DNA of 63,701 nt, filler included, from Reclinomonas americana ATCC 50394 (lineage: Eukaryota), in the NCBI GenBank assembly GCA_048213135.1. It is 15 parts of 15 records of this genome, joined end to end, with 100 filler letters (N's around TTAATTAATTAA, not from the genome) between each part and the next. Parts side by side here need not be neighbours in the genome. Positions count along the whole stretch, not along the records: positions 31,493 to 36,501 come from AFZH01020181.1; 14 more parts are not named here. One strand, written 5' to 3'. The notes under the pieces were generated by a model that made no database searches, was not told the DNA's origin, and saw nothing but the letters and a program-made list of their open reading frames with translations. Shown piece after piece: positions 1-63,701 of this stretch. The position numbers were made by a program, and so were the translations under genes. Numbering within the stretch: the stretch's first letter is position 1; every line of letters begins with the position of its first letter.

Positions 1-1441
1 ACTGAGGAGCAAGTGGTAGCGATGAGCAACAACTTTGCAAATCGGCTCGGCGGCGTGGATGGACCCAAGGTGGTGTATCGAGGGCGCTGGGCCGGGCGAG
101 ATGTGGCGATGGTCGTGTTTGACCGCGCGCTGCCGTGGTCCATTGAATCGTTCTCTGAGGAGGTTGGGGGAGAAGAGCAGTGGTGGTAGGCTTGTAGAGG
201 TGTCTTGCTGATGGCGCGCGCTTGTTTGAACTTGACAGGTGAAGAAGCTGAAAGCGGTGAGCTGGGCTGTCGCTGGTGTTGTACCGTTGATCGGGTACGC
301 GGAGTTGGCCGTCGGCAAGCGATGCGTTGTGTTTGAGGCCAGGAGGTGCGTTGACAAAGAGGGGTGAGAGAAGAGCAGCGCAGGCAGTCCAGCAACTGCG
401 GTTGCGATAGGTTGGCGAGAAGCGGAGAGAGAAGAGGGGCTGCCGAGCATTGTTGGTGCGAGAGAGACTGTCGCTGCGGTATCAACTCACTTCGCATTGC
501 TTCTGCAGCGGACACAGCCTGGAGCTCGATCTTCCAGCAATGTCCGTGGAGGCCAGGATGGCGTGCATGTTGCGATGTGCCGAGACTTTGGCTGCGCTGC
601 ACCAGTTGCGTGATTCTTCTCCACGATCGGGGTTGTGCGCTTTCCCTTACATTTTGCCGATGATGCAGACTCGTGAGTCAAAGTGTTACGCGCCTTGTGT
701 GCACGCTGTGTACTCACCTGTGATTGTTCATTTTCATGTTTCTGTTGCATTGTGGAATTAGAATGGTATGTGTGGGTTGGTGTGTGGATGTGCTGTCTTT
801 ATTCCTTCGGCTCATCCCCGCACCGCAGTCATCCATGGAAATGTGAATCCGGCCAACATCCTCTTTGATCACAATGGGAAGGCCGTCCTGGTTGGCTGGG
901 GAATGGCACACTGGTTCCGCTCGGAGGGAGTGAGTGGCCGCACTCATGCTGTAATTGTGTATCGAGTTCCTCAAATCCTCTTTTTGATTCTGTGTTTCAG
1001 TCGGTACTTGGTGTCGACCGCAAGTACATGGATCCCAAGGCCATACGTGACCACGCCGTGCTGCTGCGTCCGAGTGCGGACGTGTTCTCTCTCGGCCTCG
1101 TTCTCCTGCACGTGTTCAGCGGGCTCCCGATCACCGAGGTGCATCGACGAGTGTACTCGTTGGAGGAGGTGGAGGAGAGCGGCGATGCGCAGGCCATGCG
1201 CGCTGCAACGGTGCAACTGGCCGACTCGCAGAGCGGTCGCTCGTGGCCGAGTGAAGTGTGCGAGCGCATTGTGCGCCTGGGTGTGAGGTATACTGGAAGT
1301 TGGTGCGCACGAGCTCGTGACCAACAATGCTGACGCCTGCAACATCGCAGATGCGTGGACGGCCGAGCAGTGCGACGCCCGACGGCGCAACAGCTGGCCT
1401 CCGAACTGAGTGACATCGTCCGTGCGGTGGCCGGCTTGTGA
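1..1441 (+). CDS. IRAK/Pelle/RLK-like (TKL) protein kinase domain, probable pseudokinase; multi-exon, 5' truncated
   Basis: Spliced translation gives NNFANRLGG..VVYRGRWAGRDVAMV..FSEE|VKKL, AETLAALHQ, VIHGNVNPANILFD..VLVGWGMAH, KYMDP, SADVFSLGLVLL and RRPTAQQL. These are kinase subdomains I-XI separated by short GT-AG introns. Confidence 0.75.
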
Positions 1442-1696
1442 ATCAAGAGTCAATCGACAGCAACAAAAAAAAAAGCAACATCAACCAGTACAGCTTCATG
1501 CATGCGATGATCATCATCTCACTTGGCATGTGTAAGAGTGTCGAGAGAAGCAACGTATTGATGCATGGTCCGCGAAGCTGGAAGACAACGCGGGGAGATG
1601 AAATTTACCCTCACTTCGCACGTGCACCCTTACGCACGCAGCTGGGTGCACACTTGAAGCGCAGCGGTGCTGAGTGCCAGTGGACGAACTGTGACG

Positions 1697-4522
1697 ATGA
1701 TGATGATGATGGATGAAAGTGTGGGAGTGGACGCGGTCATGCGCAGTGTGGTGCAACGCGTGAGTCGTGAGTTGCTCGAGTTGCGACAGGCGCTCAAGGC
1801 CTGCCCCACCAGCGAGGAGAAGAAGCTCAACTTGTATGACTACTTTCAACGGTGAGTGACTGTGTGTGTGAGAGGGAGAGAGGGAGTGAGAGAGTGTGTG
1901 TGTTCTCATGGATTCATGCAGATGCAAGGCGCTCTTTTCGCGTGTGTTGGCCATTGTGCGGTGTCGCACGCAGTCGCAGTTGCAGCTGTCGAAGGTATGA
2001 GTGTGTGCGTGTGTGTGAGACAAGGTCTTGTTGTCATTTGACGTGTGCTGGTGCGTTTGCAGGATGTGTTGCAACGCTCGCAAGTGGGCATCTCGAGCTT
2101 TGAGAATGCCGCCGACTTGTTGTGGCGCATTGGGCAGACGACTGTGCGGAACAGGTCAGCGCGGAGAGGGAGAGAGAGAGGAGAGAGAGAAAGGAAGAGA
2201 AAAGAGAGAGAGAGAGAGAGAACGTCAGAGACAAGCGTGGCAGGCCACGCGAGAGCGACGAGGGGAAGCTCACTGCTCTTCCTGCACAGGGTGCCGCCCA
2301 TTGAGATCGAGGGCGCGGCTGAGATCCTCGGCGCCAAACGATACACGCAAATGGCGTATGCGATTGAGGTATGGCGTGCCCTCCACTCGTCTTTCATTGT
2401 CATGATTGCTCACTTCACTTCTTCACGCTCCCAGTGCTTTGTGCGACCGGAGCGAGCGACACCGAGTGAGAAGGAGGAGGCGCGGAGACAGCTCACGGCG
2501 GATATTGGCGTCAAGTTGCGCTCGATTCCCGGCATTCATCGCTACGACATTGTCGAGATTGGTTCGTTGTCCGTGTGCTATACTGGTGAAGTGGCCTGTT
2601 TGGAGTGACACTGGAGATTTCACAGCCGACGGCCAAGCTGTGCTCGGCGTGTCAGACGAGTTCCAGGTGACGCTGACATTGGCGGAGGGCCCGGTGCAGT
2701 GGAAGTGGCGCCTGCTGGACTTGCGCTTCTTGCTTCGTGCCGCTGGTCATGCAGGTATTTGACAGTGTCATACACGCACGCGCTTGCTGTTGTACCTTGT
2801 ACGTTGCTGAACATGGCATGCAGACCCGACCATTGGCGACGTGGAGCGCATTATTCGATTGTTGCATGCGCGCATTCGCACACTGCCCGAGGCCTGCATC
2901 CTGGACGACATTTACGGCCTCTGTCGTTTCGTGAACAGGTTGACTTTGATTTTCTACGCTGCTGTGCACTCATCTCTCTCCGCGCAGACTCGTTTTGTGC
3001 GCGCTCGGCGTTCGAGGTATTGCGTGAGCAGGCCGAGGAGCTGGAGCGGTCGGCACTCATTTCGGGATTCCGCACTCGCGTGGCTCAGACGGAGCTGACG
3101 GTGGCCTACTGGGGGTGAGAAGCACACGCTCGTTGCATTTACTGCGCGTGGGAAGACACTCACGATTCCGCCAGCAATGCACCCAACCCGCAACGAGCCA
3201 TCGATTCACGAAGTCAGAAAATCGGTACGTACTCTGTCGCCCTGATTCACAATGTCTCTCTCCTCACGCTGCTTGCATTGCACAGCGCCATCGTGCCAAA
3301 TGTTGATTAGTCTGCGGCCGCTCAAGTGGATCCCGGCTCAGGCTGTGCCCGCCAGTTTCCAGGTCAAACTGTACGACGTGGTCATTTCGCACAGTCCGAC
3401 GCTGCGCAATCGTGAGGGAGCTCCGATCACGGCCTCGGTGGTGCGCACGCCTTCAGCACCTCCAACACCTTTCTTTTCCTATTCTCCTCCTGCTCACCGT
3501 CGTCGACAGCAATACTCGGCACTCGGCTTCCTGTCGGTGGTGCGTCGTTGCATGCAGCAAATGGCCTGTGCACGATTGACGGTGCTCGGCCGCTCGTTGT
3601 GGGAGCGACAGCCGCGCTACGACGTGTCAGTGGAACAGGGTCTGTGTTTAGCGCCTCCGTCGTGACTGCCCCTCGCTCGCACCGTGCTCACCGACCTGTG
3701 CGCCACAGACGCCGACGAGGAGTACTATTTGGACGTGGCACTGCCGTTGCAGTTTGTGTTGCGCGTCACAGTGGACTGGAAGTCGGGTCAGTTCCGACTG
3801 CGGTTATTCGGACACTCGCTCGACTCTAGCATTCTACGTGCGTCCCGTGTCGCGCACGGAAGAGAGGGAGAGAGGGAGAGAGCGAGATCAGGAAACCCAC
3901 TTTTGCCAATGCAGGGTGGCTGTCGCGGTTGGAGAGCGATCTCAACTCAGACATGGTCGGCTTCACGTCGACGGTGGACGACATTGTGGCACGAGTTCCG
4001 TGTGTCTTCGCAGAGCTGTGCTGCAACGAGAGTATTCACCCTTGGCGCAGTGTGTCATGGAGCTGTGTGGACACGAAGCCATTCGAGCCGGATTCGTCAC
4101 TTTTACCGACCTGACGCAGTCGTTTGTGTTGGATGGTTCGGCCTCTGTGTCAATCGCCACTTGGCCTCCTCTTACACGTTGAGTGTCGTGCAGGTGACCT
4201 GTACGAGTTCTCCACGCCGGCTCTCTGCTTGTCGTCCCCACGTCTGCGCAACTCGATTCTGATGATCACGTGCGAGCGCGGTGCCGACATGTACACGTAC
4301 GAACTGGTGCTGCAGAATGTGCTGACCACGTGCGTGCCTCCGCGAGCTCCCGCACCACGAAGAGGTGTGCGCGCTTATCCATCTCGCACAGGTTGCTTCC
4401 CGAGGGCACAACGGGTGTGGTGTCGCTCCTGTCGCCGAGTGTGACCGGAAAGAAACGATCGCTGCTCGTTCGCATCGACCAGGAGAGAATCCTCACGTGC
4501 GTCACTGCTTGCCCACCAGCTC
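1697..4522 (+). CDS. MED14: Mediator complex subunit 14 (MED14/RGR1), N-terminal part; multi-exon, runs off contig
   Basis: Exons encode EEKKLNLYDYFQR, PPIEIEGAAEILGAKRY, EKEEARRQL, DGQAVLGVSDEFQVTLTL...WRLLDLRFLL and LDDIYGLCRF..FEVLREQAEEL. Order and content match my recollection of the MED14 N-terminal domain (EFEATLT...WRLL..LEVLHSQ). Confidence 0.75.
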
Positions 4523-4622
4523 NNNNNNNNNNNNNNNNNNNNNNNNNNNNNNNNNNNNNNNNNNNNTTAATTAATTAANNNNNNNNNNNNNNNNNNNNNN
4601 NNNNNNNNNNNNNNNNNNNNNN
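4523..4622. other. Artificial contig linker, the first of 14 identical 100-nt linkers (others start at 8372, 10402, 31393, 36502, 38475, 42471, 46412, 51590, 53365, 54516, 58999, 61222, 62416)
   Basis: Identical N-run + TTAATTAATTAA (stops in all six frames) + N-run spacer each time. Confidence 0.98.
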
Positions 4623-7432
4623 TCCAACGTGAGTATTTTTTCGCTCACCGTACCAAGCGCAGCATCGATGCGGCAGTGGTGGCACACCACCCCGACGCAT
4701 GGCGGCCCCTCAGCTCCCACTTTGAGGCCTGGAAGTTGCGTGCATGTTCATCCACTCTTGAGTCGTCTGTGAGCTGCTCGCTGACATTGCGCTGGTGGGC
4801 AGGCGACAAATGGCAATTTTCAGTCTGCACGCACAGTTGCAGGATGCAGGAATGTTCTTTGTGCCGCGTGGTGATGGAGCGCTGGTGACCCTTGCTCCGG
4901 ACCTGGCCAAGCTGTCACGACCGGTTTGTGTTTCTTCAAGATGTGAAATCGCGCTCGGGTATCTTAATTTTTGGGTGACGGCAGTCCATGCGCACCATAT
5001 GCGGCTCACCACACTCGTGCGAGCTGCGCATCGTGTCGGATGCGCTCGACTGGGAGGTCAGTGTTGTCCAAGTCCACCGTGCGGAGCGTGTTTTCTGACT
5101 CGTTGGTTGCAGTTTGATGTGGTGCAACACGTGGCCGATGTCTCGGTCCTGTCGACCACCCAGCCCGAGTTCTCGTTTGGTGGTTCGCACTTCTCGCTGA
5201 TTGTGGAGTTGGCGGGTATTGCCCTTCGTGTGACTGAGTGATGTGCGCTCTGCAGGGTGTCGAATCAAGATCGTGGATCCCGGCAGCAAGTTGCGCAGCA
5301 AGCGTCTCATCGGTCGCGGCTCCAACTTTGGAGACACAACCATCGACAATGTGTTTGTGGAGTTGTGGAGAAGCTTCGAGGAGGTGCTGGCCGCCTGCGT
5401 CTCCCTTCAGATAGGTACGCAAAACAGCTCGCATTCTCGCATCGTGTAATTTAGTCTCATTCCTGTCTGCAGCCGTCGCGGAGTACCCGCTGCATCACCT
5501 GGCCGTCGGTCCCGGCAGCATCTTGGTGGAGCTAGTCGACATGGTGTCGATGCACCTCGTACTCAAGCCGGTCTGTTGCTTACCCGGACGTTGTGATTGT
5601 CGGTGCAGCCTCTCAGCTCTCTTGCTATTGTCTTGTTGTCTCCAGCAACAAGACACGGTGCCGACGCGCACCATCACTGTGGCCTACAGCACCAAGCGGA
5701 GAGCGTTCACCGTGAACGGCTTCCAGTTCGGCGAGACGGAGCAGTCGATATTGCCGGAGGTGGTCCAGGCGGATCCGGTGGCCTTTATCAAGGTGTGTAC
5801 TGTGCAGACAACGGCATGACTGTCGTTGTTTCCTGACGCTGCATCGTGTGGCAGGTGGTTGAGCAAATGTTCTTTGTGGAGGTACTGTACGAGTTGACCA
5901 GCAAGGCGCGCCCACCGCCCGCCTTGAAGTCGCACCCGGCGGCCAAGCGCATCGAGCGCCTGACCACTGGTCCATGGCAAGTGTCGCTCTCGCCCCAGTC
6001 GGAGACCTTTGAGATTCGCATGGTGTACCGCGACTATCCCCGCTGGTGAGACGCTCCCCGCTCCATGTGTTTTGCACTCGCCCGCCGTTCGCCACCTTCT
6101 CATCACGTCTGCAGCTCGGTGCGCATACACTTGGGCTGCGAGGGATCACTCGACATTGAGGAGATGGGTGAGTGCGAAGGGGCGAGTGAAGGAGAAAGGG
6201 AAAAGAGCTTCTCCTTTCTCACATGGGCGAACAGAGGGCGAGACGTCACAGCGATCGTGCAAGTGGACGCTCGAAAGCGTGTTGCACTACTTTGCGAGCG
6301 ACTTGGAGCCGCGGCTGATTGCCAAGTGTGTGGTGGAGATCGGGCAGAGTGTTGCGTTGTGTCCATTCTACGCCGGCACTTGTGGACTGCCGGCTCACGA
6401 AACCATGTAGCTTCCGTCGTGGCGACTGGCCTCACCAAACACCTACATGGCCAAGTCGGCGGTGGATTCGGAGCTGCAATTTGACGTGCGAGGCGGGCGA
6501 GTCGTTGCACGTATTGTGGAAAGTTGAGTCTCGTGTCTCTGTCAGTAGCGCTCTCTCTCTCTTACTTACACTGCCTTCAACTCGCTAGCGTTGTACGAGG
6601 AGACGTTGGACGTGGTGAATGCGTTCAATCGAAAGGCACGATCGTCTCTTGTCGTGTGTGTGTATGTGTGTGTGCTGGAGCTCATTCTTCTCTCATGCAT
6701 CGCAGATGGATGAGCCGTGGGTTCGCGAACCGCTGCAGCCGTTCCGTACGTTGCTCGCCATGCTAGCTCTCGACTTCAACTCGTTGCAGTCGGTGGTGGA
6801 CATTTTGCGCCTGTCCAAGGTGTGGCTCACCTGTGTCATGAGGCAGCATGATTTGAGTTTCTCACCAAGCTTGGTGACTGCAGCCGTGCCCGACGTTCTA
6901 CGACCAGTCACCCGAGGCGCGCTGTGGTCTGCAATTCCTGTGGGAGCACGAAAAGTGTCGCAAATTCCGCCTCAGCTCACCGTTCCAGCGCTCGAGTGCA
7001 CCCAACACGCACATTATGCTGGTGCGAGCGTGCGTCTCGCCCTCCTTTACCTCACTCTCTCGACTGACATCGCCACTAGATCCGCTTCTGGCGGAGTTTC
7101 CCTGCACCACCAGCAGGCTCCGTGGCGCGTCGCCCCGAGCCACTGAACGTGGTCATGGCGTTGAATGTGAACCTGTCGCCGGACTCGTTCTCACTGCATG
7201 TGCCCGACGCCTCCGCGCTCGACGACATTGCATTCTCCAGCGAGGTAATTCGCCGATCCACGCATCGCACTGCACACAGCCACCGTTTCCTCACATCCGC
7301 GCAACAACACAGGCGGCCGCCGCACACGCAGGACTCCTACCAACAGCCGAGCTGCGACACAAACTATTCCAGTTTGTACAAGGCAAGTTCAATACAATGA
7401 TCTCGCCGCCGCCCGCTGTGTTGCCGTTCTAA
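4623..7432 (+). CDS. Multi-exon gene, C-terminal part; possibly the continuation of MED14
   Basis: Many short GT-AG introns, same strand as MED14 on the preceding contig, ending ...FVQGKFNTMISPPPAVLPF*. No diagnostic motif recognised. Confidence 0.45.
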
Positions 7433-7587
7433 CTGTGCACGAACGCAGACGATGTGAACCGCAAAGCCAATGTCTCACGTCAGTCCGTTGGCGACTACCT
7501 GCAACGCGCACTGGTCAAGTGGGTCTCGCTGTGCGGCATTGCCCACAACCCATCAAGCGAATGAACGAATGAAACCATACCATACAA

Positions 7588-8371
7588 TCACACAACAAGA
7601 ATGTTCTTCATGCGAGCAGCAGCTGCCGATGCGCTGCAGATCATTGTGTCTGTGGCCGCAGGTGGCTGGTGCTTCTCTCTGTGCGCCTCCTCCATGGGCG
7701 ACACGGGTCCAGTGGCGGCCTTTATCGCCACCGCCTTTGCACTTGCGCTCTTTGCGGCGATTGGCGCCACACGACGCCTGTCGATCTTTTGCTCCACTGT
7801 CACACCTGTGGTGCAGAGGTTATGGTTGGTGCGCCATGGACTCTCACAGGGTGAGTCCGCGCATGAGTGTGTGTGAGAGAGAGAAAGAGCACAGACAGGG
7901 CGCTGATTTGTGTGATCAGCGAATGTGGACCCGGCGTTGTATGAGCAGCAGCCTGATAATGTGATTGCACTGGCCCCGGAAGGTGCGAGGAAGACACAGA
8001 GAGAGAGGAGAGCAGTCGCTCAGTGACTGAGTGTGTGTGTGTGCAGGCGAGCACATGGCAGTGGAGGTCGGCAAGTTCCTCGCCTCGCAGCTGCAGACGC
8101 TCAAGGGTGCGCCACAGTGGACTGCAGTGTGAACAAGCTGCACGCGTGCTCACTCTGTCTGTTTGTCTGTCTGTCTGTGAGCAGCTCAGGGAGCGCTGCA
8201 AGGTCGCGTTCGGATCTGGCACTCATCGTTTCGTCGAGCGCGCGATACTGCGTTGCTGATTCAGCGCGAGTGCACCGACTTTGTGCCGAGTGTGGAGGAG
8301 GATGTGCACGAGCATCCGCTGCTGGTGGAGCAGGACTTTGGGGTGCTGGAGGGGAGAGGGTTTGAGACATT
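7588..8371 (-). CDS. Hypothetical eukaryotic gene, 3' exons, convergent with the upstream gene
   Basis: Minus-strand GT..CAG intron-like segments and open frames (e.g. 7588-7803). No recognised domain. Confidence 0.3.
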
Positions 8372-8919
8372 NNNNNNNNNNNNNNNNNNNNNNNNNNNNN
8401 NNNNNNNNNNNNNNNTTAATTAATTAANNNNNNNNNNNNNNNNNNNNNNNNNNNNNNNNNNNNNNNNNNNNATGTCCTCACTGCGGGGGGGTCGGGGGCG
8501 CAGCTACGAGCGTTCCGCATGATGTGGTGCCATCACTCTATAGACTGGATGGAGAAGTCGGAGAACCCGGTTCGTCAGGCTCTCTCCTCTTGCGTGCCGC
8601 ACACCCCTGTTCACGTCCTCGCGTACACAGCCCAACTGCTCGGCGACGTACATTGAGCGGGAGCAGTCGGCGGAGCGCGATTACCTGCATCCAGGGTTCC
8701 AGCCGCGGTACATTGATCGCGGCTACGTGTTCCCCGGCTTCACACGTGACCACAAGATGACGCTGCAGGCGGACGGCAGCCTCAGCAGCCCGAGCGACAG
8801 AAGTCCACTCGGTACGCCCCATCAGAGTGCCGTCGATCGCACCGTATGCAACGCGGCCACCCGCTAGAGTCGTCAAAAATTGTTGTGTAGTATTCTTTAA
8901 TGTGCTTCTAAGATCCCGC

Positions 8920-10270
8920 TTACAACACGATGGCACTCAGCACGCCATACGTGAATAGTGGCACGGCAAGGTTGTCGTTCATGCGGCAAAAGGCCTCGAA
9001 TGCCGCCGATGCCAGTGCGACAAGGAAGACGCCAAAGTATTGCCACTGACGGGAGAGAATGAGCGCACGCACGCACACTGCTGAACTGGATGCACACGGA
9101 GGAGGGTACGTACCGGATCGAGACCGCTGTCGGAGAGCAGCTCGACGAAAAAGTAGCCCCAGATGGTGGTCACCACCATGGCAAAGCTGCCCTCGATGGT
9201 CTTGTTGAGGCCCCACGGTGTACGACCGCGATACTTGCCGAATGCAGCCGCCTACATGTGGACGCGCAAATGAGGAGTGCGACGAGTAAAGTAGGAGCAG
9301 AAGCAGGCGACAACACACCGCAGCATCACCGAGTCCCACACTGATGACACCAGTGGCGGCGGCGGCGATCGACTCGGGTGCCGACGAGTGCTCGATCCAC
9401 ACCGGAATGGCACAGCCGACGAGCAGATAGATGGGCGTAACTGGGTGAAGGGTGAGAACCGTGCACGAGAGATCGTGTGAACAAAACGACGCACCTGCAA
9501 TGCCCGCCGTGTCGCGTGCATCCATGAATGGCGTGAGCAGACGGTTCAGCAAGGGCGAGAAACCCGGCAACGAGGAGACGCGCACTAATTCCTCGGCGAC
9601 AAACAGCACGGCGGCCAGCGCAAAGCACGTGGCGAGGAACCACCGCTGTATGCAAGAAAAGTAGTGAGTGCCGATCCATTGCATGCACACAGCGACTGCA
9701 TGTGCGCCGCACGCAACATGTTGCGGCAAGGAGCGGCACAGCACCGGCAGAAACATAAACACCGCCATGAGATGGAAAATCTTGCGCACGACGAGCAGCG
9801 GCAGCCGTCGTCGCATCAGCCACACAAACAGCGAGAGTGTGACAAACACGGCGATCCACAATCCCACCGTCCTCCGGTGCTCCACCGTGCTCCACAGCGC
9901 CTCCCACACGCCGCCCAACCACAGATCCGGCCGCCGCGCAAACTCACTGTGCGTCGCCGACACCACCACCTGCCCGAGTCCACTGGCAACCACAAACGCC
10001 TCTCCGTTGCAAAACGACGCGCGCATCACCGGCCACCAGCGCAGTAGCACATACACCACGCCACACACAGCCAGTCCCGGCCACAGTGTGGACGCAAAGC
10101 CCTTGGCCACCGGCACCCACGCCACAATCGAGCTCAGCAGCGCCACCAAACACGAGGCCCACATGACTGCAATCGGTCGCGTCCCAGATCCATCCGTCCA
10201 CAGTCGCCACATCAGGTACACCGCCGCAGAGATCACCGACACGCCGAGTGCAAGATACACTGCAGTCGTA
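8920..10270 (-). CDS. DOLK: Dolichol kinase (CTP-dependent polyprenol kinase), multi-exon membrane protein, probably 5' truncated
   Basis: Motifs RKIFHL, D-x-RD..G, TPIYLLVGCAIPVW, GVISVGLGDAA, (other frame) KTIEGS and EAF..NDNLAVPL, plus many hydrophobic helices. Confidence 0.88.
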
Positions 10271-10501
10271 ATGGGGAAGGGACAGCATTCTCAGCTCCTG
10301 CTGCTCCGATCTTTCTTCTCTGCCTCTCATCCCCTATCCCTCACACTGCCTTGCATACTGTCTCTACTGCTCCCTGCACTCTGATCCCTCTCTCTCTCTC
10401 TNNNNNNNNNNNNNNNNNNNNNNNNNNNNNNNNNNNNNNNNNNNNTTAATTAATTAANNNNNNNNNNNNNNNNNNNNNNNNNNNNNNNNNNNNNNNNNNN
10501 N

Positions 10502-10885
10502 TACCTGATGAATGCGGCCGGGACTTGGCGGTTGGCGCCCGCCGACGACCTGACCTATTCCGTCGGGCTCGGCGGCGAGCACTATCTGGACGTCGAAGGT
10601 GAGAGGCGACGGCCGACTCGGCCCCAGGTTCGGGCTTTGGGCAAGCGCCATGGCTTGGATAAGACTGCGGTCGACCAGGTCGTCGAAGAGGTCGCATCCG
10701 CCCTTGCGGCTTGGCCTGACTTCGCCGACGACGCCGGCGTTAGTCGGGCGTCCAAAGCCGATATCGCCCTGGCCCACGACGCCGTCGCCGAGAGCTTCTT
10801 CGCCGTGCAACACGTCTCCAGTCATGGGCGCACCTGGCGCGGCTCTGACCTAATGCGGACGGACGCTTCAAATAGCGCGCTGTAG
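10502..10885 (+). pseudogene. hipA: hipA-family Ser/Thr kinase toxin, C-terminal fragment (contig starts inside it)
   Basis: YLMNAAGTWRLAPADDLTYSVG..GEHYL matches the HipA C-terminal W-x-LAPAYDL motif (Y replaced by D), followed by the typical helical tail. Confidence 0.8.
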
Positions 10886-10912
10886 GGCGACGGGCCCGTC
10901 GTCTTTGATTTC
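10886..10912 (+). terminator. Possible intrinsic terminator hairpin between the convergent hipA fragment and the giant gene
   Basis: GGCGACGG-GC-CCGTCGTC inverted repeat followed by TTTGATTTCT. Confidence 0.45.
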
Positions 10913-10963
10913 TACGCTTCTAGACGGCGCCTGAAGGTTTGCAGCCCAGTGTTTTTCCACTGC

Positions 10964-13900
10964 TTAGGTCATCTGGAAGTCCAGACGTGTGAACTCGATC
11001 AGCGGCTGCTTAAGCGTTGGGATCAGGCCTGAGAAGATCTGGACGCCGAAGCTTAAGAAGGCCGCGTTGGTGGGGGCTGGAGCATGGGTGGTCAGCCAGT
11101 CGTCGACGGCGGCGCTGGTGTTGGCCGGCATGGCTGGATCATAGGGTGCGGTGGGGCGGAAGAACATTGGAGTGGTGGAGACCAAATCGTTCGCTGAAAG
11201 CCGACCGCCTTGCGCGGCGCTGGCCAGCACGAACCCGTAGTCGCCCGTCATCCGTTGCTCGGTCAGGGTGCTGGCCGGCGTGGGACCCAGGAGATCGGTG
11301 AACAGGGTCGAGAGCGCCGTAGGAAGGGCGCTAGGCGGACCGCCGCCAAAGAGCAGTGAGCGGTCAAGCCGTAGGCTCGGGGTGGCCAGGTTGGCGAAGG
11401 TCAGTTGGGCTGTCTGGAAGACGAAGCGGCTATTGGTGGCCTTGCCCGGCGTCAGGTTCTGGTTACGGCTGACCGACACCGCCGCGCGGGCGTTCTGATA
11501 GGTCACCACATTGAGCGCCTCGTACCAGATCACATAGGTGCGTCGGCCGTCCTCAGGCACATCCTCCTTAAAGCCATAGGAGAGGGCGGTGGGGATAGGG
11601 CCGACGGGCGGCGTGGGCCGGTCGAGCGGGCGCAGCACGCCCTCGGCGTCGAGATAGCCCAACCATGGGGTCTGGCCCTCGGGGCCCCAGCTGTTCGTGC
11701 CTTGGGCGCGGATCAGCACAAGGGCGTCTAGCAGGGGGACGCCCTGCGGACCGGGCCGGGTTCGCGTCTGCAGATCGAAGCCGTAGTAGATGCTGGGCGT
11801 CAGGCCATCGCCAGCGTCAGCCTCCAGGTCGGGCGGACCCGCTTGGACGAAGCCCCAGTTGCTGGCGATCTTGTCGGCCAGATCGGCCAGGGCGGCCATC
11901 GCCGAGATCGCCGCCGGCGCGCTCGCCGTGGCCGGTTGGATCAGCAGCCCCAGGTCGGCTTTGATGGCCGCGGCGTTGGTCGCGTACTCCGCCAGGGCCT
12001 CGAACGGATCGGCCTCGACGGCGAAGTCGTCGATGTTCGTCGTAGGACGATAGTTGAGGCCGACGCCGATCTGAGCGGTGTCCTGGGCCGCGAGGGTCAT
12101 TTCGAAGGCGGCCGAATAGGTCCAGGCCTGGGCCTTACTGATCTGCTCTGCGACCGGATCGGTGGCCGGGATCTCGACAGACCGGTAGCTGGGTCGCGCG
12201 CTCTGATAGGCGAGGCGCGGCGTGGCCGGATAGGCACGCAGGGGGATGGGGACATCCAGCTGGCCGATATGCGTGTCGAGCACCGCGCCGCCCAGGCCGG
12301 CGGGCGTTGAGGGCAACGGATTGACGAAGCTCAGCCAGCGCGAGCTCTCGTAACCAGCGACATAGTCGGCCGGCGCGATCTCGTACTCCAGTGCTCCGAC
12401 CTCGTAGGTGAGGTTGAGGAACAGGCGACGATAGCGAGCCTTGTTCTTGACGTTCAGCAACAGGGTGAGGGCGCCGTCGGCGGCGTCGAGACTGATTTTC
12501 CCGGGCGTGAGGCTGTATTCAGGCGTCCAGCGGACGACGCGCAGCACGCTGCCTTGGGTCAGCACCGCCTGGTTGGCGAGCAGCGCCGCCAGAGCGCCGA
12601 CGGTCAGGTCTTGGCTCTGGGCTAGCCCAGACAGGCTTGAGGTCTCGGCGGTGATGACCACCGGGGTCGCGCCGACATAGACCGTGCCAGTCAGAAGCCC
12701 GGTAAGGTCCTGGTTGGCCAGGGCCAGGAACCGCAGGCTGACGTCGAGGGTGTCGGCCACGCTGGCCAGGCTGTCGCCGAAGCCGCTAGCGGCCGAGTAG
12801 CCGTCGATGGTCAGCTGCACGCCGTCGCGGAACAGCGGCTCCTGGTCCTTGAAGGCTGCGGCGAAGGCCTCGGGCGTCGCGGAAAGGGTCTCACGGCCGG
12901 TCTGGAGACTGTCGTGCTCGCCGATCGTCCAGGTCTTGCCATCGAGGTTCAGCACCACGCCGGGCTGCAGGATATTGGGCGTGGCCGACAGCAGGTCAAA
13001 GACGCCGTCGACCGAGATCGCATAGTCGTCGGCCAGGCCCTGCAAGGTAGTGGCGGACGAGAGCGGCTTGAGCGCCGAGCTGGTCTTGCCGGCCAGACGG
13101 TGGCCGCCGCTGTCGAGCTCGCCCGCGCCGAACTGGGTCTGGACCTTGGTCGGGACCTGGATCACCGCGTCGGTCGCATAGCCGGTCGAGAGGTTGACGC
13201 TGAGCAGTCCGCTCATCGCCTTGCGGGCGGCGGCCAGGTCGTTGGCCGCGTCGCCGCTCTCGATCGGCGTCAGCTGATCGGCGATCTTGCCGGCCAGGCT
13301 GGCCTTGGCCGCCAGCAGGGTGTCGAAGTCTTCCGAACCGCCGCCGGACCCGGCGGTGGCGCCATAGCCGGCCGAGGCGTAAGGCGGCGACAGGGCCAGC
13401 TCCAGGGTGGCCAGAAAGTCGATCACCCAGTCGCCGACATCCACCGACTGGAAGCGCAACTGATCGGTGGTGGAGGTGAAGGGCGGCGCGCCGCCGGAGA
13501 TATAGGTGCGCACGTCGGCCGGGCGCGAGACCAGGCTGTTGGCAAGGGGCGGCAAACCCAGGAAGCTGGCGCCGTCCTCCAGCTGGACCTTGCGGATGGC
13601 GTTGACGGTGGTCGGCGTCTGGGTCGGCGCATCGAACCGTAGCACATATTGCCGTTGATCGCCCGGGCCGCCGCGTCCCGAGACGCCAGCCGCCAGCGCG
13701 CCGCCGTAGAGATCGGCCAGGGCGGCGGCGAAGGTGGTCAGGGTGGCCGGAACGCCGTCTGACAGCGGTGCGATCGGTGTGGTCGCCACGCGGACGGAGA
13801 GGACGTCGACGAAGGCGGTGTCGATCTCGTCCTCTGGCCGGCTGAGGGTCAGGCTGGTCTCCAGGCGCGAGATCACGTCGCTGACCGCCGGCGTGGACGG

Positions 13901-16900
13901 TAGCGGCGCGCTCAGGATGGCGGGCGGCGGCGGGAGCAGGACCTTGGTGGTCGGCGAGACGATGGGCTGGTCGAGCAGGGCCGTGAGCATGGCGTCATAG
14001 GCCAGCGGCGCCGCCAGCACCGCGTTCACCGCGCCAAGAAGGTTGGCGAGCGTCTGGTCGGGACCGACGGTGAAATCCTGTCCGGCCAGGGTGAAGGCCG
14101 CGCCGGTCTTCAGGAACCCAAGGAGGGCTGCGTTGGACTTGGCCAACCGCACGCCGTCCTGGGCGGTCAGGAAAGCGCTGGCCAGGGCGTTGAGGGACAG
14201 GGCCGGGCCGGCGCCGGCGGCGCTGGCGCTCGGCGCGGGGCAGATCAAGGCCGCGCCGGGCGCCATCAGTCCGACCTGATCGGCGATGACCGCGATCAGC
14301 GCCGCTAGGCTAGGCTGGGCGCCAGCCGGGAACTTGCCAATCAGGGTGGCGATCGAGTCCTCGTCGTCGGTGACGACCGAGGCCGAGCCCACCGTCACCG
14401 TCTGACCTGGAACAAAGACGCCCGGTAGGGTCTCATCCTGTTCACCCAGGACGAGGGCCGAAACGCCGAACAGGGCGGCGATCTGGCCGAAGGTCTTGCC
14501 GGCCTGAACACCGTAGGGTGTCGCGGCGAGGGTGGTGGGGTCCAGCTGGGCCGGGACCAGCCATACGGTCTTATCCTTCAGCGCCGTCTGGGCGTTGGCC
14601 ACGGCGAAGTCGGCAAGGCTAACCCCGCTGGTTTGGGCCAGGTAGCGCCGCAGGCTGTCGACCGGGGGCGGGGCGAGCGTCTGGCCGATGCGCAGGCGGT
14701 TATCCTGGGCCAGGAGTCCTGGCAGGTCGCCATTGAGGGTGATGAATTGGTCAAGGTCGGTGAAGAGGCTGGCCACGACCGCCGCGACCGTGGTCGTGGC
14801 GGCCGCCAGCCGGCGATCATAGGTCAGGCTGGTATGGTCTTGGCTCAGCGCCAACAGGCCGGGAAGGTTCTGGTTGGCGACGCCGATCTCCTCGACATTG
14901 GTGGTGATCCCAAGCTTTGCGAAATCGCCCACCAGACTGGTGAAGCTGGCGTTCTGGCCCGAGGTCAAGATGACGCCGCGCACGGAGAGGGTCAGGCCTT
15001 CGCCGATCAGGCCGGCGACGTCCTTGTTGGCGCGGGCCAGGTCCCCGGCCGTGCATTGTAGAGCCGAAGCGTAGCCGGCCAGGGTCTGGTCCGGGGTCAA
15101 AGGCGCCTCGCCGGCGGCGATGACCAGATCAACGCCCGCAGGGATGCGCGCGACCTGGGCGTTGGCCCATTGGCTGAGCAGGCGGTCGGCGGTCAGCCCG
15201 ACGCGGGCGGCGAAAGCGTTGAGCGTCTCGTTGTGCTTGACCTGGGCGAAGAGCGGCGTGGTCACCTCGCCGCTGAACAGGGCGTCGACCGGACGATCGA
15301 GATTGTCGCGCAGCAGGTCCTCGGCCGTGGCGCTGGTCGCCCCGGCCATGCCGGCCAGGGTCTGGGGCGCGGCCACGACGTGGGTCTTGATCGACAGGCC
15401 CGCCAGCTGGCTGGTGTAGACATAGGCCGCCGAGAGATAGCCGATCAGCGGCGCGAGCGGCGGCTCCAGCGGCGTTGTCGACAGCGTGGTGTCGACCTGT
15501 AACCTTATCTGCGGTCGACGGATCTGGTAGAAGGCCTGGCGGAACTTCTGGGCGTGGGCGCTGGCCGAGGACAGCGCCTTGGCCGAGGAAACCTGGGGGG
15601 CGGGCAGGTAGGTGTTGGCCTGCAGTGTCCCGTCGATCTCCAGGCGCCCGTTCGGGGCCGTTCCGACCGGGCGATAGGACCAGCTGGAGCCGGGCCAATC
15701 GCCGATACCGGCCAGGCGGTCGGTGTAGAGGTTGTCGATCGGCTGTCCGATGATCGGGTCGGTGACGATCGCCTGATTGCCGAACACGTCATGCGCCGCG
15801 AAGCTCAAGGTCACGGCGCTGTTGGGTGAGACCCCGGCATAGGGGTCGCCGGCCTGGGAAGGCAGCCAGGGATTGCTTTGCGCGACCAGCCCAGAGGCCG
15901 TAGCACGGGGATAGACGGTCAGGGACTGGCGGTAGACGACCGTTGCGCCGACGCCGTCGTCGTCGCCATCCTCGGGCGAGGGGCCCTGTGGCACGGCCGC
16001 GTTGCTGGCCGCATAGCCGCCCTCCGCGCCGATCTGGTAGCCGATCAGGCCATAGAGCATGCCGGCCATCTGGTCCGGCGTCGGATCACCTTCGACCGGG
16101 GCTGGATCGGTCCGGCGGATCTCAAAGCCCACCGTACCGGTCGGGTTGACCGCCACCCGGGTCGTCGGAGCGTCGGCCCCGGTCTGTTCGGCGAAGAGCT
16201 GGACGGCCGAGGCGTCGATATTGCCGCCGACGACGGCGATGTTGTTGAGCGCCAGCAGCGGCCCGCCGGCCACTCCGGTCTGGCTGGAGAGCAGGCAGAC
16301 CACCTGAAGGCTGCCCTTGCCGGCCTCGTCGAACACGAAGTCGGGCAGGCCCGCGCCCCCGGCGTCGTAGCGCAGATAGAAACCGCCTTCGACGACCACC
16401 GAGGCCTGCCAGAGCAGGCAGAGGAAATCGAGGGCGTCGCCCACCGGGGCGCTGTAGGTCGCCGCCGACGGCGGCTGCACCCGCGGCGCGGCGTCTTCGG
16501 GGCCCGCGAGATCGGGCGGGCGCGTCACCGTCGAAAGATTGGTCTTCAGCAGCACCGTCTTGGTCAGGTCGAGCGCGTCGGAGGCGTAGCCTTGCGGCGC
16601 CTCGCCCGCGCCGCTTGGCGTGTAGAGCAGATAGAGCGCGCCGCTGTCGCCGCCGGCCAGGTGCGTCCACAGATCGTAGAGCCGCTGGGCGTCCTCGCCG
16701 CTGGCGCCCCTGACCAGATAGAGGCCGTCGAGCCAGGCGCCGCCCAGTACCGAGCCGTCCTGAGGCGTGGCCGTGTCGCCCGGGTCGTTGGGGTCGGCCA
16801 CGCGGCTGAGCGCGATGGGGATCTGCACGGCCCAGGCATAGGAGCCGACGGGGGTCTCGGCGGTGTCGGGGGGCGCCGAAAGCGGGAGGGTGGCCAAGCC

Positions 16901-19900
16901 GAAGGGCAGGTCGCCGCCGTCGCTGACCAGCCGCTGCAGATTGGCCGGCAAGGGCCACAGGCTGGGCTCGCCCGGCGCGGCGCTGGGGCTGGCTCCCGGA
17001 AGGGTCGGGCGGCTGGCCGCCTGCCAGTGCTGGGTGACCTGGAAGTTGTGGCGGACCGGGGTCTCGTCGAAATTGACCGCCGCTGTCGGGGTCTGGGCGT
17101 TCAGGGTGACGGTGGTCGACGGCAGATAGCGGGCGAAGCTGGCCGTATCGATCGTGAGATCGATCTGCGAGACCGCGTCCGTAGCCAGGATCAAGCCGGG
17201 CCGGATCGCGCCGCCGGTCCGAAGGCGCGGATTGAGGGCCTGGAGACCGGGTGCGGCGGGGTCGGTGGTCTCATCGACCACCAAGGTGTCGACATAGCTT
17301 AGCCAGTCGACATCGGCGTGGGTCAGGCTGACCGTGACCGGGATACTGGTGTCGGGCCAGGCGAACTGCTGACCGACCTGGTCGGCCATGCCGTAGAGGT
17401 CGCCGGTGAAATCGCCGTCGAGCACCTGCTGGGGCGTCAGGCTGGTGAAGCTGGCGTCGCTGGGCGCGGGCGTGCGCAGGCCGTGGGCCAGGAAGTTGGA
17501 CACCTGGTTGGCGACGTCATTGAGCGCGGCGGTGGTCTTCAGGTGGGTGACGAACTGATCGACGGTCTGGGACGGCACGTCGCGGATCGTCAGGATCGTT
17601 CCGGCTTCGAAGAGGTCGTCCTGGTCCTCGACGACATCGACAAGGTCGGCCAGGGAAAGATCATAGGCGCTGGCCAGCAGGGCCAGGGTCTGGTTGGCCG
17701 GCGGCTTGGCGGTGAAGGTCGGCAACCGGACGATGGCCAGCGGGGTCAGCACCGCAGCGGCGGTGTTGGCGGCGATCAGCGCCGAGCTCGCCAGCCCCGG
17801 GAAGGCCTGGGTCAGGCTGTCGAAAGTGTCGGTCGAGGCGATGACATGGGTCATGGCCGGGATCGTCGTGGGCGCGGTCACCGGTGGATTGACGCTGTTG
17901 TCCATCGCCTGGAAACGGGCAAGAGCCGCAGCGATCAAGGCCAGGGTGTCGCCCGGGTGGACGGCGTAGGTCGCGGTGGTCTCCGTGGTGTCGAGATAGG
18001 CGCGCGGGATGACCAGGGCCGGCGACTGCGGCGTGATGCTGGTCCAGTCGACATGGGGGTTGAGGGTGGAGATCGCTTGCTCGTACCAGTCCAGGTTCGG
18101 CGCGCCGGCCAGACCTTCGTTGCGGGTCTGGAAGAAGGCGGTGAGGAAGTTCTGCGTGTCGCCGGCACAGGGTTTGTAGGTGAAGCTGGGGATCGCGAGG
18201 CTGGCGCCCTGCCGCAGCAGGCCTTCGCGCCCGGCGTTCTCCGCGCCGATCGCCGCGCCGGTCAGCGGGGCGGCCGGATCGATATAGGGAAGGGCCTGGG
18301 CGATGCCGTCCAGGGTCTGGTTGGCGCGCACCTGATAGGCCAGGGCTTCGAAGTCCAGCGACAGGTTGGCCGAGAGCTTGGCGTCGGGATTGTCCTCGGC
18401 GATCGACAGCGGCGTCACGCCGACGGCCACCGTCACTGGCTCGTCGTCTCGAGGCTGGACGAGTTTGGCCGGGTGATGGCCGGCGGCCAGCGCTAGATCA
18501 AGAGGCGTCTGCCCCCTGGCCAAGCCCAGCGGCGCGCGCAGCGGGTCGAACTGGCCGGCCAGCGTCGTGAGGCTGGGGCCGCCAGCCTCCGTATAGTCGA
18601 TCCCATAGGCCTGCAGCCAGGCGATGGCCGATTGCAGGGCCGCCTGGGTCAGCAGCACGAAATACTCGCTGAACACCAGCTCGGCGAGGCTGGCTGTGGT
18701 GACCGGATCGGGGGCGGACCGGGACGACAGGCTCTCGTCGTCCAGGCCGGGAGGCTTGCCGGCCTGACTGGTGGCGTTGGTAAGCAGCTGCTGGAAATAG
18801 GCCGACAGGTTGGCCGCATAGGCCGGGCTGACCGGATTGTAGGTCGAGAAGTCGCGCGGGGTGACCACGCCGCCTTGGGTCACCGTGGCGCTGATCGCCG
18901 GGATGAAGGGCACAAACACGCCGCTGGTGTTGCCGGCGGGCGTGTCGCCCGTCGGATAGGCGGCGACCTCGAAGTGCAGGCTGTCGCTGAGGAACTGGCT
19001 CAGGTGCGCATAGCCGAAGGTGGCCTGCTGGAAGGCCGGATCGGTCAACTCCTTGAGGAGGTCCTCCAGGGCCAGGAGGCTCAAGGCCTCGTGGCCCGCC
19101 TTGCCGCCTCCGGCTTGCGCCGCCCAGCGGAAGAAGGCCTCCACCATGGTCGCCAGGGCCGGGTCGCCGTCTTCGTCGAGATAGTGGACGTGGTCGAGGG
19201 TGAACCGGCGCGCAGCGGTGTGACCGTGCACGTCGGGATCGCCTGCGCCCTCGGCCACGAGGCCCAGGACGATCTGCATCTGGTTGCCGACAGGATCGTC
19301 CTCAGGCGCGTCCCTGGGGACCGCCCGAGCCAGGGCCTGGCTCTCCGGGTGCAGGCTCGCCGGGTCGGCGATGGTGAACATCGGCGCGAACTGGAGGCGG
19401 GCGGGTTTGGCCTGCCCCTCACCGAACACCGGCAGGGCCGGCCAGGCGTCGATTTCCAGATCAAGGCCCGCCAGGTTGGGTCGTGAACGACGCAGATCGG
19501 CCGTGCGCGCCCAGTGCAGGCTGCGATAGGCGGGGTTCTCGGTCAGGCCGGGCAGGCGATGGCGCGCATGGCGCAGACGTGTCCAGCGGGTGCTCGGGCG
19601 CTGGCTTCGCTGTTGGCGCAGGCGCGGCCTCGCGCCGTCGGGACCAGCCAGGGCGTCGGCGAGGCTCTGACGCGGGATCAGGCGCAGGCTGCTGGTTCCC
19701 TCGATCCAGGCCGGGGTCGAGGCCGAACCGATGGTGAAGCTCTCCTCGATCGTCAGGTTGAAGCTGAAATGGATGGTGATGAACAGCACCTTGACCTTGG
19801 CCTTGGCGGTCACCTCCAGCTTCAGGTCGATCTGGGTGGGCTGATGGGCCTCGAGCACGAAGCTGGCCGTGGCCCGCGCCACGATGGCCACCTCGGCCTT

Positions 19901-22900
19901 GATGATCACGAAGTCGACGCTGCCATAGAGCTGGCCGACGATGCCGGCAGCGCCCTGGATCCAGTAATAGGTGTCGGTCCCGGTGGCGCGGTCATAGGGG
20001 GTGAAGGGCGCATAGACGCCCTCGAAGACGCCGAACACCTCGACCTTCAGGCCCGCCTTCAGCGGACCGGCCTGGAAATCCTTGCCCAGGCCCACGGCCA
20101 GGCCCAGGCCCGCCTCGATCACGGGGCTGAACTCGCCGTTGGTCGCCAGCGGCACGCGCTCGGAGGTCGCGCCCGTCAGATAGGCGAAATAGAAGCCGCC
20201 CTCGCCGACAAACGGGAAGACCTCGACGGCGAAGGACAACGAGAAATCCTGATTGTGCGGGAAGCCCAGGTCGATCCGGAAATTGCCGTTGGTGTAGATA
20301 TCGAGATGGATCATCCCGAGGGTGACGCTGACGGCTCCAAACTCCAGGTGCCGGAACATGTCGGGCACGCGCAGATCGACCGACAGCTCGCCGATGTCAT
20401 CGGTGATCTTGCGGTAGAGCAACTCGAACCGCAGCCCCGCCAGCGGCCCCGCGCGCGGACCCGCCAGGGCGATCAGGCCGCCATAGATGATCGGATCGAA
20501 GAACACCGCCTGCAGGGTGACGGTGTCGAGGATCGTGGCGTCCAGGCCAAACATCCAGTTGGCGTTGCCGTCATAGCGCAGGCCCACGGCATTGGGATCG
20601 CTGAGCGGATTGCCGCCGCCCGACACCGGCCGCACGCTGGCCTTCAAGGCCTCGATGATGTCCTCGACCGTCTTCAGCTGGGCGACCGGAGTGGGCAGCA
20701 CCACGTGTTGGCCCATGCCGACATAGCGCAGGTCGATCAGGCTGGGACCCTTGCCCGGTACGTCGGGAGCGGGGTCGTTGAGCACGTCCCAGGACAGCGG
20801 CTCGCCGTCATCGTCGCCGAACGGCTGGCCCAGGAACTCGCCGGTCAGCTCGATATAGACCCGGCCCTCGCCGTTGACGTTCTTGTAGAGGAGCTTGATG
20901 GCCGTGAACTGGGCGAAGGTCAGGTCCAGGTTCAGCGCGTAGCTGATCTCGATGTCGTTGGTGGTCAGATTGACCTCCAGCGACAGGTTCTTGAAGTTGA
21001 TCTGGTAGAGCACGTCCCAAGGCGAGGAGAGGCGGCGGCTCTCGCCCGGCAGGGCCAGGTTGATCAGATATTCCAGGATCTCGCCGAACGACAGGTCGCC
21101 CAGGCGGATCGTCAGGATCGTCTCCTGGACCTGGGTCTTTATGTTGGGGCGCTGGGTCAGCGTCGCCTGGATGCTGCGGTTGTTGTACCAGATACCGAAG
21201 GTCAGGGCCGAGTTGGCGGGCGAGAAGCGATAGCCAGCCGAGATCAGCAGATCGTACAGGCTGAACGTTCCCTCGACCGCGCCGGAGATCGTCCATGGCG
21301 TGTCGTCGTCGACGAGCGAGAGCGGGACGAGCGGAACGCGGCCCGCGCGCGTGGTCTCGGCGATGGGGCCTAGGCGGGGGACCAGGAGGGCTCCGGTCTG
21401 GCGATCGCCGCGCAGCGACAAGCCGGCGCTCATCTGGAAGGGCAGGCTGGTGTCGAACACCGAGAACGTCCAGGCCGCCGACATGCCGCCGTCGAAGGTG
21501 TAGGCGATCGGGGTGTTGTCGGCGTCGGTCGACAGGGTGGCGTTCAGCCGGTCGATGACCAGGCTGGGCACGCCATAGGCTCCGCCGGGGATGTCGCCCT
21601 TGGGATACATGAAGCCCAGTAGGAGGTCGGTGACGCTCAGCGAACTGCCGCCGACCAGGCCGCCGGCGAAGCCCCAGCCGGCCCCGTCGCCGGGCGAGGC
21701 GGCGGTGAAGAAGAACCGACCCTCATTGACGCTGGCATAGGCCGTCAGCGTCCCTTGCAGCAGCTGGCCGTCATATTCGATGTCGAAGCTGACGCCGTCG
21801 AAGCTCAGGGTGATCAGGGCGCCGCCATTGGCCTGCCCGAACGACACGCTCCAGTCGGTGAGGATGTCCGTGCCGAAGCCGAAGGTGCGGTCGAGGACGC
21901 CGACCGACATCTCCAACCGCGAGATCTCCATGGCGATCGGCGGGCGGTAGGTTTTGCCTGTCAGTTTCTGCATCACCGCCGCCATCAGCGCCTCGACCGA
22001 CACGGTGACGCCCGGCTGCAACTGGCTGGCCAGCACCCATTGGGGCACGCCCAGGGCCGCGACCATCGGGACTTCCTCGACGATGGTGAAGTGGGTGTAG
22101 AACGAGGCGGATGGGTAGGGCTGACCCTCCTCGAAGGCTACGGTCATCGCCACGCCGATGTCCTGCACGGTGAGGATGTCGTTGGGCAGGATCGCCCAGT
22201 CGCCGACCTCCATCGCCACGTCGAAGACGATCGCATCGACGTGCGGCAAGGCGCCCGTCTCGGCGAAATACAGCGACAGGGACAGGCCGCGCAGCATCAG
22301 ACGCGTGGCGGGTGGGAACTGGACCGGGATGAGGACCCCGAGGTCGACGCCGCCGGCCAGGGCGTCGAGTTCGGCCCAGGACGACATCGGCCGCGCGGCC
22401 TGGGACACAGCCAGGGTCTGGAACGGCCCCGCGGGCAGCACCGAGAGCGACAGGATCAACGGCGGACCCGGCGGGAAGGCCAGGGTGGCGATGACCTGGG
22501 CGCTGGAGAAGGCCGCCTTCAGCGTCGTCTTTAGGGGCTGGTCGGGATCGGAATAGGGCAGGATCTCGTAGACGCTCGAGAGCTTGACGCCGAACTCAAG
22601 GTCGACGCCAGCCAGGGTGACCTGGGCCGCGCCCGCCGGCTTGAGGTCGATCACCGGCATGGGGCCATCGCTCAGCGTGATCGGACCGGCCACGGTGCGG
22701 CTGGCGGGCGTTGGCAGCAAGGGCTGGACGATGGCGAAGGGTCCACTGGCCGCCAGGACGCCCTGGAAGTTGATGAACGGCGCCACGGTGTCCGGATAGT
22801 CGCTGACCGTGGTCGACTGGCTGGTCAGCAGGAAGAGGCCCTGTTCGAAGCTGACGTCGGCCAGCTCGGTGTCTTCAAGTCCCTCCAGGCTCGCGCCGAG

Positions 22901-23242
22901 CGCCCAGGGCAAGGCGGCTTGCGGCACGAGCGCCCGGATCAGGAGCTGCGGGTCGCCTTGGCCATCGACGCTGAAGGTGGCCGTGACGTTGAGCGGGGTC
23001 TGGACGGCCTGGCTGGTCCAGGCGAAGAGGCTCGAGGTTCCCTGATAGACGATGGCGTTGGCGGTCGGCGCCGCTGGGAACGTGGTGATCTGGGCGAGCG
23101 TCAGGGTCTGGTTGGCCAGCGCGGCCGACAGCAAGGCGTGGACGTCGGTCCAGCCTGTCACGCTGGCGGCCGGGATCGTCAGCGTCTTGGCCGCGACGTT
23201 CTGGAAGGGTTGCAGGGCGGCGAAGAGTTGCTGGATGTTCAT
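10964..23242 (-). CDS. Giant 4092-aa protein: beta-strand-rich N-terminal ~1180 aa, Arg-rich linker, three clusters of LysM-like repeats; last gene of the operon (F)
   Basis: Single uninterrupted ORF with GC-rich third positions and GAGGG before the ATG. Repeats include YQVRANQTLDGIA, YAVHPGDTLALIA, AQVKHNETLNAFAARVGLTADRLL, YGVQAGKTFGQIAALFGVS and GDSLASVADTLDVSLRFLALAN. Confidence 0.9.
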   Translation of the reverse strand: MNIQQLFAALQPFQNVAAKTLTIPAASVTGWTDVHALLSAALANQTLTLAQITTFPAAPTANAIVYQGTSSLFAWTSQAVQTPLNVTATFSVDGQGDPQLLIRALVPQAALPWALGASLEGLEDTELADVSFEQGLFLLTSQSTTVSDYPDTVAPFINFQGVLAASGPFAIVQPLLPTPASRTVAGPITLSDGPMPVIDLKPAGAAQVTLAGVDLEFGVKLSSVYEILPYSDPDQPLKTTLKAAFSSAQVIATLAFPPGPPLILSLSVLPAGPFQTLAVSQAARPMSSWAELDALAGGVDLGVLIPVQFPPATRLMLRGLSLSLYFAETGALPHVDAIVFDVAMEVGDWAILPNDILTVQDIGVAMTVAFEEGQPYPSASFYTHFTIVEEVPMVAALGVPQWVLASQLQPGVTVSVEALMAAVMQKLTGKTYRPPIAMEISRLEMSVGVLDRTFGFGTDILTDWSVSFGQANGGALITLSFDGVSFDIEYDGQLLQGTLTAYASVNEGRFFFTAASPGDGAGWGFAGGLVGGSSLSVTDLLLGFMYPKGDIPGGAYGVPSLVIDRLNATLSTDADNTPIAYTFDGGMSAAWTFSVFDTSLPFQMSAGLSLRGDRQTGALLVPRLGPIAETTRAGRVPLVPLSLVDDDTPWTISGAVEGTFSLYDLLISAGYRFSPANSALTFGIWYNNRSIQATLTQRPNIKTQVQETILTIRLGDLSFGEILEYLINLALPGESRRLSSPWDVLYQINFKNLSLEVNLTTNDIEISYALNLDLTFAQFTAIKLLYKNVNGEGRVYIELTGEFLGQPFGDDDGEPLSWDVLNDPAPDVPGKGPSLIDLRYVGMGQHVVLPTPVAQLKTVEDIIEALKASVRPVSGGGNPLSDPNAVGLRYDGNANWMFGLDATILDTVTLQAVFFDPIIYGGLIALAGPRAGPLAGLRFELLYRKITDDIGELSVDLRVPDMFRHLEFGAVSVTLGMIHLDIYTNGNFRIDLGFPHNQDFSLSFAVEVFPFVGEGGFYFAYLTGATSERVPLATNGEFSPVIEAGLGLAVGLGKDFQAGPLKAGLKVEVFGVFEGVYAPFTPYDRATGTDTYYWIQGAAGIVGQLYGSVDFVIIKAEVAIVARATASFVLEAHQPTQIDLKLEVTAKAKVKVLFITIHFSFNLTIEESFTIGSASTPAWIEGTSSLRLIPRQSLADALAGPDGARPRLRQQRSQRPSTRWTRLRHARHRLPGLTENPAYRSLHWARTADLRRSRPNLAGLDLEIDAWPALPVFGEGQAKPARLQFAPMFTIADPASLHPESQALARAVPRDAPEDDPVGNQMQIVLGLVAEGAGDPDVHGHTAARRFTLDHVHYLDEDGDPALATMVEAFFRWAAQAGGGKAGHEALSLLALEDLLKELTDPAFQQATFGYAHLSQFLSDSLHFEVAAYPTGDTPAGNTSGVFVPFIPAISATVTQGGVVTPRDFSTYNPVSPAYAANLSAYFQQLLTNATSQAGKPPGLDDESLSSRSAPDPVTTASLAELVFSEYFVLLTQAALQSAIAWLQAYGIDYTEAGGPSLTTLAGQFDPLRAPLGLARGQTPLDLALAAGHHPAKLVQPRDDEPVTVAVGVTPLSIAEDNPDAKLSANLSLDFEALAYQVRANQTLDGIAQALPYIDPAAPLTGAAIGAENAGREGLLRQGASLAIPSFTYKPCAGDTQNFLTAFFQTRNEGLAGAPNLDWYEQAISTLNPHVDWTSITPQSPALVIPRAYLDTTETTATYAVHPGDTLALIAAALARFQAMDNSVNPPVTAPTTIPAMTHVIASTDTFDSLTQAFPGLASSALIAANTAAAVLTPLAIVRLPTFTAKPPANQTLALLASAYDLSLADLVDVVEDQDDLFEAGTILTIRDVPSQTVDQFVTHLKTTAALNDVANQVSNFLAHGLRTPAPSDASFTSLTPQQVLDGDFTGDLYGMADQVGQQFAWPDTSIPVTVSLTHADVDWLSYVDTLVVDETTDPAAPGLQALNPRLRTGGAIRPGLILATDAVSQIDLTIDTASFARYLPSTTVTLNAQTPTAAVNFDETPVRHNFQVTQHWQAASRPTLPGASPSAAPGEPSLWPLPANLQRLVSDGGDLPFGLATLPLSAPPDTAETPVGSYAWAVQIPIALSRVADPNDPGDTATPQDGSVLGGAWLDGLYLVRGASGEDAQRLYDLWTHLAGGDSGALYLLYTPSGAGEAPQGYASDALDLTKTVLLKTNLSTVTRPPDLAGPEDAAPRVQPPSAATYSAPVGDALDFLCLLWQASVVVEGGFYLRYDAGGAGLPDFVFDEAGKGSLQVVCLLSSQTGVAGGPLLALNNIAVVGGNIDASAVQLFAEQTGADAPTTRVAVNPTGTVGFEIRRTDPAPVEGDPTPDQMAGMLYGLIGYQIGAEGGYAASNAAVPQGPSPEDGDDDGVGATVVYRQSLTVYPRATASGLVAQSNPWLPSQAGDPYAGVSPNSAVTLSFAAHDVFGNQAIVTDPIIGQPIDNLYTDRLAGIGDWPGSSWSYRPVGTAPNGRLEIDGTLQANTYLPAPQVSSAKALSSASAHAQKFRQAFYQIRRPQIRLQVDTTLSTTPLEPPLAPLIGYLSAAYVYTSQLAGLSIKTHVVAAPQTLAGMAGATSATAEDLLRDNLDRPVDALFSGEVTTPLFAQVKHNETLNAFAARVGLTADRLLSQWANAQVARIPAGVDLVIAAGEAPLTPDQTLAGYASALQCTAGDLARANKDVAGLIGEGLTLSVRGVILTSGQNASFTSLVGDFAKLGITTNVEEIGVANQNLPGLLALSQDHTSLTYDRRLAAATTTVAAVVASLFTDLDQFITLNGDLPGLLAQDNRLRIGQTLAPPPVDSLRRYLAQTSGVSLADFAVANAQTALKDKTVWLVPAQLDPTTLAATPYGVQAGKTFGQIAALFGVSALVLGEQDETLPGVFVPGQTVTVGSASVVTDDEDSIATLIGKFPAGAQPSLAALIAVIADQVGLMAPGAALICPAPSASAAGAGPALSLNALASAFLTAQDGVRLAKSNAALLGFLKTGAAFTLAGQDFTVGPDQTLANLLGAVNAVLAAPLAYDAMLTALLDQPIVSPTTKVLLPPPPAILSAPLPSTPAVSDVISRLETSLTLSRPEDEIDTAFVDVLSVRVATTPIAPLSDGVPATLTTFAAALADLYGGALAAGVSGRGGPGDQRQYVLRFDAPTQTPTTVNAIRKVQLEDGASFLGLPPLANSLVSRPADVRTYISGGAPPFTSTTDQLRFQSVDVGDWVIDFLATLELALSPPYASAGYGATAGSGGGSEDFDTLLAAKASLAGKIADQLTPIESGDAANDLAAARKAMSGLLSVNLSTGYATDAVIQVPTKVQTQFGAGELDSGGHRLAGKTSSALKPLSSATTLQGLADDYAISVDGVFDLLSATPNILQPGVVLNLDGKTWTIGEHDSLQTGRETLSATPEAFAAAFKDQEPLFRDGVQLTIDGYSAASGFGDSLASVADTLDVSLRFLALANQDLTGLLTGTVYVGATPVVITAETSSLSGLAQSQDLTVGALAALLANQAVLTQGSVLRVVRWTPEYSLTPGKISLDAADGALTLLLNVKNKARYRRLFLNLTYEVGALEYEIAPADYVAGYESSRWLSFVNPLPSTPAGLGGAVLDTHIGQLDVPIPLRAYPATPRLAYQSARPSYRSVEIPATDPVAEQISKAQAWTYSAAFEMTLAAQDTAQIGVGLNYRPTTNIDDFAVEADPFEALAEYATNAAAIKADLGLLIQPATASAPAAISAMAALADLADKIASNWGFVQAGPPDLEADAGDGLTPSIYYGFDLQTRTRPGPQGVPLLDALVLIRAQGTNSWGPEGQTPWLGYLDAEGVLRPLDRPTPPVGPIPTALSYGFKEDVPEDGRRTYVIWYEALNVVTYQNARAAVSVSRNQNLTPGKATNSRFVFQTAQLTFANLATPSLRLDRSLLFGGGPPSALPTALSTLFTDLLGPTPASTLTEQRMTGDYGFVLASAAQGGRLSANDLVSTTPMFFRPTAPYDPAMPANTSAAVDDWLTTHAPAPTNAAFLSFGVQIFSGLIPTLKQPLIEFTRLDFQMT

Positions 23243-23251
23243 CGCGCGCCC

Positions 23252-24721
23252 TCAGTAGGTGATGGTCGCGAGCAGCGGCATGTGATCGCTGACGAAGAGG
23301 TGGATGTATTCGGCCGCGCGTCGCGCGTCGGTGATATTTCCCGCATGGAACTGGCGGCGGGACTCTTCCCAGTTGACGAAGGTGCCGCCCCAGCTGCCGC
23401 AGATCATCGGTTTCCAGGTCTGCGAACCCGAATTTCTGTATTGCGGGCCGGTAACGGTCATTTTCCGATAGCGGGGTTGATCCCCGACCGAGGCCTCGGT
23501 GTCCCTCATCAGCTTGTCGGCGTGGGTGATGGCCAGCTGGTAGATCTGGTTGCCGGTGACCGCGGCCATCAGGTCGATGCGCTGGGCGGCCACGTTCCCG
23601 TTGCTGAACACCAGATCGATCTTGTGGCGCAGGTAGTCGCTGGCATTGGCGGTGTTGATCGGCACGTCGTGATTGGGGCCTCCGACGATCTGCACGGTGG
23701 TGCGGCGGGCCGCGTCGCCGGCATTGGAGGCGGGGGTGACGGCGCAGGCCGCGCCACCGTCGATGGTCGCCGCATAGGGGCGGACAAAATACTGGTAGCT
23801 GCCAGGCCAGTCGTTCTGCTCGACCGAGTGGTTGAAGTCGCCGCCGAACACCACCCGCGTGGCGACCTGGACGTCGTCGGGATCGGGGGTCACCCCGTCG
23901 ACCGTGTTGATGGCGTAGAGCTCGCGCGCCAAGCCGCTCATATACGCGCCCCAGGACGCAGGGACGGGTTTGCTGGGCGCATGATAGACCGAGACCGGAC
24001 AGAGCCGGGCGTTGTCGTGGCCGAGTTTCAGGACCACATAGACGGGGCGCCTGACCCGAGCCCATCTTATCGTGCTGGGGTCTGTGGCGCCCGTCGGCGG
24101 GTAGTTGAGCCGGGGCCAAGCGTCGAGGTCGTCATAGTCCCCGTTCATGGGATCATACTGGTTTGGGTAACTGCGGGCCCGCGTGAACCCGCCGGCGGCG
24201 CCGAAGCTGTCCTGGTCGGCTCGGCGACCCACGCCGGCGATCTTGAGCGTCGCGGCCGGTCGACCCAGCCGCGAGATGTTGAGCGGCGATGTTGGCCGGG
24301 CCGAGATCGGACCAGAGTTGTAGGCGATGGGCTGGAGACCATCGACGAGCTTGAATCGGTCCTGGTTACGGCGCCATAGGACAGCGTAGCCCTCTGAACG
24401 CGCGCCGGTCTTCATGGTCAGGTCGCGGTAGTCTTGCGGCTCATCGACGATGCTGCTGGCGAGGGCCGAGCCGCACCAGCTATAGGCCCAGTCCTTGTTG
24501 GCGTGCAGGGCGTTGAGCTTGCGCTGCAGGTCGGCCAGCGCCGTCAGGGCGTCGCTCTGGGCCTCCTGGATCAGGAGGACGTCGATATTGTACTCGCGCA
24601 CCAAGCGGGCGATGAACTGATTGCGCATCGCATTGCCGTTGATGGTGTAGAGCCCGTCGTAGCGCGGTATGGGCTGGCCGAAGTTCTGGATGTTCCACAG
24701 GCAGACCCGAACGTCCGTCAT
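23252..24721 (-). CDS. Endonuclease/exonuclease/phosphatase (EEP, DNase I-like) family protein, copy 2 (E), 489 aa
   Basis: Full EEP motif set: VCLWNIQNF, DVLLIQE, SEGYAVLWR, VYHAP, FGGDFN, KIDLVF, VSDHMPL. Confidence 0.9.
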   Translation of the reverse strand: MTDVRVCLWNIQNFGQPIPRYDGLYTINGNAMRNQFIARLVREYNIDVLLIQEAQSDALTALADLQRKLNALHANKDWAYSWCGSALASSIVDEPQDYRDLTMKTGARSEGYAVLWRRNQDRFKLVDGLQPIAYNSGPISARPTSPLNISRLGRPAATLKIAGVGRRADQDSFGAAGGFTRARSYPNQYDPMNGDYDDLDAWPRLNYPPTGATDPSTIRWARVRRPVYVVLKLGHDNARLCPVSVYHAPSKPVPASWGAYMSGLARELYAINTVDGVTPDPDDVQVATRVVFGGDFNHSVEQNDWPGSYQYFVRPYAATIDGGAACAVTPASNAGDAARRTTVQIVGGPNHDVPINTANASDYLRHKIDLVFSNGNVAAQRIDLMAAVTGNQIYQLAITHADKLMRDTEASVGDQPRYRKMTVTGPQYRNSGSQTWKPMICGSWGGTFVNWEESRRQFHAGNITDARRAAEYIHLFVSDHMPLLATITY

Positions 24722-24809
24722 GGCTGGCTTCCCGCGGGTGCGGACGTCTTGGCCTCATGCGGACGGCGGGGCGTGATGACGATGAGCTGGTGAATCATCG
24801 CGGCCGCCC

Positions 24810-26279
24810 TCAGTAGGTGACGGTCGCGAGCAGCGGCATGTGGTCGCTGACGAAGAGATGGATGTACTCGGCCGCGCGTCGCGCGTCGGTGATCCGGCCG
24901 GCGTGGAACTGTCGACAGGACTCGTCCCAGTCGATGAAGGTGCCGCCCCAACTGCCGCAAATGATCGGCCTCCAGATGTGAGTGCCCGATTTTCGATACT
25001 GCGGCCCGGTCGTGGCCATCCGTCGGTAGGGATCTTGCGGGATCGACTCCTCCGTTCCCCGCATCAGCGCGTACGCGTGCTTGATCGCTAGCTGGTAGTG
25101 GTCGTTGCCGGTGACCTCGGCCATCAGGTCGATGCGCTGGCCAACCACATTGTCGCTGCCGAACACGAGATCGATCTTGTGGCGCAGGTAGTCGGCGGCG
25201 TTGGGGCTATCGATCGGCTCGTTGTGCATGACGCCTTCGACGATCTGCACGGTCGTGCGACGAGCCGGATTGCCCGCATTGGGCGCCGGGGCGACGGTGC
25301 AGGCCGCGCCTCCGTCGATGGTCGCCGCGTAGGCGCGAACAAAATATCCGTAGCTGCCAGGCCAGTCGTTCTGTTCGACCGAATGATTGAAGTCGCCGCC
25401 GAACACCACCTGAGTGGCGACTTGGGCGTCGTTTGGATTGGGCGTCAGCCCATCGACCTTGTCGATCGCATAGAGCTCGCGCGCCATGCCGCTCATGTAC
25501 GCGCCCCAGGACGCGAGCAGAGGGGCGCTCGGCGCATGATAGACCGAGACAGGACAAAGCTTGGCGTTATCGTCGCCGAGTTTCAAGACAACATAGATCG
25601 GGCGCCTGACCTTGGCCCACTTTACCGAGTTGGGGTCAGCCGCGGACGTCGGAGGGTAGTTGAGTTTTGGCCAGTCATTGAGATTGTTGTAGTTCGAAGT
25701 CTGCGGGTTGTAGGCGTTCGGATAGGCCCTGGCCCGGGTGAAACCACCCGAGGCGCCGAAGCTATCCTGGTTGGCGCTACGATCGATGCCGTTGATCTTC
25801 AGCGTTGCGGTCGGTCGACCGAACAGCGAGATGTTGAGCGGCGAGGTTGGGTTCACCAACACGGGGCCAGTGTTGTAGGCGATGGGCCGGAGGCCATCGA
25901 CGAGCTTGAAGCGGTCCTGGTCGCGCCGCCAGAAGACGGCGTAACCTTCCGAACGCCCGCCGGTCTTCAAAATCACCTGCGCGGCCGTGGCCGGCTGTTC
26001 GATCTGCCTGTTGGCGATGGCCGAACCACACCAGGCATAGGCCCAATCTTGGTTGTCCTGGTGGAGCGCATTGAGCTTGCGCTGTAGGTCCTGAAGCGAG
26101 GGGAGGGAGTTGGGCTGGACCTCCTGGATCATCAGGACATCGATGTTGTAGCGATAGACTAGGCGGGCGATGAACTGATTGCGCATCCCGTTGCCTAATC
26201 GGTAGCGCACGCCGTCGTAGCGTTCGGAGGGCTGGCCGAAGTTCTGAATGTTCCACAGGCAGACTCGGACGTCCGGCAT
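24810..26279 (-). CDS. EEP (DNase I-like) family protein, copy 1 (D), 489 aa; tandem paralog of 23252-24721
   Basis: Same motifs (WNIQNF, DVLMIQE, YHAP, GGDFN, IDLVF, SDHMPL); aligns end to end with its neighbour. Confidence 0.9.
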   Translation of the reverse strand: MPDVRVCLWNIQNFGQPSERYDGVRYRLGNGMRNQFIARLVYRYNIDVLMIQEVQPNSLPSLQDLQRKLNALHQDNQDWAYAWCGSAIANRQIEQPATAAQVILKTGGRSEGYAVFWRRDQDRFKLVDGLRPIAYNTGPVLVNPTSPLNISLFGRPTATLKINGIDRSANQDSFGASGGFTRARAYPNAYNPQTSNYNNLNDWPKLNYPPTSAADPNSVKWAKVRRPIYVVLKLGDDNAKLCPVSVYHAPSAPLLASWGAYMSGMARELYAIDKVDGLTPNPNDAQVATQVVFGGDFNHSVEQNDWPGSYGYFVRAYAATIDGGAACTVAPAPNAGNPARRTTVQIVEGVMHNEPIDSPNAADYLRHKIDLVFGSDNVVGQRIDLMAEVTGNDHYQLAIKHAYALMRGTEESIPQDPYRRMATTGPQYRKSGTHIWRPIICGSWGGTFIDWDESCRQFHAGRITDARRAAEYIHLFVSDHMPLLATVTY

Positions 26280-26282
26280 CGC

Positions 26283-29200
26283 CTACTCCTTCTTGGCGTA
26301 GGCGGCGTACCAGCCCAGGGCGCCGCGATCGGTGATCAGGGACTGGCTGGCGACGTCGGGATTGCCGAACAGGGCGATGACGTTCTGGCCGGGCGGGAAC
26401 TTCCAGCCCAGGAACCGCAGATAGAAGTTACGGAAGCGCAGGACATAGGCCGGGTCGGGCGGGGCGGCGGTCGCGCCTTGGGCCTGTAGGTCGATCGACT
26501 GGAAGCCCAGATCGATCACCCCCTGGATCGGCGACAGCGACCGGATGCTCTCCACGCCCGGCAGCTTCAGGCCGATATTGGCGTCGTGGCCGCGCGGCCC
26601 CGGCGACCAGGCGGTGACGATGCTGGCCGAGAGGGCCGGGGCGGCCGACAGCGCGCCCATCGCGCCCAGGTCCACCCCCAGCACCAGGCCGTACCATTCG
26701 CCATTGAAGCCGGGCTGGGACAGCGGCGTCTCCAGCGGCATGAAGCCGAGGTCCTTGGGGCGCTGGCTCTTGTCGCCGCGGATCAGGCCGGCCAGCTGCA
26801 GCGGGAAGCGCTGGAAGAAGCTGGTCGGTCGCGCTTGGCTGGCGGCCGGGTCGAAGGCGACGTCTGTGATGTTGAACGTGAACGCGCGCGCCTCCGGCGT
26901 CGCCACCGGGAAGTCCATGTCGACCGACAGACCTGAAAAGGCCAGGTAGCCGTCGGCGATCATCACGCCGTTGCGGTCCCGGGTCGGTCCGAACGAGAAG
27001 GCGTCGAAGCCCTTCAGGTCCGCGAAACGCAGCTTGCCGCGCAGTAAGAACCGGTTGCGGATGATGCTCTGGGTGGCGCTGTCGGTGGTGGTGGTGACGA
27101 ATTGCGCCTGCTCGAAGGTGGTGTTGAGCAGGACGGCCTGATAGGCGCTGCCGCCACGCCCCACCGCGTCGGCGCCATAGGTGTTGACCTGGCTGGTGGC
27201 GAAGACGTAGTGGCCCGAGCCGCCCTGGCGCTGATAGGCGCCGTCCAGCAAGATGTTGTTGTAGTGCTCGCTGTCATAGAGGGTGACCAGTTCGCCGAAG
27301 AGCTGGTTGACGAAGAGCTCTATGCGGGCGGCGAAGTTGGCGATGGCGCTGTTGGCGAATAGCACCCGCAGCAGCAGCACCTTGAAGTCGAACGCCCCGC
27401 TGCTGTGAGCGATGTCGACCGGGTCCTCGTAGTCGATCAGACCGAAGATCGCGCTATGGTCCTGCGACAGGCTGCGCTGGGCGGGGTCGACCGTCACCGG
27501 CGTCACCGAGACGCCGACGTGGTGCGCGCGAAACTGGCTGGGATCGACGCCCGCCGCCAGGCCGGCCAGCTCGGGCGGCACGGAGCTGAACGGCACGTTG
27601 GCGTTCAAGACGATGACCCCTGTCCAGCCCGGATCGCTGACCACCTGGGTGACGAAGTTGTAGAGATCGCTGGCCTGCCCCTGGGCGGCAACCTCGTCCC
27701 GCGCCGCGGTGATGATCTGGTTGATCAGGCTCTGGGTGGCGCTGATCGTGCCGTCCAGCTTGGCGACCTCGGGCCAGGCCCAGGCGTCGGTGTTCTGGAC
27801 GAAGTCGGTGAGCGGGCCGCGGGCGTACTTGAAGATCATCACCGGCGGGTGGGCGGATTGGTCGGCCCACAGGGAGGGCGACAGGCGAAAGCGCCACCCC
27901 TCGACCTCGAGCTGAAAATAGACCGCGTACTTGATTACCACGTCGCGATACTGGGCGTTGGGGCCGGTCAGGACCGTATCGAGCATGGCGGTGAACGCCG
28001 CCAAAGAGGTCTGCGGCGCACGGGCGTTGGCTGCCAGCAGCGAGACCACCGAAGATGGTATAGCCTCCGCGCCGGTCAGCCGCGTCAGGTCGCCGAGCAC
28101 CGCGTCGGTGATCCAGTAGTTGTAGTCGGCGCTGGTCATCAGCAGCGGGCCATTGGCCGCCACCAGGAAGAGCTGGTTGGCCTGCAGGGCGTTGCGAAGG
28201 TCAGGGCCTGGCGTGTTGAACGCCAGTTGCGGCAGCACGGTCTGGGCCTTGGCGGGGCTGAGGATCACCGACCGCCAGGTCGAGCCTTCGAAGGTGGCCA
28301 ATATGCCCTGCGGCGTTACGGCGGGCGCGGCGACCGCGTCTTCGAGCCCTTGCGGCGCTTGCAGGAACAGCTGCTGGCCGCCGACAGCGCCCAGGGCCGC
28401 ACGGCGCATGGGGCTCAGCACCTGGGCCTCGAAGGCGCGTAACAGGTCCAGGTTGTTGGCCGCGTCGCCACCAGCATAGGGTGTCAGCGGATAGGGCTGG
28501 CCCGGCGCAGTGACGTCGGCCGTGATCAGCTCCAGCAGCGGCAGGTAGGGCAGCAGCGCGTCGTCGCCCGGCGCGCGGACGTGGAAGAAGGCTGCGCCCG
28601 CCGGCTGGGCGAAATACCAGGCCTGGCCGCCGACGGGCGGACCGATGGCGGCGAAGGCGACGCTGGCCCGCGCGTCGAGGGGCGGCGGCGGATCTTCGAA
28701 GGTCGATGGCGCCGCCCCGACCGATTCGTTCCAATGGCTCTGCGCCAGCGGCTTGGGCGGGAAATTGGCCGCGAAGGCCGGTTGGGCGGGGGTGAACGAC
28801 ACCGGCACGGCCTGGCCGGTCGAGAAGCCGAAATACTCGCTGCCCGACATGCCGGGCGACAAGCGAGCAGCGGGCGTGGCCTGTCCGCCTTGCGGCGCGG
28901 CCACGGTCAGGGTGAAGGGGCCGATCGGCGAAAGGTAGAAGGGGTCGTCCCCCGGCGCTTCAGTTAGGGTGGTCGGGCGGCGGTGGAAGGCCAGCCCCGC
29001 CGGCAGGCCGCCGCCCGCGCCGACGTTCGGGGTCAGGTCGACGTCATAGCCGAGCTGGGCGCTGAAATGGGTGTCGAGCACAGGCGCCACGGCGGCAAAG
29101 GCCAGATGCGTGCGGCTTGGCTCCAACGGCGCGCCCGGGTCGACCAGCAAGGTCATCGGCACGGCGCTGGGCGCTAGACCTCGCACCAGCGGCTGGCGCA

Positions 29201-29885
29201 GCGAACTGAGTAGCATGCCGTCAGGATCGCTTGGATCGACCAGGCCATAGCGGAAGCCGACGTCCAGCAGTTCGAAATCGCTTAGGCCGCTGGGATTTGC
29301 CACAGACTCCAGGCTGAGATCCAGCTGGAAGGTCCCTGCGGTCGCGCCGCTGGCCGACAGCACCGTCTGGCCGGACGCCGTCAGCGGCCAGGTCTTATCG
29401 TCGGTCAGGAACTGGAAGGCCGGCGTAACGGAACCGGCGATGGAGAAGCCGTCGGCGGTCGGGGCCAGGGTCTGGCCCGAGGCGATCGTGAAGCGGTAGC
29501 GCCCCAGCGCCATGACGCTGGGGCGGTCGATCAGGCCCTGGCTGGCCCCAGGATTCTGACACACATAGAGCACGCGACGGCCCCAGTCGGCGTCGGGCTC
29601 GGCCTGCGCCAGCCAGAGGAAGCGGGCCGCGGGTCCTAGGCGAGCGGCCAGGGCCAGCACCGCGTCGACGAAGGCGGTTTGACCGCTCGCCGCTGGCTGG
29701 GCGCCGATCGTCACATAGAGGCCCGGATAGTCCGTGAAGCTCTGGGCCAGGGTCAGGGTCGGCGGGCCCGCGCCAGATTGCGGCGACAGCAGCAGGCCAA
29801 AGCCGCCCGACGGCGCCCAGCTCGCGCCGTCCAGCCAGTAGAGCCGAGGGTCGCTGGTTGACTGGGTGAACTGGAGCGTCGCCAT
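26283..29885 (-). CDS. 1200-aa protein of unknown function (C), beta-rich, aromatic C-terminus (..LFGNPD..LGWYAAYAKKE)
   Basis: Long ORF 9 nt downstream of gene B and 3 nt upstream of EEP copy 1. No signal peptide or recognisable catalytic motif. Confidence 0.85.
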   Translation of the reverse strand: MATLQFTQSTSDPRLYWLDGASWAPSGGFGLLLSPQSGAGPPTLTLAQSFTDYPGLYVTIGAQPAASGQTAFVDAVLALAARLGPAARFLWLAQAEPDADWGRRVLYVCQNPGASQGLIDRPSVMALGRYRFTIASGQTLAPTADGFSIAGSVTPAFQFLTDDKTWPLTASGQTVLSASGATAGTFQLDLSLESVANPSGLSDFELLDVGFRYGLVDPSDPDGMLLSSLRQPLVRGLAPSAVPMTLLVDPGAPLEPSRTHLAFAAVAPVLDTHFSAQLGYDVDLTPNVGAGGGLPAGLAFHRRPTTLTEAPGDDPFYLSPIGPFTLTVAAPQGGQATPAARLSPGMSGSEYFGFSTGQAVPVSFTPAQPAFAANFPPKPLAQSHWNESVGAAPSTFEDPPPPLDARASVAFAAIGPPVGGQAWYFAQPAGAAFFHVRAPGDDALLPYLPLLELITADVTAPGQPYPLTPYAGGDAANNLDLLRAFEAQVLSPMRRAALGAVGGQQLFLQAPQGLEDAVAAPAVTPQGILATFEGSTWRSVILSPAKAQTVLPQLAFNTPGPDLRNALQANQLFLVAANGPLLMTSADYNYWITDAVLGDLTRLTGAEAIPSSVVSLLAANARAPQTSLAAFTAMLDTVLTGPNAQYRDVVIKYAVYFQLEVEGWRFRLSPSLWADQSAHPPVMIFKYARGPLTDFVQNTDAWAWPEVAKLDGTISATQSLINQIITAARDEVAAQGQASDLYNFVTQVVSDPGWTGVIVLNANVPFSSVPPELAGLAAGVDPSQFRAHHVGVSVTPVTVDPAQRSLSQDHSAIFGLIDYEDPVDIAHSSGAFDFKVLLLRVLFANSAIANFAARIELFVNQLFGELVTLYDSEHYNNILLDGAYQRQGGSGHYVFATSQVNTYGADAVGRGGSAYQAVLLNTTFEQAQFVTTTTDSATQSIIRNRFLLRGKLRFADLKGFDAFSFGPTRDRNGVMIADGYLAFSGLSVDMDFPVATPEARAFTFNITDVAFDPAASQARPTSFFQRFPLQLAGLIRGDKSQRPKDLGFMPLETPLSQPGFNGEWYGLVLGVDLGAMGALSAAPALSASIVTAWSPGPRGHDANIGLKLPGVESIRSLSPIQGVIDLGFQSIDLQAQGATAAPPDPAYVLRFRNFYLRFLGWKFPPGQNVIALFGNPDVASQSLITDRGALGWYAAYAKKE

Positions 29886-29894
29886 CGTCGGCGG

Positions 29895-31392
29895 CTAGGC
29901 TTGGCGCAGCGCCACCTGGTCGCCGCCGACCAGGGGCATGTCCAGCGGCCAGTAGAGCGGCGCCACGCCGCCGAGGTCCTGGTCGCCGAGATTGACTGGG
30001 TCCAGCGACAGGCCCGCATTGGCCGTCGAATATTCGAAGAGATTGGCGCTGGCCCGCAGCAACGACAGCGCCTGGCCGCCCGCGCCGCCGAAATACGGAG
30101 CCAAGCCCTGTGAGGACAGGGCCTGGCGCACGCTGGCGCCCAGCGTCACCCAGCGCGTCTCGCCTTGCACGCTGACCTGGATCTGCGGCGTCAGGCTGGA
30201 GCGACCGCGGAAATAGGTGGCGAAATAGTCTACGCCCGTGGGGAAGGCGCCGTTCTGGGCATAGCTGTCGGTGACGGCCGACAACGTCTTCCAGCTCATC
30301 GCACCGATCACGGTGATGTTGGCCTCGAGGGCCGTTGAGCCCGTCGAGCCCGAGCCCAAGGGCTGTGGCGGGTAGAAAAGCCGATAGTAGGGCTGGCGGT
30401 TCTGATCGTCGAAGAAGTCGATCGGCCCGCCCGCGACCGGACGGCTGCTGGCCGCCCCCCCGCCGCCGGGATAGATCAGCGACAGGAAAGCGTCGACCGA
30501 CAGGCTGCGGCCCGCGCCCGTCGACAGGGTTCCGGCGCCGCCCTGCGGGATGACGTTAAAGAGGTCCAACGCCTCGGCGCCCGTGGCCAGGAAGCCGTTC
30601 TTCTGGCTCGTGCCGCCGACAATCGCCTGGTAGAGCGCGCCAGACAGCTGCAGCCTTGCGCCGGGCGTGAGGTCGACGACCCGCAGGCTGTCGCTACGCC
30701 AAAGGCCGTAGCGGTAGTAGAGGATCTCCTCGAAGGTCTGCGGCATGGCTTCGGCGATGATCTGACGGATCAGGCCGATGGCCCAAGGAAAGACCCCGGC
30801 GTCCTCGATGGCGCTTAGGAACGCGACATAGGTCGAGCGCAGGTCAGGGCGGACGACGGCCGCGCCCAAGCTGGTCCAGACATCGGCGCCCAAGGTCAGC
30901 TGGTAGGGCAGGGGCGGATCGCCGCTGGCCGGAGCCAGTTGGAAGGCGCTGGCGCCGGACTCCGGGATGGTTGGATTGTCCGAGCCGGTGAAGGGCTTGG
31001 GCAGGTAGAGGACGATCGGCTTGCCAATGACGTCGGCCAGGTCCTGGAAGGCGCCACGGCGATAGAGATAAGGCGGCTCGCCGGCCCCGCCGAGCCCGCA
31101 GGAATAGGCGTGGCCGGCCAGGGTCGGCGGCAGGGCCGCGCTGGGCGCGCCCTGGACATAGGGCTGACGGGTGTCGGTGGGGGCGCTGGAGACCGCCCGC
31201 ACGGTCACGGCCACATGGGTTCCCCAGGGATAGGCGAGGTCGGGGACCGCGACGCTCGCCGCGGCGCTCAACGCGCCGGCGACATAGAGATCCTGCGCGC
31301 CGGCGTTGCTGACCGAAACCAGATAGCCGCCGACGCCCGTCCCGGGGATCGGTCGCCAGGCCACATGCAGGTTGGTCCCGTCGTATTCAGCG
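29895..31392 (-). CDS. C-terminal part of the FN3/Ig-like repeat protein (B); frame open to the contig edge
   Basis: The frame is open from the contig end and begins AEYDGTNLHVAWRPIPG..GGYLVSVS, the same YDG-x-x-L-x-x-x-W repeat unit as in 31538-33927. Confidence 0.8.
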
Positions 31393-31501
31393 NNNNNNNN
31401 NNNNNNNNNNNNNNNNNNNNNNNNNNNNNNNNNNNNTTAATTAATTAANNNNNNNNNNNNNNNNNNNNNNNNNNNNNNNNNNNNNNNNNNNNGTGATGCG
31501 C

Positions 31502-31537
31502 CTGCTGTACGGCCAAGGCGGATGTACGGTACAGCAG
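31502..31537. other. Mate-pair library internal adapter (artifact)
   Basis: CTGCTGTACGGCCAAGGCGGATGTACGGTACAGCAG is, from memory, the reverse complement of the SOLiD/Ion long mate-pair internal adapter. It sits at the contig edge where ORF B turns into nonsense. Confidence 0.8.
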
Positions 31538-33927
31538 ACCACCGGCAGGCTGACCGAGGCGGCCGCCGAGCCGGCGACGACCTGGCGGACCAGCGGCGCG
31601 CCGTCGACGCTGACCTCGAACCAGTAGCTGTCCTGGGCTGGGCCCGAGACGGTGGCTCCAATGACGAGACTGGTCCCGTCATAGGTCACCGTGTTGATCA
31701 CGCAAGGGGTATGGAGCGTGGCCGTCGCGGCCGGGCCTTGGCCGACGGCGTTGATGGCCGACAGGCTCAGGCTTCCCGCGACCAGGAAGGCCGCCGGGGC
31801 CGGGCCGTCATAGCCGGCCCCGGTGGCGACTAGGTTCGCGGCGGCTCCGGAAGTCGGCGTCGCCGTCAGGCCGAAACTGTTGACCAGACTCTGGGCGGGC
31901 GGGTCCCAGCGCAGGCTCATCTGGCCATCGGCGATATAGGCCGAGCGTAGCGTCGGGGCCTGCAACAACAGGTCCACAGCGGGCGAGGGCGGGCCGACCG
32001 CCAGGCCGGCGGCGTCGGTGACGCGCGCGCGCAAACGGTAGGGCTGGTCGACCTGGCTTGGCGCTGTGAAGCTGCAACCGGTCGACGAGGTGTCGGCGAC
32101 CAGGGCGGTCAGGGTTTCGCCCAGCAGGAGTTCGCCGCGCACGGCCGCAGGGGCCGCGCCGGTGACGGTCCAGGTCGCCGCGATGCTCGCGCCGGGGGTC
32201 ACTTGGGTGATGGTCACGAGGCTGGCGACCACGGCTATCGTGGCGCTATCGGGCGTGGCGCGCAGGGCCGAGACCCCGGCGACCTTGACTGTGGCGTTCG
32301 CGGCCTGGACGGGCGTCAGCGGCGTCTCATAGCACGTCTGGCCTTCGCTGACCGTGAAGGTCCCTAGGCCGGCGATGGTAACGGCGTAGTGGGTGAGGAA
32401 GGGCAGGACCGCCGCGGCCCACTGCAAGCGCAGGGTCTGGCCGTCATAGTCGACCAGCGTCAGGCTGGGCGCGGTCACGATGGGCGGGGTCACCGTCGTG
32501 GGCGCGGCTGCCAGCGTGGTCACCGGCCCGATCGTCGGCGTAATGCTCGCGCTCCAGGCCTTGGAGAGATCGAGATCGGCCGGGAAGCTGATCGGCAGCT
32601 GGGCGCCGACCTGCACGGCGATCGTGTCGGCGCCTGTCGCGGTCAGAGCGATCGCGTAGCTGTCGGCCGCAGGCCCGGTCGAGGCCAGGTCGATGGTCAC
32701 GGTCTGGCCGTCATAGCGGGCCGCGACCCCTTGTGGCGCGGCCAGCGGCACTGTCAGGCGGGGCGAATAGGGACCCTGGCTCGTCTGGCCGTTGGCTGTC
32801 ACCACCAAAGCGACGTCGATCGCATAGACAGTGCTGGCGGCGGGAGGCAGGGCGGCCCACGTCACCGAGCCGCTGGCGGCGTTTAAGGTCTGGGTCTGGA
32901 TGGCGACGCCGTTGGCGTAGAGGGTGGCGACCAGCGACCCGCCGGTCGGCAGCGCGCCCGGGGCGGCCAGGTGGGCGGAAATCACCGCAGCCTGGGGCGA
33001 GCCCGTGACGCTGGCCGAGAGGATCTGCGGGGGCAGGGTGTTTAGGGCGAGCGTCGCGCCGAGGGGACCAACGAACGCGCCGTAGCTGATCCTCCCGGCC
33101 ACGGTTGGGCTGGCCAGGGCGTCGAGGCGTCCGCCCGCCAACCGCCCGCCGGTCAAACCGGCGTCAGCGATCGCGATCGGGTTCGAACCGTCCAGGAGCA
33201 GGAGGTCGTAGCGCGCCGGCGCCGCCACGTTCGGGGGCGTGGGCGCGGTCCATTGGACGGCGATCTCACCCTCGCCGCAGGCGGCGCGCGTTAGGGCTGG
33301 CCCGGCCGTGGGGATCGGTTGAGCAGTGGTCGGCGGACCCAGGGTGTAGGGCGACCCGAATGCGCCGGTCGTGCCGCCGCTGACCGGCTGGGCCGCAGCG
33401 ATGGAGACCCGGTAGTCGTGGCCGGCGGTGAAGATGGCGCTGACCGTCCCGGCCGGACCCGTGTTCAGGTAGTAGTATTGGGTGTTCGATTGGATCGTGT
33501 AGTCGATGATCTGCAGATAGGCCCCGGCGATCGACGCGCCGCTCGGATTGTCCCAGGTGAACGACAGCCCCGTGGAGGTCACTTCCAGGGCGGTGATGCG
33601 CAGTTGGGCGACCACCACCGGCGCGGAGATCACCCCGCTGACGGACCAGTCCATGTCGGCGGGATTGAGGCCCGGCGAGGCGAATTGCACCTGCAGCAGA
33701 TAGGCGATAGTCGGGGCCAGCGGCGCCGTGTTGAGGACGCGGACGGCGGTGGCCGTCGCGCCCGTCCCATAGGCGATGGGTGTCTGGTCGGCGGTGAGCT
33801 GCGCATAGGCCACCGACCCCGTCGGTGCGCCGCTGGACGAGAGCACAGCCTGCACGCCGGCCTGGGTCGAGCCGATCGGCAGGGGCGCGAATGGATCGAG
33901 ATACTGGACCGACTGGAAGGATGGCAT
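31538..33927 (-). CDS. N-terminal part of a large FN3/Ig-like beta-sandwich repeat protein (B)
   Basis: Strong RBS (GGGGAGGG). Repeated ~85-95-aa units such as ITALEVTSTGLSFTWDNP..GAY, IAVQWTAP..RYDL, PSLTLVDYDGQTLRLQW..THYAV and PTLRSAYIADGQMSLRWDPP..SFGL. Confidence 0.85.
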
Positions 33928-33951
33928 CGCGTCCCCTCCCCCTTCACTCGA

Positions 33952-35658
33952 CTAGAACATCCCGCCGTAGCGCCGGTTGTCCGATTGGATGGTCGCCAGA
34001 GTGCTGGCGTAGTCGGTGTGATAGCGCTCGGGGATGCGGCCCTTCATGTAGTCCAGCGAGTGGGTGTTGAGGTGGTGGCTTTGCTGGACGGCGGCGTGGT
34101 CGCCGACCACGACGCCATTGGCGATGAACGTGCCGATGACGCCGGCCAGGCCCTTGGCGCGATCGGTCTCGTCAATCAACTTCAGATTGGCGAAGACGCC
34201 CGAGAACGTGTCCGGTTCGAGCGCGGCGATCGACTCGGGGCCACCTTCGGTCAGCACGCTGTCGCCGACGGCGAGATCGGCGGCCCGCACCAGCCCGTTG
34301 GCGGTGACGACCGGGTGGCCGCCCGTCAGCACCAGGCTGCGGCCGCCGTCGGTGGTCAGACGATACACCCCGGTGCTGGCGACGTTAGGCTGATGGATCT
34401 TGTGCAGGCCGCGGGTCGTGGCCTCGACGCCCAGTGCGCCGCCTTGTCCGGTGCGCACCCGCACGGTGTTGCCGATGGTCTCGATCGGCTGGGTCGACCC
34501 GTCCTCGAGGGTCACCAGCGTGCCTTCGGCCAGGCAGTGCCACCAGAATTCCAGCGGCTTGATCTGGACGCAGTTGACCGAGGGCTGCTCTGGCCAGTCG
34601 GTGCTGCAGACATTGAACTGATACGGGAGCGGGCCGCTCACCGGGATGATGAACTCGAAGAAGAAGGCCGTCTCGTTGTGCGAGGTCCAGTCGGCGTTGT
34701 TGTTGGCGCCGCCGTAGGTCCCGTAACGCAGCGACGGGGTGTTGCTGGGCGAGGTGTTGCTGGGGTCGAACGGGTAGTTCCAGGTCACGACATTGGTCGC
34801 CGTATCGCCCGTGACCTTGGTTGGATCCGCCGAGCCGGGCACGTAGGCGGCGCCGTTTAGCGAATAGAGGTTCGTGGTCAGCGTCAGACCCGAGGTGAAC
34901 CGGCCGTCGGAACCGACATTGGCCAGCGGCTGCTGGGTGTTGACGTTACCCGTGAACGGCACCAGCAGCGGCGGGTTGTCGTTGGTGTCCTGGGAATAGG
35001 TGTAGTCGGCGTCGACTCCTGGCGAGGGGCGGCCTAGGGCGATCTTCACTGAGGCGTGCGTGGCGCTGACCGGCGCGGTCACCGTGGCCTGCGGCATGCC
35101 TTCGGTCGCCAGCCGCGTCGTCTTGGAAACCATGCCGAAGGCGGGCAGGGCCTCGGGATGCGACTGGCTGTGGTAGAAGCCGACCGCGGTGATTTTATCG
35201 GTTGCGGGCAGGGCGGCGTCCGAGCGCGTCGCAGCCGGGCAGAGGCCACCACCGACCTTGTTGGCGTAACCCTGAGCGAGGCTCGCGCCGGTGTTGGCGT
35301 CGACAACCAAGGCGGCGCTGCTGGCAACGTGCGCGCCAGCTTGGTCGATATACCAAGCGCGGGCGGTGGCGCGCCCTTGCGCGTCGCGGCCCAAGTCGAC
35401 CAGCTGCAGCACATGGCCGGTCGCGTCCGGCGCGGCCAGACCGCCGCCGCTCAGGCGCGCCAAGTCGCCAAATAGCCCCGGGTGAGTCTCGGCTGTCTTG
35501 CCGCTCAGCGCCAGGAACGCCTGGATCGCCGCGGCGTCGACCGGATCGGCGGGGTTGAGGGCGCGTTGAACGCCGTCTTGGCCCGCCTTCGCGGCGGTGA
35601 GGATCGCATCGGCCTGGTCGTTGCTGCTGGGAATCATGCCGCCACCCCTGGTTTGCAT
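33952..35658 (-). CDS. Hint (hedgehog/intein)-domain autoprocessing protein, 568 aa; first gene of the operon (A). True start may be the ATG at 35637
   Basis: H/CLAEGTLV (block A, Cys375), LVLTGGHPV (block B TxxH), VRAADLAVGD and VFANL...TFIANGVVVGD (blocks F/G). AGGGG RBS lies before the second ATG. Confidence 0.9.
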   Translation of the reverse strand: MQTRGGGMIPSSNDQADAILTAAKAGQDGVQRALNPADPVDAAAIQAFLALSGKTAETHPGLFGDLARLSGGGLAAPDATGHVLQLVDLGRDAQGRATARAWYIDQAGAHVASSAALVVDANTGASLAQGYANKVGGGLCPAATRSDAALPATDKITAVGFYHSQSHPEALPAFGMVSKTTRLATEGMPQATVTAPVSATHASVKIALGRPSPGVDADYTYSQDTNDNPPLLVPFTGNVNTQQPLANVGSDGRFTSGLTLTTNLYSLNGAAYVPGSADPTKVTGDTATNVVTWNYPFDPSNTSPSNTPSLRYGTYGGANNNADWTSHNETAFFFEFIIPVSGPLPYQFNVCSTDWPEQPSVNCVQIKPLEFWWHCLAEGTLVTLEDGSTQPIETIGNTVRVRTGQGGALGVEATTRGLHKIHQPNVASTGVYRLTTDGGRSLVLTGGHPVVTANGLVRAADLAVGDSVLTEGGPESIAALEPDTFSGVFANLKLIDETDRAKGLAGVIGTFIANGVVVGDHAAVQQSHHLNTHSLDYMKGRIPERYHTDYASTLATIQSDNRRYGGMF

Positions 35659-35659
35659 T

Positions 35660-35800
35660 TGATGTCGTGAGTTCGTCGTCGCGACCGCCTTGCTTCAGGG
35701 GCGCTTTTCTTTCACTGGTTGTACTTGGAGGTTAACTCCACCGTGAATCGGAATGCAACCAATAACTGTTGCCATTCAAAATATAATCATCACTTGTTTA
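35660..35800 (-). promoter_or_regulatory. AT-rich upstream promoter/leader region of the operon
   Basis: Abrupt AT-rich tract (AAAATATAATCATC) in otherwise high-GC DNA directly 5' of gene A; contains nested inverted repeats at 35716-35761. Confidence 0.5.
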
Positions 35801-35885
35801 GAGCGTCTCGCGCCTCGTCGACGGCGCCCAAGGCCGCCACGTCAGGACCCCCGCGACATCTTCCCCAAGCTCAAGGAATAGGGCG

Positions 35886-36446
35886 ATGAAGGCTTGGTCG
35901 TTCAGCGCCGAAAGCCATCGCCGGGCGAACGTGCCGAGGCCCGGCGGGATGCGATGGGACGCCTGGGCCTGCCGATCGAGGGACTGTCGGCCGGCTCGCC
36001 GGCCGACCCTGCCCAACGGTTGTGGTGGAGCGCGTCCCAAGATCCATGTCGGGATTGGCGAAGGTGGAGCGATTTCGGTGACGGAGGGCGAAGCTGCGCC
36101 GGGACACACCGCCTGGATCGTCAAGTTCGCCGCGCCCAACGACCCGCCCGACATCGGGCCGATCGAAGCTGCCTATGCTTCTATGGCCAAGGCGGCTGGC
36201 GTTGAGATGACGGAGCACCGCTTGCTGCCGGCCAAGTCGGGCCCCGGCTATTTCGCAACCCGGCGGTTTGACCGGCCTGAGCCAGGGCGACGGCTGCACG
36301 TGGTTTCACTGGGCGGCGCGATTGAAGCGCCATGGGCCCAGCCGTCCTCCTACGACTGCTTCCTGCGCGCCACCCTGGCGATCACCCGCCATGCCGGCGA
36401 CGTCGCCGCAGCTTTCCGGCGGATGGTGTTCAGTATCCTCACCGCC
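35886..36446 (+). pseudogene. hipA: hipA-family toxin, decayed N-terminal/central fragment, truncated before the catalytic NxDxH motif
   Basis: GGARPK, WIVKF, EAAYASMAKAAGVEM, YFATRRFDR and AFRRMVFSIL are HipA motifs. The upstream LGLPIEGLS segment is in another frame. Similarity stops at ~36443 and unrelated sequence follows. Confidence 0.85.
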
Positions 36447-36601
36447 TCTTCAACGCTCTCTGAAGGTCGTGTCTGCGGCGTGGTCTGAGAGTCTGTTCAT
36501 GNNNNNNNNNNNNNNNNNNNNNNNNNNNNNNNNNNNNNNNNNNNNTTAATTAATTAANNNNNNNNNNNNNNNNNNNNNNNNNNNNNNNNNNNNNNNNNNN
36601 N

Positions 36602-38474
36602 TCGCTCCAACTCTCGCTGCTTTTGCACCAACTCCTGCTCGCGCTCCTGTCGCTGACGCTGTCGTTCGCGCTCCTCCTCTCGTTCGCGCTCCCGGCGGTA
36701 TTCCAGCTGTCGCTTTTCTTCGACGAGTCGCGCCCGCTGCTCTTCGGCAGCCTTTTCCGCAAACCGCCGAGCCTCTTGTTGGTGCAGCAGCCGTCTGGCC
36801 TCTTCGCGTGCAATTTCTCTCGCGATTTTGTTCTCTGCGTCCTCGGCCAGCGGGGACGAAGGCGGTGGCACATCGAGCCAGGAAACAGTAGCTAACAAGA
36901 CGCACATTGAGCAAGAGAGGAATAACGCAGTGACAAGTGAAGGCTCGACACTCACCGACAGCCGGCGATTGTGGACGAGCAGAAGACTGCATCAAAGCAC
37001 CGGGACGGGTGGCGGGCCTGCGCTCCTGTGCACTCCGCGCCTCCTCGTCCTCCTGCTGCTGCCTAGCTGCCTCTCGTCTCTCCTCCTCCTCCACACGCCG
37101 CCGTTCGAGCTCCGCACGCAGTCGCTCCGCCTCCCGTTTGGCTGTCTGCTCCTTGTTTCGCAACTCGGCCTCCATCTTGCGCTGCGCATCCTCACGTTTC
37201 TGCTCCGCCTCCTGACGCAGCTTCTCGGCCGCCTGCACGCGCTTCTCCTCCTCTATTTGCAGCTGCTGATCCCGACGGCGACGTTCTCGATCGTCTTCCT
37301 CTGCTTTCTGGCGCCGCTCCGCCTCCACGCGCTTCTCCTCGGCCAGTCGCTGTGCTCGTTCCTCCTCGGCCCGTTTCTGCGCCGCTTCGTCCTCCGCTCG
37401 CTTTCTCGCTGCCTCTTCCTCCGCACGTTTCCTCGCTTCCTCCTCCTCTGCGGCCCTTCTTCGCGCCGCCTCTGCTTCCTCTGCCCTCTTCCTCGCCTCC
37501 TCCTCCTCCGCACGTCTCCTCGCTTCCTCCTCCTCTGCGGCCTTTCTTCGCGCCACCTCAGCTTCCTCAGCCCTCTTCCTTGCCGCAGCCTCAGCTTCCT
37601 CGGCCTTCTTTCTCGCCGCCTCTTCCTCGGCCCTCTTCCTCGCCGCAGCTTCCTCTTCCGCCCGCTTCCTCGCCAACGCCTCCTCCTCGGCTCTCTTTCT
37701 CGCCGCAGCCTCCTCTTCAGCCTTCTTCCTCGCCGCAGCCTCTGCTTCCTCGGCCTTCTTCCTCGCCGCAGCCTCCTCCTCGGCCTTCTTCCGCGCCACC
37801 TCCTCTTCTTCCTCGCGCTTGCGTTGCTCGGCTCGCGTTAGCGCATCACTGATGGTGCTGGTCGCACGACCTTGCGCGGCTGGCGGTGGCGCACCCTCTG
37901 TCGGCGAGAGAGGCGGCGAGATCAAGCCCGGCGCAGTAAAGGACCCCTGGCCACTGCCACTGGCGGCCGCCGGCGGCTGCGTGCCGTTGCGACCCGAGCG
38001 CGGTGCCGGCACCAGGGGCGCAACATTCGAAAGCGACACGGAGCCGCCAGTGCGACGACGATCTGTCGACGAGCGTGTGAGTCTCAACCACCGCGCCATC
38101 GCAGAACTGACTTTGCCGACACGCCTCACCTTGATCGACGTCCACAGGCGACGCCGCCTCTTCGCCACTGATGCCCGCTGGCGTGAGCACCTGAATGGCT
38201 CTGGGTGGTGTGCTGGCGGCGTCACCCGGAGACGCAGCAGCAGAGCCAGAGGGCCGCCGCCGACCGGGCGACAGCGACGAGTCGGGATTAACAGACACGC
38301 CTCGTCGCGGTCCACCGGAGTTGCTTCGATCGCGACCGCTCTCCTGGATCTCTCTCACCGACATTTCCACTCCATTCTGCCGGCCGACCTCGCTCAGCGT
38401 CAAAAAACACGTGAAAATCTGCGCGAAAAACAGCGAAATGAGACATTGTCGTCATTGTCATCGCCGTGTCATGA
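36602..38474 (-). CDS. Eukaryotic low-complexity charged helical (E/K/R/A repeat) protein, multi-exon, partial
   Basis: EEEAAARK(K/R)AEE tandem repeats following a P/S/A-rich segment; intron at ~36840-36955. Confidence 0.65.
37400..37820. repeat. Coding minisatellite (~30-39-nt units) encoding AEEEAAARKK-type repeats
   Basis: Repeated CCTCGGCCTTCTTCCTCGCCGCAGCCTC-like units. Confidence 0.8.
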
Positions 38475-38730
38475 NNNNNNNNNNNNNNNNNNNNNNNNNN
38501 NNNNNNNNNNNNNNNNNNTTAATTAATTAANNNNNNNNNNNNNNNNNNNNNNNNNNNNNNNNNNNNNNNNNNNNGGAGAGTGGGAAGGAGAGAGAGAAGT
38601 GAGTGATCGTGAAAGTGACAGATCACACTTTCATCATGTTCTCTGCGCCTCTCCTTCTTCTCTCCTCTCTTTGCTTCTCTGCTTCTCTACTTCTCTCTTC
38701 TCCTCTCGCTGTGTGTCTGCGGTTGCAGTA

Positions 38731-38877
38731 CCGTTGGAGAGTAATGCGACGAGAACCGTAATCGAAGCCCGCCTCTGAGTCAATGTTGTTGCCGAGACCG
38801 CGAAAGCTGACACTCATAGGGCGTGCGGCGGCACTTCGATGCGACCCGCCACTGTGCGTCGAGTCTGCATCGCTCAT
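38731..38877 (-). CDS. First exon of a hypothetical gene divergent from METTL16
   Basis: MSDADSTHSGG...RRITLQR followed by a GT donor and a GA-rich intron running off the contig. Confidence 0.4.
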
Positions 38878-38947
38878 TCTCTCTCAAAGGTCTTGCTTTT
38901 GTGCACAATGGGACCGCCGCGAGCACCACTGTACTGTCACCCTTGCA

Positions 38948-40499
38948 ATGAAACGATCGCGGGATGAGGATGCAGAGGATGCAGAGGAACAGGAGGAGCG
39001 CGTGCAGAAGCGGGCCAAGTCGGCGGATAACTTTGTCGACTTTGGCGCGTTGGCCTCCGCGCACGAGCCTCTACGCGCCTTTCTCGTGTCGAAGCGCGGG
39101 GACGAGGAGTCGTTCACCATCAACTTTCGCGATCCGCGGGCGGTGGCGGCCTTGACACGTGCCATGTTGTGTGTGCAACATGGCTTGAAGACGTGGGTGC
39201 ATCCGGTGCTGGAGGACGAGGACGGAGAGCAACTGGTGCCGCCCGTTCCGAACCGGCGTAATTATGTCAAGTGGATTGCCAAGGAGCTGATGGCGGACGC
39301 TGGCGAAGGCGAGGTGTGGGGCGTGGATATCGGAACGGGAGCGTCGTGCATCTATCCGTTGCTGGGCGCGTCCATGTATGGATGGAACTTTGTGGCGACA
39401 GAGATTGATCCCGTGTCGGTGCAGGTGCATGTGGACTCTCCTTTTCTCTGTCGCTCTTTCTTTGCTTGTTGCTCATCCCCAGTTGCAGTACGCTCAACGG
39501 AACGTGGAGTTGAACGAGCTGCAGGAGAAGATTGTCGTGCGACGGGTGATGCCGACGCGACAGGCGCCGGTGCGAGGTGTCGCGGCCGGTCCGGTGGCTG
39601 GACCGGCCATGCCGCCGGCCCTCGCTGCGGCCATGGCTGCTGCTGCTGCTGCTGCCGGCAGTGACGATGCAGCTGGCGATGGCGACGACGATGACTATCC
39701 ACTGCTGTGGGACCACTCGCACGATGCGCCCGACTCCGGTGGCATTCTCGATCCGCCTGACCGCCTGTACCACTTCGTCATGTGCAATCCGCCGTTCTTC
39801 GAGGAGGCCTCTGAGTACGCGGGCGAGGACAGCGGTCGCGCCAACCCGTCCACGGGTGGCTCGCAGGCCACCGAGTCGGAGCGATACTTTGGGCGTGGCG
39901 GCGAGGTCGGCTTTGTGTCGCGCATCATTGACGACTCGCTGCTGCTGCGCAATCGTGTGCGCTGGTTCTCCACCATGCTGGGCCGCCAGAAGAGCCTCAA
40001 GCCACTGCAGGCGCGCCTGCGCGACTACGGCGTGAAGAACATCAAGACGGGCACGCTGGAGCAGGGGCGCACCATGCGTTGGGTGCTGGCCTGGTCTTTT
40101 GTCGAGAACGCAGAACAGGGCGAACCACAACTGAATCGCCGACGGCTGGATCTAATGGCAGGCGCCACACGACATGCCTTTGCCATTCGCAGTGCGCGCA
40201 ACGTGGCCGAGCTGACCGAGAGCATGCGTCAAGCGATCGAACGAGTGGCCGGTGTGTCGGGTCTCTCACTCGATCCCGGCACCTTTGTGATTCGCGGCAC
40301 CGGCACGCCAGCCACTGGCGGTCCCTCCGACCAGTTCTCGGTGCAGCTGTTCCAGGTGAAGCCGGGCGTGTATTCCGCCGAGATCAAGCGACGAGGAGCC
40401 ATGCAGGGACGCCAACCGCAGCCGTCACGGTGGGCGGGGTGGGCCGAGATGTGCGTCATGCTGGAGGATCAGTTTGCCACTCGCGATGTGGTGTTGTAG
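38948..40499 (+). CDS. METTL16: METTL16/RlmF-family RNA N6-adenosine methyltransferase (intron ~39425-39488)
   Basis: INFRDPRAV..LT, LVPPVPNRRNYV, DIGTGASCIYPLLG, MCNPPFF, GGEVGFV, WFSTMLG, QGRTMRWVLAWSF. Confidence 0.92.
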
Positions 40500-40649
40500 G
40501 GTCGACAGACAAGCGGTATCATTAAAAGGGAATGTTTATATACTGTTACATTATGGGGGCCGAGGCTTGTTCTGTGGGAGGGGGGCAGCGTGACAAACAC
40601 GTGAGCATGCAGTGCAAGAGAACGCAGTGTATGTGTATGATTCGACGCA

Positions 40650-42470
40650 CCTCGCAGCTGCTGGAGACGCGAGTGGAGACGCTTGGAGGCGTTCCGAACC
40701 TCCATGGCTCGGCGCACCTCCAGCTGTCGGTAGTGCTCGTCGAGTGCCCAGGAGCGCATTTCACGCTGCCAGTCGAGCCGTCCGCGGTTCTGCTTTACCA
40801 CCGACGAGTGCGGTTCGGCGGCCAGCGCCCTGCACATTACGAATGAGGTCAGAAAGAGCAGCAAGGGAGACGAGAGTGCCTGGTTGTCGGAACGCAACAT
40901 GTCATAGTCCGATTGCGCCAACTCAAAGTGCCCGGCTTTCTCGTGAATCACGCCGCGCAGATTCAACGCGCCGGCGTGTCGCGGGGCGAATGACAGTGCT
41001 CCTGTGCGCGTAAGAGAGAGAATCTCATGAGCACCACTCTCATAGTCACGCATAGGGATGGCGACGCAACGATCCACATCGCGCAGTGCCTCGCGTTCCA
41101 TGCTGAACAGCATGTACAGTTTCGCTCGTTGGAAGTGCAGCTCGGCATCTCTCGAGTCCAGAGTGAGGGCACTGCACGGGATGGTGAGTTTCCCTTCCAC
41201 GAGCGCTGCGCCTGGCAAGAGAGCAGGCGTACGAAACTTGGACAAGTCGGTAATCGCACGATCAATGTCGGCCGGGGCGGCCAGTGCAGCGTATGCCTGG
41301 CCGCGACCCGACAGAGCCTCCAGCCGCTCCTCCCGCGTCAGCACATCATTGCCCTGCCCGATAGCCATGGTGTAGTCCTCAATGGCCTGCATGGATGGTG
41401 AGTACACTTGTTATGATCGACGGGATAATTAATGTGACGCAACATGAGCATAGTCCTGCAAGTTGACGTATACCGACGCGCGACCGAGGAGGGCCGGGAT
41501 CGACTGGGCGTCCACACGCAGTAGGCGCTTGAAATCAAACAGCGCCAAGTGGTAGTGCCGTGAGCGCCGCCGCAGCACGCCGCGCTGGTACATGGCCTCG
41601 AACCACTCCTTGGGGAAGCGCTCAGGCGACGCAATGATGCCTTGCGAGTTCTCGCGCGTGAGGATGCCCTGCGGCTCCAACAGATCGGCCGCGTCGGTTA
41701 GATCCTTGATGGCGTCGGCATCGTTCTCCGGCCCCATGGCAGCTTTGCACATGCCGCGCCCGAGCAGCGCCACACCATTCTTCGGATCGAGACGCAACAC
41801 ACGCGTGTACTCGGCCTCGGCGTCCATGTGCCGGCCAAGGTCGCGCAAAATGTCGGCCCGATTCAACAGCATGGTCACATCCAGCAGCGACTCTGCACGA
41901 CAGAGGCAGAAAGGGGTGAGGCACAACAAGAGGTGAGTAAACGGCTTCGCCTGCGTCAAACCATTGGCCTCAGTGAGTCGCAACACCGCGTCAAACTCCT
42001 TTAGTGCCTCATCGGTGCGCCCGAGTTGTGCCAACACGAGACCGCGGAGGCTGCGGATTTCGTGATCAAAGTACGCCTTGGCCTCCGCCTCGATGCCCAC
42101 ATCCACATCGTCGAGGGCCTTTTCGAGCTCGCCCAGACCCATGAGACTCACGGCGCGGACGGAGCACGACTGCGCCGTCACGTATCCCATGTCGATCACA
42201 CGCTGCGTGGATAATTCACACGGGCTGAAGCGTGAGCGGCATGGAGAAGAGAACGGGAAAAGAGTGAGAGAGACGGAACATTCGAGTCCTCATAACCGAG
42301 CGGAAACTCGGCCATGGCATTCGAGGCAATGGCGCGCGACAGCAGCGCCTCCACGTGATGCGGCATGACACTCAGCACCTCGGTGCACAGCGAGCGCACT
42401 TTTGGCAGGTAGCCGCCCTCCTCGGCGATCTTGACCAGGCGCATCAGTTCGGTCACGTGTTGATCTTCAA
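40650..42470 (-). CDS. Tetratricopeptide-repeat (TPR) protein, multi-exon, 5' truncated
   Basis: Multiple TPR units: LRGLVLAQLGRTDEALKEFDAVL, NRADILRDLGRHMDAEAEYTRVLRLDP, ALNLRGVIHEKAGHFELAQSDY. Confidence 0.85.
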
Positions 42471-42570
42471 NNNNNNNNNNNNNNNNNNNNNNNNNNNNNN
42501 NNNNNNNNNNNNNNTTAATTAATTAANNNNNNNNNNNNNNNNNNNNNNNNNNNNNNNNNNNNNNNNNNNN

Positions 42571-44060
42571 TGTTGGGTGGACGGGCATGTTCATGATACA
42601 TTGACTGGGTGCATCGCGCGCAGCACATCGTCCATCAAGTTCCTGTGGTTCCAGAAGTGGGAGGCGTTGGCCAACCTGGCACCGCAGTTCGAGCCGCACC
42701 ACGGCATGTTTATCAACCACTTCTGCAACTCGCCCGAGATCAGCCGCAAGAGTTTGCGCCACCGGAACCTGGCTCGCGTTTGTTGCGTCACTGCATTTCT
42801 ACTCAGTCTCGTGGCATCGACTCGCCGGCAAGATGTGCTCACCTCATGTTGTGTGATGTGCAGACGCACCCGAGGAACTCGCCACGTTTGTGCCGGAGAC
42901 GTTTGTTATCCAAGTCGACGATGAGACCGCCAAGGCGGCCTTTGTGCAGCACGCGGCAACAGTGGCCAAGGTGTGTTGCCGTCCTTGTCATTGTTGATGA
43001 TGATGATGGTCGCTCATTCTTTTCTCGAAATGCAGTCGGCGACCGACGTGGCGTGGGTGGTCAAGCCGGACACCGACAAGAGTGTGCCGGTGTCGATCAC
43101 CACCGATCCGGCTGCGGCCATCAAGTACATGGAGGACAACTCGGCGACCGAGAAGACTTTTATCATCCAGCGCTACATCTCGCGCCCGCATTTGCTCCAG
43201 GGTCACAAGTACCACGCGCGTGTCTGGGTCATGGTGAGATACGGGAGAGAGAACGCACATGTGTGTGATTGAGTTTCGTGTCAACTCACTCGCTGATGAT
43301 CCTTCACCAGGTGGTCAGCCTGAACCCGCTGCAGGTGCTGATCAACGACAACTTTTATGTGATTGAGGCGCCGGAGAAGTACTCGTTTGACCAGTTCGAC
43401 AACATGTTGCGTGTGATCTGAAAAATGTGCCGGTTGTGCAAACGTGCTTCTCACTCCGTTCATTTCGCAGCGATGTGCACGTGTCGACTGCCGCCACTGA
43501 CTTCCCTGGTCGTGACCTCGTCAAGGTTGGCGAGCTGTTCTTGGGCCTGGCGGACACGTTGCGTTTTTGTGTGTTGTGTGTGTGTGTCAGTCCTAGTCGC
43601 GTGTGACTCACGTGTGTTGCGCAGTGAGGATATCGAGGATACTTTCCTTAAGCGTGTTGAGCAACTGGTGGTCAAAACCCTGAAGGTGTGGCCGATGGAC
43701 GGACACTTGGAGCGCCGCTTCGAGTTTATGGCAATGGACTTCTTGGTCGACAGTGACAAGAACCTGTGGCTTCTCGATGTCGATTCTGCGCCAGGTACTG
43801 TCACCAGTGCTTCTCTCTATTTTTGTGTGTGAAGCTCATCCCATGTGCGCGATAACAGTGGAACCCGATCTGCCAAAGCTGCGCTTCCAGCTGTGGAGGA
43901 ACGCCGTTGCCGATATTCCGACTGGTACGTTCTTCTTGCATCTCTACTTGGCTCTCTTTTTCTTCTGTCTCCTCCCCCGCACGGTTCTATAAGAGGGAGC
44001 GCAAACATCTTTACCTTCATGATGTATTGTCGCTTTCGTTCCGTGCCAGAGCATTCGTAA
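42571..44060 (+). CDS. Tubulin-tyrosine-ligase (TTL/TTLL) family ATP-grasp protein, partial, multi-exon
   Basis: INHFCNS.EISRK, FVPETF, WVVKPD, IIQRYISRPHLLQGHKYHARVWV, FEFMAMDFLVDSDKNLWLLDVD. Confidence 0.8.
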
Positions 44061-44196
44061 CAGAGCCGACCTCGCTATCCCGATTCTGAAGTCACTACTG
44101 AAGTCTACGGGACGAAAGGATTTTCGGCACATTCTTTTTATTCGCACTCTCGCCACCCCCATTCTTCCTTTTCCTTTCCGCTCGCACCGGGTGGAT

Positions 44197-46070
44197 TCAA
44201 TGGTGTTTATGGGGGCTGCTGCTGACGTGACTGCATTGTTGTGATGATGCAGCCGAGGTTCGGCACAAGGTGTCGACCGAGTGCAAGTTCGAGTTGCGCG
44301 AGACGAGCGGCAGCTTGGGGGGCGGCTCATGGCGAGTGCTGTACTGCGGCGAGGAGGATCTGGATGCGCCAGAGAATTGCGCCGTGTCCACCGATTAGTT
44401 TGGTAGCGCAGAGTGCTGTGTGTGTACACGTAGAATTATTGTTGGTTTCGTTTAAGAATGCACGGGAGCATAATCTGTGGTGTACAAGAACCATTTGTTG
44501 CATTTCATTTCTCGTGGAAGTGCGCTCGTCAGCTTGTGTGTGCGGGCCGTCAGGAGCCACTGCTGGCCACACGCATGCGTAACGCATTGTGGGAGCTCTC
44601 GAGAGCCCTCAGCTGCGACTGCAGGCCCTGCAAGTCGGAGGCAAACGCTCTCAACGACTCCGACAGCGTGTCTTGCAGGCGGCGCTGCTGCGACTGCATC
44701 GCGGACATGGTGTCCTGAATCAGCTGATTCTGGATGGTAAACGATTCGCTGGTGTGCGTCAGTTTCTGCGACAAGCGCTCGTCAGTCACTACGGTCAGAT
44801 TCGCGAGACTTGGAGTGGAGCATTCATTCACCTGATGCACGTCGTCGATAGTGAAATTCGTCGACGATGCCAGCTCGTGCTTAAAAGTGTCGAGTGCGCC
44901 GAGACTCCTCGATGCAATGTCACGGAACTTTTGCACCTCCTTCTCCATCGTGGCGCGTGACCAATTCAAACTCTCCGACAGCTGCTTGTGCAGTGCCTGC
45001 TGATTGTCGTGCGACCATTGTTTGATGCCTGCAGCGCGCATCGAGTCAACCACAGAGTTGGCGACAGAGGAAGAACAGAGCCCGAACCTGCACACTCGTG
45101 CGCCAGCGTGGATACATCCTTGGCCAGGGCAGCGGCCGCTGCACGCTGCTCCGATTGTCTGCGACGGCGATACAGTCAGCATTGTAATCATGCTTGCAGC
45201 AGCTGCGTGAAGGCCACGCAACAGGTGACCGAGTTGTGATGTCAGCTCGTCCATTCGCCGATCGAGTTCCGCAGTGGCCACCAAGTCGCTGTGATAGCTG
45301 TGCACAAACGGCATGACGTGCTGACTCGGCAGCGATTTGGTCGTCGGTCCAAAGATATGTTCGTATCGCTGCAGGTGCTCCACGGCCACATTCAGCTGCG
45401 CAAACTGCCGCGTGGTCTCCAACTTGACGTTGCCGACATCGTGCTGCACACATACTCAGTTAGTGCACGCTCTCTTTCCGTTTCTCTTCCAGTCACGGAG
45501 TGACGCAACAGTGAGCTCGGTAAAGCACGTCTGCAACTCGTCGACTCGAGTCGAATTCAACATGCGAGTGGCACTGAACTCGGACTGCAGCGAGCTCAGA
45601 TCGCTCTTCATGGACTTGCAGGCCTTGGCCAGTCGTCTCACGTGCTCTCGCACCTCGTCCAGTTGCGAGGTCACATCCATACGCAGCGAGTCTGCGCAAT
45701 ACCGTGAGCTCCGAAGAACAAATGGCACTCATGCTGTGTTGCCACACTCACCAATCTCGTCCACAATCACATCCGACAAGGTGGAAAAGGCCTCTCGCAG
45801 ACTGCGAACCTGCACGGCGGAAGGGCGATTCCACAGTCAGCCTGCACGCGCATGTGTGCTGAGTGCGTGCTGACTGTCGCAACTTGTGTATGCAATGTGC
45901 CCACGGTTTGCTGCGACTCGAGCAACTCGGCGCCGTGTTCTTTTTGAAGTTTCTGTGGGGAGAGTTAAGTGGGAGGAGAACGGTGAAGGGTGAAGGGGGA
46001 AAGGGAAGAAAGGGCCAACCTTAAAGTCCTCGCGCATTTTCTTGAGCTGCTGAGAGAGAGCCCTGGCCTG
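44197..46070 (-). CDS. Coiled-coil hypothetical protein, multi-exon, partial
   Basis: Heptad-like exons (QQRRLQDTLSESLRAFASDLQGLQSQLRALE; LDEVREHVRRLAK) separated by short introns. Confidence 0.55.
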
Positions 46071-46344
46071 TGGGAATGGGTGGGTGAGGGGAAGGGGAAG
46101 GGTAAGATAGGGCGGACAGGCAGACAGGCAGGTGAAGAGGAAGAGCAGGAGGGTGTGAGAGAAGAGACTGGGATGGAGAGACACAAGGGAGAGGAGAAGA
46201 GAGAGGGAGGGAGGGAAGTGGGGAGAGGGAGGAGGAGGAGAGAGGCTTGATGGAAAGCAGCCTTGTCGGCAGACAGCGAGAGAGGGAGAGAGAGAGGGAG
46301 AAGAGGGAGAGGAAGGGGAAGGAAAGTGCAACAGCGAGCAGAGG

Positions 46345-46375
<31 letters not shown>

Positions 46376-46511
46376 GAGGAGGAGGTAGACGAAGAAAGGT
46401 AAAGGTAGGTANNNNNNNNNNNNNNNNNNNNNNNNNNNNNNNNNNNNNNNNNNNNTTAATTAATTAANNNNNNNNNNNNNNNNNNNNNNNNNNNNNNNNN
46501 NNNNNNNNNNN

Positions 46512-46561
<50 letters not shown>

Positions 46562-46584
46562 TCTCTTCTACGTCTCTACCACCA

Positions 46585-46644
<60 letters not shown>

Positions 46645-46876
46645 TCCATTCTCACGATATCCAATCCACTTCATTTTCCGTCCTCAAACCCCACTTAATT
46701 GTGTTCTTCACTCATTGCTTTTCCTACATTCACCACCCTGTCTCTGTTTCACCTCACTTTTTGTGTGTTCCGTTTCCTCGCATCTCTACTTTTGCTGTTC
46801 CCCTCACCTACCGCCTTGGTTCTTTCTCTCTTTCTCTCTTCTCGCCCGCCTCCCTCACCAGCATTCGCCTCGCAGT

Positions 46877-48038
46877 GGTCATGTACGTGGACTACAAGCT
46901 CGACGAATCGTACACACCGCGCACACTGTCGGTGCGCTCCGGCACCAACTGCAACGATCTCACGGAGATTCATGCGTTGGAGCTGGACGAGCCGGTGGGA
47001 TGGGTGCATGTGCCGTTCAATGAGGAAGGGTGTGTATGGGGGAAAGGGAGGGAAGGGAAAGGTGGAGGGGGAGAGAGAGGCACGGCAGCAGTGCCTTCAT
47101 TTGGTTGTCGTCTTGCACATGTAGCAGTGGGTTTGTTGCATTTAGGAAGGGAAGGAAGAGAAAGGTGGAGGGGGAGAGAGGCACGACAGCAGTGCCTTCA
47201 TATGGTTATCGTCTCGTGTTGTTGCAGTGGGTATTGTTTCGTTGAGATCGTATTTCAGTGTTTGGTCGTCATCTTGCACGTGCAGCAGGGGAGTGAGTTG
47301 TCCTTTGCTTGTTTGAGGTCCTACAGATGTGGCAGAGAGTGGATTCCCTGGTCCACGACATTGATGATCTCAGTCCTGAGAAAGTTTCTTTTCCTTCACT
47401 CTGTCGTCGTCTTGCGCGTGTGAGAGTGAGTTGTTGTTGCATTGAGATCATTCTCCTGTGCTTGATTGTCATCTTGCACATGCAGCAGGGGAGTGAGTAG
47501 GTTCGTGTTGAACTTGTGGATGTTGTAGTTGGCTTTGTTGGTTGAGGTGTGGCAGAGAGCGAATGCCGTGCTCAACGAGCTTGGTCACCGTTTTCAGTCG
47601 TGCATTTCTTTCTGTTGCCGATTTGCTCGTGCAGCAGCGAGTGCTCAGTCTTGCTTGATCGTCGAGTTGCACAAACAGAAGATAGTGGGTTGTTTTAACT
47701 GGGCTCGATCACCAGTTTTAGTCGCGAGTCGTCGCCGACCACTGTTCCTGCCTTGTCTTCACCCCGTTGCCCTGCTGCTCACTCCTATGTTTTCCTATCC
47801 CCCAGAACGCCCATCAAGACCAACGTCATCCAGCTGGCCGTCCGCTCATGTCACCAGCACGGTCGCGACGCACACGTACGCCAAGTACTCGTGTATGGTC
47901 CACGAGAGTTGCGTGATGTCATCTTTTTTCGCCTCGTGTACACACTACTCACCACCTCGATTGCCCCCCCTGCAGACCCCTGCCAGGCGACATGGAATTC
48001 GACACACTCGAGTTCCAGATGTTCTCGTGCGTCAGGTG
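46877..48038 (+). CDS. ANAPC10: Anaphase-promoting complex subunit 10 (APC10/DOC1), 3' exons
   Basis: YVDYKLDESYTP..SVRSG..DLTEI..LELDEPVGWVHV, IQLAV..HQHGRDAHVRQV.VYGP and the C-terminal VR (IR-tail). Confidence 0.93.
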
Positions 48039-48174
48039 ACACCACGCGCGAAATAAAAGTGTATGCTAAACAAAAGTCTCCGCCATTCGACGCACACACG
48101 CGAGCAATTTATAACCAACATGCCACATTCCCACACACACACACACACACAGAGTGACACAGAACTCAAACAGT

Positions 48175-50791
48175 CTAGCGGTCGTTCTGGTCGTCCGCAT
48201 CCACCACCGCCACATACACCGCGGGGAACAGACCGGTGCGGCCCTCGTACACGCCTGTCCACCAGCCAGAATCGTCCTTGGCGATCACCGTCAGTCGCTC
48301 GCCTTGTTCAAACGATAATTCGTCTGCGCGACTTTGGTGAGTGACAAGCGGAGAGGGCAAGAAAGAAGCTCTCACATGAATCTGCCACACGCACCATCCG
48401 CCTGCGCGATATATGCGTACAACGCCTCGACCTCCTGACCGGAGGCGAGCACGTGCTTCGGTGTCATGGCCACCGGCGCAGCCTCGGGGATGCCAGTGAG
48501 TGCCGCCGTGGCCGCATCCGTCAGACTGATGCTCTGCCGTGAGTACTGTCGCGACATTCGATTGGTGGGTGGCACATGCAGCTCGACGTGGTTGGCCGGG
48601 AAGAAACCCTCGCGCGTGTCTGGCGTCTTGCCGTCGCGACGAATGAGCACGCGACCCCTCCACCAGCCGCTGGTGTCCTCCTCCAGCACTTGGACTGTGT
48701 GCGCAAATGAGAGGCAAGGTGTCAGGAAATGTGGCTTAGAAAGGAATGCCCCACATCAACACGCTACGCAACTGACGTCGCCCTCCTCAAAGCTGATTTC
48801 GTTCGCCTCTTGCGCCTGATAAGTGTACAGAGCGCGCGCCTGCTTCTTGCCACCGCCGCCCATGCGGCCGGCTGAAGGCTGTCGTACGTGGCCCGGTGCA
48901 CCCGACACACCACTGGAGCTCGGACCGCCTCGCGCGCCGCCGCCAGCAGCGGGTGAGAGGTCGTCTTGTGCAGGGGGTGGGGGCGAGCGGTTGCTCGAGG
49001 TGCTGCGGGGAGGGAAAGGTGAGGGGGGAGTGAGGGAGGGCAAGGGTGGGAGAAGGGAGGGAGAAGGGAGAAGGGAGGGAGGAGGGAGAAGGGAGGGAGA
49101 AGGGAGAAGGGAGGGAGGAGGGAGAAGGGAGGGAAGGGAGGGAGAGAGAGAGAGACAAATGTTGGACACAGGATGCAACAGAAGTGCGAGGCACAACAGA
49201 CGTGTGAAAAGAGACAGACAAAGAGAGAGAGAGAAGAAGGGATAAGAAAGCACAAGGCTTGTCTTGTTCCCATTCTCAAGAAGAGAGAAAAAAGAAAGAA
49301 AGCACAAGGCTTGTCTTTCCTTTCTGGGCGAGAGAGGACAAGGAAACACTACTGGCACAAGAGTAGGCAAGATAAAGGGTACACACACACATGCACAAAG
49401 AGAGAAGGCGACCAACATACCCGACAACAGGTGCACGCGGAATATTAACGCCACCCGCACCCTGTACAGCATACTGTGTCAGACAAAAGGCAATCTTCGC
49501 AACAGCGCATGGCGTCAACAAACCAACGGCGCAATCTGCTGATCGCTGCCCTGCGCTCCACCATATCCGAATGCCAAGGTCTACATAACACATCGCAATT
49601 GAGAATCAGTGATCAATGAGAGGACATGCCGAGAGCCCCCCGTTGACACGCAACATTGCGAGATGAACTTGGTGGTGGTGGCTCCGACCGCGCACTCACA
49701 TGGTCGTGCAGCGTGACACCCACATCGAAACATTGTGAAATGACGGGCAGGAAGGGGACCTCCTGCGTGGCCTTGACGTCCTCTGCAGGTGCCTCAACGA
49801 CAAAGGCGCGCACGTCCGCCACTGGATCGACCACTTGAATCATCTGCAAGAATGCAATGAGCGTCGGCAGAGTGACGTGGCACCAATGGCACGAGCATAC
49901 AAACCCGGTACTTGGCAATCACACTCTGCTCCAATCCCTGCTGCATGCTCTGTCTCAGGAACGCATACTTTTCCAGCACACACTTGATGCTCTTGATTCG
50001 GTACAATTCGAGCTCCTCCAGATCCTGCACGCCACGCAATGAGTGGAAATGAAAAAGAGAAAGTAACCGCACCCGCAGCCGTCGATGATGCACGCACCTT
50101 GACCATTTGGTGAATGCGTCGCGTGTAGTCGGCCAGCATGGTGTTCACGAGCTTCACGGCCTCACGGTACTTGATCGAGGCCTCTCGTGCAAGAGCCTTT
50201 TTCTGGTCAGCCTGGTGGGGGTGAAGCGATGATGTGAGTAAGACACACCACAGCAACACAGATGAAGAAGAAGACAGCATACCTTTTCTGGTGGCTCGCG
50301 GTTGTCGTTGCAGAGGGTAATCATTCGCTCGGCAGTGGCCACTGCCTTTTCTTGCTGGCTCTTGAGCTGCAATGCGCACACAAATGTCAGCACGAAGGTA
50401 GGGAGAGAGGGAGAGACAGCGGCAGGGGACCTTCGAGGTATCCGCCAACTTGCGATTGAGTTCTTTCCGCAAATTCTTCTCCTCCTTCAGGATGGCATTC
50501 AGCACGTGCTTGATTTCGCGCTTCAGTTCGATTAGGGAGTGTGCCAGCTGCGTCTGCAGCTGCTTGCCAAAGAACTGGTGCTGCTCGCCCATGGTGTGCG
50601 TGTGCTCGCGGCACGCTGTCCATGCCTCGCCGAGGGAGCTGCGCGAAGTGGTAAGCGAGGAGATATGGTAGAAGGGGGTGAGAGGATGTGGTACGTACGC
50701 TGTTTCGTCGCGGCCGTACTTGGATTTGGCCAGCTTTTGCATGGCGCGCCCGTAGTCCCTCTCGGCCTCAGCTTCGCGCTCGTAGAACTCC
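48175..50791 (-). CDS. F-BAR (FCH) domain protein with two C-terminal SH3 domains, multi-exon, 5' truncated
   Basis: FYEREAEAERDYGRAMQKLAK..SLGEAW (FCH); ARALYTYQAQEANEISFEEGD..SGWWRG..GFFPANHV; EALYAY..DELSFEQGE..SGWWTG..GLFPAVYV. Confidence 0.88.
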
Positions 50792-51712
50792 TGCGGGGGA
50801 GGGTAAGGAGAGGGGATGGTGAGGAAGGGAAGGGAGGAAGAGGCAGAGACAGAGAGAGACGGTGAGAGAGGAAGGAGGAGGAGAAGGAGTGACGTGAAAA
50901 GGCAAGGAGAGAGAGACGGTGAGAGATAGGAAGGAGGAGGAAGAGTGACGTGACAGAGGCAAGGGGAGAGGCAGAGAGACAGCGACAGAGAGGAAGGGGG
51001 AGGAGAAAGAGCGACGTGACAGAGGCAAGGAGAACGAGGGAAGAAGTGAGAGAGGGGAAGAAGTAAGAAAGGCGACGAGTGTATGCAACAAAGAGTCAGG
51101 AAGAACTGAAACGAGGTTGAAACAAACGGAGGAGGACACCACGAGAGAGACACAGTAACGAGGGAAGGAGTGACAGAGAGGCAGAAGGTGAAAGGAAGCG
51201 AGAGAGATGAGAGATGTGCCAGCAAGACTGTCTGACGGAGCGAGAGATGAGACGCGTGCAAGTCTCAGAGGACGTTGAAACAGGAAACAAAGACACACTG
51301 AGTTTGCAGTGAGTACGAGACAGAAAAGGAGGAGTTGGAAAGCACCAATGGAAATATAGCGACGGCAAAACAAGAGAGAACAACAATTGGTGACAACAGA
51401 ATATGCACGTATGCAGATCAATCGCAACCTCAAACACGAATGCAAAACGAAAATGAAGCACTAGGGACAACAAGAAATCGGCGACAACGACGAAGCACAG
51501 CGACTGCATCACACAAAGGCGAGTGGAGAAAGCTTGCAACAAACAAACGGGAGTGCAGAGAGAGTCTACATCACGCAGAGGGGAGTTTGNNNNNNNNNNN
51601 NNNNNNNNNNNNNNNNNNNNNNNNNNNNNNNNNTTAATTAATTAANNNNNNNNNNNNNNNNNNNNNNNNNNNNNNNNNNNNNNNNNNNNCTGCTGTGTGC
51701 GAGTGTGTGCGA

Positions 51713-51763
<51 letters not shown>

Positions 51764-51865
51764 CGTGGCCCGAGACCGAGCGAGGCAAGACCAGACGGAG
51801 TTTCGACGTCGCGCGAGGTTGTGTCCTGCGTCCTACAGACCGTTTGATTTTTTTTTGATCGGAAC

Positions 51866-52416
51866 ATGAGCGAACAACACGATCTCATCCTGCATGCCAT
51901 TGAAAGTTTGCGCACGGAAGTTCGCGAGATGCGCGCGGTGGTGGACAACCTCGACAAGGGTTTGAACAACCTCACTCTTCGCGTAGAGCTGGCGGACATT
52001 CGGTGAGTGCGGAAGGTGTGGGCCACTCTCCAGTTGGCGCATTGCCCACAAGCCCCTCGTTACACAGTTTCCAGAACCAGCGACCGGCGCGTCCGTCGAG
52101 CCGCATCTGTGTGGGGACGCAGTTCGCCGCGTACCTCAGCCACCATGACGTGAGAGTGCCGACTCGACAGCAGCTTGTCGAGGCCGGAAACACGGGAGCT
52201 GGGGCCGGATGGAGCACCCAGCAGTCGGCCAAGTTCCTCGAGCACACGCACATCTACTTTGGCCTGCCGGCGGATGAGAGCGAGCGTGCGGGCTCGTCAG
52301 CTGCGGCTCAGTCGCGATCGCCACAGCGGCGCCACATGATCGCACGCCTGCTGGCCGTCGATCTTTTCGACGCACACCGCGCGTTGTCGTACCCGGACAT
52401 CTATGAGCTTGAGTAG
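51866..52416 (+). CDS. Small hypothetical protein, two exons (intron ~52003-52067), N-terminal coiled coil
   Basis: MSEQHDLILHAIESLRTEVREMRAVVDNLDKGL.. spliced (GTGAG..CAG) into ORF 52003-52416. Confidence 0.5.
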
Positions 52417-53465
52417 TGTATGATGCACGACGATGAACCCTGTGTGCATGAAAGCCCAGGTGTTGAATGAAGACAACCTCTCTGATCATGACTGAAGGCA
52501 AACCATGATGATTCTGCACTTTGATCTCTCCCAGTGCCCGCTGCGTCACACCACTGCATCACCCCGCGCGCCCTCTCTTGTGCTACAAGCAGGACTGCTC
52601 CTGCAGCTGCCGCGCGCCTCGCACGCGCGTGTCTCATCGCATGCATGTGCACACACTCGCAGACTGTCTCACACTACTGATGACACATCGTCGCCTGTTT
52701 CTCGCGTGTGTGCACGTGCGTGTGCGGATGCGCCAGCGTTCCTCAGTTCTCTCCCCCTCTGTGCCTCCCAACTCTGTCGTGCACCTCACCGCGCGCGTGT
52801 GCGTCGCTGTGACGTCCGACGATGCATACTGTGTTTAATGTACAGTGCCACCGAACGTGCACTGGTGCAAGCCAGCTGTTCCTTGTTTGCCGATGAGAGA
52901 ATGCACTGGCGGCAGAGACGCCAGTGTTCTCCTCAGGCGACTTTCTGCGTTGCCTGCATTCGAATTCATCATGCCCAGCAGCGCGCGGCGTCGGCTGTCA
53001 TAAAAGTGCAATCGCACACACTTCACTTGCACACTTGGTCACTTTCTCGTGCACGTGTTAGTACTTCACCCACGGGTACACACGAGCACACCAGCAAGTG
53101 TGTCGCTGCACATCAGAATCATCGGTTTTTGCACATCCGGGTCACTCTCCTCCATCATGATATCATGGAAAATGTTGACTGACGGCCAGAGCAGTACCTG
53201 TTGCCACGCATAGAGAGCAACAGAAAGGCAAGGCAGAATACGTGGACCGCTTACCAGTGAGAATGAAGCACTTCTTCACTTGCCCCGCTCGCTTGTATGT
53301 GGCACTAGAGACGCCATTGGCAATCTTGTCTTCTAACCCTCCCTTTTCTCATACCACCTCCCCCNNNNNNNNNNNNNNNNNNNNNNNNNNNNNNNNNNNN
53401 NNNNNNNNTTAATTAATTAANNNNNNNNNNNNNNNNNNNNNNNNNNNNNNNNNNNNNNNNNNNNG

Positions 53466-53642
53466 CAGTGGCCGGGCGGTGGTCGTGTGAACGCGGCCAT
53501 GATGCGCTGGGCGCTACAAGGGCGCACCGATGACGACATTCGCGTGGTGGCTTGCGGACCTGCCGGTCTGCTGCACGCCGTCCATGAGTTGGTGACGTTG
53601 CATGGGTTGCCGCCGTCGGTGTACGTGGAACTCGACGCATGA
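53466..53642 (+). CDS. C-terminal fragment of a ferredoxin-reductase-like (cytochrome b5 reductase type) NAD-binding domain
   Basis: GRVNAAMM...IRVVACGPAGLL...LHGL matches the GR-x...CGP-x-x motif of FNR-family enzymes. Confidence 0.65.
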   Translation, partial: QWPGGGRVNAAMMRWALQGRTDDDIRVVACGPAGLLHAVHELVTLHGLPPSVYVELDA

Positions 53643-53739
53643 GAAGAGAGCGGCGCTTGCGAAACAAGATTTTTCCCCGCATCCTTTACTAACACCCACC
53701 CACCCCACGCTATTATATTGTATTGTTACGCCTAGATTG

Positions 53740-54515
53740 CCGTTGGTGACCGTTGTGTTTGGTAGGCCACAGTTTCCCACACCTGAGTGGTGGTGAGCGA
53801 GGAGCAAAGCGGCGATAAGGGAAAGAGAGAGTGTGGTGCAGGGCGCACCGGATTACTCCAATACTGGCCTGACCCGTGAGCGGAGCTGGCATACGACATG
53901 GGCACGCGAGACTCCGACGTGTGGTCAGTCGACGAGGAGATGGTTCCGAGTGGGGGCGCCGGACCGAGCTGTGAGTGTGTGTGTGTGCGTGAGACGGAGG
54001 AGGCGCAGCATGACATTTTCTTGCAACACACACACACAAACCAGAGCGGCCTTGTCGATGCTGGTCACCGGTGGTCTTCGCAGCAGGAGCACGACCACGA
54101 TAAACGCCAAATTACCGCTGCAGGCGAGCGCGAAATGTGCGGCCGAAGAGTACGCCCACGACTCGCCCATGACAAATGCCACCAGATTCACAATCAGACT
54201 GCACATTCAACTTGGTTAGTTGACGGCTGTGGCGGTGGCATTCATGTCGCCACTCCCCGACGCAACATGGTCTGGTACACGAAAAAGAACGAGCTGCAAG
54301 TGACGGTCTTCAGCAGCACATTGCGCGTGGCACTGGCCCGCAAAGCCACGTGCGAGCACGTCAAGTAGACCACCACGGTTCCTGTGCGCGCAGTGAGTGA
54401 ATCCGCTCACTTACAGACTCTCCATGTATGAACACACACACACACACACACACACCAGCGAGGATGATCTCCAGCAGCACGAGGCCGAGAAGACTCTGTG
54501 AAGGACAAGTGCGAT
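53740..54515 (-). CDS. Hypothetical membrane protein, internal/3' exons
   Basis: Hydrophobic exon SLIVNLVAFVMGESWAY..LAFIVVVLLL with flanking introns. Confidence 0.35.
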
Positions 54516-55232
54516 NNNNNNNNNNNNNNNNNNNNNNNNNNNNNNNNNNNNNNNNNNNNTTAATTAATTAANNNNNNNNNNNNNNNNNNNNNNNNNNNNN
54601 NNNNNNNNNNNNNNNGCTGGTGTATTATCGTTGCAAGGGCCACTGACGGAGGCGAGGTGAGTGGTGGAGGAGACAAGTGTGTGTGTGTGAGAGAGAGTGT
54701 GTGTGCAACATAAGCCGAGTATGCAGGCCAGCACATCGACCACTGCGTGATGCTGTGAGTGGCACAGAGGGAGGGAAGGGGGTGATGCATGTAGGGGGGA
54801 AAAGTGCACCGATAAAGACACTTCGACAGGGGAAGCCGCCCATCGTGCCTTGTCTTCTCGCACAGTCCTCTCTTTTTGTATGCGATCAATTCCGACAATC
54901 CGAACACACGCGGACCACTCGGCTCTGCATGCTGGGAAGCCCCTGCACTGCTTTTTCAAGAGTAGTGCCGTGTGTGAGTGCATATCTTGGTGAGCCTAGG
55001 CCTCGTTCAACGATATTTAGTTTGGTTTTTCGTGAACACGAACGATATTGCCATTGCGACGTCGACCCAAGCTCTGCAGTTGTCGGCTGTGTCTGGTGTT
55101 CACTCTGTGCTCACGAGGATACGCCGAGAAAGCTGCTGCTGCTGTTGCTGTGCTGAACTTGCCCCCGTACTTGTACATCTTGCTTTATTAATGGTGCAGC
55201 ACCTCGCAAAGACCGTGGCATTCAGCTGCAGA

Positions 55233-57644
55233 TTACACCTGGTCCGCACGATTCACGCTAAATTCAACGTTGGTCCCCGGTGCGCCTTGGTACGCATGCT
55301 GCTCTGCCAGTGACGCCTCAATGGCCCTCGCGAGTTGATCCTCCTCCGCCTGTTGATTCGCCGGCACTGGCGCAATGTCCTCCCCTCGTGGTGCCGCTTC
55401 AATGCCACCTCCTCCTGCCGCTGGTGGCACCGCATCGGCGGGAGCGTTGACTCCTTGCTCCGCCGCCACAGCGGCCTCAAGAGCCGCCCTCTCATCGGCT
55501 TCCCGCTGGGACTTCTCTCGCAGCTTCCGCCGCCACTCCGGTTCCACCTTGTAGCGGTCACGCTCTTGCTCCGCCGCGTACTCGCGGCTGCTGTCGGAGC
55601 ACCCACCGGCATGCATTGCCCGGACCAGCCACACTGCCAACTCCTTCCACGGAAGGATGAACGCATGAGAGCGCTTGTACGTCCAGCTCCAGTAGGCCGA
55701 CTTGCCGAAACCCAGGGGGAAACCGGCAAAAGCAGTCACGGCGAGGACGCCGATGCCTGCGCACATGGCGAATGGCATGCCAACCAACCTACGACCACAG
55801 CGATAGGGAAGGAGAGGAATTTAGCTGCATTGGAGCAGGCACGTACGACAGCGAACTCACCAAGGCACAAAGCAGCACGCATGCAGCAACGTGCAGCGGT
55901 CATGGCAGAAAAACTTGACGTAATGATACGTGGCACGCACGGAGATTGGCACGAGGAATGCTATGGCAAGCACGAGGCCGCCGACGGCGAGAATGATGCC
56001 ACCGTAGAGGCCGAAGAACAGCGAGAAGAACATGTCAATGAGCGATGTGTCAAACGGAATCTGCATGCAGGGTAAGCAGAAGCTTCTCCGATGCGCTGCA
56101 GAGGCCATTGTTGGTGTGCCAAACCTCTCCAGGCCCCAGTGGCCGGTCCCGAAAGTTAATCATGGAGCGTTGCAGCTCTTCGCGCATGACTCTGTCAAAG
56201 TATTTGACCCATTCCCAAGTCATCTGCCCCGCAGCCGCAGTGCAGAGTCAGCAGGCAGAGAAAGACTGACTGATGAGTAGGAAAAGAACAGAGAGCCATC
56301 TTCAACTTGTGCACCCCCGAGTGACGGCTATGGAAGAGAAGGAAGAATGGAAAAGAGGTGCAGGGGAGGAGAGGGGAGGCTCGAGAGAGGACAGCATTGG
56401 GTGACACCAAGGCGGCGTACACCTGCTGCCATTGCGAGATCATGTTGCCGACACCAGAGCGGTGAAGAGGACGATGACGAGCACACAGAACCACACACCG
56501 GCGATGCCCGACAAGGTAGAGTGAGAGAGAGAGGGAGGGAGAAGAAAGAGAAAGAGAGACAGAGTGAGAGAGACAGAGAAAAGGAGACAGAGAGGGAGGG
56601 AGGCAGGGGGAGACTTCACAACTCAGCTTCGAAGCCACTGCAGCTGCTCTGCACTGCCCCACCACCCCGTTACCCTTCCCTTCCGCGCTCACCTTGGCAG
56701 GGAACGTGAATGTCTCTGTCGGCAAGCAAGCAGCGCATTGTGAGACAATCAGGGGGCAACACGAGGCACCGCTTCAACCACGCACGCACCACATCGATCG
56801 CTGTTGCTCGGCTGATCCCATGTGACGAAAACAAAGCGGACGACCGGGGCAAACAGAGCAAATAGCACAAAGCACAGCACAACCAGTCCGAGCGCCAGCG
56901 GCGGGACTGCCAACAAGGGAATCGGCAGGAACAGACAGGCCTTGACTTTGGTGTCTGCGCCACATCATCGCATGCTGCCTGAGTCAACAAACACAACGTG
57001 CGGCTTCTCGCAGCGGCGCGTGATCGGCAAACTCACTTGGTCCCCACTGTCTGCAAAAAGGATGAATGTCAGAGAGGTTGCCGTGTGACAGACCAACCGA
57101 CAGCGAGCCGTAACTCAACTTGGTATGAACGACCGCTGAGTAAGCATAGCTGCAGATGAAGTGAAGTGTAATAAGTTTAATAGAACACAAAAACCGAACA
57201 ATCATCACTCTCTCTCTCTCCCCTTGCACACACACACACACACACACACACACTTTCGCACACAGTCTCTCTCTCTCTCTCCCTATGCAGACACGCAACT
57301 ACACGGTCATTGGCAGCGCCACAATCACCGAGAACAGGTTTGCCAAGAGCACAAAGACAGTCAGTGGCGCCATGATTACAGCACCCTCGGCCACCAACAC
57401 TGGCGCAATCAGCAGCCGGCCTATGAAGATGACAGGGTTGCGGCCAGCTGCGTGAAAGAGAGAGAGAGGTGTGAGAATGCATGTCGAGGTCCGTCTGCTT
57501 CATGCATGTAGATATATCGAAACTGGGCACTTTGCAGCCCATGGCGCACATCACGCTGAACATGGAGAAGTAGTAGAGGCCGACCAGCGAGATGCCGGTC
57601 CAAAAGAGGCCGTTTTGCCAGGCCTCTTCAAAAGGCACCACCAT
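55233..57644 (-). CDS. Multi-pass membrane protein with a C-terminal ubiquitin-interacting motif (UIM), multi-exon
   Basis: Several hydrophobic exons (GLFWTGISLVGLYYF; FFGLYGGIILAVGGLVLAIAFLV; GIGVLAVTAFAGFPLG) and EEDQLARAIEASLAEQ near the C-terminus. Confidence 0.6.
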
Positions 57645-58037
57645 GGCTGGCTGCCGGCCTGAATGCTGCCGAAGGTGCAGGCAGGACAGCCTTCGCAACC
57701 TTTTGTGCGACGGAGGTGGTGTACAACTCGAGCGGATCGACCATCTGTGGCACGAGGGTTAACACCACTCTGTCCACTGATGCGCTCTCCACGCGGCCAC
57801 GGCCGGCTTCGCGATCGACGTTGATATCGACGTCCATGGAAGCTTAAAATTAAGAATGAATTCGAATTCGAAGACTGAAGGGAATCTCCGCCTCCATTCC
57901 TGTACTTATTATCATTTCTAGTAGAAAAAAAGAAGGATACCTCTCCCCGACGAGCCCACCATAAACGTCGGAGTGAACGTTACAAATTTGCACTCGCTGC
58001 GCTGGGGACAACTCACAAGTCCGTCTGTCGGCGAGAA

Positions 58038-58858
58038 ATGACGTGCGCACTGCGTGTTTCTTTGCCACGCACCATCCACCTGCTTCTTCTCCCACTTATA
58101 TGTGCTCCTTTAGCAGTGCACCTCGCGCTCACAGGAAGAAGGCGTGCTATCTCGCGGGAGACGGCGACCTGCGGAGGCTGCGCGAGATTGTGGCGCACGA
58201 GGGCGCACACACTCTGCTCAAATACGAGGAGATGGTCTCTGGCTGGTCGGCATTTCACTATGCCGCCATGCAAGGTCGTCTCAGCGTGCTGGAGTATTTG
58301 TGGGCGGAAAGTGGCGTCGGCGAACAACTGGCACAAGTGGTGGCCAACGGTGGGTGGACACCGCTGATCATTGCTTCGATGACTGGGCGTGTGCACGTGG
58401 TGGAATGGTTGCTCGCCGACGAGCGACGATGTTCAAAGGAGATGGCGTTGGCAGCTACCTGCGAGGGAGCCCTCGATGTGCAGCACACTGCGTTGCATTA
58501 CGCTGCCAGAGCGGGCCGCTTCGATGTTGTGCGACTCCTCGCCACCCGCATACCCGACCTCATTCCAATGGTCACCGACAGCGGGATGACGGCCGCGGAC
58601 TTGGCGTTCATCGAGCGCAAGCACCATGTTGCGGAGCTGCTCGAGTGTCTCGAGATTTCTCTGCGCGCTCAACAGGATCTCGAGTGCACGCGAGCGGCTC
58701 TGCGTGCGGTACATGAGATGCAGCAGGAGGGAGAGGAGGGCCTGCGATGCTTGGTGGAGATTGTGCTGCGCTGCTTCCTGGTCGAGGATGCTGAGGTCGT
58801 TGTTCATCGATGTCGTGCCGTCGACTGTGATGAGAGCAGATTGTTGCGTGCTGGATGA
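58038..58858 (+). CDS. Ankyrin-repeat protein (probable 5-nt first exon ATGAC, intron 58043-58134)
   Basis: GWSAFHYAAMQGRLSVLEYL, GWTPLIIASMTGRVHVVEWLL, HTALHYAARAGRFDVVRLL, GMTAADLA. Confidence 0.88.
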
Positions 58859-59166
58859 TGAGGTCTTCTTTCTGTCAGACTCTGGTACATGTTCACTCTC
58901 GGTGTCTCGCCGACGATGAGTGCGGCGGGAATAGTCAGTTGCACGGCATAGACGAGGTCTTCTCTCTCTCTCTCACACACACACACGTAGCACAACTCNN
59001 NNNNNNNNNNNNNNNNNNNNNNNNNNNNNNNNNNNNNNNNNNTTAATTAATTAANNNNNNNNNNNNNNNNNNNNNNNNNNNNNNNNNNNNNNNNNNNNTT
59101 CACCAACAATAAGTGACGTACACGTAACGTGTTAGTTGCCAGATGGAATGCTGTTGTCTTTCTCTC

Positions 59167-59204
<38 letters not shown>

Positions 59205-59455
59205 CGTTTCGAACTCAGCTTTCATATCTGCGGCAGCCACTCGTTTTCAGTAGCCATTTGGCATGCTCACCTCGTCTTTTCCCGCACAGCTGTCGGCCGG
59301 AAAGCGAAACATTGATAGAAGACGATGATGAAGAATACTGACTGGCGAAGAAGGCAAGCGAGGAGGTTTGCACGTGTTGTTGTTACAAAAAGAATGGTAG
59401 GTTACCCCACTCACGCAGGCACGTTTTTGCAGGCTGCAATGGTGATCGTATCGCA

Positions 59456-60149
59456 TCATTGAGCGCAACGCGGGGGAGTCGAGGAACTGCGCGTGGTTGT
59501 CGTTCTCACCTCACCGCCGCCAGCCGTCGCTGCTCGTCGTGCGCGCGTGCAGTCTCTGGTGAACACGCCTTCCTCACTCCTCCTGCACCGCATTCGCGAT
59601 CGGTTGGCGCTCTTGCAACTGCTGTCGCGGCGCCACGGGGCACGGCGGCTGACGAAGATCGCAACGGGCCACGCAGCCATCCGGCCACGCGTTCGTTTGC
59701 GGATCCCTGACACACAGGCATCGCGAACAGTACCACAAGTCGCAACTTCGACAAGGCAACGCTGCATCCTGGTCGACGTGCTCTATACACAACCATGCAC
59801 GCACGCAGCGCTGCATGAGAACACACACAGAGGGACGGAGAGAGAGACACACACAAGTGCTCGCCTATGATGCTCTCGGGATCGAGACAAACCGGGCAGA
59901 CGCGCATCGACGGCACCAGCTCGTCCTCAGGTCTAATAAACGGCCAGATGCGCTGTACGACGGAAGGTGGTTAGAGGATCTCACGAGACAGAGCGATCGC
60001 AAGTATTTAAAGAGAGGCACCTTGCTCTCGCATTCTTGAAGCCAGGCGTTGACCATCGCTGCTCAACAAACGCACAAGATGAGACACACACATGCACAGA
60101 CACGCGCGATAGAGAGCACACCTCGATCCACGCGCTCGTTGTTTGCCAT
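59456..60149 (-). CDS. Hypothetical Cys-containing protein (CPVC motif), multi-exon; structure uncertain
   Basis: Exons MANNERVDR|AMVNAWLQECESK|RIWPFIRPEDELVPSMRVCPVCLD; downstream frame unresolved. Confidence 0.3.
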
Positions 60150-60234
60150 GTTTTATGTTGACTGACGAAGTACAAGTTGTCAGCTGCAGGCGGACGGACA
60201 CACGTGCACAACACATTCATTTTGTATTTTGATT

Positions 60235-61135
60235 ATGAGTGAGGAGGCGCTTTCTCGTGAGCAACAGCGTGCGTTTGTGGATGAGCTGTTGGCGGTGGCG
60301 GGCAATGAACGGTGTGCGGATTGTGGAGCAGCGCAACCGAGGTGGTTGAGCGTGAACTTGGTGAGTGTGGACGAGAAGGGAGGGAGGGAGGGAGAGGGAG
60401 AGAGAGGGGAGGGCGGGGGGAGAAGGGAGGGAAGAGTGATGATAGTGATTGCATTGCATTAGTGATTGAGTTCGAGCTCTCACTCTCTCTCTACCTCTCT
60501 CTGTCACTGCCTTCAAAGATGTCTCTGTTGTCTCTCACTCCCACACACTCTCTCTTTCTCACCTTTCTCTCTCTCTCTCTCTCTCTCTGTGGACACCTCT
60601 CTGACAGCACCGTAGTGTCTCTTCTCAGTCACCGCATGCAAACCTCGCCCTCACTCTCTCTCCAGCGATTGAGAAGAGAGAGAGAGAAGAATGAGTGAGA
60701 AAGAAAAGAGTGAGAGTGTGAGTGAGAGAGGTCACTGAATGCAGTGACTGAGGAGGCACTGCGATGGTGTCTGAGAGAGAGAAAGAGATTGAAGTCATTG
60801 AACGCAGCGACTGAGACGATGCTGTCCAGTGGTGAGTAGAGAGAGGATGGCTGAGAGGCATTCAATGACCTCTCGTTCTCCTCTCCTTCTTCTAATTCTC
60901 CTGTCACCTTCTCTCTCTCTCTTCTCCCCCCACAGGGCATCACCCTCTGCATCGCCTGCGCCGGCGTGCACCGCAGCATGGGTGTGCACGTCAGCAAGGT
61001 CCGCAGCATGAACCTCGACTCGATCACTGTCGAGCACGAGAAGCAGCTGCGACAAGTCGGCAACACGCGCGCCAACAGCAACCCCGAGGTGGTGGCTCGC
61101 CTGGTGGGCGTCGAGCAGCTCGACGCCAATGCACC
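60235..61135 (+). CDS. ArfGAP domain protein, N-terminal exons (intron 60361-60935)
   Basis: GNERCADCGAAQPRWLSVNL|GITLCIACAGVHRSMGVHVSKVRSMNLD..GNTRAN, the CxxC-x16-CxxC-x4-R signature. Confidence 0.93.
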
Positions 61136-61545
61136 TGCGTTGCGTCGCACTTCTTCTCGTTGTGTGTGTGTGCACTGCCTCCCACTCACTGTTTGTGTGC
61201 AGTGAGGTGCGTGACTCGTTCNNNNNNNNNNNNNNNNNNNNNNNNNNNNNNNNNNNNNNNNNNNNTTAATTAATTAANNNNNNNNNNNNNNNNNNNNNNN
61301 NNNNNNNNNNNNNNNNNNNNNGGTGTCTTGTGAGTGAGTGTGTGAGTGTGTGAGTGATATCCTCCCGGAATGTGCGACAAGCACAATCGTGTCTGGTCTT
61401 GTATATTGCTGACGGGCCAAAACTTTGACGCCCCCCTTTTTGCATTCGTTCCGCGACATTTCCCCCACGCACTCTTGTCTCGCCTTGTCTCCCCCTTCCG
61501 CTGCTCCCCTGCCGCACTGCTCACCCTGCGTGGTGCTCTACACAG

Positions 61546-61982
61546 GAAACCGGTGCCGGACCTGGGCACAATGAACGACATGCGGTACAGTCTGGGCTTC
61601 CTACTACCGTCGTCTCATCTCCCCATGGGGCGCTCGGCCACGTGCTTTGGCCACGCAGGCTACAACTGCACGCTGGTGTTTGTTGACCCAGAGAATGAGC
61701 TGGTGCGTGTGTGAGAGAGAGCAGAGAGCAGAGAAAGAGAGAGCGTGTGTGCTGACACTCCAGCATGTCCACACACAGGCGTTTGCATACACACCCAACC
61801 AGTTCGCCTCCTTTGTCGCCGGCTACAGCGAGGGCGGTGAGCCGCGGAGGCGAGTGCTTGTCGACGCTGTCTACGACTGTGTAGAGGCTATAATGCGGTC
61901 ATTATCGTCGTCGTCCACGACCACCACCGCTTCTTCATCGTCGTTTGCAATGTCGGCGGCGAGCAGTGGTGGTCGGCGGTAG
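61546..61982 (+). CDS. Beta-lactamase-related serine hydrolase (class C / family VIII esterase-like), C-terminal exons
   Basis: RYSLGF...FGHAGY..LVFVDPENEL|AFAYTPNQ, typical C-terminal motifs of the family. Confidence 0.75.
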
Positions 61983-62110
61983 AAGAGTGTCTCCTTTGCT
62001 CTATGTGTATGTGTCGTTTGCCTTATAAGAAGTCTATGTTGTGGTTGTATCGTTGGTCTTGCTGTCTTTCGCGACGAGGAAAAATGTAATAGCAGCACAG
62101 TTTCACTTTG

Positions 62111-62415
62111 TTATGACGGCGCCATCTCTTCCACTGGTGTGACGCGCTCTGCGTCGGCAGTCTTGCGCAGTCGGTCGACAAACCCACCCGCGTATGGCTT
62201 GCGGTGACTGCTGGCGGAACCGTGTCGTCGTCGTGCCTGGGCCCGCAGAGCCGGTGCGCCCATGACCGATGCTCTGTCGTGCATGGTCATCGGCGATGGT
62301 GTGAGGTCACCGCGCACTGGTGTGCGCCGCGCCTGCTGGTGCTGCTGGAAGAGCGCCAGCGCCGGTGAGCCGCGTACTGAAGGCGGAGACACGCCTCGCT
62401 CGTTCAAGTCCACAC
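62111..62415 (-). CDS. C-terminal exon of a hypothetical low-complexity protein
   Basis: Frame open from the contig edge to the stop at 62111; convergent with the upstream gene. Confidence 0.35.
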
Positions 62416-62518
62416 NNNNNNNNNNNNNNNNNNNNNNNNNNNNNNNNNNNNNNNNNNNNTTAATTAATTAANNNNNNNNNNNNNNNNNNNNNNNNNNNNN
62501 NNNNNNNNNNNNNNNGTC

Positions 62519-62519
<1 letters not shown>

Positions 62520-62590
<71 letters not shown>
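62520..62590. repeat. (CT)n microsatellite; similar CT/GA/GT tracts at 46340-46640, 51690-51760, 59170-59200
   Basis: Direct dinucleotide runs, often at contig ends. Confidence 0.95.
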
Positions 62591-62594
<4 letters not shown>

Positions 62595-63080
62595 CTCATT
62601 CACGGCGCACGTGCATGATCACGAGGTATATCACATCCTTCCATTCCGCGAGCCTGTGCTACACACTCGTGCCCTCGTTATTAAGTCTCCTGCACCTGGC
62701 ACGTGTCATTTGCATGCACTCGCCTTGGCCCTTTGTGCATGCAACCTCGTTCCCCTCGTTGCAAAATATCGTTCTACGCCTTCCGTTGTTGTATTCCCTT
62801 TCTTGCTTCCCTCTCCCCTCTTCCTATTCTTCTCCAAATCTCTATTCTCCCTTCCTCTTCCCTCTCCTCCCCTTCAACTGCTTCTCTTCCCTTACTCTTC
62901 CCTTCACCTCCCTACCCTCCCTTCTCCTCCCTACCCCTCCCTTCCTCTCTCATCCCCTCCTTCTTCTTTACCCTCTCCTTTCCTCCCCCTACCCCTTCCT
63001 TCCCCTTCCCTTCCCTTCCCCTCCGTTCCCCTCCCTTCCGCTCCCTTCCCCTCTCTCACCCTCCCTTCTCCTTTTCACAG

Positions 63081-63665
63081 CTCGTCGGCGGCTTCCTCAC
63101 CGACATTGCTCGCGGCCTGCTCTCCATCGCCGTCTTCGACCGCGAGGTCAACTGCCGTCGCGCCGCCGCCGCTGCCTTTCAAGAATGTGTGGGTCGTCAG
63201 GGCAACTTCCCCCACGGCATCGACATTGTCACGGCGGCCGATTATTTCACGCTGTCCAACCGCAACACGGCGTACCTCGAGATCTCCAAGTTTATTGCCC
63301 AGTTCGACGAGTATCGGCATCACCTGATTGACTTTGCCGTGGCGACCAAGTTGGTGCACTGGGATCGCCCGATTCGCGAACTCACCTCCCAGGCGCTGGC
63401 GCGTCTGTGCGACACCGATCCGCTGTACGTCAAGGGCGTCATGTTTTCGACGCTGGTGCGTGAATGTGCCACTCACGTGCTCTGGAGGAGTTTGTATGTC
63501 TGATCGTCTTCATTCGATGTGCAGATCAAGCAATGCTTCGACGCCGACTTGAGCATTCGCCACGGAGCCATTCTCGGTGTGGCGGAACTGATGCTGGCCC
63601 TGCGCCAGCTGTCGGTGGAGTTCACCGAGGAGGAGTTTGAGGAGCTGCGCGGCATTGTGCCCGAG
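63081..63665 (+). CDS. TBCD: Tubulin-specific chaperone D (cofactor D), internal exons
   Basis: AVFDREVNCRRAAAAAFQECVGRQGNFPHGIDIVTAADYF..KLVHWD..IRELTSQAL, then DLSIRHGAILGVAE. Confidence 0.95.
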
Positions 63666-63701
63666 GTTGGTAGAGAAAGAGGGAGAGAGAGAGAGCAGAG
63701 C

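What the first reader, a model, noticed from the sequence alone, without database searches (positions are those of the whole stretch)
33952..34536. Hint domain ending in Gly-Asp instead of His-Asn, followed by a 48-aa tail: cleavage or adduct transfer rather than splicing
Seen: Cys375 (H/CLAEGT) and the block-B TGGH are intact. The terminal block reads FIANGVVVGD, with no His-Asn, and is followed by a His/Tyr-containing tail (HAAVQQSHHLNTHSLDY...RRYGGMF). Established: inteins need the C-terminal Asn to splice, while hedgehog Hint domains lack it and use a following region to transfer the N-terminal domain to a nucleophile (cholesterol). Inference: the ~374-aa N-terminal domain is released as a thioester and may be coupled to a lipid, small molecule or partner subunit, a possible bacterial hedgehog-like conjugation.
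Basis: partly seen in the sequence, partly recalled or inferred. Interest (0 to 1): 0.75.

Follow-up and report, generated by a model that had tools for sequence, protein, structure and literature searches.

The report
Bacterial self-cutting Hint domain with helper tail
This bacterial protein ends in a genuine intein/Hedgehog-type self-cutting domain with an invariant aspartate where inteins have asparagine, plus a conserved helical tail; it most likely cuts off the front part of the protein rather than splicing, and it belongs to a large unstudied family.

Summary
The ORF at 33952-35658 (minus strand, 568 aa) has an unannotated ~370-aa front part, then a real Hint domain (Cys375 to Asp520) and a 48-aa tail. 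Structure comparison gives Z 16-18 to inteins, a BIL domain and Hedgehog. Asp520 falls exactly where inteins have their last Asn.

The features are conserved. Among 187 relatives, Cys375 is kept in 183, His448 in 186 and Asp520 in 183. The residue after Asp520 is never Cys (Ser 5, Thr 2 of 185). The tail is 35-51 aa in 177 of 183 and carries a shared RLPxx(W/Y)HxDYx(S/N) motif. It stays confidently folded when Hint plus tail are predicted without the front part.

No Pfam Hint model recognises the family above threshold, except one marginal case among 22 members. The family has 701 clusters at 50% identity.

Canonical splicing is therefore unlikely. N-terminal self-cleavage by a Hint-plus-tail unit is the best reading. 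Hedgehog-like transfer to a non-water nucleophile is possible but unsupported: the tail is hydrophilic and no acceptor is identified.

In this subfamily the gene opens a conserved five-gene cassette. Two proteins, each seen once, fuse it to the next gene. The window is a concatenation of separate pieces.

The parts
33952..35658 (-). Whole gene, 568 aa (probable true start Met8 at 35635-35637)
34537..35637 (-). Front ('cargo') part, residues 8-374: three N-terminal helices followed by beta-strand regions (about 82-186 and 187-372). No Pfam family. Ends in the conserved F-W-W-H just before the cut site.
   Evidence: only Ig-like matches at Z about 5, which is noise level; ESM Atlas gave nothing
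34570..34608 (-). Cys351 and Cys363, a covarying pair (both Cys in 81 of 187 relatives, one alone in 4+4). Possibly a disulfide.
34534..34539 (-). Predicted scissile junction His374|Cys375. Cys is kept in 183 of 187. The -1 residue is His 137, Gly 25, Ser 20.
34099..34536 (-). Hint domain, Cys375 to Asp520
34402..34404 (-). His419, which covaries with the -1 residue (His/His 126; Gly or Ser with Glu 41 of 187). Candidate acid/base near the scissile bond.
   Evidence: the role is inferred
34315..34326 (-). Block B T-G-G-H (Thr445: Thr 125 + Ser 58; His448 kept in 186 of 187)
34099..34122 (-). Terminal block A-N-G-V-V-V-G-D. Ala513 175, Gly515 175, Gly519 178, Asp520 183 of 187. Asp520 aligns with the last residue of inteins.
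33955..34098 (-). 48-aa tail, predicted helices 521-532, 535-539 and 544-564. It stays confident without the cargo domain.
34003..34038 (-). Conserved tail motif R-(L/I)-P-x-x-(W/Y)-H-x-D-Y-x-(S/N), residues 541-552. Asp549 is Asp in 176 and Glu in 6 of 187; His547 is kept in 131.
31493..33927 (-). Downstream gene, 5' part (FN3-like array protein with the conserved N-terminal motif F-x-S-V-x-Y-x-x-P-F/W). It is cut by the end of the piece.
29895..31392 (-). Probable 3' part of the same downstream gene on the next piece. 828 + 489 aa compares with 1332-1356 aa in the closest intact relatives.
26283..29885 (-). Cassette gene 3, 1200 aa, no known family
23252..26279 (-). Cassette genes 4a and 4b, two 489-aa endonuclease/exonuclease/phosphatase-fold proteins (24810-26279 and 23252-24721)
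10964..23242 (-). Cassette gene 5, giant 4092-aa protein with one LysM match

Best explanation
The protein is a precursor made of a cargo part (residues about 8-374) and a C-terminal processing unit: a Hint domain (375-520) plus a docked helical tail (521-568).

Proposed mechanism, all inferred: Cys375 attacks the His374 carbonyl in an N-S acyl shift assisted by Thr445 and His448, giving a thioester. The thioester is then resolved without splicing, most simply by water. This releases the cargo ending in ...F-W-W-H and leaves Hint plus tail as one spent fragment of about 21 kDa. The invariant Asp520 sits at the intein terminal-Asn position next to the thioester. With His419 and the tail's His547 and Asp549, it is proposed to help resolve the thioester rather than to cut off the tail.

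Shown here: the fold, the conservation, the placement of Asp520, the lack of a +1 nucleophile, and the docking of the tail on Hint in predicted models. Inferred: that cleavage happens at all, the role of Asp520 and the tail, and the nature of the nucleophile.
For: - Hint fold: Z 16.2-18.3 with rmsd 1.6-2.0 over 125-128 residues to the gp41-1, NpuDnaB and RecA inteins, BIL 2lwy and Hedgehog 1at0. Sequence profile E 2.2e-5 to the RecA intein.
- Catalytic residues among 187 relatives: Cys375 183, Thr/Ser445 183, His448 186.
- Asp520 is kept in 183 of 187. In one search at least seven intein alignments end at model residue 176 (= Asp520) opposite the chain's final residue number (RecA 440, GyrA 198, PI-PfuI 454, 2cw8 537, DnaX 137, Prp8 171, 5o9i 190). 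In one search the full-model alignments likewise end at residue 520.
- No splice nucleophile at +1: His 51, Tyr 24, Phe 21 ... Ser 5, Thr 2, Cys 0 of 185. The penultimate residue is Gly in 178 of 187, not His.
- The tail belongs to Hint. It is 35-51 aa and at the protein's end in 177 of 183. In the whole model its pLDDT is 87-95 over 521-560 and 79 for 561-568. It is still 87-94 over residues 171-220 (71 for the last four) when Hint plus tail are folded without the cargo, while the 30 upstream residues fall to 53-61.
- Cargo sequences diverge faster than the Hint plus tail: 187 of 190 sequences match the Hint-tail query but only 104 match the cargo query.
Against: - No experiment exists, so cleavage itself is inferred from conservation.
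- An invariant Asp at the cyclising position could equally serve C-terminal cleavage, as in Asp-ending inteins (PMC4031507).
- A conserved polar tail motif is more than simple hydrolysis would seem to need, which favours a more specific acceptor.
- The -1 residue and the three residues before it are unusually conserved for a mere leaving group.
- Tool outputs give no coordinates, so contacts between Asp520, His419, the tail and Cys375 were not measured. Covariation between them is confounded by subfamily structure.
Confidence: 0.55

Rival explanations
1. Hedgehog-like transfer. The Hint-plus-tail unit acts like a Hog domain (Hint plus adduct-recognition region). The tail and Asp520/His419 position and activate a non-water nucleophile, such as a small molecule, a lipid head group, a cell-wall amine or a partner protein (for example the product of the next gene). 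That nucleophile ends up esterified or amidated to His374.
For: - The order of parts matches Hedgehog: cargo, Hint, then a short helix-loop-helix extension at the very C-terminus. The Hedgehog SRR is described as helix-loop-helix (PMC7242414). Here the predicted helices are 521-532, 535-539 and 544-564.
- The tail is co-conserved with Hint, including a near-invariant Asp549 and His547, and docks on Hint in the models.
- In gapless motif register, N-x5-D520 equals the N-x5-Cys143 of Hedgehog's N-S-V-A-A-S-C stretch (sequence printed in PMC12054796). Cys143 is an essential Hedgehog active-site residue.
- The gene is followed by the same partner gene in 13 of 13 genome loci. Two single-contig proteins fuse the two.
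Against: - The tail is hydrophilic: mean Kyte-Doolittle -0.87, and no 15-residue window above 1.2 in 177 tails. It does not look like a sterol or membrane binder.
- Cys143Asp abolishes Hedgehog processing (PMC12054796), so Asp is not a like-for-like substitute.
- The structural alignment to 1at0 runs to model residue 524 opposite chain residue 402, which would place Cys143 (chain residue 400) nearer residue 522 than 520. The Asp520 = Cys143 equivalence is therefore uncertain by about two residues.
- The partner's conserved N-terminal motif has no invariant Cys, Ser, Thr or Lys; its invariant residues are Tyr9 and Pro12.
- More distant family members sit in quite different neighbourhoods.
- Pfam's Hedgehog Hint model PF01079 does not hit this protein at E <= 0.01.
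Confidence: 0.2
2. Double cleavage or BIL-A-like ligation. Asp520 cyclises to an anhydride and cuts the Asp520-His521 bond, releasing the 48-aa tail. Either three fragments result, or the freed tail amine attacks the thioester so that cargo and tail are joined and the Hint is excised.
For: - Asp520 occupies the cyclising position and is invariant.
- Inteins ending in Asp splice by Asp cyclisation (PMC4031507).
- A-type BIL domains cleave at their C-terminus. Ligation without a nucleophilic side chain is reported for a BIL domain (review text in PMC7765530; titles of Dassa 2004 and Aranko 2013 seen in the reference list of PMC4031507; the papers themselves were not read).
Against: - The penultimate His typical of inteins and A-type BILs (His-Asn) is replaced by an invariant Gly (178 of 187).
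- The tail stays confidently packed on the Hint, not on the cargo, in the models, and it co-evolves in conservation with Hint rather than with the cargo. That fits a part of the enzyme better than an extein.
Confidence: 0.13
3. No cleavage in vivo, or only conditional cleavage. The Hint plus tail is a structural or assembly module, or a redox- or metal-gated switch, that normally stays attached.
For: - Two single-contig proteins carry the whole unit internally, fused to the next gene's product.
- The -1 residue is a bulky His, and there are several conserved His and Asp residues that could bind a metal.
Against: Near-total conservation of exactly the residues needed for the acyl shift (Cys 183, Thr/Ser 183, His 186 of 187) is hard to explain without catalysis.
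Confidence: 0.08

Closest known systems
Hedgehog Hog domain (Hint plus sterol-recognition region), e.g. Drosophila Hh-C, PDB 1at0
   Same: Hint fold: Z 16.2-17.4, rmsd 1.7-2.0 over 127-128 residues, 23% identity. Cys1 and TxxH are present. It sits at the C-terminus of a cargo domain, is followed by a short helix-loop-helix extension, and has no terminal Asn.
   Different: The junction is His|Cys, not Gly|Cys (Gly in 25 of 187 relatives). Asp stands where Hedgehog's SCYA Cys lies in motif register. The tail is hydrophilic and about 40-48 aa. PF01079 gives no hit at E <= 0.01. No adduct is known. The host is bacterial.
A-type bacterial intein-like (BIL) domains, e.g. Clostridium thermocellum BIL, PDB 2lwy
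   Same: Bacterial, non-mobile Hint domain without a +1 nucleophile that processes its host protein. Z 15.2-17.4; profile E 3.9e-5.
   Different: A-type BILs end in conserved His-Asn (PMC7765530). This family ends in invariant Gly-Asp and has a co-conserved helical tail.
B-type BIL domains (as I recall, Pfam Hint_2, PF13403)
   Same: They share the N-terminal intein motifs but not the C-terminal motif, and mainly cleave at the N-terminus (PMC7765530). A few relatives give Hint_2 hits, marginal at best.
   Different: P0001 gives no Hint_2 hit at E <= 0.01. Only 1 of 22 diverse relatives passes the Hint_2 cutoff (29.1 against 28.4 bits), and only over profile positions 2-31. I could not read the original BIL-B description, so its C-terminal features are not compared.
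Inteins with a C-terminal Asp (class 1 variants)
   Same: Cys1, TxxH, and Asp at the terminal position (PMC4031507).
   Different: There is no +1 Cys/Ser/Thr and no penultimate His. The module is not inserted in a conserved host protein: the 'C-extein' is a 35-51-aa tail that travels with the Hint.
Unnamed bacterial C-terminal Hint-like group noted by Burglin 2008 (PMC2362128; Stigmatella, Myxococcus, Photorhabdus, Serratia, Yersinia, Reinekea proteins)
   Same: It is described as a bacterial protein group with a Hint-like domain at the C-terminus, weak N-terminal similarity, two conserved upstream cysteines, and some members with signal peptides (passage seen). This family shows a covarying upstream Cys pair and 17 of 153 members with signal-peptide-like N-termini.
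   Different: Identity of the two groups was not tested. The alignment is in a PDF supplement I could not open, and those genomes could not be addressed by name.

Membership tests
Hint (Hedgehog/intein) superfamily | Hint fold | tested here: met
   VIA-align Z 16-18 to more than 25 intein, BIL and Hedgehog chains, covering residues 375-520. Foldseek E about 1e-7.
Hint (Hedgehog/intein) superfamily | N-terminal Cys/Ser nucleophile and block B TxxH | tested here: met
   Cys375 183, Thr/Ser445 183 and His448 186 of 187. TIGR01445 scores 24.9 bits against a cutoff of 24.5.
Canonical (class 1) intein | +1 Cys/Ser/Thr nucleophile after the last intein residue | tested here: not met
   His521 in the window protein. 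Among 185 relatives with a residue there: Cys 0, Ser 5, Thr 2.
Canonical (class 1) intein | Terminal Asn (or Asp/Gln/Glu) preceded by His | tested here: inconclusive
   The terminal residue is Asp, an allowed variant (PMC4031507). The penultimate residue is Gly in 178 of 187.
Canonical (class 1) intein | Insertion in a conserved host protein whose flanks form the mature product | tested here: not met
   The C-flank is only a 35-51-aa tail that is co-conserved with the Hint and docks on it. The three relatives without a Hint match are shorter N-part sequences (P0037, P0084, P0095).
Hedgehog Hog domain | Hint followed by a C-terminal adduct/sterol-recognition extension (helix-loop-helix) | tested here: met
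   Predicted helices 521-532, 535-539 and 544-564 at the C-terminus, confident with or without the cargo. This shows resemblance of layout only; homology of the tail to the SRR was not shown.
Hedgehog Hog domain | Gly|Cys junction, Asp46 general base, Cys143 (SCYA) | tested here: not met
   The junction is His|Cys. Asp520 stands at the motif-register position of Cys143. An Asp46 equivalent was not identified; His419 is only a candidate (Hedgehog residues from PMC12054796).
Hedgehog Hog domain | Pfam PF01079 above gathering score | tested here: not met
   No hit for P0001 at E <= 0.01. Relatives score 19.9-26.0 bits against a cutoff of 29.7.
Hedgehog Hog domain | Covalent adduct on the released cargo | not testable with these tools
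   Needs mass spectrometry.
A-type BIL | Conserved C-terminal His-Asn | tested here: not met
   Gly519-Asp520, kept in 178 and 183 of 187. The feature is as stated in PMC7765530.
B-type BIL / Pfam Hint_2 (PF13403) | Match to the family model above cutoff | tested here: inconclusive
   No hit for P0001. 1 of 22 relatives passes marginally, on the first 30 profile positions only. A precomputed PF13403 label is on 3 relatives.
Pre-toxin HINT of polymorphic toxins (PF07591) | Followed by a variable C-terminal toxin domain | tested here: not met
   It is followed by a conserved 35-51-aa tail in 177 of 183. PT-HINT hits on relatives are sub-threshold, 21.6-27.0 against 27.7.

The most novel reading that the evidence does not exclude
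The Hint-plus-tail unit is a prokaryotic counterpart of the Hedgehog Hog domain. The tail, with its invariant Asp549/His547, and Asp520 would recruit and activate a specific non-water nucleophile, such as a metabolite, an envelope component or the product of the neighbouring gene. Cleavage would then covalently tag the C-terminal His374 of the cargo. That would make C-terminal protein 'adduction by autoprocessing' a widespread bacterial modification rather than a metazoan singularity.
Probability: 0.2. Interest if true: 0.85.

Novelty: new variant of a known kind. Interest (0 to 1): 0.55.

Why it matters
Hint domains are known for three chemistries: splicing, plain self-cleavage, and Hedgehog's cholesterol transfer. 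Purohit et al. [quoted passage not shown]

This family shows three things:
- It is large (701 clusters at 50% identity) yet sparsely distributed (2 of 400 other sampled Pseudomonadota genomes).
- It replaces the intein Asn with an invariant Asp.
- It carries its own conserved helical add-on, the same layout as Hedgehog's catalytic half.

The family is cheap to test, by expression plus intact mass spectrometry. It could either add a defined new class of self-cleaving module for protein engineering, or reveal a bacterial adduct-transfer reaction and bear on where the Hog domain came from. It also flags an uncharacterised five-gene cassette with a ~4000-aa protein, found in Alpha- and Gammaproteobacteria and Actinomycetota.

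Tried and rejected
- Complex prediction between the Hint protein (A1) and the first 210 residues of the next gene's product (A2) never ran. The queue was full, and one search gave no usable answer. No result exists either way.
- PADLOC gave no hit for any cassette protein. PHROGs gave only weak hits with E of about 0.001-0.01.
- Phage records hold only 2 weak Hint-only matches. The viral structure library returns ordinary Hint domains and inteins with TMq about 0.5 or lower, so nothing covers the tail. I dropped the idea that this is a phage-fibre Hint.
- ESM Atlas gave nothing usable for the cargo domain. For the 1200-aa neighbour it gave only unnamed clusters or clusters auto-named 'hemagglutinin'.
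- Fold search of the cargo gave only Ig-like, filamin and ML-domain (NPC2, Der p 2) matches at Z about 5, within the tool's stated noise. I do not read lipid binding into the ML-domain rows.
- The tail helices match only generic hairpins at Z <= 4.4.
- A search for longer, fused relatives by word index found none (the tool itself calls this weak evidence). The three long forms come from the representative search and each is a single sequence on one contig.
- No whole genome is held for the window.
- Dassa et al. 2004 (JBC) is not in the library. Amitai 2003, Dassa 2004 and Aranko 2013 are known to me only through reviews and reference lists.
- A literature search for this family and one for the Vint structure paper found nothing relevant.
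- Covariation analysis (MI with APC, 179 sequences) gave tail-to-Hint pairs only at low scores mixed with subfamily signal, so it is not used as contact evidence.
Full report
WHAT IS THERE

The ORF at 33952..35658 on the minus strand encodes 568 aa. The coordinates are exact:
- Cys375 = nt 34534-34536
- T-G-G-H = residues 445-448
- the block ending G519-D520 = 34099-34104
- tail 521-568 = 33955-34098

Relatives start at the position aligned to Met8, so the first seven residues are probably not translated.

The window is not one continuous sequence. Fourteen spacers (44 N, 12 bases, 44 N) join separate pieces.
- The Hint gene lies on a 5.0-kb piece (31493-36501). That piece also holds the 5' part of the next gene and a truncated HipA_C-like ORF.
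- The rest of the cassette lies on the neighbouring 20.9-kb piece (10502-31392).
- Pieces from 38575 onward have lower G+C (52-63% against 64-71%). They carry eukaryote-type domains split over ORFs: APC10, SH3, F-BAR, ankyrin and tubulin chaperone D.
- Context statements are therefore valid only within pieces. I took context from relatives instead.

IS IT A HINT DOMAIN?

Yes.
- By sequence alone the signal is weak. Pfam gives only Intein_splicing at E 0.0075, below cutoff. NCBIfam TIGR01445 just passes, 24.9 against 24.5 bits on residues 375-452. A single-sequence search of solved structures gives the NpuDnaB intein at E 0.079.
- A 14-sequence profile reaches the Mtu RecA intein at E 2.2e-5, the C. 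thermocellum BIL domain (2lwy) at 3.9e-5 and Hedgehog (6tyy) at 0.33.
- The AlphaFold model of the whole protein has pLDDT 89.1 and pTM 0.87 (45-sequence alignment). By Foldseek it matches inteins, BIL domains and Hedgehog at E about 1e-7.
- An all-against-representatives structural search gives Z 16.3-15.2 to these chains. One of them is Hedgehog 1at0 at Z 16.2, rmsd 1.7 over 127 residues and 23% identity.
- Folded alone with the tail, the domain scores Z 18.3 to the gp41-1 and NpuDnaB inteins, and 17.4 to 1at0 and 2lwy.
- In one search at least seven intein alignments run from model residue 30-31 (His374/Cys375) to model residue 176 (Asp520). They end opposite the chain's final residue number: RecA 440, GyrA 198, PI-PfuI 454, 2cw8 537, DnaX 137, Prp8 171, 5o9i 190. 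Asp520 therefore occupies the place of the intein's terminal Asn.

IS GLY-ASP PLUS TAIL CONSERVED?

- The word-indexed search found 44 relatives at 83-32% identity. Where named, they are called only 'Hint domain-containing protein' or 'hypothetical protein'.
- The exhaustive search of cluster representatives found 701 clusters at E <= 0.001, 307 at <= 1e-10 and 57 at <= 1e-30. Only the best 150 were returned.
- Of the 190 sequences then in hand, 187 match the Hint-plus-tail part. The three that do not (P0037, P0084, P0095) are shorter sequences matching only the cargo part.

Conservation in those 187:

| Position | Count of 187 |
|---|---|
| Cys375 | 183 (one Gly, three fragments) |
| Thr445 | Thr 125 + Ser 58 |
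| His448 | 186 |
| Ala513 | 175 |
| Gly515 | 175 |
| Gly519 | 178 |
| Asp520 | 183 (one Ala, one Gly, two gaps) |

- The residue after Asp520 is His 51, Tyr 24, Phe 21, Asn 13, Ala 12, Leu 11, Gly 11, Val 10, and so on. Ser occurs 5 times, Thr 2 and Cys 0.
- The tail is 35-51 aa and ends the protein in 177 of 183. Three are shorter, probably truncated, and three are long.
- The tail carries a shared motif R-(L/I)-P-x-x-(W/Y)-H-x-D-Y-x-(S/N). Asp549 is Asp in 176 and Glu in 6; His547 is kept in 131.
- The terminal Asp is thus as conserved as the catalytic Cys and His, and the tail is part of the conserved unit.

THE TAIL BELONGS TO THE HINT

- In the full model the tail forms helices 521-532, 535-539 and 544-564. 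Its pLDDT is 87-95 over 521-560 and 79 for 561-568.
- When residues 345-568 are folded without the cargo (14-sequence alignment), tail confidence stays at 87-94, with 71 for the last four residues. The 30 residues upstream of Cys375 drop to 53-61. The tail therefore packs on the Hint, and residues 345-374 belong to the cargo fold.
- No solved Hint structure covers the tail. It matches only generic helical hairpins at Z <= 4.4. The viral structure library gives only Hint-sized matches.
- The tails are hydrophilic: mean Kyte-Doolittle -0.87, and the highest 15-residue window among 177 tails is 1.2.

FAMILY ASSIGNMENT

- Across 22 diverse members, Pfam gives only scattered hits to Hint, Hint_2, Vint, PT-HINT and Hom_end_hint. 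All are below their cutoffs except one marginal Hint_2 pass, 29.1 against 28.4 bits.
- This is a separate, unmodelled branch of the Hint superfamily.
- It fails the A-type BIL criterion (His-Asn), the canonical intein criteria (+1 nucleophile, host-protein insertion) and the Hedgehog residue criteria.
- Membership in B-type BIL is inconclusive.
- Burglin (2008, PMC2362128; passages seen) mentions an unnamed bacterial group with a C-terminal Hint-like domain, two conserved upstream cysteines and signal peptides in some members. This family has both of those features:
  - A covarying upstream pair, Cys351/Cys363: both Cys in 81, one alone in 4+4.
  - Signal-peptide-like N-termini in 17 of 153 full-length members, by a simple hydrophobicity heuristic.
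- I could not test whether the two groups are the same.

TWO FLAVOURS

The -1 residue covaries with residue 419. His374 goes with His419 in 126 sequences, and Gly or Ser374 with Glu419 in 41. All 17 signal-peptide-like members are of the Gly/Ser type. Residue 419 is a candidate acid/base next to the scissile bond. This is inferred, and the covariation is confounded by subfamily descent.

CONTEXT

- In 13 of 13 genome loci the gene is followed by a gene whose product starts with a conserved F-x-S-V-x-Y-x-x-P-(F/W) motif. The loci come from Caulobacter, Jatrophihabitans, other Actinomycetota, Oceaniradius, Breoghania, Solirubrobacteraceae, Methylobacter and Dyella.
- Where the locus reaches far enough, the next genes are a protein of about 1150-1340 aa and then one or two hydrolases. 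The hydrolases are of the EEP fold (PF03372) or, in other genomes, sub-threshold metallo-beta-lactamase-like. Last comes a giant protein of about 4000 aa.
- In Dyella and Oceaniradius the cassette ends after the giant gene, and the flanks are unrelated.
- In the window the second gene is split by a piece boundary. Its 828 + 489 aa compare with 1332-1356 aa in the closest intact relatives.
- Two representatives (P0081, 1764 aa; P0092, 1429 aa) are in-frame fusions of the Hint protein, tail included, to a homologue of that second gene. Each is one sequence on one contig, so assembly or calling error is not excluded.
- More distant members sit elsewhere:
  - apparently alone in Azospirillum;
  - in another setting in G070.
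- The gene is single-copy in 5 of 5 genomes checked. It was found in 2 of 400 other Pseudomonadota genomes sampled at E <= 1e-15, with at most 7 candidates scored per genome.
- No defence or phage family matches the cassette convincingly.

HOW IT MOST LIKELY WORKS

- The residues for the N-S acyl shift are intact and near-invariant. I therefore commit to thioester formation at His374|Cys375 and release of the cargo.
- Canonical splicing is excluded by the missing +1 nucleophile.
- The open question is what Asp520 and the tail do. Three readings are scored: water as the nucleophile with Hint-tail leaving as one piece (0.55), a specific non-water nucleophile as in Hedgehog (0.20), and Asp cyclisation cutting off or transferring the tail (0.13). 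Their evidence is set out under the best and rival explanations.
- A non-cleaving module gets the remainder, 0.08.

VERDICT

The adduct idea remains an attractive minority hypothesis. The family is a new variant within the Hint superfamily, not modelled by Pfam and untested at the bench as far as my searches show.

Noticed in passing
window 1-63701; spacers listed: The window is a concatenation of at least 15 pieces joined by 14 spacers (44 N, 12 bases, 44 N). ORFs that appear to cross a spacer, such as 31441-33927 or 36546-38315, are artefacts at their ends.
   Followed up: yes
window 38575-63701: These pieces have lower G+C (52-63%) and carry eukaryote-type domains spread over several ORFs, as if in exons: Methyltransf_10 (38783-40499), TPR, APC10 (46701-47423), SH3 (48175-48717), F-BAR (49840-51261), ankyrin (58043-58858) and tubulin chaperone D (62703-63503). 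The bacterial-looking cassette pieces (10502-36501, 64-71% G+C) therefore sit among eukaryote-like pieces. This could be a mixed assembly, contamination or gene transfer; I did not resolve which.
   Followed up: partly
window 10964-33927 and loci L001-L013, L019, L021, L022: The cassette is conserved across Alpha- and Gammaproteobacteria and Actinomycetota. Its order is Hint protein, FN3-like array protein (885-1649 aa), a protein of about 1150-1340 aa with no family, one or two hydrolases, and a giant protein of about 4000 aa with a LysM match. There is no secretion system, PADLOC family or convincing PHROG hit. Its function is unknown.
   Followed up: partly
window 23252-26279; L010 20211-21566; L013 17849-20711: The hydrolase slot of the cassette is filled by EEP-fold proteins (PF03372) in some genomes. 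In others it holds metallo-beta-lactamase-like proteins (21.7-22.6 bits against a cutoff of 22.7), an apparent non-homologous swap at the same position.
   Followed up: partly
P0081 (1764 aa), P0092 (1429 aa), P0186 (1180 aa): Three long relatives. Two are fusions of the Hint protein, tail kept, to the downstream-gene homologue. One continues into a DUF6765 domain. Each is a single sequence on a single contig.
   Followed up: partly
window 34570-34608 (Cys351, Cys363): The upstream cysteines are either both present (81 of 187) or both absent, which suggests a disulfide. That would fit an extracytoplasmic location, although this subfamily has no signal peptide. The signal-peptide subgroup lacks this pair but has 4-13 other cysteines.
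   Followed up: partly
window 35886-36488 (+): A HipA_C-like ORF (E 4e-22) upstream of the Hint gene is truncated by the end of the piece. The closest relative's locus (L001) has a different upstream gene.
   Followed up: no
window 36602-38474 (-): A long Glu/Ala/Arg/Lys low-complexity ORF (repeated A-E-E-E-A-A-R-K-type units) lies on its own short piece. It has no Pfam family.
   Followed up: no
window 8920-10260 (-): A 446-aa ORF on a separate 1.9-kb piece has no family hit. It is not part of the cassette in Dyella or Oceaniradius, where the cassette ends after the giant gene.
   Followed up: partly
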